A stretch of DNA of 64,000 bases from an uncultured Bacilli bacterium (GCA_947628895.1 CANRBS010000003.1:1325-65324); one strand, 5' to 3'; shown: positions 1 to 64,000, counted from the stretch's first letter. Notes: a model not told the origin generated them from the sequence alone. Numbers and translations are program-made.

Positions 1-960
1 TTTAGCATAATAGTCTATATCAACATCAAATAGATTTTCTATAGTTTGAACTGCACAACTAGAAGAACTACCCCAAGTAGTAGTATTAATTCTTCTATAA
101 AGTCCATTTGAACATGCTGTTTTTAAATACATATCTCTTGGTACTGATGTTAGTGTTGCTCTTAGAGTACTTGGATTAAATGTTACAAGTAATAATACAT
201 CTGCATTATATCCAGAAGTAACACCATCATTAGATGAATCAACACCTATAAACAACATACTAAATGGTTTATTTAAAGATGAATTTTCACTCTTAATTTC
301 TTCATCTGTACTTTCATATTCTTTTTCATATTTATATAAAACAACGGTTTCTTCTTCTATATCTTCAAATCCATCCATAGAATAAAACATATCTACATAA
401 TTAGAACTAAAGAATCCTGCATCAACTTCCTTATTCTTAAGAGCATATAATAATTCCATAGTTGATTCATATTTAACAATTTTATTATTTTCTTCTAACT
501 TTAATTTATCAATTGCTTCAAGTGGTAATATATTTCCTTCTATATCATTTTTATCATCTACAATACCAATCTTTTTATCTTTTAAATCTTTTTCACTCTT
601 TAATGTTTTATCGTAACTAACTAAAGATGAATGATACATATTTTCATTACTACTATATTCATTAATAGTTTTATATATTTTATTTAAATAATAAGCTCCT
701 ACAAATAAAATTGCTGATATTAATATTGAAAGTATAGCAGGAATAATAAATGAAATCATTTTTTTCTTACTTATACTTCTAAGTAATAAATATGAAAAAA
801 ATAGAAGTAAATAAACTAAAATGATAAGTCCAAATATTCTATAAAATGTTTCTACTCCTTTATATAATATTAATGAATATCCCATAAATAAAGTAGCTAC
901 TAATTCTAATATCATTAATATTATAGAAAGTATGCATTTTACTATTCTTTTCTTTTTCAT
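1..960 (-). CDS. LCP (LytR-CpsA-Psr) family cell-wall glycopolymer ligase, N-terminal ~320 codons; gene runs off the left edge
   Basis: Not in the ORF track because it is open-ended. The minus-strand frame from ATG (958-960) is stop-free to position 1. My translation gives MKKKRIVKCILSIILM... (TM segments), then ...GYNADVLLLVTFNPSTLRATLTSVPRDMYLK..., the LCP signature block. Confidence 0.8.
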   Translation of the reverse strand, partial: MKKKRIVKCILSIILMILELVATLFMGYSLILYKGVETFYRIFGLIILVYLLLFFSYLLLRSISKKKMISFIIPAILSILISAILFVGAYYLNKIYKTINEYSSNENMYHSSLVSYDKTLKSEKDLKDKKIGIVDDKNDIEGNILPLEAIDKLKLEENNKIVKYESTMELLYALKNKEVDAGFFSSNYVDMFYSMDGFEDIEEETVVLYKYEKEYESTDEEIKSENSSLNKPFSMLFIGVDSSNDGVTSGYNADVLLLVTFNPSTLRATLTSVPRDMYLKTACSNGLYRRINTTTWGSSSSCAVQTIENLFDVDIDYYAK

Positions 961-973
961 TTAAATCATCCTT

Positions 974-2557
974 CTATTTTATTTCTTTATCTTTTTTCTT
1001 CTTTTCTTTTTTATCTTTCTTTTTATCTTTTTTAGATTCTTTTATTTCTTCTTGTTCTTCTTTTTTAGTTTCAACTTTTTCTTCTTTCTTTAATTCTTCA
1101 CTTATAGATTTTTCAACTTTAACATTATCTTTAATATTTATCTCTTTTTCTATTTTATCACTTTTTTCTTCTTTTTTAACATTTTTTGTTTCTTTTTCTT
1201 CTTTTTTAATTTTTTCTTCTTTTTTATTTTGATTTTCTAATTCTTTTAATTTCTTTTTTCTTTTCTTATTTTTCCCTAGTTTACTAATTAATATACATAT
1301 TAATATAAATATAATTAATACACTTTCTGCTCCTAGAAATAAAATTAATTTTTTATATTCTTCTAATTCATTTTTATAACTTTCCGTATCTTCATCAGTA
1401 TATCTAATCATTGTATTAGTTTTACTATCATATGTATAATAATCATCTTTTCCAGTTGATAAATCTTTAGCATGTATAATTGAATAATCACTATTATCTA
1501 ATTTTAATGAATCAAATTCTACAGTACCTATAGTTGTTTTACTAGGTTTATAATCTTCACTAAATTTTTTATCTATTTTAAGTGGATAAATTTTAAATTC
1601 ATTAAGTTTAACTTCGTTATAATAACTATAACTATTTGTATTTTTATCATATAAGAAATATTCAAGTTCACCTTCACTATTTTTAAGACCTACTAATGTA
1701 AAATCATTTGTTTTATTATAAAAAACTGGTATTTTTTGATCATTAATTGTAGTCGTTGTTCTTTCAAAATCTTCTACATCTTCAAGTATACTTTCTCTTT
1801 TTACAACAGTATATTTTTGATTATTTATATTTACTTCTATTGGATTTGGATCTATTACATTAACTATTATTGTATATGTTTTAGTACTACCATTTTGTGC
1901 TGTGACTGTAATATTAAATTTATTTTCACCTTCATATACGGATTTTTTACCAGTTCCAGACACTTTTGATTTAGAATCTTCTACACTAGCTTTAATATTA
2001 ACACTAGTTGTATTTGAATCAGCTTCTACTTTATAACTTGTAGTATCTTTATTAAAAGCAGGATCTAATTTTAATCCATCAACTGATAAACTTTTTAAAT
2101 TATTATTTTTAGAATATGATGCTTCTAATTCTTTTTGAGTAATAACTTTTACTGTTTTACTTCCTTTTGAAATTGATAATTTTTTTTCGTCCCAATCATA
2201 AGCACCATAACTTTTTACAGTAATGGTTCCACTTCCTGTACCTATTGCTTTAAATTCATATGAATAACTTTTTGATTTAACATTTCCATTATCTGCCCAA
2301 GCTGCTACTGGAGTTTTACCTGATACTAGTTTAAATTTACTTGTATCATAACTTGGAGTAAATTCCCATGAACCAAGAGCAGTAGATGATGAAATTTTAA
2401 TTGTTACTGTAAATGTTTTACCTACTACTATTTGATTATTACTTAAAGAGGTAGATATGCTAATAGAAGCAGAAGCTGCTTTTAAATAATTAATGTTACT
2501 AAATGCTAACAAAGCACTAATAATAGTAATACTTAAATATTTTAATACTCTTTTCAT
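974..2557 (-). CDS. Membrane-anchored surface protein: signal peptide, cohesin-like domain, cadherin-like beta-sandwich domain, TM helix, Lys/Glu-rich tail
   Basis: 527-aa ORF. Signal peptide MKRVLKYLSITIISALLAFSNINYLKA. Cohesin-like pattern ...VGKTFTVTIKISSSTALGSWEFTPSYDTSKFKLVSG.... Cadherin-like module NNNLKSLSVDGLKLDPAFNKDTTSYKV...TYTIIVNV. TM helix LILFLGAESVLIIFILICILISKL, then ~100 aa of K/E-rich low complexity. Confidence 0.7.
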   Translation of the reverse strand: MKRVLKYLSITIISALLAFSNINYLKAASASISISTSLSNNQIVVGKTFTVTIKISSSTALGSWEFTPSYDTSKFKLVSGKTPVAAWADNGNVKSKSYSYEFKAIGTGSGTITVKSYGAYDWDEKKLSISKGSKTVKVITQKELEASYSKNNNLKSLSVDGLKLDPAFNKDTTSYKVEADSNTTSVNIKASVEDSKSKVSGTGKKSVYEGENKFNITVTAQNGSTKTYTIIVNVIDPNPIEVNINNQKYTVVKRESILEDVEDFERTTTTINDQKIPVFYNKTNDFTLVGLKNSEGELEYFLYDKNTNSYSYYNEVKLNEFKIYPLKIDKKFSEDYKPSKTTIGTVEFDSLKLDNSDYSIIHAKDLSTGKDDYYTYDSKTNTMIRYTDEDTESYKNELEEYKKLILFLGAESVLIIFILICILISKLGKNKKRKKKLKELENQNKKEEKIKKEEKETKNVKKEEKSDKIEKEINIKDNVKVEKSISEELKKEEKVETKKEEQEEIKESKKDKKKDKKEKKKKDKEIK

Positions 2558-2568
2558 TCTTTTTCCTC

Positions 2569-4740
2569 CTATAAAGGTTTTCCTTCTACTATATGTTTTT
2601 GTACTTGTAATAAGTCTAATATAGTAATACTATTATCATTTGAAGTATCCCCTGCAATAAAGTTTGCACCTGATAATTTACCAGCACCAATAATATATTT
2701 TTGCATTTGTAATAAATCTAATATTGTAGCTTCTCCATCACCAGATGTATCTCCACTAACAACTACTGTAAATGTTTTTGTTTCAAGAGCAGTAGTCATT
2801 GTAAGTGTACTATTAGTAGTAAGTTTACTATTATCACTCATTAATGCTCCACTTGAATTTTTAATTACTGAACTTTTTGATCCAGTTGATTCAATTTGTT
2901 TTTCAAATGAAGATAAATTATTACTACTTACTTTTATATAATTTCCATTAACATTTAAATTAGCTGATTTTAATACATCTTCAGCTGGTGTATTATCATT
3001 AACTCTTCTAATTGAAATTATATATTTTTTTTCATCTCCTGTTTCAGCTGTAACAGTTATTGTAATGTCAGTATCATCATTAATTAATTCTATTTCTCCA
3101 CTTCCAGTAACTGTAGCTTTAGAGCTTTCTGCAGAGGCATTAATTTTTAATTTGTTTACAATAGCTGGAATCCATACCTCATATGTAAGTACATCTTTAT
3201 CAAATACTGGTGTAATACTATAACCATCTATACTTAATGATTTTAAATTATTATTTTTATCACCTGAATTTGGAAGGGAAGTATATTCTGGCATATTATT
3301 ATAAACAGGTATTTCAAATATAAATACATTATTTAATAAATTAGCTTTATTATATGAATTATATGATTTATTACCTTCTGTTGCTGGAGCTTGAATATTA
3401 GTCATATATTGATGTGTATAACTATCAAAGTAAGCATCAGGAGATACATTAAATTTTTGATAATATAATGTTCCTTGTCCTTTATTTACATATCCATTTG
3501 CAAGAAAACGACTTCCTTCAGTAATAGCAGTTTGTATATTATTCCAAAGGCTTCTATTTTTATCATCATCTACAAGTTTAGCTGCATAAGCAAGTCCTCT
3601 TGTAATTGCTGAAACTCCATCTGTTTGATAAGCACCAATATTGAAGAAGTTATAATACCCACTGTATTTCTTACCTTTCCAAGTAAATTCAGTTCCATTA
3701 GTTGAATCACTACCATTAGCAGTTACTTCTTGTACAATTCTACTTGCTATATGTACAGGACTTATTTTATTAGTTTTACCTGCATTAACCATTGGTACTG
3801 TGTATTTTTCATCAGCAAGCTTTCCTCCTGCAAAAATTGATTTTACTAAATCTAAATATTGATTTTCAAGAGAAGCATCATAATCTAGTTTTTCAAACAT
3901 AAATATTCTCTCTTCAGTTAAGAAGTTTCTTGGATCTAAGTAAAATGCAATTACACCACTATTTACTTTAAACCAACTAGAACCTTCAGCTGGTGTTTTA
4001 GAAGTTCTATAGTTATCATTAGTAGTTTGCATATAGTTTTTTCCTTCTTCACTACTAACAGCAGTAGCAAAGTTTTTATTCAAAATCTTTGGAGTGAAAG
4101 TCCATGATGGATATTTTTTATGTAAATAAGTTAAATAAGGTATATATGAATCAGGAAATCCTGCAGATTTTAATGTTTTTGCATATTCTTCATCAGTAGC
4201 AGTTATATCAGTTTTAGAAGTAACATAACTAGAACAAATATAACCTTTTTTATCTCCATAATATTGAATTTGATACCATGTATTAGAAGAACAACCAGAA
4301 TTTTTAGAAGTTGTTGTATTCATAATTCTAACATTAGCACCAAGTGTTAGTGTATCTAAAGATTTAGCACTAGTAGTTGGTGTTTGTCTTACAGATACAT
4401 TATTTGCATTAACTCTTGAAGTCCAATCTATTACATTAATTCCTGAATAACTATTGTTTACGAATTTTACATATTTACTACAAACATAACCAGTTTTATT
4501 TTTATATATTATTTTTAACCATTTAGTATCACATCCATTACCTTCAATAAGTGTTTTATCAACTACACTAATTGAAGTATTATAGTTAACTGTATAAAGT
4601 ATTGTACCATCAGTAGTAGCTTTATCTCTAATTCTAACACTACTACCATCAATAACAGCATCATAATTGGCTTTTACAATAAAAGGAATACAAAAGAAAA
4701 ATAATGTAAATAATAATTTTGAGAAACTATTTTTTTTCAT
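2569..4740 (-). CDS. Secreted peptidoglycan hydrolase: 2x SH3b, glucosaminidase-like domain, cadherin-like module, C-terminal type I dockerin
   Basis: The track starts at GTG 4755, but AAAGGAG lies 5 nt upstream of ATG 4738-4740 (MKKNSFSKLLF..., signal peptide), so I start there. SH3b-like repeats (...TKWLKIIYKNKTGYVCSKYV and ...NTWYQIQYYGDKKGYICSSYV). Glucosaminidase-like block SPVHIASRIVQEV...YYNFFNIGAY. Cadherin-like NNNLKSLSIDGYSITPVFDKDVLTYEV. Two Ca-binding dockerin repeats GDTSGDGEATILDLL and GDTSNDNSITILDLL. Confidence 0.7.
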   Translation of the reverse strand: MKKNSFSKLLFTLFFFCIPFIVKANYDAVIDGSSVRIRDKATTDGTILYTVNYNTSISVVDKTLIEGNGCDTKWLKIIYKNKTGYVCSKYVKFVNNSYSGINVIDWTSRVNANNVSVRQTPTTSAKSLDTLTLGANVRIMNTTTSKNSGCSSNTWYQIQYYGDKKGYICSSYVTSKTDITATDEEYAKTLKSAGFPDSYIPYLTYLHKKYPSWTFTPKILNKNFATAVSSEEGKNYMQTTNDNYRTSKTPAEGSSWFKVNSGVIAFYLDPRNFLTEERIFMFEKLDYDASLENQYLDLVKSIFAGGKLADEKYTVPMVNAGKTNKISPVHIASRIVQEVTANGSDSTNGTEFTWKGKKYSGYYNFFNIGAYQTDGVSAITRGLAYAAKLVDDDKNRSLWNNIQTAITEGSRFLANGYVNKGQGTLYYQKFNVSPDAYFDSYTHQYMTNIQAPATEGNKSYNSYNKANLLNNVFIFEIPVYNNMPEYTSLPNSGDKNNNLKSLSIDGYSITPVFDKDVLTYEVWIPAIVNKLKINASAESSKATVTGSGEIELINDDTDITITVTAETGDEKKYIISIRRVNDNTPAEDVLKSANLNVNGNYIKVSSNNLSSFEKQIESTGSKSSVIKNSSGALMSDNSKLTTNSTLTMTTALETKTFTVVVSGDTSGDGEATILDLLQMQKYIIGAGKLSGANFIAGDTSNDNSITILDLLQVQKHIVEGKPL

Positions 4741-4894
4741 ATATGCTCCTTTCACTTATTTATACTATAGTAATTATAGCAAAAAGTGACAAATATTTCA
4801 TTATTAATTATTCTACTTTACATAGTTTACAACATAAATATTATATGGAAAAAATCGTAAAATTAGTTTATAATAATTTTTAGGAGTGGTAAGT

Positions 4895-5956
4895 ATGGAT
4901 TTTAATGTAAATGGTCATAACATTTTTATAATAGTTAGTGTATCATTTTTAGCTTCATTAATATTTGTTTATTTAATGAAAAAAGTCGCTATATTTTTAA
5001 ATATAGTAGATAAACCAGATAAAGTAAGAAAGATGCAAACAAAACCTGTTCCACTACTTGGTGGTCTTGGAATATTCTTTTCATTTTTACTTGGTTATAT
5101 GCTGTTTGCTCCTAAAAATGATTTAATGATTTCAATATTAATATCATCATTTCTAATAATGTTACTTGGACTTTTTGATGATATGACTAAAAACGATAAT
5201 CCAATGCCTAATAAATATAAAGTTATAGTTCAAGTAATTTCTGCTATGATTATTGTATTTTATGGAGGACTTGAATTAAATAAAGCTAATTTATTTGGTA
5301 TAACAATAAATTTTGGATTCTTTGCTCCATTTTTAACAATTCTAATAATAGTTGCTATTATAAATGCTATTAATTTAATAGATGGACTTGATGGTCTTTG
5401 TGCTGGTATATCTTCAATATATTTTTTAACAATTGCAATACTTGGATTTATTTTAAATAAGTTTGGTGGTTTAGATATTATATTAAGTTTAATAATGCTT
5501 GGTAGTACACTTGGATATTTAGTGCACAATTTCCCACCTGCTAAAATATATCAGGGAGATGCAGGAAGTACATTCTTAGGACTTATGATATCTGTTATAT
5601 TCTTACTTGGATTTAAAACTACAACCTTAACTTCATTAATAATTCCATGTTTAATCCTCGCAATACCAATATTAGATACATTATTTGCAATACTTAGAAG
5701 AAAATTAAAAGGACAAAAAATAGATCATGCTGATAAAGAACACATACATCATCAATTATTAAAAAAATTTGGTAAAAGAAGTACATTATTATTAATATAT
5801 GCAATTAACTTATTATTCTCAATTACAACTATTTTCTATACACTAGGGGATAGTACAGAATTAATATTCTGTTATGTAATACTTGTATTTATAGTTTTAT
5901 ATTTAATACTTAAAACAGATGTAATATTTGATAGAAGTTATAAAAGAAAAAAATAG
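4895..5956 (+). CDS. tagO: Undecaprenyl-phosphate N-acetylhexosamine-1-phosphate transferase (GT4 MraY/WecA/TagO family)
   Basis: Polytopic membrane protein with the ...NAINLIDGLDGL... and ...GDAGSTFLG... motifs. AGGAG (4882-4886) lies 8 nt upstream of ATG 4895; the track start is the in-frame GTG 4886. Confidence 0.85.
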   Translation: MDFNVNGHNIFIIVSVSFLASLIFVYLMKKVAIFLNIVDKPDKVRKMQTKPVPLLGGLGIFFSFLLGYMLFAPKNDLMISILISSFLIMLLGLFDDMTKNDNPMPNKYKVIVQVISAMIIVFYGGLELNKANLFGITINFGFFAPFLTILIIVAIINAINLIDGLDGLCAGISSIYFLTIAILGFILNKFGGLDIILSLIMLGSTLGYLVHNFPPAKIYQGDAGSTFLGLMISVIFLLGFKTTTLTSLIIPCLILAIPILDTLFAILRRKLKGQKIDHADKEHIHHQLLKKFGKRSTLLLIYAINLLFSITTIFYTLGDSTELIFCYVILVFIVLYLILKTDVIFDRSYKRKK

Positions 5957-5982
5957 GAGTTTATTCATTTAAACTCCTTTTT
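5957..5982 (+). terminator. Rho-independent terminator after tagO-like gene
   Basis: GGAGTTT (5957-5963) pairs with AAACTCC (5971-5977), followed by TTTTT. Confidence 0.6.
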
Positions 5983-6036
5983 AAATTAACTAATAAATTA
6001 AAAATAACGTTATCATAATAACAAAATCTTAAAATA

Positions 6037-6582
6037 TTAATAATTTAATGTTTTTACAAGTTTTTGTCCTAAAAGTGGTTTTGCAAATTGTTCTTCAAAA
6101 CATAAAATGCTACTTTTATATCTAGAATAAGCTTTATCGTAATTTCCATTTTCTATTTGTGTAACACAATAATCTACAACATTATCATAAATATAATCAT
6201 AAATAAGATTACTTTTTTCTTCTTTATTTATAGCTTCAACTATTGTTGGTGCAATTTTATAATAGTGTTCTATATCTTCTTTTGATACAAAATTATCTCT
6301 AAACCATCTCAATACTGTTAGTTCATAACAATTATCATAAAAGTTTTCTTTAAAAGCCTTCATGCATGCTGTAGTTAAATAACATTTTGTATCAGTATGT
6401 TCTGTTTTTCCATTTGTTGTATCAATTATATGTGCAGTTTTTTTTGAACTATCTACTGCTATATGAATTGATTTATGATCTCCTTTAGGATCTGAAGTGT
6501 ATACATCAATTTTTGTGTCATATTTACCACTTCTTGGTGTTGATGCTTTAATTATTGGCTTTTCATCTTTCATTTTTATCAC
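6037..6582 (-). CDS. Hypothetical cytoplasmic protein with Cys-containing helical C-terminal module
   Basis: 181-aa ORF. The C-terminal half reads ...KCYLTTACMKAF...DNCYELTVLRWFRDNFV...YYKIAPTIVEAI.... I believe this recurs in Firmicutes hypothetical proteins but cannot name the family. Overlaps the upstream ORF by 20 nt. Confidence 0.55.
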   Translation of the reverse strand: MIKMKDEKPIIKASTPRSGKYDTKIDVYTSDPKGDHKSIHIAVDSSKKTAHIIDTTNGKTEHTDTKCYLTTACMKAFKENFYDNCYELTVLRWFRDNFVSKEDIEHYYKIAPTIVEAINKEEKSNLIYDYIYDNVVDYCVTQIENGNYDKAYSRYKSSILCFEEQFAKPLLGQKLVKTLNY

Positions 6583-6925
6583 CTTCTTTCATTAAACTAA
6601 CTAAAAACTCACCAATTTGATATATTGAATAAGATATACCATTCATATGAAATTTATCTTCATAATCTGCCAAACATAATTCTAATTCTGAAATAATAGA
6701 TTCTATTTCTTTATATTTATCTATAATTAAAACATAATTTTTATCATTATATTTTTTTTTCCAAGATTTTATTTCCATATATACGCTATTTAAATAATTA
6801 ATTATCTCTTTTTTAGTAAGTTCTATGTATTTTTTATCTTCTAAAAAGTCGGATTCTTTTATATCTTTCTCTAAATTAATAAGAATAAAATTTAAATTGG
6901 ATAAAAATTCTTTACTTTTTTTCAT
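6563..6925 (-). CDS. Hypothetical protein
   Basis: 120-aa ORF, co-directional with and overlapping the next gene. No recognisable motif. Confidence 0.5.
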   Translation of the reverse strand: MKKSKEFLSNLNFILINLEKDIKESDFLEDKKYIELTKKEIINYLNSVYMEIKSWKKKYNDKNYVLIIDKYKEIESIISELELCLADYEDKFHMNGISYSIYQIGEFLVSLMKEGDKNER

Positions 6926-6999
6926 AATTATCCTTTCTTAATAAAATTATATACTATTTCTTTTAAAAAAACAATAATTTATTCTTATATTATTCTTAT

Positions 7000-7031
7000 A
7001 TAAAAAAGAACTAAATAATCTTATTTAGTTC
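7000..7031 (-). terminator. Rho-independent terminator after the ltaS / 205-aa gene pair
   Basis: GAACTAAATAA (7008-7018) pairs with TTATTTAGTTC (7021-7031). On the minus strand the hairpin is followed by TTTTTTA. Confidence 0.6.
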
Positions 7032-7040
7032 CAATAGAAG

Positions 7041-7658
7041 CTATTTTTCACCTTTAACTATATATAATATATTATTATCATTTATAACAGTTAATTTAAT
7101 ACTATTCTGATATCCTAAATCTTTTTCATATTCAATAGATACCGTTACTAAATATGCAGAATATTCTTTTCCTTCATAAGTATATTTAGTTTCAAACACA
7201 TTATCAACAATTGCTTTACTAACTATAGGAAGTTCTTGATTTCTTTTACCATCAATATTACTAAGTACATTTTTATATAATGAAGAACCCATATTTTCTC
7301 TAAAGTTCTCTTTAAAATCTTTATGTAAGAATTCAAGACCACCTATATCAGTACTAGCAAGCTTATTATCAAGTGTAAAAACATCTATTACAAATAGTTG
7401 TGATATAAGTTTAGCATATTCTTCATAATTAATTTCATCTGCATTTAAAACATCTTTTAATTCATTAAATGTATCTTTATAAACTTCTGTATCATTTTTA
7501 CTTAATGTATATCCATATAAATCTAATGATACTAATTTTTTATTAGAAGTTGGATTGTTAAAAAAATCTTTATAAACTCTAAAAGCTAAAAATCCAAATA
7601 ATAATACTCCAATTACAATAAATATAATAATTATTTTTAAATCACTTTTCTTATTCAT
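7041..7658 (-). CDS. N-terminally membrane-anchored protein, unknown function
   Basis: 205-aa ORF with one N-terminal TM (IIIIFIVIGVLLFGFLAF). An 8-nt overlap with the ltaS stop suggests translational coupling. Confidence 0.6.
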   Translation of the reverse strand: MNKKSDLKIIIIFIVIGVLLFGFLAFRVYKDFFNNPTSNKKLVSLDLYGYTLSKNDTEVYKDTFNELKDVLNADEINYEEYAKLISQLFVIDVFTLDNKLASTDIGGLEFLHKDFKENFRENMGSSLYKNVLSNIDGKRNQELPIVSKAIVDNVFETKYTYEGKEYSAYLVTVSIEYEKDLGYQNSIKLTVINDNNILYIVKGEK

Positions 7659-9642
7659 TTAAACACTCTCCTAATTTATCACTTTCTGTTTTAATTAAAT
7701 CATGTTCAACTATTTCATTAGATACTTCTAATATATTATTTGCATATTCTTTTAAATTATTAATATAATCACTACTAATAGGTTCATCTGTAAATGTTAT
7801 ATATTCATCATATAAATCACTATAATAAACTTTATCAGTAAGTACATTTCCATTTGGAAATACAACCAATCCTTCTTCGCTGCTAAATATATCTCTTCCA
7901 AGTGAAAACTTTTCATCAAATCCAAACATATTTGCAATAGTTGGAAGTACATCATACATTCCCATTACGGTAGTTATTTCTTTATTATATTTTTCATCAT
8001 TAGACCATATAATCAAAGGTGTATTTTTAAGTAAATCATAATTATAATTATCTAAACTATAATAGTTTTCATCACTCTCTTCTAATAGTGTATCATTAAC
8101 TGGATCATAATTATATAATAATTCAAAATCTTTTTTAGGAAGTCTTGCTTCATGATCACCATAGAATACAATAATTGTATTATCAAGTAAATTTTCATTT
8201 TTTAACTCTTCAAACAACTCACCAATTGCTTCATCAGCATAATGAGCAGATTTAATATAATAACCCATTTCAGTATCTTCTAAATATTCTCGCCTTCCAA
8301 TTAAAGTATCTCCATTTTCATCTTCATATTTATAACTCATTGTTAAATCAAAATCACCAAATTTTTCATTTTCTTTATATGGAGAATGATTAGAAAGAGT
8401 AATTATTGTTCCAAAATAAGGTGAATTATTAGTTTTAATATCTTTTAGTATTGGAATTATTTGCTTAAAGAATGATTTATCACTAAGTCCAAGTCCTATG
8501 TAATTATCACTGTCTTCATCTTCTGGAATAATAAAACTTTCTTTAGCATAGAATTTTTGATATCCAAGTCTTTTATACATATCCTCTCTATTCCAGTATG
8601 TTCTATCATTCGCATGCATACTAAATGTATAATAACCAAGATCATTAAAATAATTTGGCATTGCTTTATAAGTATTTTCATCATAATTTACAAATACAGT
8701 TCCATTAGTAGATGGCATAAGACCAGTTGTTAGTGTAAATTCTGAATCACTTGATGTACCAACACTTATTTGAGGATAAAATTTACTAAAATACATTCCT
8801 TCATGAGCAAGCTTATTTATATTAGGTATTACTTCTTGATTATTAATTTTTAAATCTACTAAAAAGTTTTGTATACTCTCTGCATGTATAAATAATACAT
8901 TTTTACCTTTAAATATATTAGTATATTCATTATCACTAGTATCTTTTTTACAAGAATAATAATTTCTAAATTCCATTGCTGCCTTATCATAACTACTTTC
9001 ATTCTTAATTAAATCATAGAATGTATATACATATAATCCATAGTTTTTAACAACATATTCTTTATTTCTAAAATTAGAAAATTTAACTTTATCATTTTGT
9101 GTAAAAGAAAAAGTCAATATTATTAAAATAATTAAAATTATCATAGACATTTTTTTAAATACTTCTTTAGTATTTGATAATTCTAAATTATTAAAATAAT
9201 TCTTTTTAATCAATATTTTTTTTATTAAAATAAATATAATTGGAAAAATTAAAAATATAAATTGATGTATCTTCATCTTAGCAAATAATGAATCATTTAC
9301 TTTACCTACCATTGATGTTGTAGCAAGTAAACTAACTGATATAAATGAATGATAAAATTCATAATAAATAAGATTTGCTATAGAAAGAATAGAAAAAAAA
9401 GTTATCCATATTAAATAATAATTATATCTTTTATTAGGCTTCATAAAAAATGCAAAAGATCCTATAAATAATGAAATTAAAGTATCAGAAAGTATAGCTT
9501 TTAAATCAACATAAAAACCTATTGTAAGAAATCTTAATAATAAACTTATTAATACACAAATAATTACAAAAGATGCAAATAGTTTGTTATTCTTTATAAA
9601 TTTATTTGTTCTTTTTAATATTTTATTGATACTTTCTTTCAT
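7651..9642 (-). CDS. ltaS: Lipoteichoic acid synthase family protein (LtaS-type sulfatase-fold phosphoglycerol transferase)
   Basis: 663 aa. N-terminal multi-TM region plus an extracellular domain with ...GLMPSTNGTVF..., ...TLSNHSPY... and ...VFYGDHEAR... blocks, typical of LtaS. Confidence 0.85.
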   Translation of the reverse strand: MKESINKILKRTNKFIKNNKLFASFVIICVLISLLLRFLTIGFYVDLKAILSDTLISLFIGSFAFFMKPNKRYNYYLIWITFFSILSIANLIYYEFYHSFISVSLLATTSMVGKVNDSLFAKMKIHQFIFLIFPIIFILIKKILIKKNYFNNLELSNTKEVFKKMSMIILIILIILTFSFTQNDKVKFSNFRNKEYVVKNYGLYVYTFYDLIKNESSYDKAAMEFRNYYSCKKDTSDNEYTNIFKGKNVLFIHAESIQNFLVDLKINNQEVIPNINKLAHEGMYFSKFYPQISVGTSSDSEFTLTTGLMPSTNGTVFVNYDENTYKAMPNYFNDLGYYTFSMHANDRTYWNREDMYKRLGYQKFYAKESFIIPEDEDSDNYIGLGLSDKSFFKQIIPILKDIKTNNSPYFGTIITLSNHSPYKENEKFGDFDLTMSYKYEDENGDTLIGRREYLEDTEMGYYIKSAHYADEAIGELFEELKNENLLDNTIIVFYGDHEARLPKKDFELLYNYDPVNDTLLEESDENYYSLDNYNYDLLKNTPLIIWSNDEKYNKEITTVMGMYDVLPTIANMFGFDEKFSLGRDIFSSEEGLVVFPNGNVLTDKVYYSDLYDEYITFTDEPISSDYINNLKEYANNILEVSNEIVEHDLIKTESDKLGECLNE

Positions 9643-9685
9643 AATATCCTCTAGAATATTATAGCATTATAGTATGTTTTTTTCA

Positions 9686-9711
9686 ATTAAAAAAAAGAGT
9701 GTTAACTCTTT
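9686..9711 (-). terminator. Rho-independent terminator closing the Tad-like gene string
   Basis: AAAGAGT (9694-9700) pairs with ACTCTTT (9705-9711) around a 4-nt loop. The minus strand continues with a T-run (the A-run at 9686-9693 on plus). Confidence 0.65.
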
Positions 9712-9732
9712 GTTTACTATTTAGTATTTAAA

Positions 9733-10101
9733 TTAATTATTAGCATCTTTTACTAATGCTTTACAATCTTTTCCAAATGGTCCAGTTATACATTCCATAC
9801 ATGATTTATATTCATCATGTCCTACCAAATTCATAACTACTGATACAATAACACCAATTAAGAATACAATAACAGCTGCAATTGCTCTTTTAACAAGTTT
9901 ATTTTGAGCTTCTTTTATTTTATCTTCACTCTTTTCAGTTACAGCTTTAGCCATATCCATCATACCAACAATAATTAATATAATTGGAACAGCAACCATA
10001 ATTCCCCAATATACAATTCCAACAAATTTTAATACTGGTGCTAAATCAGAACATAATGCTTCTCCACTTGTATAATCTAATAAATTTATTAAATTTAACA
10101 T
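9733..10101 (-). CDS. Small membrane protein, two predicted TM helices plus Cys-containing tail (last gene of Tad-like string)
   Basis: 122 aa. Hydrophobic helices VLKFVGIVYWGIMVAVPIILIIVGMM and AIAAVIVFLIGVIVSVVMNLV are separated by a charged loop. C-terminus reads ...YKSCMECITGPFGKDCK.... The two-helix layout resembles VirB2/TrbC-like pilins, but that is only a resemblance. Confidence 0.55.
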   Translation of the reverse strand: MLNLINLLDYTSGEALCSDLAPVLKFVGIVYWGIMVAVPIILIIVGMMDMAKAVTEKSEDKIKEAQNKLVKRAIAAVIVFLIGVIVSVVMNLVGHDEYKSCMECITGPFGKDCKALVKDANN

Positions 10102-10179
10102 TTTACACCCTCTCCTTCACTAATTAAATTTTATATAATTTATATTATTTTGTCAATAAAATTGTATGTTACTTTACAT

Positions 10180-11190
10180 TTATAATCCAATTTTATTAAT
10201 AAATTTAATTAAAGACTCATTTTTTTCTTGTCTATCATCAAGTGCTGGTATAGCAAATAAAACTTTCAATTTTGTTTCATATTCAAATGTAGCTACATCT
10301 TCACTATTAAGCACACATTTATTTAATAATACTTTTTTATCTTTTAATGACTCTAATATTCCTTTATTTTTTCTTAACATTTTATTTATCATAATTGTAG
10401 ATGGCTCTATTAAATAATATACATCAGTACATATTTCTAAATCTTCATAATCATTCAAATCAAGCAAAATAATATCACAATTAGCTTGTCTTCTCATAAT
10501 CTCTTTTAATACATCTTGAGTATTAGAACTAACCATATCTGGATCATTAAAATATAAAAAATCTACTTTATTTATTTCAATTGCATTAACTTTTCTACTT
10601 GATTGTAAATTCTTTTTTAACATATATATAAGAGATGTTGCACCTGCATGATTTGTAACATTTTTAAATCCTATTATTTTAAGTTTATTACTACTTGATG
10701 TTGGTTCTACAACATTATTATTAACAAATGCATTATTATTTGGTTGAATAAAATTATTTTGTTGTTGAGGCATTGGCATTGTTGATTGAGATATTTTATT
10801 ATCAATTTCTTGAATGTTAGTCATATTTACAACATCTTTTAATGTATGTGGATGAACTATTAAATAATTAATTCCATCTACATTTCTTGTAAAATTATAA
10901 ATACCTAAAGAAATTAGTTTTGATATAAATTGAGGATTATTAGTTTCTGGTGTATCATCTAATAATAATATAAGATTTTCCATATTTAAATTCATAGCAA
11001 GTTTTTGTAAATTATCAACATTTTGATAATCTCTAATAGAAGTTATATCTAATATCATTTTGTCAAAATAAAAATTTGTAAATGTATCTATTATTTCATC
11101 TACATTATAAACACCTTCTAAAGACTTTACTATTTCAATATTTAAACTTTTTAATAATTCTTTGTATTTGTTGCAAACCATTACATTCAT
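10180..11190 (-). CDS. tadZ: TadZ/CpaE-like protein: receiver-like N-domain plus ParA/MinD-fold domain with degenerate Walker A
   Basis: 336 aa. The N-terminal ~115 aa alternate beta/alpha like a REC fold (...KMILDITS...LILLLDD...). The C-terminal part reads KIIGFKNVTNHAGATSLIYMLKKNL...CDIILLDLN...YYLIEP and aligns to the KGGVGKTT-type P-loop of CpaE/TadZ, but lacks the Lys and Gly residues. Confidence 0.5.
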   Translation of the reverse strand: MNVMVCNKYKELLKSLNIEIVKSLEGVYNVDEIIDTFTNFYFDKMILDITSIRDYQNVDNLQKLAMNLNMENLILLLDDTPETNNPQFISKLISLGIYNFTRNVDGINYLIVHPHTLKDVVNMTNIQEIDNKISQSTMPMPQQQNNFIQPNNNAFVNNNVVEPTSSSNKLKIIGFKNVTNHAGATSLIYMLKKNLQSSRKVNAIEINKVDFLYFNDPDMVSSNTQDVLKEIMRRQANCDIILLDLNDYEDLEICTDVYYLIEPSTIMINKMLRKNKGILESLKDKKVLLNKCVLNSEDVATFEYETKLKVLFAIPALDDRQEKNESLIKFINKIGL

Positions 11191-11208
11191 GATTTAATCC
11201 CTCCTAGT

Positions 11209-11760
11209 TTATTCAAAATTAAAATCTTTTGAATTTAAATTTCCTGAAACATCACATTTGTAGCTTCCATTATCATAATAAATTGTTCTCGTTTCACCAG
11301 AAATAGGCATTTTAAGAGTAACATTTATTACAGGTATTCTAATAGCTATAAATGTAGTGATTTTATAGTAAGTGTTACCAGCTTGATTACCAGTCGGACA
11401 AACTTTTGTTAAACAGAATCCACCACTTTGCATTTTACCAGCCAAAGATTCATCACCACTTTTAACAGTTGAACAATCTATTTGACTAGTAGTGCTATAA
11501 TTATAACCTAAGTTTTTTATTTTTAGAAAAGCTGAAGCTTCTACACTTTTATCAGCTTTTAACTGATCATCTGAAGCATTCTTAATATCACCTTTACTAT
11601 ATACAGTATATCCCTCATTTTGTTCAATTAAATTAATTATTTCATTTTTCGTATTAAATGCTTTAGTGTAAGTAATAGAATATGCTAAAAAACTAGAAAA
11701 TAATGCTATAAAAGTTATAACTATACCAAATAACCAACTTCCACCTATAGCTTCTCTCAT
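11209..11760 (-). CDS. Pseudopilin/TadE-like N-terminally anchored protein
   Basis: 183 aa. MREAIGGSWLFGIVITFIALFSSFLAYSI hydrophobic N-terminus, then a Cys-containing extracellular domain. The call rests on position in the Tad-like string; there is no canonical TadE motif. Confidence 0.4.
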   Translation of the reverse strand: MREAIGGSWLFGIVITFIALFSSFLAYSITYTKAFNTKNEIINLIEQNEGYTVYSKGDIKNASDDQLKADKSVEASAFLKIKNLGYNYSTTSQIDCSTVKSGDESLAGKMQSGGFCLTKVCPTGNQAGNTYYKITTFIAIRIPVINVTLKMPISGETRTIYYDNGSYKCDVSGNLNSKDFNFE

Positions 11761-11841
11761 ATTGAACTCCTTTTATTCTAATATCTAAAAAAAACTATAA
11801 ACTATAATACTATAATTTATAGTTAATTATTATTTTTAATA

Positions 11842-12114
11842 TTATTGATCAACTGCTTCACATTTGCTTTGATCCCAAGTAGTAGTACCATTACAACAAC
11901 CCCAAGCACTTACTTTAGCACTTGTACTTGTATTTTTATCATTCCCACCTGGATTTTTTACTGCATGCCAATTTTCACCCATTGTATTACAAGTTTGTTG
12001 TACAATTTGTCTTTGTATCATTGGCCACATTACAAAATAGAATAATGCAGCAAGTGCAGCAACAGCAATTAATGTTACAACTGTCATGTTTAATTCACCT
12101 GTAGCTTCTTTCAT
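11842..12114 (-). CDS. Candidate major pilin (Flp/type IV pilin-like N-terminal helix), non-canonical leader
   Basis: 90 aa: MKEATGELNMTVVTLIAVAALAALFYFVMWPMI..., then a small 4-Cys domain. It sits directly downstream of the tadC-like gene, as flp-type pilins often sit beside tad genes. It lacks the G/xxxxEY or G/FTLxE consensus. Confidence 0.4.
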   Translation of the reverse strand: MKEATGELNMTVVTLIAVAALAALFYFVMWPMIQRQIVQQTCNTMGENWHAVKNPGGNDKNTSTSAKVSAWGCCNGTTTWDQSKCEAVDQ

Positions 12115-12185
12115 TTATTTAATTCCTCCTTTACTCTATCTATATTAATTATATAATATGTATTTTTCATAATCAAGTATTTTCA

Positions 12186-12989
12186 CTATAAATTGCCAAA
12201 CATTTGTAAAATAGAAAGTAATAATAATACCATTACTCCAGCACCAGTACCAACAAGCATTGACATAGTCTTCTTTTCCATTTTATCAAGTCTTTCTTTA
12301 TATTTAGTATCTCTTGATTTTGCTTGTAAATTTGATATAGTTCTTGAGAATACTATTAATTGTTCTTGTTTTCTTTCTTGACTACCAAGACTAAGTCTAT
12401 AAAGAAGTCTCATCATACGCATTGAATCTCTTACAGGATATCTTCTAGCAAATGCCATATAAGGCTCAATTGTTGAGTCACCTGCATCAATTGAAGCAAT
12501 TAATTCACGAAGACCTGGTTTAAACATTTCAGGTGCTTCTTCTAAACTTCTTGTAATTGCAACTGGTACAGTATAGTGTTGTATTAATATTTCTAAACTT
12601 TTTAAATAATAAGGCAATTTTAAATTAATATCATGTAAATGAACTTTATAATAGTTCTTAAGTTTATTATAATCATCTTTAAAAATTAAATACGTAACTG
12701 CTAAAACTAAAACTATTTTTATTGCTATATTAAGTCCATCTATACTAGTCATTACAACTATCATTAAAATAATAAATACAATTATAGCATTTTTAACTCT
12801 TTTTTGATATTTTTGGTTTGGATCAACCTTGTCACCATACCTACTAGTAACAAGAAAATCCCAATCATCCTCTTTTAATTTTCCAAAAACCACTTTATTA
12901 TCATCAACAAACTTATTAAAACTAAATACTCCAATATAGTTAAATAAGAAAATTAAGATAATTCCAACAGCTAAAATTTCTATTCCCAT
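12186..12989 (-). CDS. tadC: Tad platform protein, T2SS-F family (TadC-like)
   Basis: 267 aa. N-terminal and C-terminal TM helices flank a helical cytoplasmic domain (...EAPEMFKPGLRELIASIDAGDSTIEPYMAFARRYP...). The start overlaps the tadB-like stop by 1 nt. Confidence 0.6.
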   Translation of the reverse strand: MGIEILAVGIILIFLFNYIGVFSFNKFVDDNKVVFGKLKEDDWDFLVTSRYGDKVDPNQKYQKRVKNAIIVFIILMIVVMTSIDGLNIAIKIVLVLAVTYLIFKDDYNKLKNYYKVHLHDINLKLPYYLKSLEILIQHYTVPVAITRSLEEAPEMFKPGLRELIASIDAGDSTIEPYMAFARRYPVRDSMRMMRLLYRLSLGSQERKQEQLIVFSRTISNLQAKSRDTKYKERLDKMEKKTMSMLVGTGAGVMVLLLLSILQMFGNL

Positions 12990-13888
12990 TATTCAGCACC
13001 TACATCCTCATGGTAATATTTAATTCCAGTTACTAAAAAGAATGTATTAATTAATATTACACCATGAAGTAATATTATAACATACCAATCTTCTAACATT
13101 TTTAAATAACTATCATTTCCAAGTAATAACTGTACTAATAATACTAATAAATATAAGGCACAACCAAATGTTAAGAATTGCTTATAAAAATTAGTTCTAT
13201 CAATTCTATCACGATAAACACTTTCAACAAGCATATCTATATCTTGAAGCATTCCTTCTAATGCTTCACCTGAATCTTTAGATCCTTCTTTAGTAATTTG
13301 AATAAATAATTGATGCATATTTTTTACTACATAATAATCATATTTTTCATTCATAAATCTTACAGCTTCATCAATAGTACCATTATCATAAGCCATTTGA
13401 ATCATTTCTTTAATATCACTAAGTAATGGATCTTCAAGAACTCCTGAATCTCTTACACCTTCTAATGATTTTACAAATGATTGAGTAGTATTATATTCCA
13501 TAATAACATTTGTAGTATATACTTGTATTTGTTCAAATATGAATTCACTATATGCTTTTTTACATCTCATATATGCAAGATATGGAATAAAAGCTATCGC
13601 GGCCACTGCATATACAACACTCCATATAATACTATAAAAATATAAATAAGATACGAAAGCTGCTGCTACACCAAATATAACTACTTGCATTAAATATTGT
13701 TTAGGAGTATATTCTTGGCCTAATTCTTTAGCTTTTTCACGAACAACTTTAAATGAATATGGAGCATATTTTTCATATGTATTACCTATTGTTTTAGCTA
13801 TAAATTTATATGAATTTGTACCTGTGTTTTTTCTATATATAAATACAAATAATAATATTGCAACTATAACAAATATTTCTATATACAT
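12989..13888 (-). CDS. tadB: Tad platform protein, T2SS-F family (TadB-like)
   Basis: 299 aa. TM helices plus the helical domain ...LEDPLLSDIKEMIQMAYDNGTIDEAVRFMNEKYD...EGSKDSGEALEGMLQDIDML..., typical of the GspF/TadB fold. Confidence 0.6.
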   Translation of the reverse strand: MYIEIFVIVAILLFVFIYRKNTGTNSYKFIAKTIGNTYEKYAPYSFKVVREKAKELGQEYTPKQYLMQVVIFGVAAAFVSYLYFYSIIWSVVYAVAAIAFIPYLAYMRCKKAYSEFIFEQIQVYTTNVIMEYNTTQSFVKSLEGVRDSGVLEDPLLSDIKEMIQMAYDNGTIDEAVRFMNEKYDYYVVKNMHQLFIQITKEGSKDSGEALEGMLQDIDMLVESVYRDRIDRTNFYKQFLTFGCALYLLVLLVQLLLGNDSYLKMLEDWYVIILLHGVILINTFFLVTGIKYYHEDVGAE

Positions 13889-13900
13889 TTTTCACACCTC

Positions 13901-15421
13901 CTAAAAATTTAATACTTCTATTCCACCTGATGATGAGTTATTATTATCATTATTTCCAGCTATATCATTAACACTAACAAATAATCCAGACATATCATTT
14001 TCATTTTCAAAATTGTTTAATTCACTCTGTGTAGATAATTCAGTAGTTTGTGTATTTTCAATTTGAGGAGTATCAGTATTTTGAATCTCAGTATTTTCAT
14101 CATTAATTGCCATATCACTTGCTTGTACATCAACAATAGGTGTTGATTCAACATTTTCCTGAGCTAAAGTAGAGCTTTCAACTACAGGAGTTGATTCTAT
14201 ATTTTCTTGAACTATATTTGGTGTTTGAGATGATTCAACACTATTTTCATCTTGTTCTACAGAATTAACATTTTCTACGGCATTAAGTGATTGATTATTA
14301 TCTACATTTTCAGGTTGATTTTCATCTGAACCATCAGATGTACTTTCATTTATTTCACTTCCCTTTGGAATAAATGGATCCTCTCTCATAACTACACCTT
14401 GAGATGCTAAATAATCTATTAAATGACTTGTTGGATTATTATAACTTTCATTACCAGCTAAGTCACGAGAATAAAGAACATTTACTTTAGCTTCATTAGC
14501 ATCATCATCTACATAAAATTCAACAACTTGTGTAATTTCTCTTTGAAATCTATTATATTGTTTTGAATAAAATCCTTTAACATGTATACCTAATTGAATA
14601 TATCTATGCATACCTTTAACAAATTGATCTATATCTTGACTAGATTCAAGCAATGAATATAAACGCATTGGAATACTTGATGCTTTATCAGAGTGAATTG
14701 TTGATAAAATGTTATGTCCTGAAGAAATAGAGTTACGAACAGCCATAACTGCTTCAGCAGAACGAACCTCTGATAGTAAAATCCATCTTGGGTTTTGACG
14801 CATACAAGCTACTAATACATCTGAATAAGATGCTATATTATTTGTTTTCATTGCTACAATATCACGAGTTGGATAAATTTTATCTAAGTGAAGCTCTAAA
14901 GTATCTTCTATTGTAATTATTTTTTCGTCTTCTTTAATATGACTTGCTAAATATTTAACAAGTTCTGTTTTACCACTACCAGTTTCTCCACTTACTAGTA
15001 TATTGCAGTGACCCTCTACACAAGTAATTAAGAAATCATGTAATTTTAATGATACATAATCTTCTTGAACTAATTTCTCTTTTTGTAATCTAATTTTAGC
15101 AGGTGTTTTTCTTATTAAAACAGCAATTCCATTAGTAGCAATAGAATCATGAACAAAATTAAGACGCAACTCAGCACTTTCAGCATCTAGAAGTGGATGA
15201 GCCATATTAAATGTTTTACCCATAACATTAGAACATTGAAAAGCTAATTTTTCCATAACTTCATTGTTTAGTCCATCTATATGTTCTGGATAAACACCTT
15301 TAGATAAAGATTTAACCCATAATTGACCACCATTAGAATATGAAATATCTGTTATATCATCATTTTCTAATAATGGCATTAATAATCCAAAATCAATTTG
15401 TGAAAATACTATCGTGTCCAT
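13901..15421 (-). CDS. tadA: CpaF/TadA-type secretion ATPase (VirB11/GspE superfamily) with ~150-aa acidic low-complexity C-terminal tail
   Basis: 506 aa. Walker A VSGETGSGKTELVKYL, ...ITIEDTLEL..., ...RQNPRWILLSEVR..., His box ...SGHNILSTIHS.... The tail (about nt 13901-14370) is E/N/Q/S-rich and has a repeated QEN(I/V)ESTP(V/I)V unit. Confidence 0.85.
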   Translation of the reverse strand: MDTIVFSQIDFGLLMPLLENDDITDISYSNGGQLWVKSLSKGVYPEHIDGLNNEVMEKLAFQCSNVMGKTFNMAHPLLDAESAELRLNFVHDSIATNGIAVLIRKTPAKIRLQKEKLVQEDYVSLKLHDFLITCVEGHCNILVSGETGSGKTELVKYLASHIKEDEKIITIEDTLELHLDKIYPTRDIVAMKTNNIASYSDVLVACMRQNPRWILLSEVRSAEAVMAVRNSISSGHNILSTIHSDKASSIPMRLYSLLESSQDIDQFVKGMHRYIQLGIHVKGFYSKQYNRFQREITQVVEFYVDDDANEAKVNVLYSRDLAGNESYNNPTSHLIDYLASQGVVMREDPFIPKGSEINESTSDGSDENQPENVDNNQSLNAVENVNSVEQDENSVESSQTPNIVQENIESTPVVESSTLAQENVESTPIVDVQASDMAINDENTEIQNTDTPQIENTQTTELSTQSELNNFENENDMSGLFVSVNDIAGNNDNNNSSSGGIEVLNF

Positions 15422-15443
15422 ACTTTAATTCCTTTCTATTTTT

Positions 15444-16202
15444 TTAATCTACTATATCTGGTTCAATATGTTCTGTTTTACTTTCTATTAAACCTTTTAA
15501 ATATTCACTTGAAATATTAGTTTCTTTATCATATGATGCATTTCTTGGTACTGGTATTAAAGAACCACTACTTAAATACATTGCTTTTCTAAGTAATAAA
15601 TGATAATCTTCAGGAACTGAGAATATTAGTGCTGATGCATTTCTTTGATCTGCACTTCTTTTAAAGATATGTTCTCCTCTATCATCTTTAACAGCTAATA
15701 CCTCTATTCCTTCTATCAATTTTCCTAAAACTAACTTATCTCCTTCATATGTTTGATAATATAAATCTATTTTATCTCCAGGAAAAATTGAATTACCATA
15801 TGTTGTAGTTGCATTTACTGGAAGTGAAACTATTGTATTATCATTACTAATATTTGACCAAGCAGAATCAGGCATTTCACTCCATTCTACAACAGCAGAA
15901 CTATAAAATAAACTTCCTTCTGGTATAAATGTATTATAATCTACATAATGATTTAATAATTGATCAGTTCTTGTAATAACATTATCAGTAATTAATGATG
16001 CTGCAACTTTTATTGTTCTAAATGAACTTTCTGTTATTTCAGTTCTTGCATCTAATTTAGTTGCTGCAACAGGAACATTTATTAAATTAGTTGCTTTATC
16101 AACTCTATAGTTATAAGCTACTACTAAAATAACTAAACATATAATAAATGAAATTATTGTTACTATACTTTTATTATGAAATAATTTACTAAGTGCTTTC
16201 AT
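15444..16202 (-). CDS. cpaB: CpaB/RcpC-like Flp pilus assembly protein (SAF + beta-clip), paralog 2
   Basis: 252 aa. N-terminal TM, SAF-like ...VPVAATKLDARTEITESSFRTIKV...FIPEGSLF..., then ...VSLPVNATTTYGNSIFPGDKIDLYY.... Confidence 0.7.
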   Translation of the reverse strand: MKALSKLFHNKSIVTIISFIICLVILVVAYNYRVDKATNLINVPVAATKLDARTEITESSFRTIKVAASLITDNVITRTDQLLNHYVDYNTFIPEGSLFYSSAVVEWSEMPDSAWSNISNDNTIVSLPVNATTTYGNSIFPGDKIDLYYQTYEGDKLVLGKLIEGIEVLAVKDDRGEHIFKRSADQRNASALIFSVPEDYHLLLRKAMYLSSGSLIPVPRNASYDKETNISSEYLKGLIESKTEHIEPDIVD

Positions 16203-17080
16203 TATTCATTACCTCCTGCTGGTTCTTCATTATTGTTAGTATCATTATTTACATCAGTATTTGTATTATTATTTCCACCAACAATATTAACACCACCATT
16301 TGTTACTCTATCTTGACTTTCTACATCAATAGATCTATCTAAAATATATCTTTGAATTCTAGAACTAACTACTCTAGTTTCTTTAGGATTATTTGAATAT
16401 TCAGCATTTCTTGGTACTGGGAATATAGTTCCATCTAAATATGATGCTTTTCTTAATAATAAATGCATATCTTCTGGAACACTAAACATTAAATAAGAAG
16501 GAGTTTTATTTTCTTCAGTTGATTCAAAAACATTATTTCCTTCTGAATCAGTTACAGATAGAACTTTTATACTTTCTATAAATTTTCCTAGCATAACTTT
16601 TCCAGTATCTAAAGTTGTAACATAATATAAATCTATATAATTTCCAGGAAAGATTGAATTACCATAAGTAGTATCTAAATTTACTTGAAGTGCAACAACA
16701 GTATTACCATCTGGTATATCTTCATATAAACTTGAAGGTAAATCTTCCCATTCAACAACCATATCTTTATAAAATAAACCTCCACTTGGTATTACTGCTT
16801 TATTAGATACATATTTTCCTATAATTTGAGAAGTACTTGTTAATAAATTGCTATTTTTAACTCCTCCTGGTACTTTCATTGTAGAAACCATATCTGATGT
16901 TATTAAAGTTCTCGGAGCTATTTCAACAGTTGCATAAGGAACACTAATAGGTTCAGTTTTCTTTTCTATTCTATAATAATATGCCCAATATAAAATACCT
17001 AGTGAAGCCAATATTGCTAAAATTGTCACTGTATTTTTATTTTTTAAAAATCTTTTAATTCCAATCATTATGCTATTCAT
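16202..17080 (-). CDS. cpaB: CpaB/RcpC-like Flp pilus assembly protein, paralog 1 (N/G/T-rich C-terminal tail)
   Basis: 292 aa with the same layout: ...VPYATVEIAPRTLITSDMVSTMKV...VIPSGGLF...VALQVNLDTTYGNSIFPGNYIDLYY.... Clearly paralogous to the next gene. 1-nt stop/start overlap. Confidence 0.7.
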   Translation of the reverse strand: MNSIMIGIKRFLKNKNTVTILAILASLGILYWAYYYRIEKKTEPISVPYATVEIAPRTLITSDMVSTMKVPGGVKNSNLLTSTSQIIGKYVSNKAVIPSGGLFYKDMVVEWEDLPSSLYEDIPDGNTVVALQVNLDTTYGNSIFPGNYIDLYYVTTLDTGKVMLGKFIESIKVLSVTDSEGNNVFESTEENKTPSYLMFSVPEDMHLLLRKASYLDGTIFPVPRNAEYSNNPKETRVVSSRIQRYILDRSIDVESQDRVTNGGVNIVGGNNNTNTDVNNDTNNNEEPAGGNE

Positions 17081-17123
17081 TCTTTTTTCCTCCTATTATC
17101 ATGATAGTAATCTATTCTAGTTA

Positions 17124-17153
17124 ATTATAACACAAAATATTTACTTAATTCAA
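17124..17153 (-). promoter_or_regulatory. Sigma-A-type promoter for the cpaB-tadA-tadBC unit
   Basis: Minus strand reads TTGAAT (17153-17148), an 18-nt spacer, then TGtTATAAT (-10 at 17129-17124). Confidence 0.45.
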
Positions 17154-17161
17154 TATGTTTC

Positions 17162-17195
17162 AAAATAAAAATGTTTAGAATTTTAATTTCTAAAC
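17162..17195 (-). terminator. Rho-independent terminator after the 140-aa gene
   Basis: GTTTAGAA (17173-17180) pairs with TTCTAAAC (17188-17195). The minus-strand hairpin is followed by ATTTTTATTTT. Confidence 0.55.
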
Positions 17196-17203
17196 ATCAC
17201 TAA

Positions 17204-17626
17204 TTAATTTGTAACATCTCCAGGTGCAGTAGTTTCTAATATTCCACTAATATATGTATTTATATTAACATCAAAGCTATCAGAATCAATTTGTGTTTCA
17301 CCACTATTTGTAACAATTCTTACTGTTGCCTTTGGTGGATACTCATGTATATCATAAAATTCAAGTCTATAGCTTTTTGAATTAGAAACACTTTCTGCAA
17401 ATCTTCTTAAATATACTTCAACAAATTTTTCTTTTGACATTACTAATTCTCCAGTTCTTCCATATGAACCAAAATCTATTGCATCAACCATTGCAGCTTT
17501 CATTATTTCTCTACTTAAATAATAATCCTCTTCATTTATAGTAGTAAATCTTTGAACAAGTAATAAAATTGCAATAATTACTATACCTAAAACTAATATT
17601 AAATATCCCCATACTGATTCTTTCAT
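17204..17626 (-). CDS. N-terminally anchored small protein (possible minor pilin/pseudopilin)
   Basis: 140 aa. MKESVWGYLILVLGIVIIAILLLV hydrophobic N-terminus, then a soluble domain. No named motif. Confidence 0.45.
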   Translation of the reverse strand: MKESVWGYLILVLGIVIIAILLLVQRFTTINEEDYYLSREIMKAAMVDAIDFGSYGRTGELVMSKEKFVEVYLRRFAESVSNSKSYRLEFYDIHEYPPKATVRIVTNSGETQIDSDSFDVNINTYISGILETTAPGDVTN

Positions 17627-17711
17627 ACTAAACCTTCTTTCAATATTACTATGTATTCTTTATAACAATTATATCAAATAAAAGAAATATTTTAAAGTAT
17701 TTTTTTATATA

Positions 17712-18350
17712 TTAAATACCATGTTTAATTTTTCTAAATTTATTACTATAAATAGAAGTAAAAACAATACATGATACTAAAAATAATACAAATTTAATTC
17801 CCCAATTTAATGCAAAAGCTTGCATTTTATCTAATAAAGTTTCTTTTTCTTCAGTTTTTTCTTCTTTTTGTTGTTCTTGAAGTATTATATTATCATAATT
17901 TTGTTTAGCAGTTACTAATATTTCTTCTGTTACTAAGCTTGTTGTAAATTGAGAATTACACATAGTGATTTTATCTTCATATCCTGCACAAGCACCAGTT
18001 CCATAAAATTTATTATAATATAATAGATTTACAAAAATTGTTCTAAGAGATGTATCACAATTGTCATTACCATAAACTTTTATTACCATATTTGTTCCTT
18101 CATTTATTTTATTTATAGTAACTTCATTATTTGAATTACTTTCATATTTTTTATCATCATATTCTACAAATAATCCATCAACAACATTGTAAACTACTAT
18201 ATCATATGTTCTAGTATTTACATTATAATTAGTATCATAAGTTATATTATTTGCAAGTAATGCATATTTATCATGTTTATCATGATCACATTCTGCTGAA
18301 TAAACAACAAATGGAAGTAACATCAATAATACAACAAATATTTTTTTCAT
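17712..18350 (-). CDS. Secreted Cys-containing protein with C-terminal TM + basic tail; third paralog of the 225-aa cassette protein
   Basis: 212 aa. Signal peptide MKKIFVVLLMLLPFVVYSA. Shares ...VYG.D.C...LRT...N(K/R)(F/Y)...C.GYEDK..MC... and an E/K-rich segment with the proteins at 24677-25354 and 28987-29664. Also shares the C-terminal helix + KFRKIKHGI layout. Confidence 0.55.
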   Translation of the reverse strand: MKKIFVVLLMLLPFVVYSAECDHDKHDKYALLANNITYDTNYNVNTRTYDIVVYNVVDGLFVEYDDKKYESNSNNEVTINKINEGTNMVIKVYGNDNCDTSLRTIFVNLLYYNKFYGTGACAGYEDKITMCNSQFTTSLVTEEILVTAKQNYDNIILQEQQKEEKTEEKETLLDKMQAFALNWGIKFVLFLVSCIVFTSIYSNKFRKIKHGI

Positions 18351-18352
18351 TT

Positions 18353-19984
18353 TTACTCTCCTTTCAATAATACAGCATGTACAACTAATCTTTTATTATT
18401 ATTACCAGTACATGTAGATAATGTTAATATTTTATCATCAGCTGTTACTTTAGTATCAAATTTATAATTACTTCTTGATTTTATTAATTTAATAAAATCT
18501 TCTTTTTCTTTTTTAGAATCAAATTTAACTTTTAAATAATCAGTCGTATAATCAACTTTATATACAGAAAATATTTTAAATTTATAATTATTATTCTCTG
18601 TATCTAAAGATATTATTAAATTATCTTTTTCTTTTCTCCATGTAGAATTTAATACTTTTTTAAGTGTTCCAAACATAGTACCATTTAACATACTATGACC
18701 ATATATAATATTATTATCATTTAATGTTTTTGCATCATTTCTATAATCTAAATAAATCCATCCCATACTATTTTTATTCTTATAAAAATCATGTTTTAAA
18801 TAATAATTATTATCATTATGTTGAACTACAGGATAAGAAATATTAGTGTTATTAACAATTAAATATCCAATAGTTTCCTTATTAATTTTTTTAAGTGATT
18901 TAAGTGAATTTTCAAAAGTATATTTTGATTTAATTTCTTCTTTTGGAATTTCTTCTTCCATTAAAACATCTCTATCTTCAAGTTCTAAATCTTCTGTTAC
19001 TACTGGTATATTATTACTTTCATCTTGTGTATTTGAAGATGCATAAGATTCATTAATTAATGTATTATTTAAACTATCTATACTAATTTTTTCTATATAA
19101 TCATATGCTTTTACAATTAATAAACAAACTACACATACATAAATACATAAAACAGAAACAAGTTTTAAATTATTTAATGTTAATTGCTTAAATAAATTAT
19201 TTTTTAAAAATGAATTAGCATATATTATTCTAAACTCACAAGTATAATCTTCCTTACATTTATCACTTAATTCTTTTAACCAATCAAAATTATTTACAAT
19301 AAAGTTACCTTTATCATATCCTTGATGAAGAAAAACAATAACATTTCTAGACTCATCATTTTTTACAAGATTAACTACAGATTCTATTAAATCTTTAGAA
19401 TATACATATATATGTATTGCTTTTAAATTATAATTAATTTTTAAAAACTCTTCTAAATCTTTTATTAATCCAAGATACTCTTTAGTTATTTTAATAACTT
19501 TTTTATAATATAAAGTATCTATTTCAAATAAATCTTGTTGACTTAAAAAATCAAAAGATATTTCATTTTGCATTGTTTTAAATACATTTATTTTTTTATC
19601 TTCAAATTTATTTAATATACTACTTGGCATATAATAACAATATATATTTTTAATATTAGTAGATAAAAATAAATTATAATCACTTATACTTATTGATGAA
19701 TTAAATTCTAATATAACATTTTCTATATTTAAATCATTTATATATGGAATTATATATTTAAATGTCATTAATCTTACAATTTTGATATTATTTATATCAT
19801 TATTTATATTTTTAATAGTCTCTAATATATTTTTATAATTCTTTTTATATTTATTTAATGTATAATAAAGAGAATCTTTATACAAACTATTTTTATTTAT
19901 AAAAACACTTTCATCATCATTAATAGTTCTATAATTAAAGATTAATGTATTATTTAATATAGTTAATACAATATATTCCTTCAT
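18353..19984 (-). CDS. srtB: Class B sortase fused to an unknown ~290-aa N-terminal domain via one TM helix
   Basis: 543 aa. The C-terminal ~190 aa read ...IGYLIVNNTNISYPVVQHNDNNYYLKHDF...IIYGHSMLNGTMFG...ILTLSTCTGNNNKRLVVHAVL (His, TLSTC Cys and Arg of sortase B). TM helix LVSVLCIYVCVVCLLIV. The N-terminal domain has no motif I recognise. Confidence 0.8.
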   Translation of the reverse strand: MKEYIVLTILNNTLIFNYRTINDDESVFINKNSLYKDSLYYTLNKYKKNYKNILETIKNINNDINNIKIVRLMTFKYIIPYINDLNIENVILEFNSSISISDYNLFLSTNIKNIYCYYMPSSILNKFEDKKINVFKTMQNEISFDFLSQQDLFEIDTLYYKKVIKITKEYLGLIKDLEEFLKINYNLKAIHIYVYSKDLIESVVNLVKNDESRNVIVFLHQGYDKGNFIVNNFDWLKELSDKCKEDYTCEFRIIYANSFLKNNLFKQLTLNNLKLVSVLCIYVCVVCLLIVKAYDYIEKISIDSLNNTLINESYASSNTQDESNNIPVVTEDLELEDRDVLMEEEIPKEEIKSKYTFENSLKSLKKINKETIGYLIVNNTNISYPVVQHNDNNYYLKHDFYKNKNSMGWIYLDYRNDAKTLNDNNIIYGHSMLNGTMFGTLKKVLNSTWRKEKDNLIISLDTENNNYKFKIFSVYKVDYTTDYLKVKFDSKKEKEDFIKLIKSRSNYKFDTKVTADDKILTLSTCTGNNNKRLVVHAVLLKGE

Positions 19985-20041
19985 TTTCTCTCCTTATTAT
20001 ATATTAATGATATCACATTTTTAATTAAAAAAAAATATGAA

Positions 20042-20551
20042 TTATTCAATTTCATATTTACTTATCATATTGTCTAATACTTTATAATTAATTAGTTTTA
20101 ACTCACTACTTACAGCTTCAACAGCTTGTCCATTTTTAATATATATTATTAATGGAGCATTAACTATTTCATAACTTACATTTGGAAATTTATTTTGAAG
20201 AATATCAATATATTTATCTTTTACATCATTTACATTCCAATATATTATTTTATCTGTTAAATTTTTCTTTTTTATTTCTTTATATAATCTTTTTTCCATT
20301 TTATAAATACTATTTGAATTAGTATAACTAACATATAAAATAGCTTCATTTGTCTCACTTAAAGCATAATCAATATCACTATCATTTATTTCTTTTATAG
20401 TTTTATCCATAAAAACAGAATTATTTATTTTCTTTGATTTTACATTTAAATAAATACTTCTACAACTTAATGTTAATACAATTACTATAATAGAAACAAC
20501 TAATACAATATAATAATTATTACTATTAATTTTCTTAAATATTTTATTCAT
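20042..20551 (-). CDS. Membrane-anchored protein, possible thioredoxin-like fold without CXXC
   Basis: 169 aa. N-terminal TM. ...AILYVSYTNSNSIYKMEKRLYKEI...IIYWNVNDV...APLIIYIKNGQAVEAVSS follows the thioredoxin beta-alpha-beta layout, with SNSI where CXXC would be. By-eye call only. Confidence 0.35.
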   Translation of the reverse strand: MNKIFKKINSNNYYIVLVVSIIVIVLTLSCRSIYLNVKSKKINNSVFMDKTIKEINDSDIDYALSETNEAILYVSYTNSNSIYKMEKRLYKEIKKKNLTDKIIYWNVNDVKDKYIDILQNKFPNVSYEIVNAPLIIYIKNGQAVEAVSSELKLINYKVLDNMISKYEIE

Positions 20552-20611
20552 AATATATCCTTACCCTTCAATATAATATTATTTTATCACAATTTTAAAT
20601 ATTATTAAACT

Positions 20612-20662
20612 TTAATTAAAAAAGAAAGATTACTTTTATAATTATTTTTATAATCTTTCTTT
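20612..20662 (-). terminator. Rho-independent terminator after the 1335-aa gene
   Basis: AAAGAAAGATTA (20621-20632) pairs with TAATCTTTCTTT (20651-20662). On the minus strand the hairpin is followed by a T-run. Confidence 0.6.
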
Positions 20663-20667
20663 TTTAC

Positions 20668-23600
20668 TTATTTTTTTTCAGCAGTATATTTTGATATACC
20701 ATCAAACTTATTTTTTTGATCATTATTATTTACATATAATGAATTTCCACCTCTTATTTCTTCTAAGAAACTACTCTTACAATTAAAGAATTTATTATCT
20801 TTTTGAGTACATGTTCCGGAAATCTTTGTATCATTAAGATATCCTCCTTGACCTTCAACTTTCCTATTATATGATTTTATTTCTCTAATTGATTGTGGTG
20901 TTAAATCAAAACTGTACTCTAAATATAAATCTGAATTTATTTGTGATGATGATTTTTCTATTTCATTCTTTGCAATTTTTCCATATTCAGTTGCCCAGTT
21001 TGAATTTATCCTATCTCCATTTGGAAATAAATCTGATAATTTTACATTTCTATATTTTGTTATAGGATCTGTTATAGAATCTGAATTTCCTGATTGTGAT
21101 TCTTGTGGTAATACAGATGGTCTAGTTACATCTATATGACATGTAAGTTCTGTAAAATCTGTTGATGTTAAATATTTACTAAATGAATCTAATGATCTTC
21201 TTCTGTAATATGTCGTCATATTATTTATTGTTTGTGTTATATCACATCTTGCTACATTAGAATCTATTACTTTACATTTTCCACTATTATATGCATCTTT
21301 TGATGTTGGATATGAATATTTATCTAATGCAACTACATCTAAACTTCCTTCATCTGTTGATTTCTTTACTTCTCCTGTTAATGCTTCCATTTTAAATTCA
21401 CTATCATTATAGAAATCTATTTGTATTGATGTATAAAACATTGCATAATCATTAATTGGTATTTTTGTTATATATAAGTCATTTAATCTCTCTGTTAAAC
21501 CAGTAAGTGTCTTCTTTACTTCAATTGCATTTTTTACTGTAGCTGTAGTACTTTCATCTTTAAACTTATCATATGCATAATTATCATCTTGACTAGCTGA
21601 TACATCATATTCTAAACAATTATCTCCACTACAATAACTTATATCTGATAGATTACTTCTTATCTCTTTTTCTACTTTTATATCATCACTATTTGTTCCA
21701 ATAAATCTATTTTTATTATTTATGTATTGGGCTCCTCCTTCATATGTTATTGTATTTGTTATATCATTGTTAAGTCCATAATGATTTTCACTACTATATA
21801 AATTTTTCAAATATTTATTTAAATTTCCTGTTTTATTATCTTGTGGCTGTCTTATAATATTTTCTTTTATTACCACTTGTCCATTTTTCTCTTGTTCTGT
21901 ATTTTTTACAGCCTCTTCTGTATATAAATTACAGTTATATAAATCATATAATATTTGATTTATATTTTCATCTCTTGAATTTTCTTTTTGTGATTTTATA
22001 AATAATACTGTTAATAAATCTTGTATATTATTTATTGACTTTTCACCACTTGGAAAAGCATCTTCTAAGTCTTTGTCTGTTATTCCATATAATTTTTTCC
22101 AATCTATAGATTCTGGGAAATTCTTATTATAATATATTTCTGATACACATCTTCTTTTTTCTTCTATTATACTTGATATTTTATTATCTTTATTTTCAAG
22201 CACTCCTCCTGGTTTTATATCATATGTAAATGATCTTCCTGATGAAACTGTTAATTTATCTGCTATATAATAATTTACTTCATCTGCACAATATACTCTA
22301 CATAAATTTGTATTTACTTTAAAGTATTCACTATAATCATAATATGATTTATTTGTATCTGAATACATATTTACTATACATTTTAATGATGGATCTCTTA
22401 CATATCCTGTATACACTCCACCATCATTATCTTGACATTTTGGTGCTGAAGTTTTTATTGAATAATCTGTACAATTTCCTGTACAATTTAATGATACACT
22501 ATATTCTTCTGTTGGATAATAGTAACTATCATTTTTCTCCTCTTCTCCACTTACTTTATTATTTTCTGATGTTGTAAATGCAAACATTATCTGATTTCCA
22601 GTTGGATTTGAACATGATACATATTTTTTTACACTAGTACTTTGAGTTGGTCTTTTATAATTTACTGAAACTTGATATTCTTTATATTTATTTTTATTTT
22701 CTGATGTACATACTGCAAAATATTCTGTATCTATTATTATTTGTCCTTTACTAGCATCATATATTTTATCATTATCATTTACATCTATCTTTTCACATTT
22801 GTCTGTTACATCATTGTAAATACAAAAATTATCAACTTTTACAGTACAATATTGTAAAATATATGCTCTTTGTGTATCTGTTAAATCTTGGTATGTTCTC
22901 TTGTCTAATGGTAATTCTGCATCTTTTTTTACATCTTTACAATTATATTCTGTTTTTGTGGTATTTGTTACTGTTCTATCAAATGTTAATACTATATTAG
23001 TTTCTCCTTTAACAAATTCACCTTTATCATTTTGTTCTTCACTTGTTTCTACATCTACTTTATCTGGTCTAGTATTTACTTCATTTCCATATAAATATTC
23101 TAGATGTTCTTGCATATATCTATTTCCTAATACAGTGTTATAAAATAATGCTAATGCTTGTCTTAATGTTGTTGTACTTCCACACACCATATTTGTATAA
23201 TTACATGTTACTTCACTAAAATAATCATTTATATAATTTTGTGACACATCTAAATAGTTATCTGGTAAATTCTTTGCAGTTAAACTTTTTAAATAATTTT
23301 CAAATATATGGTTATATCCATTTTTATATACATTAGTAGAATCAAAGAATCCTGTATCTGCACATGATGAACCATTCCATTTTGCTCTAGAAACTCCAAT
23401 TTTATCATTTCCAAAACCAGCTTGTCCAGAGTGTGCCCCCCATATTCTCATAGCAAGTTCTATTGCTTTATCACTTATATTAGTGTTATTTTTTTTCTTA
23501 TGATAATCTGCTTCTATCATTATATTTGCATATCCACAGTCTACTGTACTATAACTTGTTTGACAATTTGTTACATCAAAATCATTATCAACTTTATAAT

Positions 23601-24675
23601 TATTTCCACCATCTAAATCAAATCCTTGATTTGGATTTACACAATATGCTGGAACATTACCTACTTGAAATGATGGAGTACATGCTTGAAATGTTTGTAA
23701 TTGCCTATTGCATTGATAAACTGGACACATTAATCTGTATCTTATTGACCGATTTCCAGTAGCAAAACCTATTGCATTTGGTTCTATCTTTGCTGCTGCA
23801 CTTTCACACAATCCCCAAAAATCTTCGTTTGTTTTTTCACCTTCTGTTGCTATTACTACTTCAAATGGATCAATAGTTTTAAGACAATTATTTAGAAGTA
23901 CATTTGAACCTAAGTGTAGAGTATAATCATCATTTTTGCATTTATAACACCTTTGATTGCTACTATTATATGTATAGCCAGTTGGACATTTATAACATTT
24001 ATCAGTATTTAACAACATTTCGCCATTAGGGCAAGAATAATTAGTTGCACTATGATAAGTACCTGAACAATATCCATTATAACCACCTGTACAAGAACCT
24101 TTTCTACCATTTTTACCTACATTCCAAGTACATCCATTCCTAGTACACTGAGTAATATTTGAATAATTACAACTTTTTGGATCATGCCAAGTACATGTAG
24201 ATTTGTTGTTGCATGTACTTTTAGAAAGACCACTACAATTTGACCAAATTTTATTTTCTGTAGCCTTTCTCATATAAGTTAAATTTGAAGATAGCATTTC
24301 GCCTTTAGCAACAACTACACAAAGGCCAAATGCTTCAACTTTTCTTTCATCACTTGAGCATCTTTGATAATAAGTTGTATATGTTCCTTTATTATCTGGT
24401 CTCCAATTAGTGGCTTGTAAAAGATCACTAAATGACTCTGCAACTTTATCATAATTTGGACCTTCATATACATTAGCAAAAGCTGGAGAACCATCTGCTG
24501 CTTTTGCTCTTGAAAATCCATTACAAACCTCTGTTTTAATATTAAATCCAGCAGGAGATGCTTGACTAGTTTCATTTATTTTTACATTGCAGTCATTAAT
24601 TCCTGCCTTGCTTATAGGAATAAATGAAAAAACAAGAGAAATTGTAAATAATAATTTTAAAAATTTCTTTTTCAT
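20668..24675 (-). CDS. Giant cysteine-rich secreted protein, unknown family (paralog B1)
   Basis: 1335 aa. Signal peptide MKKKFLKLLFTISLVFSFIPISKA, no C-terminal anchor. Many Cys, e.g. ...YSCPNGEMLLNTDKCYKCPTGYTYNSSNQRCYKCKNDDY.... Conserved blocks are shared with 25437-28985. The start lies 1 nt after the stop of the upstream 225-aa gene. Confidence 0.8.
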   Translation of the reverse strand: MKKKFLKLLFTISLVFSFIPISKAGINDCNVKINETSQASPAGFNIKTEVCNGFSRAKAADGSPAFANVYEGPNYDKVAESFSDLLQATNWRPDNKGTYTTYYQRCSSDERKVEAFGLCVVVAKGEMLSSNLTYMRKATENKIWSNCSGLSKSTCNNKSTCTWHDPKSCNYSNITQCTRNGCTWNVGKNGRKGSCTGGYNGYCSGTYHSATNYSCPNGEMLLNTDKCYKCPTGYTYNSSNQRCYKCKNDDYTLHLGSNVLLNNCLKTIDPFEVVIATEGEKTNEDFWGLCESAAAKIEPNAIGFATGNRSIRYRLMCPVYQCNRQLQTFQACTPSFQVGNVPAYCVNPNQGFDLDGGNNYKVDNDFDVTNCQTSYSTVDCGYANIMIEADYHKKKNNTNISDKAIELAMRIWGAHSGQAGFGNDKIGVSRAKWNGSSCADTGFFDSTNVYKNGYNHIFENYLKSLTAKNLPDNYLDVSQNYINDYFSEVTCNYTNMVCGSTTTLRQALALFYNTVLGNRYMQEHLEYLYGNEVNTRPDKVDVETSEEQNDKGEFVKGETNIVLTFDRTVTNTTKTEYNCKDVKKDAELPLDKRTYQDLTDTQRAYILQYCTVKVDNFCIYNDVTDKCEKIDVNDNDKIYDASKGQIIIDTEYFAVCTSENKNKYKEYQVSVNYKRPTQSTSVKKYVSCSNPTGNQIMFAFTTSENNKVSGEEEKNDSYYYPTEEYSVSLNCTGNCTDYSIKTSAPKCQDNDGGVYTGYVRDPSLKCIVNMYSDTNKSYYDYSEYFKVNTNLCRVYCADEVNYYIADKLTVSSGRSFTYDIKPGGVLENKDNKISSIIEEKRRCVSEIYYNKNFPESIDWKKLYGITDKDLEDAFPSGEKSINNIQDLLTVLFIKSQKENSRDENINQILYDLYNCNLYTEEAVKNTEQEKNGQVVIKENIIRQPQDNKTGNLNKYLKNLYSSENHYGLNNDITNTITYEGGAQYINNKNRFIGTNSDDIKVEKEIRSNLSDISYCSGDNCLEYDVSASQDDNYAYDKFKDESTTATVKNAIEVKKTLTGLTERLNDLYITKIPINDYAMFYTSIQIDFYNDSEFKMEALTGEVKKSTDEGSLDVVALDKYSYPTSKDAYNSGKCKVIDSNVARCDITQTINNMTTYYRRRSLDSFSKYLTSTDFTELTCHIDVTRPSVLPQESQSGNSDSITDPITKYRNVKLSDLFPNGDRINSNWATEYGKIAKNEIEKSSSQINSDLYLEYSFDLTPQSIREIKSYNRKVEGQGGYLNDTKISGTCTQKDNKFFNCKSSFLEEIRGGNSLYVNNNDQKNKFDGISKYTAEKK

Positions 24676-25419
24676 TTTATTTCTCTCTTTCTTTCTTTTT
24701 ATATTTCGTTATCTTTACTATATATATTATTGTTATTACTACTAATGGTACTAATACATATATTCCATATTCCATTGCTATTTTAAATATCTTACTTGCT
24801 GTTAATTCTTTCTCTTTTATTTGTCTATCATATTCTCCTAGTGTCTCTTTAAATTCACTCTCTTCCATATCCTTTGTTGCATTTGTATATGTTTTACATA
24901 ATTCATGATCTGGATATTCTTCACAATATTCTGTCTTTATATATCTATTAAATCTTGGCACTGTATATCTTAATGTCTTTAATAATTCATTTGGACATGC
25001 ACTATCTTCTTTTCCATATACTTCTATTGTATATGTCTCTTCTTCTAAATTTGTATAACATCCTACTCCATATATCCCTACACTATCATAATTCTTTCCT
25101 TCTGCCTTATTTCCACTTCCATCTGTTACTATTATCTTTACATCATCTCTTAATGGTGTTATTGATAAAAAATATGCATATGTTTCTTCTTCACTCATTT
25201 CTCCTGATGGATCTGTTGTCCTTGTATCTTCCTTAAATGTTGCACTTACTCCTACTGCCCATTCATTTAGTTCTTCATCATAACATAATGCTTTTACATT
25301 TATTACTAATAATGATGAAATTATTACTATAATTAATTTTACTAATTTTTTCATTATTTCACCTACTTTTACTCTAAATAAAATTATATCAAATAAAATA
25401 GAAAAAAGAAAGATTTTAT
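24643..25419. repeat. 777-bp direct repeat, copy 1 (5' end of B1, whole A1 gene, A1 upstream region)
   Basis: Aligned by eye to 28953-29729 at a constant offset of 4310 nt with no indels. I found about five mismatches. Confidence 0.9.
24677..25354 (-). CDS. Small secreted protein with C-terminal TM anchor (paralog A1 of the cassette)
   Basis: The track ORF (272 aa) is trimmed to the internal ATG at 25354. That start gives the 225-aa MKKLVKLIIVIISSLLVINVKA... form, which differs at only two residues from 28987-29664, and it has AGGTGA upstream. Five Cys, an E/K-rich segment, then C-terminal helix + KYKKKEREK. Confidence 0.75.
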   Translation of the reverse strand: MKKLVKLIIVIISSLLVINVKALCYDEELNEWAVGVSATFKEDTRTTDPSGEMSEEETYAYFLSITPLRDDVKIIVTDGSGNKAEGKNYDSVGIYGVGCYTNLEEETYTIEVYGKEDSACPNELLKTLRYTVPRFNRYIKTEYCEEYPDHELCKTYTNATKDMEESEFKETLGEYDRQIKEKELTASKIFKIAMEYGIYVLVPLVVITIIYIVKITKYKKKEREK

Positions 25420-25432
25420 AAAAATCTTTCTT
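25395..25432 (-). terminator. Rho-independent terminator after the 1182-aa gene
   Basis: AAGAAAGATTTT (25406-25417) pairs with AAAATCTTTCTT (25421-25432). The minus strand then reads TTTTCTATTTT. The duplication boundary (25419) falls in the loop. Confidence 0.65.
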
Positions 25433-25436
25433 AAAC

Positions 25437-28400
25437 TTATTTATTTTCTTTAGTATATTTTGAAATACCATCAAATTTATTATTAGGACTATCATTATCT
25501 ACATATAATGAATTACCACTACCTATATCTCTTAAGAATGAACTTTCACAATTAAAGTATTTATCATTTGTTAAAGTACAATTTGATAATGTATTATTTA
25601 AGTAACCACCGTTTTTTTCCATTCTAGAATTATAATTTTTAATTTCTCTAATAGATTCTGGTGTTAAATCAAAACTATACTCTAAATAATAATCATCATT
25701 AGTAATTCTACTTGAAGATTCAGCTATTTCATTTTTTGCTATAGTTCCATATTCAGTTGACCAATTTGTATTATCTCTTTCTCCATTTGGGAATAAATTT
25801 GATAAATCTACATCTCTATATATAGTCTTACTATTAGCTGACTGTTCTACTGTAACTTCAGGTATTTTTACATCTACAGAACAATTAAACTTTGTAAGAG
25901 TTGATTTAGTTAAAGCATTACTTAAGTCATCAGTTTTTCTATTTCTGTAAAAAGTACTTGCATTACTAAATGTTTGAGTAACACCACAACTTGCATAGTC
26001 TTTTGATGATTTGCTACATAAATTATATGCATTTTTAGATAATGGATATGAAAAACTATCTAGTTTAGCATAATTTTCATTATATGAACCTATAATCTTA
26101 TTTACTTTTCCACTATATTGTTCTATTTCAAATTCACTTGAATTATAGAAACCAATTTGTGTTGTTATAGTAAACATTGCATAATCATTAACAGGAATTT
26201 GTGTATCTAATATTTTCTTTAAATTCTTAATAGAAGTTGATTTACCATCAATTTCATATCCTGTTGATCCTAATTCAATATTACCAAAAGTATCATAAGT
26301 ATATTTTTCATTTTTACTATCATATGGCAAACATTCATAGCCAAATCCTGTACAATACTTAACATCTGATACTTGTGATTTAACTTCTTTCTTCATATCT
26401 ATATCATTGTTATTATTGCCTACTCTTGAAGATGAATTCATATATTCACTTCCACCTTCATATGAAACAGTATTTAGCCACATATCATCTAAATTTTTAG
26501 AATCTACTAAACCATAATTATTTTTACTATTAAATAAAGTATTTACATAATTATAAGAATCTCCGATAGTATTATCTTTAGGTCTTGTTATATTTCCATT
26601 AGTAAATGTTGATATGTCTTTGACAAAATTACAATTATATAAATCATATACTAATTGATTTAAATTTTCAGATCTATAACCTTCAGATTGAGACTTTTTA
26701 AATAATACAAAGAATAAATCTTTCCAATTTCTAATTTTAGGATCATCTTTAAGATATTTATTAATTTCTTCTTCTGTTATTCCATATATTCCTTCCCAAT
26801 CAGGATTATTTGGAAATTCATTATTATAGTATATTTCAGAGACACAATTTCTCTTTTCTTCAATAATACTACTAAACATTTTACCACTATCATTTAATAG
26901 ATTACCTGGTTTAATATCATATTTAAATTGTAAACCAGAAACAGCATCTATTTTTCCTGCTATATGATAGTTAACTTCATCACTACAATATACTCTACAT
27001 AAATTTGTATTTACTTTAAAGTAATTGCTATAATCATAATAATTTTTATTTGTATTTGAACCCATATTAATAATACAACTTAATGATGGATCTTTTACTG
27101 TACTAGTATAGTACTTATTGTATTCTTTTTGACTTTCACATTTACTTACATTTTCTCTTATTCCATAATTAGTACAAGCACCTGCACAATTAATAGATAT
27201 ATTAAATAGTTTATCATCTTTTTCATCTTTTGTTATACTTTCACCTGGTACTTCTTCAGTAACAGAAACTCCTTGAAATGAAAATAAGTATTGATTTTCT
27301 TCTGGTTCACTACAAGCAATATATTTTTCAACACTAGTCTGTGTTTTAGTTTTTAAATATTCAACTTCTAATTCATAATGAGTATATTTCTTTTGACCAT
27401 TAACTTTACAAGCAGCAAACTTTTCTATATCAAAATCTATTGTTCCTTTATATCCATCAAATTCTTTACTATCTTTATCTACATCAATAGGTATTCTATT
27501 TCCATCATTGTCATATACAAAGAAATTTAAAACTTCAATATTACAATATTTTAATATATTTTCTCTTAAAGGTTCATCTATATTAGGATATTTTCTTTTT
27601 TCTTTTGGTAAATCTTTATCTTTTTCTAAATCATTACAATTAAATGTTTCTTCAGTTTGAATATTAACATTTCTTTCAAATGATAATTCTAATCTTGATT
27701 TTTCTTCTACAGTTTCTACTATAGCATTTGTAGGTTCAGTATTAATATCATATCCTACAATACTATATAGATGTTCTTGCATATATTTATTTCCATTATA
27801 TGTATTAAAGAATAAAGCTATAGCTTCAGCATAATTTAGTAATTTACCACAAACCAAACTGTTTTGTGAATTTTTACATGTAACTTCATCAAAATAACTA
27901 TTAGCTTTGCTAGCATCTACATATTCTTCTTTACTTATTTTATCAAAGAAATATTTCCAAATATAATCATGTGTTATTTTATAAATATTAATTACATCAT
28001 CATCTGCAACAAAAGTTACATACTCACTACAAGAACCGCCTATTACATTAGCTACTCCAACTTTTTTATCATCAAATCCTGCTCCACCAGTATGAACACC
28101 CCATAATCTTAATGCAAGTTGTATTTGTTGCTCATCAATATTATGATATTTTCCCTCAATTAATATATTAGCATAACCACAATCTGCTCTATTAAAGCTT
28201 GATGCAAAACATTTATTAATATCAAAAGTTTTATCTAACATATAATTATTACCATTTGATAAAAATGGAGCAAATCCTTGACTAGGATTAACACAATAAG
28301 CTGGTTTTTCACCAGTTGTAAATGTTGGTGTACAAGTAGATACCTCTTCAGTTTTTGCATCACATCCATATAGTGGACAATTTAATGTATATGTTTCACT

Positions 28401-28985
28401 AGTACACTTAGTACAATTATTATCATTTTCTTGATTACATGTAGCTAAAGCATCAAAAGAAGAATCAATATTAGTAAAATCTTTTGACCAAGTAGTTGTT
28501 GTAGTATCAGATTCCCATTTTCTATTTTTATAACAATATCCATTACTTAGATAAGGATATCCAGTTGGACAACGGTGGTTTACCATAGGAGTGCCATCAC
28601 TATAATGCCAATATGGATCACCTTTTGTTTCAACTGTACAAGTTACATTAGCATCTATATGTGCATCAGGAACATCACATCTTTTGACTTGTACTGTTTC
28701 AATTGTTTTAGCATCAATTGATTCTCTAGTTTTATATACCCATTCATTTTGATAATCAAAAGCGGCTTTAACAGTATCAAAACTTTCTGTATCCCATCCT
28801 TTTGGCACAGCATTTTCCATATCACATATAGTAAGATTAGAACTCCAACTAGTATTCCATGTAGAAGGATCATTTTCAGTTATTCTAATAGTACACTCAT
28901 TTCCTGTTACATCAGCATTAGTAAGTGGAATAAATATAAAAGTAAATAAAACTGTAAATAATAATTTTAAAAATTTCTTCTTCAT
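25437..28985 (-). CDS. Giant cysteine-rich secreted protein, unknown family (paralog B2)
   Basis: 1182 aa. Signal peptide MKKKFLKLLFTVLFTFIFIPLTNA. Blocks shared with B1 include ...CTPTFTTGEKPAYCVNPSQGF..., ...DCGYANILIEGKYH..., ...ALRLWGVHTGGAGF..., ...FKVNTNLCRVYCSDEVNYHIA... and ...LEYSFDLTPESIREIKNYN.... Confidence 0.8.
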   Translation of the reverse strand: MKKKFLKLLFTVLFTFIFIPLTNADVTGNECTIRITENDPSTWNTSWSSNLTICDMENAVPKGWDTESFDTVKAAFDYQNEWVYKTRESIDAKTIETVQVKRCDVPDAHIDANVTCTVETKGDPYWHYSDGTPMVNHRCPTGYPYLSNGYCYKNRKWESDTTTTTWSKDFTNIDSSFDALATCNQENDNNCTKCTSETYTLNCPLYGCDAKTEEVSTCTPTFTTGEKPAYCVNPSQGFAPFLSNGNNYMLDKTFDINKCFASSFNRADCGYANILIEGKYHNIDEQQIQLALRLWGVHTGGAGFDDKKVGVANVIGGSCSEYVTFVADDDVINIYKITHDYIWKYFFDKISKEEYVDASKANSYFDEVTCKNSQNSLVCGKLLNYAEAIALFFNTYNGNKYMQEHLYSIVGYDINTEPTNAIVETVEEKSRLELSFERNVNIQTEETFNCNDLEKDKDLPKEKRKYPNIDEPLRENILKYCNIEVLNFFVYDNDGNRIPIDVDKDSKEFDGYKGTIDFDIEKFAACKVNGQKKYTHYELEVEYLKTKTQTSVEKYIACSEPEENQYLFSFQGVSVTEEVPGESITKDEKDDKLFNISINCAGACTNYGIRENVSKCESQKEYNKYYTSTVKDPSLSCIINMGSNTNKNYYDYSNYFKVNTNLCRVYCSDEVNYHIAGKIDAVSGLQFKYDIKPGNLLNDSGKMFSSIIEEKRNCVSEIYYNNEFPNNPDWEGIYGITEEEINKYLKDDPKIRNWKDLFFVLFKKSQSEGYRSENLNQLVYDLYNCNFVKDISTFTNGNITRPKDNTIGDSYNYVNTLFNSKNNYGLVDSKNLDDMWLNTVSYEGGSEYMNSSSRVGNNNNDIDMKKEVKSQVSDVKYCTGFGYECLPYDSKNEKYTYDTFGNIELGSTGYEIDGKSTSIKNLKKILDTQIPVNDYAMFTITTQIGFYNSSEFEIEQYSGKVNKIIGSYNENYAKLDSFSYPLSKNAYNLCSKSSKDYASCGVTQTFSNASTFYRNRKTDDLSNALTKSTLTKFNCSVDVKIPEVTVEQSANSKTIYRDVDLSNLFPNGERDNTNWSTEYGTIAKNEIAESSSRITNDDYYLEYSFDLTPESIREIKNYNSRMEKNGGYLNNTLSNCTLTNDKYFNCESSFLRDIGSGNSLYVDNDSPNNKFDGISKYTKENK

Positions 28986-29729
28986 TTTATTTCTCTCTTT
29001 CTTTCTTTTTATACTTTGTTATCTTTACTATATATATTATTGTTATTACTACTAATGGTACTAATACATATATTCCATATTCCACTGCTATTTTAAATAT
29101 CTTATTTGCTGTTAATTCTTTCTCTTTTATTTGTCTATCATATTCTCCTAGTGTCTCTTTAAATTCACTCTCTTCCATATCCTTTGTTGCATTTGTATAT
29201 GTTTTACATAATTCATGATCTGGATATTCTTCACAATATTCTGTCTTTATATATCTATTAAATCTTGGCACTGTATATCTTAATGTCTTTAATAATTCAT
29301 TTGGACATGCACTATCTTCTTTTCCATATACTTCTATTGTATATGTCTCTTCTTCTAAATTTGTATAACATCCTACTCCATATATCCCTACACTATCATA
29401 ATTCTTTCCTTCTGCCTTATTTCCACTTCCATCTGTTACTATTATCTTTACATCATCTCTTAATGGTGTTATTGATAAAAAATATGCATATGTTTCTTCT
29501 TCACTCATTTCTCCTGATGGATCTGTTGTCCTTGTATCTTCCTTAAATGTTGCACTTACTCCTACTGCCCATTCATTTAGTTCTTCATCATAACATAATG
29601 CTTTTACATTTATTACTAATAATGATGAAATTATTACTATAATTAATTTTACTAATTTTTTCATTATTTCACCTACTTTTACTCTAAATAAAATTATATC
29701 AAATAAAATAGAAAAAAGAAAGATTTTAT
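28953..29729. repeat. 777-bp direct repeat, copy 2 (5' end of B2, whole A2 gene, A2 upstream region)
   Basis: See copy 1. Identity ends at 29729/25419 on one side and decays below 28953/24643 on the other. Confidence 0.9.
28987..29664 (-). CDS. Small secreted protein with C-terminal TM anchor (paralog A2)
   Basis: 225 aa. Differs from A1 at two residues (N/S and V/M). Confidence 0.75.
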   Translation of the reverse strand: MKKLVKLIIVIISSLLVINVKALCYDEELNEWAVGVSATFKEDTRTTDPSGEMSEEETYAYFLSITPLRDDVKIIVTDGSGNKAEGKNYDSVGIYGVGCYTNLEEETYTIEVYGKEDSACPNELLKTLRYTVPRFNRYIKTEYCEEYPDHELCKTYTNATKDMEESEFKETLGEYDRQIKEKELTANKIFKIAVEYGIYVLVPLVVITIIYIVKITKYKKKEREK

Positions 29730-29755
29730 TGTATAATTAATTAGAGGTATTTTTT

Positions 29756-30325
29756 ATGTATGAAGTATTTAATAAAGAATTAAGTTATATTAAAGATGAA
29801 AGAATTAAAAGAAGTTTAATCACAATGTTAAAACTACTTCCTGATTATTTTTATGAAGTACCAGCAAGTTCTACTGGAAAGTATCATCCTAGTTTTGCAA
29901 CTGGTAATGGAGGACTTGTAAGACATACTAAAGTTGCTGTTAGAATTGCTAAAGAACTTCTTGATAATCCATCTCTAAATAATTTTACTCAAAATGAAAA
30001 AGATTTAATTTTATTTGCTTTAACACTTCACGATGGTATGAAAAGTGGAAAAGAAAAAAGTGAATATCATTTATTTGAACATCCACTTATTGTAAGTAAC
30101 TTTATAAAAGAAAATAAAGATAAATTAGAACTTACAGATGATGAAATTAATTTAGTATGTAGATGTATAGATACACATATGGGACCTTGGACTAAAAATT
30201 ATAAAGGCGAAGAAATTCTTGAAGCACCAAAAGATAAATATCAAAGATTTGTTCATATGTGTGATTATTTATCAAGTAAAAAATTTTTAGATGTTAAATT
30301 TGATAATAATGAATTAATAGGTTAA
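29756..30325 (+). CDS. HD-domain phosphohydrolase
   Basis: 189 aa. ...VRHTKVAVRIAKEL...ALTLHDGMKSG...CIDTHMGPW... fits the H..HD..D metal-binding pattern of the HD superfamily. Confidence 0.7.
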   Translation: MYEVFNKELSYIKDERIKRSLITMLKLLPDYFYEVPASSTGKYHPSFATGNGGLVRHTKVAVRIAKELLDNPSLNNFTQNEKDLILFALTLHDGMKSGKEKSEYHLFEHPLIVSNFIKENKDKLELTDDEINLVCRCIDTHMGPWTKNYKGEEILEAPKDKYQRFVHMCDYLSSKKFLDVKFDNNELIG

Positions 30326-30358
30326 AAAAAGAATATTTTAGTCATAATATTCTTTTTT
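30325..30358. terminator. Bidirectional rho-independent terminator between convergent genes
   Basis: AAAAAAGAATATT (30325-30337) pairs with AATATTCTTTTTT (30346-30358). The arms themselves are A/T-runs, so it can act on either strand. Confidence 0.6.
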
Positions 30359-30515
30359 ATTTAAACTAGTTTGTAATTTTTTAAATTCATTATTATCTTT
30401 AAATAATTCTTTAGCTTTTTCACTATCACAAAAACATTTTATATATTCTTTATATACTTCTTTGTCTTTTTTATTTTTATTAATTATATTTTTTATTTTC
30501 TCTATCATAACTCAC

Positions 30516-33110
30516 CTATTCATTTTGTACTTCTATTATTGTTAAATTATTTTCTTTAGCAATATTTAAAAGTTCATCATTTAATAAACCAACTATTATT
30601 ATAAATGCTGGACTCATAGTTGATAATTCAATATTATCTTTATTAACTTTAATAGTGGTCTTATTATTAATTGTTGTAAATCTAATAGAACCTGTCTTTA
30701 TTAATTTATCATATCCATAACTATTTTTATCAAGATTTACAATACTTGAACACAGATAATGTATACCATCATTATTAGTACTAGTAAGTACTTTAAACTC
30801 TTGACCAACTATAGTATATACTTTTACACCATTTCTTTCATTTTTTAAAACAATATCTGGTCTATATTTATACAATTCTTCTATTTCATTTAAAGATACA
30901 ATCATATTATTTATAAGTTCAACTTTATATTCTTTTATTTTATTAAATAGCTCATTAACACTAAATATGTTTCTTTTAACTTTATTAGTAATTATATTTT
31001 CTAAAAAAGATAATATTAAATCAAAATCATTGCTTGAAAATAATAATTTAGTCATACAAAACAAATTTACTTCATCATCTGTAAATATATTTTTATCATC
31101 AATTTTTAAAGTTTCAAGTGCTTCACTATCAAAAACATCACATATATTTTTTATAGTATCTACATCTAACCAACCACAATTTCCTTTTTCATCATATGAT
31201 TTATTAAATAAATACTTACATAATAAATTTTTATAAACATTTTCATCTTTTGTTACAGATAATTCTTCAACAATTTTTTTAATATAAAAAGTATCATAAG
31301 AAGATAGTTCTTCTTTTTTAGTTACATTATATTGATTTAATCCAGAAGATAATAGTAAAATTAAATTTTCAATTTCTAAATCTGTTAATTCTTTATCTTT
31401 TATATCTAATAATATATCTTTATAATATGTAAAATTTTCTATTGTTTTATATAATGATTCTTTATTTTTACCATATATTTCTATCATTATATAATAATAT
31501 TCTTTAAACAAATCATACATTTTATCAGATTTAATTATCAATAATAAATTTGATATATTAACAAAATTATATTTTGAATAATCTTGTAATAAATCATCAT
31601 CTATAAAAGATAATCTATTATCAAATAGTTCAAGTGAATTAATATTATATAAGTCTTTATTATTTTTAATTTTTCTTTTATATGCATTTGATAATATTTC
31701 ATTTAATATAGTTATTCTTTGAGCCGTTATTTTATTATTAGTTTTATCTTTATATAATATTGAAGAACCTATATATACAGATATTTTATCAAAAGCATTT
31801 GCTGTAATTATTTTTTTATTAAATAATATTTTAAATAATTCAAATATACAATTATAGTCTTTTTCATAATCATATTCATCCATATTTTCTATATATGTAT
31901 TATAAATTTTGTTTATAAGTTTGTAATATTTAGAATATATATCATTATTATCATAATATGATTTAAATAAATTTAAACATCTTGAATTACTATCAATTAT
32001 TATTTTTTCTTTTACGGCTTTTTCCTCATCTTTATTGTATAAAGGAACAACATATGGAAGAACATAGTTTACATCAATATTAATAAGTGATTTTATTTGA
32101 TCTAAATTAAGTTCTTGTAATATTTTAATAATTCTTTTTGTATATTGATAACTTATATCATTACTTTTAGAATCAAATCTATAAAGTTTTCCTTTTGCAT
32201 TAAATAAATTTTTATTAACCAATATATTTACTATTTCTTTAATTGATGATGATTCTATATTTTCTAAAATTCCATATACTATTTCTTGTGTTTTATCTTC
32301 TTTATTTTTTAGTATTGATAAGTTTACATATTTAATTAATTCTGTATCGTATTTTAATAATTTAACTAATATATCTTCTTCTATATAATTTATCATATAT
32401 GGATAAGTTTTAATATATTCTTTTTGTATATCAATATTTGCAGTATTAAAATTAGTAAAATCTTCTTTTATTTTATTAATTTGACTTTCTAAATATTTAT
32501 CTCTTGCAGAACCATTTAAATATGTAATGAATTCTTCTTTATCTGTATATTTATTTTGAACATTTTGATTAGCATATTTAATAAATATTGGATTTACTTC
32601 TAATATGTATTCCCATTGCTTATCAGTTAATTTATCTTTTATTTTTTCTATTAATTTTTCAGTTTCTTTTACATCTGAATTAGAAAGAACGGTTATTACT
32701 TTTTTTAAATCATCCATAAATAGTAATGTTATATCATCTGGTTGACTAAAATATAATTTTAAATAATTATTGTATTCTTCTTCATCGAATCCTACTACAA
32801 GTGCATTCATAAAAAATTTATTACCATGCATCCATAAACTTACTAGTTCTCTTTTTGCTTCTTTACTTCCTAAATTAAACATAGTAAGATTACTATTTAT
32901 TCTAGATACTTGAAAATCTAAAGGCAATATTCTAATTAAAGAGGGATGATTAAAAAACAAATAACTAAGTACTATTTCATTATTTGCAAATTCTTTATTA
33001 TCAAGATAAGCTATTTCTATTTCTTTTTCACTTTTATTTTTAAGTTTTGCTATGAAATCATTAGCTTTTCTTTGAACTTGTCTATTTTTCATATCTTTTA
33101 ATAGTGACAT
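30516..33110 (-). CDS. Large cytoplasmic protein, unknown function
   Basis: 864-aa uninterrupted ORF in very AT-rich DNA. Predicted mostly helical and K/N/I/E-rich. No signal peptide, TM or catalytic motif that I recognise. Confidence 0.7.
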   Translation of the reverse strand: MSLLKDMKNRQVQRKANDFIAKLKNKSEKEIEIAYLDNKEFANNEIVLSYLFFNHPSLIRILPLDFQVSRINSNLTMFNLGSKEAKRELVSLWMHGNKFFMNALVVGFDEEEYNNYLKLYFSQPDDITLLFMDDLKKVITVLSNSDVKETEKLIEKIKDKLTDKQWEYILEVNPIFIKYANQNVQNKYTDKEEFITYLNGSARDKYLESQINKIKEDFTNFNTANIDIQKEYIKTYPYMINYIEEDILVKLLKYDTELIKYVNLSILKNKEDKTQEIVYGILENIESSSIKEIVNILVNKNLFNAKGKLYRFDSKSNDISYQYTKRIIKILQELNLDQIKSLINIDVNYVLPYVVPLYNKDEEKAVKEKIIIDSNSRCLNLFKSYYDNNDIYSKYYKLINKIYNTYIENMDEYDYEKDYNCIFELFKILFNKKIITANAFDKISVYIGSSILYKDKTNNKITAQRITILNEILSNAYKRKIKNNKDLYNINSLELFDNRLSFIDDDLLQDYSKYNFVNISNLLLIIKSDKMYDLFKEYYYIMIEIYGKNKESLYKTIENFTYYKDILLDIKDKELTDLEIENLILLLSSGLNQYNVTKKEELSSYDTFYIKKIVEELSVTKDENVYKNLLCKYLFNKSYDEKGNCGWLDVDTIKNICDVFDSEALETLKIDDKNIFTDDEVNLFCMTKLLFSSNDFDLILSFLENIITNKVKRNIFSVNELFNKIKEYKVELINNMIVSLNEIEELYKYRPDIVLKNERNGVKVYTIVGQEFKVLTSTNNDGIHYLCSSIVNLDKNSYGYDKLIKTGSIRFTTINNKTTIKVNKDNIELSTMSPAFIIIVGLLNDELLNIAKENNLTIIEVQNE

Positions 33111-33271
33111 AACTTAACCTCTTTACTCTATTTTTACTATTAAATTATATCATAATAAAAAATGAAATGAAATATTTTTATTAATTATTATTTTTGTAAA
33201 GTTATACTTTATATTTTAAAATTATAATGTTATAATTATTATTAAGGAGATAAACCAATAGTTGGGTGTTA

Positions 33272-33291
33272 CCTTCTCTTCCAAGAGGAGG
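33272..33291 (+). promoter_or_regulatory. SD-sequestering hairpin in the 5' UTR of the small hydrophobic ORF
   Basis: CCTTCTC (33272-33278) pairs with GAGGAGG (33285-33291) over 7 bp including one G-U, around a 6-nt loop. The 3' arm is the ribosome-binding site. Confidence 0.4.
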
Positions 33292-33298
33292 TGGTATT

Positions 33299-33388
33299 AT
33301 GAATAAGAAAGATTTATTAATTTTTTTATTAATATCAATTATATTTCTATTATTATTTATAATATTAATTATTTTAATAGTTTTATAA
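33299..33388 (+). CDS. 29-aa hydrophobic peptide, candidate type I toxin
   Basis: ATG 33299, preceded by GGAGG with a 7-nt spacer. Translation is MNKKDLLIFLLISIIFLLLFIILIILIVL, stop TAA 33386-33388. Below the ORF-track length cutoff. Confidence 0.5.
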   Translation: MNKKDLLIFLLISIIFLLLFIILIILIVL

Positions 33389-33390
33389 TT

Positions 33391-33508
33391 TTTAAAATAG
33401 AAAAACACCTAACTCAACTTTTGAATTAGGTGTACTAAGATAACGGTAACACCCAACAACGAAATATTGGTATGTTTCCTTTTTTATTTTATTCAAGTTT
33501 TCCTTGAT
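33391..33508 (-). ncRNA. Candidate ~120-nt antisense sRNA (type I antitoxin) convergent with the small ORF
   Basis: Bounded by the minus-strand promoter at 33515-33543 and by the hairpin ACACCTAA (33405-33412) / TTAGGTGT (33426-33433). On the minus strand that hairpin is followed by TTTTTCTATTTT. The 5' end is inferred, not observed. Confidence 0.4.
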
Positions 33509-33514
33509 GAATAC

Positions 33515-33543
33515 ATAATACCATAAATTATTGATTTTTACAA
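33515..33543 (-). promoter_or_regulatory. Near-consensus sigma-A promoter reading into the pcrA-distal intergenic region
   Basis: Minus strand reads TTGTAA (33543-33538), a 17-nt spacer, then TGgTATTAT (-10 at 33520-33515). Confidence 0.5.
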
Positions 33544-33550
33544 GTAATGA

Positions 33551-35635
33551 CTATTTTTTCCTCAAATATTTGTGATTAGCTGCAATGGATTTTATACCTA
33601 CTCCATAAGAGAATGCTATTGTAGCAATACCACCGCTTATATTTATAACGACTCCTTCTCCAAATACTGTATGAATAACTTTATCTCCAGCTTTTATTTC
33701 ATCAGATGATTCATTATACATATTACCTATTACTTTAGTTTCATTGTTTTTAATTTGATCTTCTTTTGTATTTGTAATATTTAATAAACTTTTATCTATT
33801 TCTTTAATAAATCTACTTTCTATAGTACCACTTGTTTTACCATAAAGTGTTCTACTTCTTGCACTAAGTAAATAAAGTTTTGTTTTAGCACGAGTAATTC
33901 CTACATAACAAAGTCTTCTTTCTTCCTCAAGTTCACTTTCACTTTCAAAACTTCTCATATGTGGAAATATTCCCTCTTCCATTCCTAGTATAAATACTAC
34001 TTTAAATTCAAGTCCTTTAGCAGAATGTAATGTCATTAAATTAACAGCTTCTTTATTTTCTTTATATTGTCCTGCATCACTTACTAAAAGTATATTTTCT
34101 AAAAATGTTTGTAAGTCATAAATACCACTTTCTTCAAATGCAACAGCTACACTTTTAAATTCATTTAAGTTTTCTATTTTAGCTTCATTTTCAAGTGATT
34201 TATTATTTTCATATTCCATTCTAAGTCCAGTTTTAACAAGTACGGTTTCAATTAAATCAGATAAACTTAATGAAGTTGAATCTTCTTTTAATTCTAGTAT
34301 TATGTTTTTCCATTCTAGTTCTTTTCCAGAATCAATCGCATCAAACATAGATATGTTATTTAACTGTGCTTTTTCTCTTAAAGATTCTATTGTTTTAGTA
34401 CCAATTCCTCTTTTTGGAGTATTAATAACTCTTTCTAAACTTACTGAATCATTTGTATTATAAATTAAGTTTAAATATGCGATTAAATCTTTTATTTCTT
34501 TTCTACTATAAAAGTAATAACTACCTATAATATTATATGGAATATTACTTCTTAAAAATTCATCTTCAATAACTCTACTTTGAGCATTAGTTCTATAAAG
34601 AACAGCAAAGTCATTATAATTGTATCCAAGAGATACTAAATCTCTTATTTTAGCTGTAACATAATGAGCTTCTTTTATTTCATCATCTACTCTTATATAA
34701 TCTATTTTTTCTCCATCACCAGAAGAAGTCCAAAGATTTAATTTTTTACCTTCATTATTATTTTTAATAACAGAATTTGCTGCCTTTAAAATATTATTTG
34801 TACTTCTATAATTTTCTTCAAGTAAAACTACTTTTGCGGTTTTATAATCTTTTTCAAAATTTAATATATTCCTATAGTCAGCATTTCTCCATGAATAAAT
34901 TGATTGATTAGCATCCCCTACTACAAATATATTTTTATATTTACTTGCTAACATCTTACATAATTCATATTGAATACTATTAGTATCTTGATATTCATCC
35001 ACTAAAATATATTGAAATCTTGTTTGATATTTATTTAATATTTCTGGATATTTTTTAAATAATTCTACTGGCTTTAATAATAAATCATCAAAATCAACAG
35101 AATTATTTTCTTTTAATAATTTTAAGTATTTTTCATATATAACAGCTATTACTTTATCATCTTCTTTTAAAAATAGCCTATTATATTCAGCGGGTGTAAT
35201 CCCATCATTTTTAGAACTACTAATTCTTGATATTATATGTTTTATATCATAATCTTTTGGATCTAAATCCATTTCTTTTATTATTCTTTTTATTAATGAT
35301 TTAGTATCATCACTATCAAGTATTGTAATATTAGAAGTATACCCTACTTCTCTATAATTTTCTCTTAATATTCTAAGTCCAAAAGAGTGAAAAGTTCCAA
35401 TAAAAATAGAATCAGTACTAGTACCTAATTTTAATTCTACTCTATCTCTCATTTCTTTAGCAGCTTTATTTGTAAATGTTATAGCTAAAATATTATAAGG
35501 ACTTACTCCTTCATCAATTAATTTTATTATTCTTTCTGTCAGTACTCTTGTTTTACCACTTCCAGCTCCTGCTAGTACTAAACAAGGTCCATCTTTATGT
35601 TCAATTGCTTCAATTTGTTTTTCGTTTAATGTCAT
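33551..35635 (-). CDS. pcrA: ATP-dependent DNA helicase PcrA (UvrD/Rep family, SF1)
   Basis: 694 aa. ...GPCLVLAGAGSGKTRVLTERI... (motif I), ...ILVDEYQDTN... (motif II), ...VGDANQSIYSWRNA..., ...NYRST..., ...LMTLHSAKGLEF..., ...ERRLCYVGITRAK.... C-terminal ...GDKVIHTVFGEGVV.... Confidence 0.95.
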   Translation of the reverse strand: MTLNEKQIEAIEHKDGPCLVLAGAGSGKTRVLTERIIKLIDEGVSPYNILAITFTNKAAKEMRDRVELKLGTSTDSIFIGTFHSFGLRILRENYREVGYTSNITILDSDDTKSLIKRIIKEMDLDPKDYDIKHIISRISSSKNDGITPAEYNRLFLKEDDKVIAVIYEKYLKLLKENNSVDFDDLLLKPVELFKKYPEILNKYQTRFQYILVDEYQDTNSIQYELCKMLASKYKNIFVVGDANQSIYSWRNADYRNILNFEKDYKTAKVVLLEENYRSTNNILKAANSVIKNNNEGKKLNLWTSSGDGEKIDYIRVDDEIKEAHYVTAKIRDLVSLGYNYNDFAVLYRTNAQSRVIEDEFLRSNIPYNIIGSYYFYSRKEIKDLIAYLNLIYNTNDSVSLERVINTPKRGIGTKTIESLREKAQLNNISMFDAIDSGKELEWKNIILELKEDSTSLSLSDLIETVLVKTGLRMEYENNKSLENEAKIENLNEFKSVAVAFEESGIYDLQTFLENILLVSDAGQYKENKEAVNLMTLHSAKGLEFKVVFILGMEEGIFPHMRSFESESELEEERRLCYVGITRAKTKLYLLSARSRTLYGKTSGTIESRFIKEIDKSLLNITNTKEDQIKNNETKVIGNMYNESSDEIKAGDKVIHTVFGEGVVINISGGIATIAFSYGVGIKSIAANHKYLRKK

Positions 35636-35764
35636 ACTATTTACCTCTTAAAAAATTATAACATTTATTTTATTTTTTTTATAGCAAACATTTTTAAAAA
35701 TAGTAAATTTATAACAAATGATAATGTTTAGAATATAATACTATGAAAGAAAGAGAGGTAACTT

Positions 35765-36349
35765 ATGAAAAAATTAATTTTAACTATAGTAGTGATTATG
35801 ATTATTATTACACTTAGTATAATAGTAGGAATTAATGTAAAAAATAAAGATGAAAATAAACTTGATAAAGTTGTTGTTAGTGAAGTTACACATTCAGTAT
35901 TTTATGCTCCATGGTATGTATCTATAGAAAAAGGATATTTTAAAGATGAAAATATTGATGTTGAAGTATTATTAACTCCGGGAGCTGATAAAGTGGCAAC
36001 AGCTGTAATATCAAAAGATGCTGATATTGGATTTTCTGGACCTGAAGCAACTATTTATGTTTATAATAATTCAAAACAAAAATTATTAACATTTGCATCA
36101 CTAACTAAAAGAGATGGACAATTCTTAGTAGGAGACTGTAAATTAAAAGACAACTTTACAATGGACAAGTTAATTGGAAAAACAGTTTTAGCTGGAAGAA
36201 GTGCTGGTATGCCACTTATGATGTTTGAATATGCCCTAAAAGAAGCAAATATTGATAAAAGCAAAGTAAACATTGATACAAGTGTAGAATTTGCTGGACT
36301 TACCGGTGCTTTTATAGGTGGTCAAGGTGACTTTGTAAACTTATTTGAG
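35765..36349 (+). pseudogene. 5' fragment of an NMT1/ThiY-like ABC substrate-binding protein gene, interrupted by the recombinase element
   Basis: The track ORF ends ...GDFVNLFEQSAMIII*. The conserved sequence stops at ...FVNLFE (GAG 36347-36349), after which element DNA supplies 7 foreign codons and a stop. Confidence 0.75.
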
Positions 36350-36385
36350 CAAAGTGCAATGATAATAATTTAGTATTATAATTCT

Positions 36386-36424
36386 AATAAAAAGTCAAAT
36401 TGATTTTTATTTCAACTTGACTTT
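36386..36424 (-). terminator. Rho-independent terminator after the kinase gene
   Basis: AAAGTCAAATTG (36391-36402) pairs with CAACTTGACTTT (36413-36424) at 11 of 12 positions. The minus strand continues TTTTTATT. Confidence 0.6.
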
Positions 36425-36428
36425 TATT

Positions 36429-37577
36429 TTACATTTTACTTAATTTCTTTACAAAGTTATTTTCTGTAGTATACTCTTCATAACATTCTTTTATATAATG
36501 TTTAATATATTCCATTTTATTTTCTATATCTTTTACTAATGCTATTTGATTTCTTGCTCTATCTAAATTATGTTTTTCATAATTTATTTTAAAGTATGTA
36601 TCTCCATTAATATAATCATTTAAAAATCTAATTGCTAATTCTAATGTAATTATTCTAATTGATTCTGCCATTAGAGAAAGTTCTTCATAAGTAATATAAT
36701 TTGCCATTTCACTTAAATAACCCCTAGTATAAGACTTAAATAATTCTAAGTTTAAATATACTTTACTTAAATCAGTTTCATCTTCTTTAGCATTAGCCGC
36801 AGTACTTCTTACTCCATCTCCATAATCAAATAACATACTTCCCGGCATTACTGTATCTAGGTCTATTACTGCAAGATAATCATTTGTATCTTTATTCATC
36901 ATAACATTATTAACTTTAGTATCATTATGTGTAACTCTAAGAGGAATTGAATCACTTCCTAATTCTTCAGTTATTAAAGAGCATATTTCCTCTCTCATTA
37001 ATATAAATACTATTTCAGGTGCTACTTCTATTGCTCTTCCTTCTGAATCTATCTTAATATCATCCATTAATTGTTTATATCTTTTATCTGTAATATGAAA
37101 GTCTTTAATGGTTTCAGTTAATCTTTTAATAGGATAATTTCTAAGTAATCTTTGAAAATTGCCAAAAGCTTTTCCTGTATTATATACAATATTTGGATCA
37201 GTTGATGTATCATATGCAATTGCATTATCAATATATTCATAAATTCTATAATATTGTCTTTCACCTGGATGTGGTTCTATATAACAAAGTGATTTATTAT
37301 TTTTAGTTTTAATAACTTTTAAAACTTTATGAGTATAGTCTCCTTCTTTTTGCATTTGCATTTCTAAATAATCTGTAATATTTTCAATATTTTTCATTAG
37401 TTTATATGGTTCTGAAAAAACATTTGTATTAATTTTTTGAACTAAATATTTTTTAAATGAACCATCTTCTAATTCCATAGTTACTGCATATGTACTATTA
37501 ATATTACCTGAAGTGTTTTCTTCAATTTTAATAATCTTTCCTTCTATATTAAAGTTATTAATTATTTCTTCAATCAT
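36429..37577 (-). CDS. Phosphotransferase of the APH/choline-kinase fold, N-acetylhexosamine 1-kinase (NahK)-like
   Basis: 382 aa. ...RVTHNDTKVNNVMMNKDTNDYLAVIDLDTVMPGSMLFDYGD... is the Brenner/catalytic-loop plus DxD region of this kinase fold. The HNDTK.NN / IDLDTV form is what I associate with NahK-type sugar kinases. Confidence 0.6.
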   Translation of the reverse strand: MIEEIINNFNIEGKIIKIEENTSGNINSTYAVTMELEDGSFKKYLVQKINTNVFSEPYKLMKNIENITDYLEMQMQKEGDYTHKVLKVIKTKNNKSLCYIEPHPGERQYYRIYEYIDNAIAYDTSTDPNIVYNTGKAFGNFQRLLRNYPIKRLTETIKDFHITDKRYKQLMDDIKIDSEGRAIEVAPEIVFILMREEICSLITEELGSDSIPLRVTHNDTKVNNVMMNKDTNDYLAVIDLDTVMPGSMLFDYGDGVRSTAANAKEDETDLSKVYLNLELFKSYTRGYLSEMANYITYEELSLMAESIRIITLELAIRFLNDYINGDTYFKINYEKHNLDRARNQIALVKDIENKMEYIKHYIKECYEEYTTENNFVKKLSKM

Positions 37578-37622
37578 ATTATCTCCTTTAAATTACAAGT
37601 ATTTATTATACTTATAAAAAAG

Positions 37623-39242
37623 TTAATTATCAACAAAATATACACTAATTTTGTAAAAAACATTATATCTTTTAGTACTTTTAGTATCATACCCTCTTTT
37701 AAATTTATATTCTTTGTTTAGATATATTTCATTTTTATAATTTAAATATATATCTAAATTAATTATATTATCTATTTTATATACTTCAATATATTTTAAT
37801 ATTAAATTTATTATTTTTTCTTTGTTTATATTATTTATTTTATTATTTAATTTTTGTTTATAATTTATTTTATTCTTAGAATTTAAATGATTTAATTTAT
37901 TTTTTAATTCTAATATTTCATTATTTAATTCACTATTTTTATTTTTAAATTCTTTATTAGATAAACTATTTTCTAAATTAAGTTCTAATATTTTTTCTTT
38001 CTTTAAATTTAAATATTTAATTTTATTTTCTAGTTTTTCTTTTTTATTAGTATCATCATTTTCATAATAATTATAATTCTTTAATAGTATTTCTTCTATT
38101 TCTTTAAAATCAATATTTAAATTATCTATCAAATCATACATTATTTTATTTAATTCACTTTCTCTAATATTTGGACTATCACAATACTTTTTACCTTTTT
38201 TTAAATATCCACTGCATACCCAAGTTACATCTTTATTATTTTTTCTAAATATTCTTCTATAAAATAATGATTTATCATTTTTACAATATATTTTATTTGA
38301 ATATAAATATAGTTTTTTATTAATTTTCTTTTTTCTTTTATTAAGTAATATATTTGCTCTTTGCCATAATTCTTCACTAATTATTGGTGGAACTTTAATA
38401 TTATCTTTATATATAATCCATTTATTTTTATTTAAATAATCTACTCTTTTAGTCATATAATCAACAACATGAGTTTTATTAGCACAATAATATCCTTTAT
38501 ATTTTGGATTTTCTATCATTCTTGATATAGTAGATACACTCCATTTATTATTAAAACTTGTTTTTATATTTAATTCATTTAATTTTTTTACTATTTTAGT
38601 AAGTGATAAATTATCTATTGTATACATTTCATATATTTTTCTTACTATACTAGCTTCTTTTTCTACTATTTTAAGTGTATTATTTATTTTATCTTTTTTA
38701 TATCCATACATCATATCATTACCAAGAATTTCTCCATTTTTAATTGCTCTTTTCATACCAAACTTTACTCTTTCAGATAGTCTTCTTACTTCATCTTGTG
38801 CCATTGATGCCATAATTGTAAGTCTTAATTCTGAATCACTAAGTGCTGTATTTATATTATCATTTACAAATAGTACAGCTACTCCATATGAAAGTAATTC
38901 TCTTGTATATTTTATACTATCTAAAGTATTTCTTGAAAATCTTGATATTTCTTTTGTAATAATTAAATCAAATTTATTACGGCTTGCATCCTCTATCATT
39001 TTCATAAAATTATCTCTTTTAATATCACTAGTTCCACTTATACCATCATCTATATATCCTTTTACATAAGTCCAATTAGGATTAGATTTTATATATTCAT
39101 AAAAGTGTTCTTTTTGATTATTTAATGATTTCTTTTGTTCTAATGAATCAGTTGATACTCTTACATAATCTGTTACTCTAAGTTTAATGTTTGATAGTGG
39201 CACTCCCATATTTAATTCATTTCTTATTTTATATAAATCCAA
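37623..39242 (-). CDS. Large serine recombinase (resolvase/invertase N-domain + recombinase domain + Zn-ribbon/coiled-coil)
   Basis: 539 aa. TTG start 6 nt after GAGGTGA. ...VTDYVRVSTDSLEQKKSLNNQ... (catalytic Ser region), ...ITKEISRFSRN..., ...RLSERVKFGMK.... Later Cys cluster ...YCKND...WVCSGYLKKGKKYCDS..., then a long K/N-rich coiled-coil. Confidence 0.85.
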   Translation of the reverse strand: MDLYKIRNELNMGVPLSNIKLRVTDYVRVSTDSLEQKKSLNNQKEHFYEYIKSNPNWTYVKGYIDDGISGTSDIKRDNFMKMIEDASRNKFDLIITKEISRFSRNTLDSIKYTRELLSYGVAVLFVNDNINTALSDSELRLTIMASMAQDEVRRLSERVKFGMKRAIKNGEILGNDMMYGYKKDKINNTLKIVEKEASIVRKIYEMYTIDNLSLTKIVKKLNELNIKTSFNNKWSVSTISRMIENPKYKGYYCANKTHVVDYMTKRVDYLNKNKWIIYKDNIKVPPIISEELWQRANILLNKRKKKINKKLYLYSNKIYCKNDKSLFYRRIFRKNNKDVTWVCSGYLKKGKKYCDSPNIRESELNKIMYDLIDNLNIDFKEIEEILLKNYNYYENDDTNKKEKLENKIKYLNLKKEKILELNLENSLSNKEFKNKNSELNNEILELKNKLNHLNSKNKINYKQKLNNKINNINKEKIINLILKYIEVYKIDNIINLDIYLNYKNEIYLNKEYKFKRGYDTKSTKRYNVFYKISVYFVDN

Positions 39243-39460
39243 AAGATCACCTCAAATTATTTAATTTTTTTAAAATATTATCTTCAGTATATTTATATGT
39301 TTTATAAGAAATATAATTATCTTCTAACATTTCTTTATTTATAATTAGTGATAATTCATAAATAACTTTTTTATTTTTACTTTTCATATTAAAAAATATG
39401 TATATTTAAGAGTAAATTATTACAATTATTTACTGACTTTCTTATATAACATTAAGAGAA

Positions 39461-39868
39461 CCTAATGCTACAGCTTTAGAAAATGAAGGATATGGTTGTG
39501 TTCTATCTTCCCTTGGTAAACTAACAGGTACTGTTCCATATACAGCATTTTATGCAAGAGAAGAATATATAAAAGAAAATAAAGATTTAATACAAAGATT
39601 TAATAATGCTCTAAATAAGGGATTAAAATTTGTAAAAGAAAATGATAGTAAAACTATTGCTAATGCAATTATTAATCAATTTCCAGATACTTCATTAGAA
39701 GATTTAATAAAAATAGTTGATAGATATAAAACTGCAGACTCATGGTATGATAGTACTTATGTAAATACTAAAGACTATAATAGACTTGTTGATATTATGA
39801 TTTATGGTAAAACAATAGATAAAAGAATCAATGTAGAAGATCTTATTACTAATGAATTTAACAAATAA
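39461..39868 (+). pseudogene. 3' fragment of the interrupted NMT1/ThiY-like SBP gene
   Basis: In-frame translation is PNATALENEGYGCVLSSLGKLTGTVPYTAFYAREEYIKENKDLIQRFNNALNKGLKFVKEND...ITNEFNK*. It ends at TAA 39866-39868, overlapping the ATPase start (39852) as in an intact operon. Confidence 0.75.
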
Positions 39869-40601
39869 AATTTTATCAGTAAATAATGTATCTAAATCAT
39901 ATTATTCACTTAATGGAGAAACTAATGCTTTAGATAATATATCATTTGATTTATATGAAGGTGAATTTTTAGGAATAATAGGTCCATCTGGATGTGGCAA
40001 AAGTTCTATATTAAATATAATTTCAGGGTTAGATAAAGAATATAAAGGTAAAATATATATTAAAGATGGTATTAAAATTGGATATATGTTTCAAGAAGAT
40101 GCATTATTTCCATGGCTTACTATATTAGATAATGCTTTGTTAGGACTTAAAATATCTAAAAAATTAAATCAAGAAAATAAAAATTATGTTTTAAATTTAC
40201 TTAAAAAATATGGCTTATATGATTTTAGAAATAAATATCCAAATGAACTTTCTGGTGGTATGAAACAAAGATTAGCTCTTATTCGTACTCTTGCTACTAA
40301 ACCTGATATATTATTGCTTGATGAACCTTATTCTGCTCTTGATTATCAAACAAGATTAAGTGTTGGTAATGATGTTTATAATATAATTAAAGAAGAAAAG
40401 AAAACAGTTATTATTGTAACTCATGATTTATCAGAGGCTATCGCAAGTTGTGATAGAATAATTGTTTTTAGTAAAAGACCATCTACTATTAAAAATATTC
40501 ATAATATTGAACTTACAAATAAAAAATCCCCAATAGAAAATAGAAAAGCAAAAGAATTTTCTATTTACTATGACATTATTTGGAAGGAAATTGATAAATA
40601 A
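39852..40601 (+). CDS. ABC transporter ATP-binding protein (nitrate/sulfonate/taurine-type, SsuB/TauB-like)
   Basis: 249 aa. Walker A GPSGCGKSS, signature LSGGMKQRLALIRTL, Walker B ILLLDEP. Confidence 0.9.
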   Translation: MNLTNKILSVNNVSKSYYSLNGETNALDNISFDLYEGEFLGIIGPSGCGKSSILNIISGLDKEYKGKIYIKDGIKIGYMFQEDALFPWLTILDNALLGLKISKKLNQENKNYVLNLLKKYGLYDFRNKYPNELSGGMKQRLALIRTLATKPDILLLDEPYSALDYQTRLSVGNDVYNIIKEEKKTVIIVTHDLSEAIASCDRIIVFSKRPSTIKNIHNIELTNKKSPIENRKAKEFSIYYDIIWKEIDK

Positions 40602-41374
40602 TGTCAAAAGAATATAAAAACTATATTAAAAAATTAAAAATTAATAAATTTAAAGTAATATTATGCCAAATATTAATAGCAGTTTTATTTATAGTTATAT
40701 GGCAAGTACTTGCAGATAAAAACTTAATTAATACATTTATTACAAGCTCACCTAAAAATATAATAAATACATTAATTAGTTTATATAATCAAAATAATTT
40801 ATTTTTACATATATGGGTTAGTGTTAAAGAAACAATTATTGCATTTTTAATAACTAGTATTGTATCTATTTTAATAGCAATAATATTATATAATTTTGAT
40901 TTTTTATCAAAAGTTTTAGACCCATATTTAACTATATTGAATTCATTACCTAAAGTAGCTCTTGGCCCAATTATTATAATATGGATTGGTGCTAATACTA
41001 AAAGTATTATTACTATATCAGTATTAATTTCTATTATTGTTAGTATCCAAACTATTTATAATGGCTTTAAAAATACCGATAAATTAAAAATAAAGTTATT
41101 AAATACATTTAATGCTAGTAAAAAAGATATACTTTTAAATGTTGTAATTCCATCTAATAAAGATATAATATTAAATACATTTAAAATAAATATTTCTATG
41201 TGTTTAATTGGGGTTATTACTGGAGAATTTTTAACTTCAAAAGCAGGAATTGGATATTTAATATTATATGGTTCTCAAGTATTTAATTTAAATCTAGTAA
41301 TGAGTGGAATATTCTTACTTACAATTATTTCATTTGTTATGTATAAGATAGTATTGTTAATATCAAAAAAGTAA
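40601..41374 (+). CDS. ABC transporter permease (SsuC/TauC-like, BPD-type)
   Basis: 257 aa, about 6 TM helices. Start overlaps the ATPase stop. ...LNSLPKVALGPIIIIWIG... region. Confidence 0.8.
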   Translation: MSKEYKNYIKKLKINKFKVILCQILIAVLFIVIWQVLADKNLINTFITSSPKNIINTLISLYNQNNLFLHIWVSVKETIIAFLITSIVSILIAIILYNFDFLSKVLDPYLTILNSLPKVALGPIIIIWIGANTKSIITISVLISIIVSIQTIYNGFKNTDKLKIKLLNTFNASKKDILLNVVIPSNKDIILNTFKINISMCLIGVITGEFLTSKAGIGYLILYGSQVFNLNLVMSGIFLLTIISFVMYKIVLLISKK

Positions 41375-41405
41375 AGAAAATTTACATTTATTCTTTACTT
41401 TTTTA
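41370..41405 (+). terminator. Rho-independent terminator of the ABC operon
   Basis: AGTAAAGAA (41370-41378) pairs with TTCTTTACT (41391-41399), followed by TTTTT. Confidence 0.6.
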
Positions 41406-41432
41406 TATTTCTTTATAGAAATATGTTTTTTA

Positions 41433-41461
41433 TTGAAATTTAACCATTTTTATGGTATAAT
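41433..41461 (+). promoter_or_regulatory. Near-consensus sigma-A promoter of the 328/607-aa operon
   Basis: TTGAAA (41433-41438), a 17-nt spacer, then TGgTATAAT (-10 at 41456-41461). Confidence 0.55.
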
Positions 41462-41498
41462 ATAGTAACTTTTTAAGAGGGGAAAAAGGTGAATTAAA

Positions 41499-42485
41499 AT
41501 GACTATAGAAGAACTAAGTAAAATTGCTAATGAAGAATATATTCAAAATCCAATAGAATTAGCTCAAAAATTAAATATTTTAGATGATAAAGAATATGTT
41601 GAATTTTTAAATTTAGTTTTTGAATACAACAAAAAAATTATTTCAAGATTAAAAAATGATATTAGTTTTATTAAATCTAGTAATAAAAAAACTAGAGAAT
41701 TTAATTTTAATATGTCTAATTATGAAGAATATAAAGATGAAGATAAAAGTGATAATACTGATAATGAATTAAGTAAAAAAGCAAAAGAAATAATTTTATC
41801 AATTAATAGTTGTACCAATATGGATATAACTTCTCTATTACCTTCAAAAGATAATTCTAATTATCATTCAATTATAAATGAATTATTAGTTCATTATCTT
41901 AAAGATATTGTTTTTTTAAATAATTATATGTTAAATTTTTATAATGAACTTACATCTGATGAACTTAAAGAATTAAAAATAGAATTAGAAAAAGCAAGAT
42001 ATATTTTTGAAACTATAAAAAGTAATCGTCAAGATAATGAAAATGAAGAAGATGTTATAACTAATGAACCACCTATACTTATTTATTTAGAAACACCTAA
42101 TGGAAATACATACTTTCATCAAGATATTTTAAAATTACCAACTGAGTTATATATAAACTTCTTAAAAATCTTTGAATCTTTTATTTCAGGGAAAGAAACT
42201 TTTATTAAACATATGGCTAATTATAAAAACTTATCATGTATTAAAAATAAAATGCATCAAGCAAGAATATATATTATGAATATTACTGATAATATTTATA
42301 TTGTTTTAGGTGCTTTAAATAAAAAAACAGATTGGTCAAAATCAGAATCTATATTTGTATTAAATCGTTATGCAAGAGCAAATTTATTAAAAGATTTAAT
42401 TTCATCAAAAATTAATGATCAATCTTTCTTAGATGAGCAACAAGAAAAAACTCAAAAAGCATTAAAACTTTTAAGGGGTGAATAA
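41499..42485 (+). CDS. Hypothetical protein with C-terminal RelE/Gp49 (HigB)-like toxin-fold region
   Basis: 328 aa. The C-terminal ~110 aa read ...ILIYLETPNGNTYFHQDILKLPTELYINFLKIFESFISGKETFIKHMANYKNLSCIKNKMHQARIYIMNITDNIYIVLGALNKKTDWSKSE.... This follows the strand-helix-helix-strand pattern and the ...R(I)Y......I(V)L.A..KK.D motif of Gp49/RelE-like proteins. By-eye call only. Confidence 0.45.
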   Translation: MTIEELSKIANEEYIQNPIELAQKLNILDDKEYVEFLNLVFEYNKKIISRLKNDISFIKSSNKKTREFNFNMSNYEEYKDEDKSDNTDNELSKKAKEIILSINSCTNMDITSLLPSKDNSNYHSIINELLVHYLKDIVFLNNYMLNFYNELTSDELKELKIELEKARYIFETIKSNRQDNENEEDVITNEPPILIYLETPNGNTYFHQDILKLPTELYINFLKIFESFISGKETFIKHMANYKNLSCIKNKMHQARIYIMNITDNIYIVLGALNKKTDWSKSESIFVLNRYARANLLKDLISSKINDQSFLDEQQEKTQKALKLLRGE

Positions 42486-44301
42486 TATGGATTTAATTAA
42501 ATTAATAGAAAATGAAATGATATCAATTAAAAATAAAGAAGAAATTAAATATAATGAATTTTTTATTAATACATTTAGTAAATATTCAAATAATTCACCA
42601 TCTACAATAGAAAATATTAGTAATGGAGAGTTATTTACTCTATTAATAAAAATACATTTACCTCAAATTTCTTTTAATGAAATTGATAAAATTCAAAAAT
42701 TTATTGATAAGTTTTTTATAGAAAATCCAACAACTGATTTAACTAAATTTATTTCTTATTTTAAACTAGCAATTTCAAAACAATATAATAGTGGACTTAC
42801 TAGTATAGTATTGACTATTTCTAAATATAACGAATTAGTTGACTTTTTAAATCAATACAATGAATCTAACTCTCAATTAATATTAGATTGGTTAGAATTA
42901 TTAGAATTAAAATCTTACAATAATAAAATAAATCAAAAAATAAAAGAAGAGAATATTGAAAAAGATAAAATTAATAAATATGTTAAAACTCAACTTGATA
43001 CATATAGAAAAACTAGTAATTATCAATTAGTATTATCAAAATTACAAAATCATTTACTAGAATGTCAAAAAGAATTAAAAAGAAATAAAAAATTATTATT
43101 AAATTATCAAAATATCTTAGACAAATTAAATAGAAATGAAAGATTTACTGAAATAGAAAATTATTGGAAAGTTTTCTCTTTTGAAATACAAAAAGAACTT
43201 ATTTTAAAAGTGTTTGAAGAACAAAAAAAATTATATAATGAATTATTAGAAGAAAAAAATAGTTTAAAACATTCAGATATATATGAATTATTAATGGAAT
43301 TAAATGTTCATCCAATATTTATTGATTATATTGAAAGATTAAATTTAGATAAAGAAAATTTAAGTGAAATACTTAATATAATTAAACAAAATAATTTCCC
43401 TATTTCAAAAATAACTGATAAAAAATGTTTAACAACTTTATTATCAAGTGATAAAAAAAATATTATATCTTTAATTTCTTATTTTAAAACATCTGCTATT
43501 GATATTGAGTTTTTAATAAAACACCCACAAATATTAATTGATAAAAGTGATAAAAAGCCTTATGGTTTAAGTGAAATTGCTAATAATAATTTTAAATTAT
43601 TAAAAGATAATCAAGCACAATTTAATAGTGAATATTATAATCCAAATATTCTTTTATTAGATAGTAATGAACTTTATAAAAGAATTAAACTTGCTGAAAA
43701 TTATAATTTAAATTTAAAAAATAATGAAGAAGTATTTAATTTAATAAATGAACCAAGTTTATTTGATTTATTAGATTTTGCTATTGAAAATGGTTTACCA
43801 ATAGATCAAATTATAAAAATAAAAGCAAATAATGAAGAAATTAATAATATAATTAAAAGATTATTAATTTATGAAGAATTTGGTTATGATATAATTGTTG
43901 ATTCTAAAATTAATTATAATATTATAAATGGAAATTCATTCTTTGTTCCAAATGAAATGTTAGATGAATTAATTGAAAACTCAACTCAATATGAAATAAA
44001 TAATGAAATGGAAGAAATACTTAAAAATAATGAAAGATTAGAATTATATCAAGTAGATGATAATGTTAAATTGTTAGATGAATTATTTTTAGATGAAGAA
44101 ATAGGAAATTATAACTTTTATGGTGTAATTATTTCTAGAAATAAAGTATTAAGAAATTTATATGTTCTAAAAAAATACTTTAATGATTATGATGAAAACT
44201 ATTTAATTTATCAATCAATAATATTTAATGAAATTTTAAAAACAGAAGAATTAGATTTAATTAAGAATTGTTATAAACAATATACTAAAAAATTAATATA
44301 A
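42478..44301 (+). CDS. Hypothetical helical protein, unknown function
   Basis: 607 aa. 8-nt overlap with the upstream gene. No TM, signal or catalytic motif recognised. Confidence 0.6.
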   Translation: MNNMDLIKLIENEMISIKNKEEIKYNEFFINTFSKYSNNSPSTIENISNGELFTLLIKIHLPQISFNEIDKIQKFIDKFFIENPTTDLTKFISYFKLAISKQYNSGLTSIVLTISKYNELVDFLNQYNESNSQLILDWLELLELKSYNNKINQKIKEENIEKDKINKYVKTQLDTYRKTSNYQLVLSKLQNHLLECQKELKRNKKLLLNYQNILDKLNRNERFTEIENYWKVFSFEIQKELILKVFEEQKKLYNELLEEKNSLKHSDIYELLMELNVHPIFIDYIERLNLDKENLSEILNIIKQNNFPISKITDKKCLTTLLSSDKKNIISLISYFKTSAIDIEFLIKHPQILIDKSDKKPYGLSEIANNNFKLLKDNQAQFNSEYYNPNILLLDSNELYKRIKLAENYNLNLKNNEEVFNLINEPSLFDLLDFAIENGLPIDQIIKIKANNEEINNIIKRLLIYEEFGYDIIVDSKINYNIINGNSFFVPNEMLDELIENSTQYEINNEMEEILKNNERLELYQVDDNVKLLDELFLDEEIGNYNFYGVIISRNKVLRNLYVLKKYFNDYDENYLIYQSIIFNEILKTEELDLIKNCYKQYTKKLI

Positions 44302-44371
44302 TTCTTCTTTTTTATAGTTTTTTACTCACACTATAAATTAAATATTAAATATATTATAGTGGGAGGTAAAA

Positions 44372-44986
<615 letters not shown>

Positions 44987-44989
44987 AAA

Positions 44990-46063
44990 ATGAATAAATA
45001 TAAAATTTGTGTTTATGCTATAAGTAAAAATGAAGAGAAATTTGTTCGTCGTTGGTATAATTCAATTAAAGATGCAACATATATTTGTGTATTAGATACA
45101 GGTTCTACTGATAATACTGTTAAAGAACTAAAAAGTCTTGGTGTAAAAGTTAAAGTTAAAAAAATTAAACCTTGGAGATTTGATACAGCTAGAAATGAAT
45201 CATTAAAATTAATACCTAAAGATACTGATATTTGTATTTGTTTAGATTTAGATGAAATAATGACAGATGGCTGGGTAGAAAAATTAAATCAAATATGGGA
45301 TGAAAATACTACTAGATTACATTATAAATATAATTGGAAACTTGATGAAAATAATAATCCATTAATAAGTTTTTATGCAGACAAAATACATAAAAATAAT
45401 GTTTATAAGTGGACTCATCCAGTACATGAAGTATTAAATTATGTAGGTGATGATAAAGAAATATATAAAACTTGTAATGATTTAATAATTAATCACTATC
45501 CTGATAATGAAAAATCTAGAAGTTCTTATTTACCACTTCTAGAATTATCTGTTAAAGAAAATCCTTTAGATGATAGGAATATGCATTATCTTGGAAGAGA
45601 ATATATGTATTATCACAAATGGAATGAATGTATTGATACATTAATTAAACATTTAAATTTAAAGACAGCAACTTGGAAAGATGAAAGATGTGCATCAATG
45701 AGATTTATATCTCGTAGCTACATTAATTTAAAAAGGTATGATGAAGCAAGAATGTGGCTTGATAAAGCAATAAATGAAGCCCCATATTTAAGAGATCCTT
45801 ATGTTGAGCGAATGTTACTTGAATATAATTTAAAAAATTATAATGAAGCAATTAAGTATGGACTTGAAGCTTTAAAAATAAAAAGTCATGCTCTTTCATA
45901 TATAAATGAATTATTTTCATGGAATGAAACAATTTACGATGTTCTTAGTATATGTTATTATTATATTGGAAATAAAGAAGAAGGTAAAAAATATTTAGAT
46001 ATAGCAATAGAAATGAATCCTAATGATAAAAGACTTATAGATAATAAAAAGTTTTTTGAATAA
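44990..46063 (+). CDS. Family 2 glycosyltransferase fused to TPR repeats
   Basis: 357 aa. ...YAISKNEEKFVRRWYNSIKDATYICVLDTGSTDNTV...CLDLDE... (GT2 DxD region). The C-terminal half has TPR-like helices (...HYLGREYMYYHKWNECIDTLIKHL...). The start lies 3 nt after the collagen-like gene. Confidence 0.75.
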   Translation: MNKYKICVYAISKNEEKFVRRWYNSIKDATYICVLDTGSTDNTVKELKSLGVKVKVKKIKPWRFDTARNESLKLIPKDTDICICLDLDEIMTDGWVEKLNQIWDENTTRLHYKYNWKLDENNNPLISFYADKIHKNNVYKWTHPVHEVLNYVGDDKEIYKTCNDLIINHYPDNEKSRSSYLPLLELSVKENPLDDRNMHYLGREYMYYHKWNECIDTLIKHLNLKTATWKDERCASMRFISRSYINLKRYDEARMWLDKAINEAPYLRDPYVERMLLEYNLKNYNEAIKYGLEALKIKSHALSYINELFSWNETIYDVLSICYYYIGNKEEGKKYLDIAIEMNPNDKRLIDNKKFFE

Positions 46064-46085
46064 TTTTTTCAAAAAACTTTTTTTC
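46046..46085. terminator. Bidirectional terminator between convergent GT2 and sipW genes
   Basis: AAAAAGTTTTTTGAA (46046-46060) pairs with TTCAAAAAACTTTTT (46068-46082), a 15-bp perfect stem. Confidence 0.6.
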
Positions 46086-46694
46086 TTATAAACTATTTGA
46101 TCCAAAATGCATTAATTTATTTCTTAAAATTATTAATTTAACTAGTTTTACTATATCATAAATTAATATAACACTTGCAGGTATCAATATTGCAAATAAC
46201 CATCCTTTTTTAGATGCTAAAAAGAATTGAACTTTTCCTAATTGTGGAATTTTAAACATTACTTTTCCTATTACATTATTAGGATATACTTTTTCTTCAT
46301 CTGCAACTTCATTAGCATCCCCTTTTACTCTATACATAACACCTACATCTGGTACATTTAATATTTCTACAATTCTATGTGTTATAGGAGTACCACCAAA
46401 ATATGAATTAGTTGAATAAAATGTTATTACATCATTTACTTTTAACTTACTTGTATCTATTTTTTTTATAAAAACAACATCATAAACATTAATATTTGGT
46501 GTCATACTTGGACTTATAATTGTATATAAACCAAAAGGAGGATTTTCACCTTTCTTTTCAGCAATTTTACCTGCTGTTACATATAATATACAAAATGAAG
46601 CAACTAACATTAATAAAACAATGAATGTATAACTTATTACTCTATATACCATTCTAAAAATTCTTTTTCTTTTTATTACCTTGTCTTCTTCCAT
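46086..46694 (-). CDS. sipW: Signal peptidase I, SipW (archaeal/ER) type
   Basis: 202 aa. ...YTIISPSMTPNINVYDVVFIKK... (catalytic Ser), ...TPITHRIVEI... (His), ...VKGDANEVADEE..., and a C-terminal TM as in SipW. Confidence 0.8.
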   Translation of the reverse strand: MEEDKVIKRKRIFRMVYRVISYTFIVLLMLVASFCILYVTAGKIAEKKGENPPFGLYTIISPSMTPNINVYDVVFIKKIDTSKLKVNDVITFYSTNSYFGGTPITHRIVEILNVPDVGVMYRVKGDANEVADEEKVYPNNVIGKVMFKIPQLGKVQFFLASKKGWLFAILIPASVILIYDIVKLVKLIILRNKLMHFGSNSL

Positions 46695-46698
46695 ATTT

Positions 46699-47262
46699 TC
46701 ACCCTGTTACATCATTACTTATTTTGATTTTAGCAGCAAATAAATAATTTTTAGAAGAATATTTTGTCATATCAGCTGTATCTTTTAATTTCAAAACCAT
46801 TTTATATGTATGTTTATTTTTAGGAGTAATACTTCCTGAGCCAATATCTCTATTTAAAACTGGAATTGGTGTTTCATTTCTATTAATTACTATATTTGAA
46901 TTATCTTTACTATCAGAAGTACCTTCTAAAGTATAAGCAAAATCATCATCAACCATATTTGAAAGTGGTGTTATAATTTCAAAACTAATTTTATATTTAC
47001 CTATTGCATCTTCACTTGAATTTTCTATAGTAAACTCTACTTCTTTTTCAAAACCAGGTTTAATATTATATCCATTTATTTGATCAGGACTATAAAATGT
47101 AGTTAACATATTAACATATTTAACATTAACATTTGAATTATCTTTATCTTTAATTACCTTTTTATAATATGCATAAGAAGTTGCTATAAACATTGAAAAA
47201 ACTGCTAATAAAACTATTAAATATAACATTATATTAAACTTTTTAGGTTTATTTTTACTCAT
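46699..47262 (-). CDS. TasA/CalY (camelysin)-like secreted beta-sandwich protein
   Basis: 187 aa. N-terminal ...LLAVFSMFIATSYAYYKK resembles the SipW-dependent signal region. ...IKPGFEKEVEFTIENSSEDAIGKYKI... parallels the TasA PGD...F.F.N.G motif. Confidence 0.5.
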   Translation of the reverse strand: MSKNKPKKFNIMLYLIVLLAVFSMFIATSYAYYKKVIKDKDNSNVNVKYVNMLTTFYSPDQINGYNIKPGFEKEVEFTIENSSEDAIGKYKISFEIITPLSNMVDDDFAYTLEGTSDSKDNSNIVINRNETPIPVLNRDIGSGSITPKNKHTYKMVLKLKDTADMTKYSSKNYLFAAKIKISNDVTG

Positions 47263-47364
47263 AGCTATCCTCCTTATTCATATTTTTATGATAACAAATT
47301 TATAATTAGTTTACAATAAAGGCAATTAAAAAAGTGAATTACTTCACTTAAATTTTACAATATT

Positions 47365-47940
47365 TTATTTTTTTGGATATTTAGATTCATCTGCAATTTG
47401 AACTGATAAGTATCCACTAAATTCTTTTCCTTGTGCAGCATTTTGATCTGCATCTACATAATTAAGTCCTATTGTATATTCATAAGTATGAGCTTCATAA
47501 CCTTCAATAACTCCACTACCAATAATTGTACTTTCTGTAGGGACTTCTTTAGATTCAATTTTTGCAAGAGTACCACCATTTGCATTACCAGTTCCAGTTA
47601 AAGAATGAACAAATTGACCATCTGCATTAGGAGTTAATGTATTTGATTCTACATTTAATATTATATTATATTTAATTTGACCAGTTGCAGCTGGATCTGT
47701 TTGACTTATTGTAAAAGTCTTTTTAGTAGATGAACCAGGAACAAGCTCTTTCATATCAATAGTAATTCCATCATTAAAGTTTACTTGACCTAAATTTGGT
47801 GATGAAATACCAATATTAGCTGGATTTTCATTACCACTTACATTAATACTAAACCATGCAAAAGTAGCACCGATTATAGCAACTAATAATGTAGCAATAC
47901 CAATTATTGAAAGAAATATTGATTGACCTTTATCATCCAT
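47365..47940 (-). CDS. TasA/CalY-like secreted protein with SipW-type signal peptide
   Basis: 191 aa. ...IGIATLLVAIIGATFAWFSINV... matches the G(G/A)TFA(F/W)F(S/T) SipW-cognate signal. ...LVPGSSTKKTFTISQ.... Confidence 0.6.
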   Translation of the reverse strand: MDDKGQSIFLSIIGIATLLVAIIGATFAWFSINVSGNENPANIGISSPNLGQVNFNDGITIDMKELVPGSSTKKTFTISQTDPAATGQIKYNIILNVESNTLTPNADGQFVHSLTGTGNANGGTLAKIESKEVPTESTIIGSGVIEGYEAHTYEYTIGLNYVDADQNAAQGKEFSGYLSVQIADESKYPKK

Positions 47941-48013
47941 AATTTATATTCTCCTATATTTTCTAAAATAATAATACCAATTATTGACAAAAAATTCAAG
48001 TAAATTAATATTT

Positions 48014-49216
48014 TTAATTTATTTTTGATAATGTAATTAATGGTTTTATATCTAAATCATTAGTTAAATTTTCTAATATATAAAATTCTCCATTATTTTG
48101 TATAGAAGTTCCTTTATCTTTTTGATATGAATTAATAGCAAAATAATTACCTGTTATTAAATCTTTATCTTCTATTTTTTGATATGCTCTATTATACTCA
48201 TCATAAGAAATAATTTTTATTTTACTATTAGTATAAGATGAACAAGTATAATTATTTTTATCAATCATTTCTTTTGTAAGTCCACCACAATTTTCATTAT
48301 TGCAACTATAATTATCATATTCATCACATATTTCTTTTGAAACTAATTTATTTCTTATATTTTCTCCTAAATTATTAATATATACATTATTTAAATAATA
48401 ATTTATATATGAGTTACTCCATTTATAAGAAACTCTACTGTCTTTAGTATAATAGCAAAATTCACTTTCTTCATTTAAACAATGTGATATTTTTTCATCT
48501 ATTGGTGTATATTTCATAAGTGTAATATCATTATTAGTATCGTCTAAAACTAACCATTCTATACTATCAAGTATTACAACAGATCCACTACAATAATAAA
48601 GTTCACTATTATATTCTGTTTTAAATGAATTTAAACAATCTACTTTAAATTCAATTACATCACTAATATTTCCATCTTTATCTTTAAACCAAATATAATT
48701 ATTACCTACAGTATATGAATTTAATATAATATTATCTTTATAATCTTGTTTTATCCAATTACCTTTAAAATCATCACTATTTGATAACATATATTCTAAA
48801 TTAGTTTTATTAGATGAAAATGATATAATTTTATTATTTCTTATAATTTCTACATCAATATTTTCAAAATCTTTACATTTACCATCTAATATTTCAATAT
48901 TACCTAAATATGTTTTACTTACACATTTATTATTTGAATTTATTTTAAATCTAACATTTTTATATTTATCAATATTAATAATTCCATTCCCATCAAAATA
49001 ATATTTTTCTTTTAATAAAGATCCATTTTCACTAAATACAAAACCATCTTTATATAAATAATTACCTTCATTTAGCATATATAAATATTTTAACATTTCT
49101 TTAGATTTATTTATTGTATGAATACCATTATATTTACCCATAAAAAAGAATAATACACTTAACATTAGTATTATGAATATAAAAGTTACAATTATATACT
49201 TATAAATTTGCTTCAT
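48014..49216 (-). CDS. N-terminally anchored extracellular protein, unknown function (first gene of the SipW/TasA-like string)
   Basis: 400 aa. TM helix YIIVTFIFIILMLSVLFFF. The C-terminal part is Cys-rich (...ICDEYDNYSCNNENCGG...NYTCSSY...). Confidence 0.6.
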   Translation of the reverse strand: MKQIYKYIIVTFIFIILMLSVLFFFMGKYNGIHTINKSKEMLKYLYMLNEGNYLYKDGFVFSENGSLLKEKYYFDGNGIINIDKYKNVRFKINSNNKCVSKTYLGNIEILDGKCKDFENIDVEIIRNNKIISFSSNKTNLEYMLSNSDDFKGNWIKQDYKDNIILNSYTVGNNYIWFKDKDGNISDVIEFKVDCLNSFKTEYNSELYYCSGSVVILDSIEWLVLDDTNNDITLMKYTPIDEKISHCLNEESEFCYYTKDSRVSYKWSNSYINYYLNNVYINNLGENIRNKLVSKEICDEYDNYSCNNENCGGLTKEMIDKNNYTCSSYTNSKIKIISYDEYNRAYQKIEDKDLITGNYFAINSYQKDKGTSIQNNGEFYILENLTNDLDIKPLITLSKIN

Positions 49217-49298
49217 AGCTAATATTATAAAATATTATTATTTAAAAAGTAAATAAAAATGATGATAAAGTATTAATAAATCATCATTTTTAAGTTAT

Positions 49299-50834
49299 TT
49301 ACTTATTTGTATCAATTCTATTAAATAAAATTTCTGCTTCATTTAATATAATATTTGTTTCTAAAGAACCAAATTCTAATGTATCAAATGTTATATTTTT
49401 AGTATTTAACATTTTAAATATTCTTTCACTTGTATTTGGAATAAATGCATTTAATAATATTGCACTAATTCTTATACTTTCAAGTAAATTATATAATACT
49501 GTTTTAAGTCTATCAGTATTTTTTTCATCTTTAGCTAGTACCCATGGTGTTGTATCATCTATATATTTATTACTTCTTTTTAATAATTCAAATATATCTT
49601 CAAGTGCTTCATTTACTTTTAATGAATTCATTTTATTTTCTACAATACCTGGTAACATTTTAGCATAATTAATAAGTGCATCATCAACAGGCTCGTATAC
49701 AGCTGGATTTTCAACTTTTGAATCAAAATATTTTTTACTCATCGCGATAGTTCTATTAACTAAATTTCCAAGTGTATTTACAAGATCAGCATTAGTTCTT
49801 GCAATTAATGCTTCTTCACTAAAATTACCATCATTTCCAAATGGAACTTCTCTTAATGCAAAATATCTTACTGCATCTACTCCATATTCATTAATATATT
49901 CTCTTGGATCTTTATAGTTTCCAGTTGATTTAGATATTTTACCACCATCTATAATTAACCATCCATGACCAAATACTTGACGAGGTAATTCAAGACCTAA
50001 ACTCATTAACATACAAGGCCAAATAATTGTATGAAATCTTACTATTTCTTTTCCAACTAAATGTAAATCAGCTGGCCAATATTTTTTAAACAATTCACTA
50101 TTAGTATCAGGATATCCAAGTGAAGTGATATAGTTTGATAATGCATCAATCCATACATAAATTACATGTTTATCATCAAATGTTACTGGTATTCCCCATT
50201 TAAATGAAGTACGAGATACACATAAATCTTCAAGACCTGGTTTAATGAAATTATTTAGCATTTCATTTTTTCTACTTATTGGTTGTATAAAATTAGGATT
50301 TTTATCATAAAATTCAACTAATTTATCTTGATATTTTGATAATCTAAAAAAGTATGCTTCTTCTTTTACTTCATGAACATCTCTATGACAATCTGGACAT
50401 TTTCCATTTTCATCTAATTGACTTTCAGTCCAAAATGATTCACAAGGTGTACAATAAAGACCTTTATATTCTCCTTTATATATGTCTCCTTTATCATACA
50501 TAATTTTAAATATTTCTTGTACTCTTTTTTCATGATCTTCATCTGTAGTTCTAATAAAGTAATCATAAGAAATACCAAGTTTACTCCATAAATCTTTCGC
50601 ATTTTCAATAATTGGATTTACATAATCAATTGGACTTACTCCTGCCTCTTCTGCTTTCTTTTCTATTTTTTGTCCATGTTCATCAGTACCAGTTTGAAAA
50701 AACACATCATATCCTGAAAGTCTTTTGTATCTAGCAATAGCATCAGCAATTATTGTAGTATAACAATGTCCAATATGAAATTCAGCACTTGGATAATATA
50801 TTGGTGTTGTTATATAAAACTTTTTCTTTTCCAT
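49299..50834 (-). CDS. metG: Methionine--tRNA ligase (short form)
   Basis: 511 aa. ...TTPIYYPSAEFHIGHCYTT... (HIGH), Zn knuckle ...CTPCESF...CPDCHRD..., ...GKISKSTGN... (KMSKS). AAAGGAGG lies upstream. Confidence 0.95.
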   Translation of the reverse strand: MEKKKFYITTPIYYPSAEFHIGHCYTTIIADAIARYKRLSGYDVFFQTGTDEHGQKIEKKAEEAGVSPIDYVNPIIENAKDLWSKLGISYDYFIRTTDEDHEKRVQEIFKIMYDKGDIYKGEYKGLYCTPCESFWTESQLDENGKCPDCHRDVHEVKEEAYFFRLSKYQDKLVEFYDKNPNFIQPISRKNEMLNNFIKPGLEDLCVSRTSFKWGIPVTFDDKHVIYVWIDALSNYITSLGYPDTNSELFKKYWPADLHLVGKEIVRFHTIIWPCMLMSLGLELPRQVFGHGWLIIDGGKISKSTGNYKDPREYINEYGVDAVRYFALREVPFGNDGNFSEEALIARTNADLVNTLGNLVNRTIAMSKKYFDSKVENPAVYEPVDDALINYAKMLPGIVENKMNSLKVNEALEDIFELLKRSNKYIDDTTPWVLAKDEKNTDRLKTVLYNLLESIRISAILLNAFIPNTSERIFKMLNTKNITFDTLEFGSLETNIILNEAEILFNRIDTNK

Positions 50835-50844
50835 TTTATTCCTC

Positions 50845-51045
50845 CTTTAAAATAAAAAAGTCATAAACTAAAGGACGAGATTTTCCCGTGGTACCACCTT
50901 AATTCATGACTTTATAATCATCTTATAATACCTTAACGCGGTATTAATATACGTTTGACTCCAGAACCATTTTTGAGTATCTCATTATTAGTTTACACCT
51001 ACCACTAACTCTCTTTAAAATCAATATCTCTCTCTTTCCTTCTTT
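50845..51045 (-). promoter_or_regulatory. T-box riboswitch leader of metG (Met specifier)
   Basis: The minus strand carries the T-box core AATTAAGGTGGTACCACGGG (50904-50885). A terminator helix follows, AAAGTCATGAA (50913-50903) / TTTATGACTTT (50867-50857), plus TTTTTATTTT. Stem I region is AGAGAGTTAGTGG.... The candidate specifier is AAUA-AUG-A, with AUG at 50985-50983. Confidence 0.8.
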
Positions 51046-51088
51046 GTCAATGATTAAATTTTATCATATTTTTATTCAAAAATCTATT

Positions 51089-54000
51089 TTATTTATTTAC
51101 TTTAAAATTTATTTCTTGTTGTACTTCATCTGCAAAAATTTCATCTTCAAAATCATGAGTTAAATTTTTAAGAGTATAATAAATATCTTGTCTTACTTTA
51201 GTACTATTTGGATAGCTTCTTCTATTAGTAACATCTACACGACACCAATAATTTTGTAAGCAATTTGGTTCTCTTTCCATTTTAGCTGCTAAATCAACTC
51301 TTGTAGATTCAGCATCTTTTACTAAAGCATCATATAATTCTTGAACATATTTATTTACATCAATACCTTTTAGATATGGTAAATTATCTTCAGTTTGTGC
51401 AAATCTAGCTTTTTTGTATTCATCAAAATTCTCATATTTGCCATTTGAAATAGTTTTAATAGCCATATTATCTGTCTTATAATTTACTTCAGTATATCCT
51501 TTTGATGGATCTTCTAGCTCATTATAAATTTTTTCTTTTACAGAATGGATATTACTATAATATTCTACATAACCATCTTGATATCCTTTATAACCAAGCA
51601 TTTCATAAGCTATCCATTTTAATGCATAAGAATCAGGTCTACCATAAGGGTTATATGGTTGATACCAGTGAGCAGTGTTAATACCTTCGCCTCCATATGA
51701 ATTAGAACCCCTTGATGCATATAAGTAAACTCCTGCATATTTCATAATTCTATTATCAATTAAGTCATATACTGTATCTAATTGCATTTTATCCCATTCT
51801 GAAGATGGTATTTGACTATAACCTGTTGTCTGACGAGCACGATATATATTACCATCATCTTTATATTTCTCTTCATTTGGATAAGAAACCTTAATACCAA
51901 TTTCAGCTTTATCAGATGAATTTAATTGTAAGAATGCTTGTGCTTCTATGTAATCTATTACATATATTGTTTCAAATACTTTTTCATAAAAATCTTGTAT
52001 TTTTTCTGGTGTATCTATTCTAGATGGATCTAAGCTTGAACCTATTTTTTCATCTGCATCAAAATGTACTGATAAATTCATAACAATATCATTTGGTCCG
52101 AATGATTGCATTAAATTACTATCAGCATAATCTTCTCCTCCAGCATCAAATCTTCTTCCATTATTTTTTAAGAATAGTCTTGCATCAATATTATGTGCTG
52201 TTTCATGAGTAAATGTATGATATGTATATTCTTGAATATCTTTATTTAATTCTTTAGCTAAGTCTTTATCAATGTAACCATCCATTAGTCCTTCTGCACT
52301 CCAGTCAATTCTATCTCCCCAAGCAACAGCTGCATTTCCATCACTAGTTTGCCAACGATTAGTTACTTCATTAAAGTTTTTATGGAATGGTTCTTCTGTT
52401 CCAACTTGTTGATATACAAGCACACCATTTTCATCATATGCATATCTCTTATCAAGATGGAAAGTATGAATATCATTAAATAACTTAGCATCCCCGAGTA
52501 TTTTATATGCTGTATTATAATAAGTACTCATTCTATCAGCATAACTCTTAACTCTTCTTTTAAATATACTTTGTTCATATTCACTTTCAGGATTTTCCAT
52601 ATAACTTCTTTGTGCTCCGATTACATATTGAACTGGAGTAGAAATTACATAAGCTGCATTTTTTGGAAGAGTTAAAATTGGTAACATCATGTCATAAGCA
52701 CGATGTGGTTTATAATTTGCATCTTCATTACTAAAATGATCCCATAAAGTATATTGTATTTCATCTTCCATTCCTTTAACTGGAAGTTCAACTAAATAAC
52801 CTTTAAATTGTTTTCTAGTCCATTCATCAAGATCTCCATCTCCAAATTCAGTTACCATATATTCTATAAATTTAGCAATAGTATCTTGTTTAGTATAACT
52901 TCCAAGAACAGTCGCATATTTTGTTCCAGTTGAAGAAGTAGCAAAATTATTATCATCACTAAAATATAATTCAATTATTTTATCTGGTGTTAATGATTTA
53001 TCAAAGCCATCCATATTAAATAACATAAAGTCATATAATTTCATTCCATCTATATCTAAATCATAGAATCTTCTAAAATAATTATACATATAAAGTGCCT
53101 TTTCTATTTTATTATTTTCTTTAACACTCTTTTCAATATAATTATTAATTATATCGTTATCTAAAGTATTTGTATAATTACTATTAGATAAGAATTTAAG
53201 AACAAATTCTTTTAATTCATTTTTTGTTGTATCATTATAAAAATCTTTATATATTCTACTATCTATAGAAGGTGTTAAAACATCTAAATTTTCAGTATAT
53301 TTTAATCCTTTTAAATAATTAGTTAAATTATTTACAACTTGTGAGTCATCATTAATTATATAATTACTATAATTATAACTAATATTTAATTCTGGAACAT
53401 AATAACTAGCTACAAAATCATATGTATTATCATAAAGTACTTTATATTCTTTATGTTCATTAGTTTTATAAACTAATTTTATTTTACTTATTTTTTTAAC
53501 ATTATCACTTGTTAAATAATTTACTATATTACCTTTTGAATCAACAGGTAAAATATGTGTAAGCTCTTTATTAATTAAATTACTATCTTTAACATTTTTT
53601 GCTATATCAATTATTTTATCAAGTTTATAATATGGCATTAATTTCATTAAATTATTATATAAATTTATATTATTTTCAGCAAATGCACTATTAGTAACAT
53701 CTTTATATTCTCTTTTCTTTTCATATTGGAATATTGGGATGTTTTCATAAGATACATTATCTAAACTCCATATTTTTTCACTAAATCCATTATCAATAAA
53801 GAATTGTTTATTAATAGCATTTTTAGTAATTTTTGTAAATCCTGAAACATTAATATCTACTTCATTTTCATCATCTACATAATAATTATTTTTACTTTCT
53901 TTAAATCCTCCAGGTCTATGATTAAATCCTGTAGTTAAACTAATATTATTTGTAAATGTATTATTGTTACCTGATGCAATATCAAATACATTTTCAAGAC

Positions 54001-57000
54001 CCATTCCAGTATTAATTTCTACTTTAATGATGTTATTTTTTATTGTACAACCATTAGCAATTCCTATAAGACCTGATCTAAAATTCCATCCTCCAGGAAT
54101 TTTACCATTTGCATAACTATTTTCAATTGTTGTATTAGTTGCATTTCCAATAAATCCACCTATTTGTTGTAGATTTGCCCATCCTGCATATATATTAAAT
54201 GAATCAGCGGCACTATTTTTAATTGTTGTATTAGTTGCATTTCCAAAGAATATACCAACTCTACCTTCATTATTTGCTTTATAATAATTGTGAACCATAA
54301 CATTTTCAATAGTAGATTCATTTGAATTATTTGCAATAGTACCAGTACCATTACCATCATTTGCAATTGATGGCATAGTGACATCTTCAAATTTAATATT
54401 TTTTATAGTTGCATGATCTATTTTATTAAATAAAGGTTTATTTAAATTTTTAATAGTAAATCCATTACCATTTAAAGTAGAAGAGTATTCTTCAACATAA
54501 TATCTACTATCATCATTAAACATACTAGCATCATAGTTTTTAGTTAGTGTTACTTCTTGATTAGATTTAAGTTTTTTAAGTAATGCTTCAAATGCTTCTT
54601 TAGGATGTGTCTCGTTAATAGCACTACCATCATTTATTTCACCAAAATCAATTATTAAATCACTAGAGTTAGTATTTCTAATAGATGAATGCATACAATC
54701 TAGTACAAATATTAAATGTCCATTTTCTTCTTTTACGGCTTTAATATTAACTCTAATACTCTTAAGATTATCCATATTAATTTCTACAAAATAAGATTCT
54801 TTATTACTATCAATTTCTGATTTTGATACTTTATTAATAAGAGTTACTTCTTCTTTTCCATCTTTTGATGTTACTTTATATAAATTAACATCATTGATAT
54901 CTTTAAATTCAACATCATTAATTTCCAAAGAAATTATTTCATCTAATAATTTTGTATCTTTATTATAGTTTTCACTATCATTTTTTACATCTAAGTCTCT
55001 ATCATAATTTGCAGTTATTAATACATAATATCTACTTACTTTATCTTCTAAATTAATAGTAAATGTATTTTTATAACTTTCATCTATTAATATGGTTCCA
55101 TCTTCAGTAGTAATTTTAACATTAGCTACCCCATCTATAGAAGCATCACTATCTACTAGAATAGATGTAATATTTATTTTATCATTTTTAACTTCATACT
55201 TATAATTTGTGATTTTAGGTATATCTTTTAATATTTCAAATTTTATAGTATAAGGATTATTTAATTTAATTTTTTTACCATTACTTAAAGTGATATCACT
55301 AATAGTTATTTCTTTTTCACCAAAAGTATTATATCCATCAATTGTAAACTCATATACATCATCTTTTTTAGTTAAATTATATTCCTTATTTCCTATAAAT
55401 ACTTTCTTTAGACTTAATTCATCTAAATCATCACTTACTTTGAAATTTAATTTAACTTTTTCATTTTTTTCAAAATATTTATTGTTATTTTTACTAATAG
55501 CTACTCCATCACTTATAATCATGTTTTCATATTTATTAGTTATAAATAGACCATATTTTGTTTTATATATTTCTTCATTTGTAAATTCATTTTCATCTAT
55601 TCCATCTTTTTCTTTAAAGTAGTCTGTATCTAAATCATAACTTGCTTTAAATATTAATTCAAGGTCAGTATCTTTATTTACATGTTCAAATTTTATAGTA
55701 TTATGATTTCTTTTAAATTCATGTTCTTCTTCTCCTAGTATGACACTACCTTTAATAAAGCTTTCATCATTTTCTTTTGCTGAGTCATCTAGTTTTACAT
55801 CAAATTCAAAAGTTACACTTCCCTCATCATAATTTTCTTCTTTAACTTTTAAATTTTCAATTTTTGGTTTATCTTTTAATACTTCAATTTCAATATCTTT
55901 TTTAGGTACTGAATAATAATCATTTTGTTTATCATAATATGAATTTAATTCTAATTGTACTCTACTAGCTGATAATGTTAAAACTCCTGATTCACTTGGT
56001 GTAGTAATACCTATTTTTCCTTTATAAATTCTAGGTTTATCAGTTGATTCTCCATTTGGAATATAATTTTTTCCATTAACTGTTACAATAGAAAGTCTAG
56101 TATAACTTTTATTATTATTAGTCTTTATATTTTCTCCAACATAAACATCATAACTAATTTCGTAATTTTTTACATTTTTATTTACATATTTAGATTTCTT
56201 TAAACTAATTGCTTCTATAAATATTTCATCACTTTGAGTTAATATTTCATTTTCTCCTATATTTTGATTAGTATATGTATATTTATTTGAAAGACTATAG
56301 TCTGCTAGGAATTTAACTCTATATTTACCATCTTTATTTTTATCATAAGATAAAGTTATTCCAACACTTTCTCCATCTATAGTAGCTTCATCTAATGGAA
56401 TATCAGCAGTCGCGATTATTTTATCAGTTGAATCAACTAATACAGCTTTTAATTTTGATATAGCATAATCTTCATCATTTACTTTATATTTTGCTGTTAT
56501 AGTTTTATCAGATGAATTATTAGTAAGATTAATATTAGTTATACTTGGTGAGTTTTTCAAAACAGTATATGAAAGTACTCTTGCATTAAAATTAACATTA
56601 TTTTTAAATGTTTTTAATCCTAATGTTACACTATTAAATATTACTTCATGTTCTTTAAAACTCATATCAGCATCATTTATTACAACTTCATATCTATTAT
56701 TATTTTCTTTTACACTATATGTTTTATCATTTAAAGTAACTTTTTCTATTTTTAATCCTTTTGTATTAGTACTAGTAAATGTTACGATTGGTTTTTCGTT
56801 TTCTTTAATAGCATCTGTAATTGATACATCAGTTAAAGTAAAATTATATTCTCCACCTATTAAGAATGAATGCTCATACATATTCATATTATCATGAACA
56901 TTATTGCTATCTCCTTCTATACTATCTAAATCATAACTACCAATAACTTTAATACTATAAGTTTCTTCATCTTTAAAATCATAATCTATAAATTGTGTTT

Positions 57001-60000
57001 CTTTTGATTTTAAATCTTTTGTTAAATTATTTGTATTTAATTTATCATTTATAGTAATTGTTCCATTTTTAAATGCATTATCAACATCAACTAATTCATA
57101 ACTTAATGTTTTATTATCTTCACCAATATTAACTCTATTAACATAAGGAACATCTTTTAAGACATCAATTTTAATTTCTAATGGGGCTTTTACTTTTATA
57201 TCTTCACCTAATAATACTTTTTCTATATTATATATTTCTTCTCCAGCATTTTTAGCCGCGATTAAATTAATACTATAAGCTCCATTTTTATAATTAGCTT
57301 CTACTAATGTTCCATCTTTCATTATAAATGCAGTTATTTTTAATGAAGTTTCAGGATTAATTGTTGCTGTTAAATTAATTGGTTTTTCTTCTTCTTTACT
57401 AAAATAATAATTATTATCTGATAATTTTAGATTAATTTTATATATTTTAATTTCATGATTTTGAATTAAATATTCAGTATGTTCATGTAAACCATTATCT
57501 TTAGAAGAGTCTAAATCATAATTAACTTTAATATCAACAGTATAAATTCTTCCATTATCTAAAGATGATGTAATATCAGTTAAACTAATCTTATTATTAC
57601 CTTTTTTAATAGGATATTTTTTTACTTCTTGATTTTCAAATTTAACAATTACTTCACCTGGATCGCTTTTTAATGCATTATCTTCATCTATAATATCAAA
57701 TGTAATAATTGGTGTTTCTTCTGATTCATCAATAAAGAAATTTTCTACTTTAGGTTTATCTTTTAATACATCAATATTATAAATTAATTCTTCTGTTATT
57801 TTATTATCATCTAAAGTTATTTTATCTATTTTATATTCTTTTATTCCAGCTGTAGATGGGGATTTTACTATAACTCCATAAGATCCATCATCATAATGAG
57901 TTGGTGCATAAGGTTCATTATTAATAGTAACTTTATTAATATAAGCAATATTATCACCTGGAACAATTTTAGCATTGAATTTTAATTCTACTTCACTATC
58001 TTTATTTGCATAATATGTTTTTTCTCTAAAATGTGAAATACTAACAGCATAAACAGTTAATTCATAATTAAATAATGATCCGTCAAAATCATTTTTATTA
58101 TTATTTTTATCATTATCTAAATCATAATATCCTGTTATTTTAACATCATATTTAAAACCTTGTTCAAGTTTTACACTATATGCAAAATCTCTTAGATTTA
58201 AATCTAATTCATGTTCAAAAACAGATTCTTTTTCTCCTATTTTAGTTATAATAATTTTAGCTTTACTAAGAGATTTATCTTTATCATCAACAGCAAATGT
58301 AATTCTTTCTTCTTTTTCATGATATATAAAATCAATAACTGATGGTTTTTCTTTTAGAGTAAAATATGAAATACTCATTTCAGATAATACTTTAGTATCA
58401 TCACCTAAAATAACTGAAGTTATTTTAGATTTTACTTCTCCATATTTTGAATTTGCATCCATTTCAAGAACATAGTTTCCATTTTTATCAATAGATACAT
58501 CATATTCTTTATTATCAATTACAATTTTTTTAATTTTTTGATTAAGTGTTTTTGGATTAATTTCTGCTTTAAAATATAATTTAACTTTTTCATTTTGAGA
58601 TACATATAAATTATTTAAATCAGTTATAAAATTAATTTTAACTTCTCCATTTGTAATAGTATCAAAATATAAATTTTGATCTTTATAATAATTACTATTA
58701 GAATCTAATTTATTAGTATCTAAGTCATAATTACCACTAATTAATATAGTATAGTCTTTACCAAATTCTAATAAAGCATCTAATGAAATATTATTTGATT
58801 CAATATTAATATCTTTATCTAAAACTAGTTTACTATTTTTTATATCTTGAAGATTAACTTTTCCTTCTACTACTTTTATATGAAGAGATTTTAATGATTT
58901 ATCTTTATCATTAATATTAAAATTAATTTTTCCATCTTTATAATTAAAGTTTTCTATTTTTGGTTCAGTTTTTAAAACTTCAACAGTAAATTTTAAATTT
59001 TTAACATTTATTTCTCTTCCGTTTGTTAATATTACTTTTGTAATTGTATAATCATAAACACCTGATGTTGAAGGCATTTTCATTAAAACTTTATAATTAT
59101 TTTTATCTATTTCTACTTTATATGCTTTCCCATCAATATAAACTTCTTTTATTTTAACGGTATTTGGATTAATTGTAGCACTAAATTCTAAATTAGCATT
59201 TTCATTCTTAGCAACATAAACATTATTATTATTAACACGATTTAATTCAACTTTATAATTAGTTTTATTTGTAGTATCTTTTTCTTGTTTAGCAGAGTCT
59301 GTTATAGTGATTTGTCCATCACCATTAACATCATAATCTTTATTAGGAGTATTATTTTTTTCATTAGTTATATCAATTAAATATTCATTAATTTTATTAG
59401 CATCATCATAATCTTTAACTCCATCATTATTACTATCTCCTCTAGAATTAATAATGAATACTAAACTTATAGTAGCAATAGAAAATAATGCTAAAAGTAT
59501 ACCAAATATAATATTTAATTTTTTTCTTAATTCATCATTTATTTTTAATTTGTCTTTTAAAATATTTATATTTATTAAAATAAGACCAATGATTAAAGCA
59601 ACAATCAAAACAATACCAGTAATTATAAATGGTTTAATAGCTAAAATACTAAATGTATTTCCTAAAATTTCTACATTATTTGAATAAGCATTACTAGGCT
59701 TTTCACCACTAGTATTTTCAACTGTTAAAGTTATACTTGTACTATTAAATTCAATATCTTTTTTACCATCTGATGCAGTAGGATTATTTAAAACAATTTC
59801 TGTTTTTCCTGGTACTGGATTATTTTTAACAAATAATTTTAACATAAATAAATGTGATTTTACCATTCCAGATTTATTTAATAAAGCAAATTTATTATTT
59901 TCTTCATTATAAACAATATTTGACCATTCATCTTGTTCTTGAAAATTATTAGTATTTATTACTTCAAAAACATTTTCATCAAAACTAAGATTTGCAAGAA

Positions 60001-64000: not shown

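Follow-up and report, generated by a model that had tools for sequence, protein, structure and literature searches.

Gene interruption by large serine recombinase (LSR) elements is known chiefly from sporulation or heterocyst genes, where the inserts are large and resemble prophages. In skin (SpoIVCA), skinCd (CD1231 and CD1234), SPbeta (SprA and SprB) and gin (GirC and GirX), an LSR element lies inside an open reading frame that precise excision restores. The skin, skinCd and SPbeta elements range from 14 to 134 kb, gin has 31 genes, and all four interrupt sporulation genes, which they leave in a terminal cell type. Among LSR elements that interrupt genes, small RDFs of 58–72 aa have been described; the partner RDFs of skinCd, SPbeta and gin are the 72-aa CD1234, the acidic SprB and GirX, respectively, and RDFs in general have no conserved sequence in common. 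Other LSR elements, Tn4451/Tn4453 (TnpX) and Tn5397 (TndX), are small or modular, with one LSR at the element end, a circular intermediate and passengers such as catP that do not serve transfer; Tn4451/Tn4453 in addition have a mob gene and oriT (tnpZ/RSA). TnpX and TndX act alone, and Tn4451 and Tn5397 choose their targets loosely. Tn4451 has a GA dinucleotide at its crossover and target. The same dinucleotide is found at the crossover and target of Tn5397 (PMC4430133). The phage serine integrases of A118/LI, phiC31 and Bxb1 use a 2-bp crossover within att sites of a common half-site layout. Cassettes of the SCC type (CcrAB/CcrC) carry passengers without transfer functions and occupy one conserved chromosomal site, the 3' end of rlmH, leaving that gene intact.

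We analysed a stretch of 64,000 nucleotides from an uncultured Bacilli bacterium of the gut (the window), in which an element of 3,111 bp (36349-39459, minus strand, one copy of the GA core counted) interrupts the gene for an NMT1/SsuA-like ABC substrate-binding protein (SBP). As with skin, SPbeta and gin, the reading frame would be whole again after precise excision, but the element is of only 3.1 kb and sits in a transporter gene; the target product is not specific to sporulation or differentiation, and no link to sporulation is visible within the window. Tn4451/Tn4453-like features are the GA at the element ends and target, the small modular build and a non-transfer passenger, here a kinase gene, whereas the window element has no mob gene or oriT, its LSR has a conserved small partner gene, and its family uses one strictly conserved site. 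The domain organisation, 2-bp crossover and half-site layout are those of the phage integrases, but phage genes are lacking and the elements measure only 3–6.5 kb. Finally, the element resembles SCC as an LSR cassette with passengers, no transfer functions and one chromosomal site, but splits its target gene mid-way. We consider it probable that this is a site-specific LSR element whose copy in the window was shortened by deletion, is impaired in excision and carries a captured kinase. New in this analysis are the deletion origin of the window copy, the capture of the kinase and the purifying selection on both halves of the SBP gene.

The 5' part of the SBP gene (codons 1–195; 35765..36349, plus strand) encodes an NMT1/THI5-like protein of the NitT/TauT type, based on Pfam (NMT1, E 4.7e-12) and homologue alignment, and its reading frame continues 8 codons into the element to a stop at 36371-36373. 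The 3' part (codons 195/196–330; 39458..39868, plus strand), identified by translation and alignment, has no start codon of its own; it is in frame from 39458/39461 to 39868, where its stop overlaps the ATPase gene, which begins at 39852. The ORF list and Pfam place two intact genes of the same operon downstream on the plus strand, the ABC ATPase (39852-40601) and the ABC permease (40601-41374), and the insert stands between these genes and the SBP promoter. The initial annotation had proposed a split SBP gene whose parts join in phase to 330 aa; this holds, the two fragments being contiguous in thousands of relatives. The joined protein matches homologues of about 325 aa from end to end (best identity 87%), and excision in silico yields an intact, conserved SBP in which the sequence across the joint, GDFVNLFEPNA, is nearly invariant (E to Q in 1 of 12 aligned sequences).

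A syntenic contig with an uninterrupted SBP gene (L001), whose flanks match those of the window, allowed the insertion to be delimited. It aligns in two blocks, window 33552-36348 and 39458-41211, which overlap by 2 nt, and these are GA. A 2-bp crossover core without target duplication had been predicted, and GA at both junctions together with this overlap at the empty site is what such a core would leave. The intact site reads GGTGACTTTGTAAACTTATTTGAACCTAATGCC, an exact match to the attB that had been predicted, with the core …TTATTTGAACCTAAT…. The insertion is precise, since the flanks align to the empty site and the joined SBP aligns without gaps to full-length homologues. It is not an assembly artefact, because three other ENA samples, assembled independently, yielded this arrangement with no more than 1 mismatch over 13 kb. 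The coordinates and features described in the initial annotation were all recovered, and none of the three observations named there as refuting it (SBP fragments never contiguous in relatives, junctions other than predicted, a truncated LSR) was made. The GC content of the element is 19.9%, compared to 23.2% for the window.

The LSR (37623..39242, minus strand) has 539 aa and a TTG start, and was identified by Pfam, PHROG and homologue alignment. It contains the Resolvase (PF00239, 1.9e-32), Recombinase (PF07508, 1.3e-24) and Zn_ribbon_recom (PF13408, 4.9e-8) domains, and the Pfam scan returned nothing beyond these three LSR domains. The alignment places the catalytic Ser in YVRVSTDS, followed by the recombinase domain and a zinc ribbon with a full coiled-coil insert. 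The protein is not truncated, as homologues have 539–571 aa. It matches PHROG 95 integrase (E 1e-113), and its best PDB match is 3g13, the N-terminal domain of a C. difficile conjugative-transposon recombinase (E 1.5e-37). Orthology to TnpX was rejected, only the N-terminal catalytic domain of TnpX being matched (E 6.6e-8), as was membership of the Ccr or XisF groups, for which NCBIfam equivalog scores were below the cut-offs given in brackets: 98.6 bits for CcrC (900), 95.5 for CcrB (900), 57.7 for CcrA (700) and 97 for XisF (375). In one branch of the family the LSR naturally has no coiled coil; an A118-type integrase that lacks its coiled coil acts as a resolvase capable of excision only.

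LSRs of this family, with 53–90% identity, are encoded at about 40 related loci of uncultured low-GC gut Bacilli (L004-L020, L105-L127, L128 and L133). Wherever flanking DNA is available, these LSRs sit at one SBP codon. The same codon and GA core could be read at attL in 29 loci (30 including the window); in L122-L124 and L128 only tblastn placed the SBP fragment at the target, and 5 contigs do not reach far enough. Completely delimited copies measure 3–6.5 kb and some others are larger. The family is compact and well delimited; its elements combine a small protein gene with an LSR gene and variable cargo, and have a single transporter-gene target. The window element contains only three ORFs, and no relaxase or Mob domain occurs in them; its genes include none of phage or transfer type, and IMG/VR (2.9 million viral contigs) holds no relatives of it. 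By gene content, then, the element is neither phage nor conjugative. Other elements also hit this operon, at permease codon ~204 in L001 and L004 and at SBP codon ~147 in L128 and others.

The small protein of the window element has 46 aa (39247..39387, minus strand) and is encoded directly upstream of the LSR gene, with its stop codon in the LSR Shine-Dalgarno sequence (GAGGTGA). The initial annotation had listed it as a possible ORF, which understated the case: homologues adjoin every LSR of the family. Of 29 matches at E <= 1e-3, 26 are small proteins of 42–86 aa. No match was obtained in Pfam, NCBIfam, PHROG or PDB, nor any similarity to characterised proteins. We regard the protein as a candidate RDF or regulator.

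Comparison of the junctions across loci defined both att sites, given here on the plus strand. The attR site (39432..39485) consists of an intact element P arm (39432-39457, with GACTTTC at 39435-39441), the crossover GA (39458-39459) and the host B' arm (39460-39485). The attL site (36321..36360) has a host B arm (36321-36346) with the distal motif GGTGACTTT (reverse complement AAAGTCACC) at 36326-36334, the crossover GA (36347-36348) and an element P' arm of only 12 bp, GCAAAGTGCAAT (36349-36360), which lacks the distal AAGTCAC motif. The sequence nCTTAgTGyaA is common to all four half-sites, at positions 1–11. The AAGTCAC motif occupies positions 19–25 in P and P' and 14–20 in B, 5 bp nearer the core in attB, and a 5-bp shift of the distal ZD motif between attP and attB is described for serine integrases (PMC3783163). 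The family therefore shows the att layout of serine integrases, including an attP of dyad symmetry, with the distal motif of the window P' arm missing. We infer that an LSR dimer binds the P- and B-type half-sites through the proximal motif (recombinase domain) and the distal motif (zinc-ribbon domain). When scored by PWM, the distal part of the window P' arm reached -8.8 bits compared to +8 to +19 for other arms; the P arm of the window, kept out of the training set, scored +8.0 in its distal part. Over the full arm, P scored 16.9 bits and P' 3.9 bits. The predicted repaired attB is …GTAAACTTATTTGAACCTAATGCTAC… and the predicted circle junction …AACATTAAGAGAGCAAAGTGCAATG…. Since the att sites can be read from comparative data, the family offers a ready set of LSR, attP and attB with a candidate small RDF.

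The short P' arm can be traced by comparison with a sister element, L004. BLAST homology between the two reaches 12 bp into the element, to 36360, and starts again at the stop codon of the kinase gene. In place of the intervening 2.9 kb of L004, which hold two more genes, the window has a spacer of 67 bp including a T-run (36361..36427, minus strand), which is particular to this allele and had no match in any other locus compared. Judged by this alignment, the window copy derives from a form of about 6.2 kb by deletion. The minimal size described in the initial annotation is a derived state. In the mechanism that we propose, the family would integrate by conservative site-specific recombination with a GA crossover in the SBP codons for L-F-E|P-N, and the deletion would have removed two cargo genes and all of the attL P' arm beyond base 12, leaving the gene order 46-aa protein, LSR, kinase. 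Because the 12-bp arm of attL lacks the distal P' motif, excision of the window copy (attL x attR) is probably impaired, by analogy with other serine integrases. Impaired excision would lock off the SBP gene and the promoter connection of the operon in this strain.

Divergence of the window from L004 gave unexpected results for a gene long locked off, namely strong purifying selection on both SBP halves. Values of dN/dS were 0.088 for the 5' part and 0.058 for the 3' part, a constraint as strong as that on the neighbouring PcrA and ATPase genes, and 20 synonymous but 3 non-synonymous changes in the SBP pieces fell on the window branch. For the LSR (vs L004) and the 46-aa gene, dN/dS was 0.23 and 0.085, respectively, and their derived changes were not more numerous on the window branch (10 vs 12). 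From the constraint on the SBP together with the lack of decay in the LSR and 46-aa genes it follows that the attL damage is recent or that excision works with a 12-bp P' arm. Synonymous divergence was alike in the element genes (dS 0.19–0.43) and the flanks (0.16–0.40), in blocks that span the junctions (kinase 0.43 with the SBP 5' part 0.40; LSR 0.19 with the SBP 3' part 0.16), and the change point lies within the element, away from the junctions. This agreement suggests that the insertion is older than the split between the window and L004. The constraint on the split SBP pieces makes it a testable question whether the element is a switch or a scar.

If a switch, the window copy would still excise in some cells or conditions, rebuilding the SBP and reconnecting the operon, with the 46-aa protein as RDF, a circle that reintegrates or is lost, and the interrupted state as default and the intact one as transient. 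We hold this to be possible but doubtful. It would account for the constraint on both SBP halves, the apparent age of the insertion, and the intact, constrained LSR and small ORF; the size of known RDFs is compatible with it, and an independent pair, L017 and L128, repeats the SBP pattern with 16 synonymous to 1 non-synonymous change. The missing distal P' motif counts against it, as does the fact that no intact SBP of more than 87% identity occurs in 5.8 billion protein clusters, while at least 7 assemblies contain the interrupted allele; nor was an attP-type composite site found in ~130 loci, in assemblies that show the majority state only. A wider, tentative proposal sees these mini-elements not as parasites but as excision switches domesticated in a clade of gut Bacilli that do not sporulate. 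It agrees with SBP pieces that stay constrained when split by one or even two elements and with the branch with coiled-coil-less LSRs. A membrane-anchored, surface-exposed SBP and its operon might then be off by default and be rebuilt by LSR excision in a subpopulation or condition, which we also think unlikely as matters stand. Developmental gene reconstitution would in that case not be confined to genes of sporulation and heterocysts but include a nutrient transporter, with elements of only 3–6 kb. Very improbable is ordinary selfish insertion that took place recently and separately in each lineage, the element parasitising a conserved, dispensable gene whose conservation dates from before the insertion: conserved genes are typical integrase targets and the operon resembles a landing pad in also being hit by other elements, but element and flanks are alike in synonymous divergence with dS blocks crossing the junctions, the linkage of kinase and LSR is old because the LSRs of variants all carrying the kinase are only 54% identical to one another, and a recent solo arrival is unlikely for a 3.1-kb element that has a damaged end and no transfer functions.

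For practical purposes we class the copy in the window as one decayed member of a family of LSR elements. The initial annotation had left open decay or domestication on the one hand and a reversible switch on the other; that choice is now sharper, with decay backed by the truncated attL arm and continued reconstitution on an evolutionary time scale by the constraint on the SBP halves, LSR and small ORF.

The cargo of the window element, a 382-aa kinase (36429..37577, minus strand), had been assigned to the NahK/APH families, in agreement with its Pfam APH domain and its matches to Bifidobacterium NahK (PDB 4ocu/4wh1/4ocj, E 6.5e-79 to 2.6e-78). It aligns to this N-acetylhexosamine 1-kinase over residues 4–363 (269 bits) and keeps the HNDTK.NN catalytic loop and IDLDT. 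Unlike Bifidobacterium NahK, which has the same catalytic motifs, it sits in a mobile element, outside a GNB/LNB operon; no GNB/LNB genes were found near it, and its core locus in relatives is unrelated to that pathway. Homologues of 74–78% identity lie in this conserved core locus (lspA-rluD-sigma-kinase-PRC-UDG), whereas copies of 83–100% identity form a single clade and are every one 3' of a family LSR. By this distribution the kinase is a core chromosomal gene of related lineages that was captured by this element lineage. The initial annotation had called it unusual cargo, which can be refined accordingly: a core metabolic gene has been relocated into a mobile element. A consensus scan found a promoter-like site upstream of the kinase, inside the LSR 3' end (TTGATA-17-TATAAT, 11/12; 37605..37633, minus strand), which is weak evidence for a promoter, consensus matches being rarer in this region than in shuffled sequence. 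The terminator claimed for the kinase was found as a predicted hairpin at 36390-36425 on the minus strand (fold -15.2 kcal/mol, z = -5.07). With its own promoter-like site and terminator, the kinase is probably what selection retains.

The substrate-binding protein (SBP) gene of the NitT/TauT-type ABC operon lies in two parts on the forward strand, as determined from the sequence and its ORF map: a 5' part (35765-36349) and a 3' part (39458/39461-39868) whose stop codon overlaps the start of the ABC ATPase (39852, forward strand) directly downstream. An intact permease of 257 aa follows on the same strand (40601-41374). When the SBP halves were joined at their common GA, the result was a 330-aa NMT1/SsuA-like protein that aligned end to end with thousands of proteins of about 325 aa (top identity 87%); the residues GDFVNLFEPNA across the joint are near-invariant, with E replaced by Q in one of 12 aligned sequences. 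The related contig L001 has the same gene order (PcrA/UvrD, SBP, ATPase, permease) with an uninterrupted SBP gene, in which the site reads …GTAAACTTATTTGAACCTAATGCC…. L001 aligned to the window in two blocks, 33552-36348 and 39458-41211, overlapping by 2 nt, which sets the insert at exactly 3,111 bp (36349-39459) with GA at both flanks. These data bear out two claims of the initial annotation, that the SBP parts are one gene and that GA at both junctions represents a 2-bp crossover core. Separate assemblies of three samples contained the allele, with no more than 1 mismatch across 13 kb. Source samples comprise the ENA assemblies ERZ27249377, ERZ27249363 and ERZ27249368 and the NCBI MAG; those of the L004-type strain, whose attL is intact, are ERZ27249148 and ERZ27249643.

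On the reverse strand the insert encodes an APH-family kinase of 382 aa (36429-37577; ORF map and domain search), a large serine recombinase (LSR) of 539 aa with Resolvase, Recombinase and Zn_ribbon_recom domains (37623-39242), and a 46-codon ORF (39247-39387; ORF map). The split SBP gene with its LSR element is real and was correctly interpreted; the insert is an LSR integrative element interrupting a gene, of a kind already known, and its target and cargo are new.

We aligned the four half-site types, comprising host arms B and B' and element arms P and P', outward from the GA core. A proximal motif, nCTTAgTGyaA, was common to all four at positions 1-11. A distal motif, AAGTCAC, was found at positions 19-25 in P and P' and at positions 14-20 in the host B arm, where it falls on the conserved G-D-F codons (GGTGACTT). 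Serine integrases recognize a recombinase-domain motif and a zinc-ribbon-domain (ZD) motif, the latter located 5 bp nearer the core in attB (PMC3783163), and the correspondence with this published arrangement indicates that the family behaves as a canonical LSR system. The GA crossover dinucleotide is the same as that of Tn5397 (PMC4430133). The predicted junction sequences are GGTGACTTTGTAAACTTATTTGAACCTAATGCTACAGCTTT for attB and CTTATATAACATTAAGAGAGCAAAGTGCAATGATAATAA for the circular attP; a position-weight matrix (PWM) search for the composite P-GA-P' site of an excised form yielded none in approximately 130 loci.

Full-length homologues of the window LSR (539-571 aa) number in the thousands, and the target was surveyed in every context that could be fetched (L004-L013, L017-L020, L105-L128 and L133). 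Identity to the window LSR was 90% for L004-L006, 63% for L007, 60% for L008-L013, 54% for L017-L020 and L128, 55% for L133, and 53-64% for the 23 metagenome loci L105-L127, with two partial contigs at 79-82%. Wherever the contig was long enough, the LSR adjoined an SBP fragment broken at the identical codon with a GA junction. Fully delimited elements measured 3.1 kb in the window, 4.1 kb in L118, about 5.3 kb in L017, and 5.2-6.5 kb in L116, L110, L117 and L004. Larger members carry RhuM, HTH regulators, group II intron or NikA-like genes; in L008-L012 (approximately 2338-5510) the group II intron reverse transcriptase (RVT_1 and GIIM) is apparently split or duplicated and accompanies RhuM and NikA-like cargo. 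A tRNA target was ruled out by the absence of tRNA genes from the window, and membership of the LSR in the SCC Ccr or XisF families by scores below the NCBIfam cut-offs. A phage origin was likewise ruled out, as no LSR relatives were matched among IMG/VR viral contigs and neither the kinase nor the 46-aa ORF had PHROG matches; no family element contained phage genes. In L111 (3408-11704) and L112 (1059-7238), two different family LSRs, with 52% and 60% identity to that of the window, stand in tandem with about 6.6 kb between them and adjoin one SBP 5' fragment, which suggests accretion of elements at the site.

The 46-codon ORF had been annotated as merely possible and lacking a Shine-Dalgarno sequence. 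The latter holds, but a homologue is found immediately upstream of every family LSR, with the conserved core LNKELF.E.KISYK.FKYTEENILKEL. These homologues usually have a good Shine-Dalgarno sequence, whereas the window and L004 versions are shorter N-terminally and have none; dN/dS between these two is 0.085. Among 1.84 billion representative proteins, 29 matched at E <= 1e-3, 26 of them small (42-86 aa) and none annotated. Pfam, NCBIfam, PHROGs and PDB gave nothing significant (a SHOCT_2 hint had E 0.09), and single-sequence AlphaFold predicted one long helix, which is uninformative for identity. The known recombination directionality factors (RDFs) of LSR elements that interrupt genes are likewise small and share no sequence relationship (PMC12286644); its tight linkage to the LSR makes the 46-aa protein a candidate RDF or regulator.

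Alignment with NahK structures from Bifidobacterium spans the whole kinase (E 6.5e-79) and shows its catalytic motifs to be conserved, in agreement with its APH/NahK-like assignment. Its terminator, also proposed initially, is an AT-rich hairpin that was missed by a simple terminator scan but is supported by folding. A consensus scan gave one 11/12 promoter-like match upstream of the kinase; apart from this match the scan is uninformative, with 36 sigma-70-like matches compared with 45.9 in shuffled sequence in such AT-rich DNA. Homologues with 74-78% identity reside on many contigs in a conserved core locus, lspA-rluD-sigma factor-kinase-PRC barrel-UDG. In L021-L024 and L129-L132 the kinase occupies 7001-8134 or 8001-9134, its neighbours including gpsA, LemA and, in some, GerQ, and no GNB/LNB pathway genes lie near it in these loci. 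Copies with 83-100% identity (window, L004, L017, L128, L133) form one clade, each 3' of a family LSR, a pairing that holds even where the LSRs share just 54% identity; the kinase is strongly constrained, with a dN/dS of 0.05 between the window and L004. On this evidence, what was described as unusual cargo is a core gene that the element lineage captured once and kept through at least four rearranged variants.

The element had been called minimal, and its size is as described, but comparison with the sister element in L004 points to a state derived by deletion from a form of about 6.2 kb. The two are 93.7% identical over the LSR and kinase. Homology from the left flank ends at 36360, 12 bp inside the element, and picks up again with the kinase stop codon (36428). 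At this position L004 has 2.9 kb with genes for 430 and 459 aa, and the window instead has a spacer of 67 bp that contains the kinase terminator and has no homologue in any fetched locus. The distal P' motif, present in L004 and all other members, is replaced in the window by TGATAATAATTTAGT. With a distal PWM trained on other family members, the window P arm being left out of training, this stretch scored -8.8 bits, a value equalled or bettered by 8% of random window k-mers, and the distal P arm scored +8.0 bits; over the full arm, P reached 16.9 bits and P' 3.9. Altered LSR specificity was ruled out as the cause of this asymmetry because a single LSR must read both arms. The window copy thus derives by deletion and its attL is damaged; by analogy with other serine integrases, a half-site that has lost its ZD motif would be expected to cripple recombination between attL and attR.

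The initial annotation had left two possibilities, a domesticated or decayed element or a reversible switch, and the evidence divides between them. On the side of decay is the truncated attL, which argues against reconstitution of the gene. No repaired SBP allele with more than 87% identity was present in the protein collection, interrupted alleles having been assembled at least seven times, and no empty-site allele of the same strain was found, intact loci in the genome set having at most 91% DNA identity to any interrupted locus; the best 80 matches listed in a search of genome contigs were all intact SBP genes. On the side of a switch is purifying selection upon the SBP pieces. Between the window and L004, dN/dS was 0.088 for the 5' part and 0.058 for the 3' part, compared with 0.079 for the ATPase and 0.14 for PcrA, and on the window branch, polarized with L001, SBP had 20 synonymous and 3 non-synonymous changes. 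Values of dS for element genes (0.19-0.43) were similar to those for the flanks (0.16-0.40), and the step in dS falls between the kinase and LSR rather than at the att junctions, which argues that the element was already in place when the window and L004 lineages diverged. In the independent pair L017/L128 the SBP pieces differ by 16 synonymous changes and 1 non-synonymous change, though the gene has been cut twice. The 472-aa LSR of this pair (L017 3849-5267; L128 1650-3068) naturally lacks the coiled-coil insert and is under purifying selection (dN/dS 0.13); an A118-type integrase without its coiled coil acts as an unregulated, excision-only resolvase. These data favour a gene that has been continually reconstituted over evolutionary time. 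Our reading is that the LSR family is, or recently was, excision-competent and that the clonal 3.1-kb allele was probably locked in by recent deletion. The main interest of these mini-elements is as possible on/off switches for the transporter.

A second recurrent SBP insertion site was found near codon 147 (…AGR..|GMP…) in L128 (1051-13911), L017 (8923-9105), L008, L106, L114 and L117. L128 has its SBP gene divided into three (residues 1-148, 139-195 and 191-324), and the second element encodes a 481-aa LSR (32% identical), a SpaA/TED pilin, a sortase and a xanthine/uracil permease. L008, L106, L114 and L117 retain short SBP-N remnants (residues ~145-195). Deletion was ruled out as their origin, since all start at codon ~147 (…GGMP…), which coincides with the site resolved in L128; the most likely explanation is insertion of a second element upstream of the remnants. 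The transporter permease is itself cut at codon ~204 in L001 (6038-7949), L002 and L004 (3731-5642; window equivalent 41211) by a different element, which encodes a serine recombinase of 422 aa, an HTH_36 protein and a SNF2-like helicase of ~2,096 aa, so that a single operon in L004 harbours two distinct serine-recombinase elements. Immediately 3' of the window permease are two overlapping ORFs of 328 and 607 aa (41499-44301) without a Pfam family; in L001 and L004 the recombinase element that cuts the permease takes up the corresponding side.

The window, at 23% GC, is part of a chromosome and includes genes for MetRS and PcrA as well as Tad-like pilus and sortase genes. A riboswitch or other known RNA in the operon leader or element was sought with Rfam at the gathering threshold over the whole window, with 0 hits. 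Intact SBP homologues come from metagenome-assembled genomes of uncultured gut 'Bacilli', 'Tenericutes', Clostridium sp. CAG:524 and Mycoplasma sp. CAG:956 type from human, rabbit, ruminant and chicken samples. Window genes at 2569-4755, 13901-17080 and 44372-44986 include a protein in which SH3_3, cadherin-like and dockerin domains are combined, a Tad/Flp-like pilus set made up of a T2SSE ATPase plus two RcpC/CpaB-like proteins, and a protein with collagen-triple-helix repeats adjoining a GT2-TPR glycosyltransferase. Giant ORFs are present on the minus strand at 51089-60184 (3,031 aa), 20668-24675 (1,335 aa) and 25437-28985 (1,182 aa).
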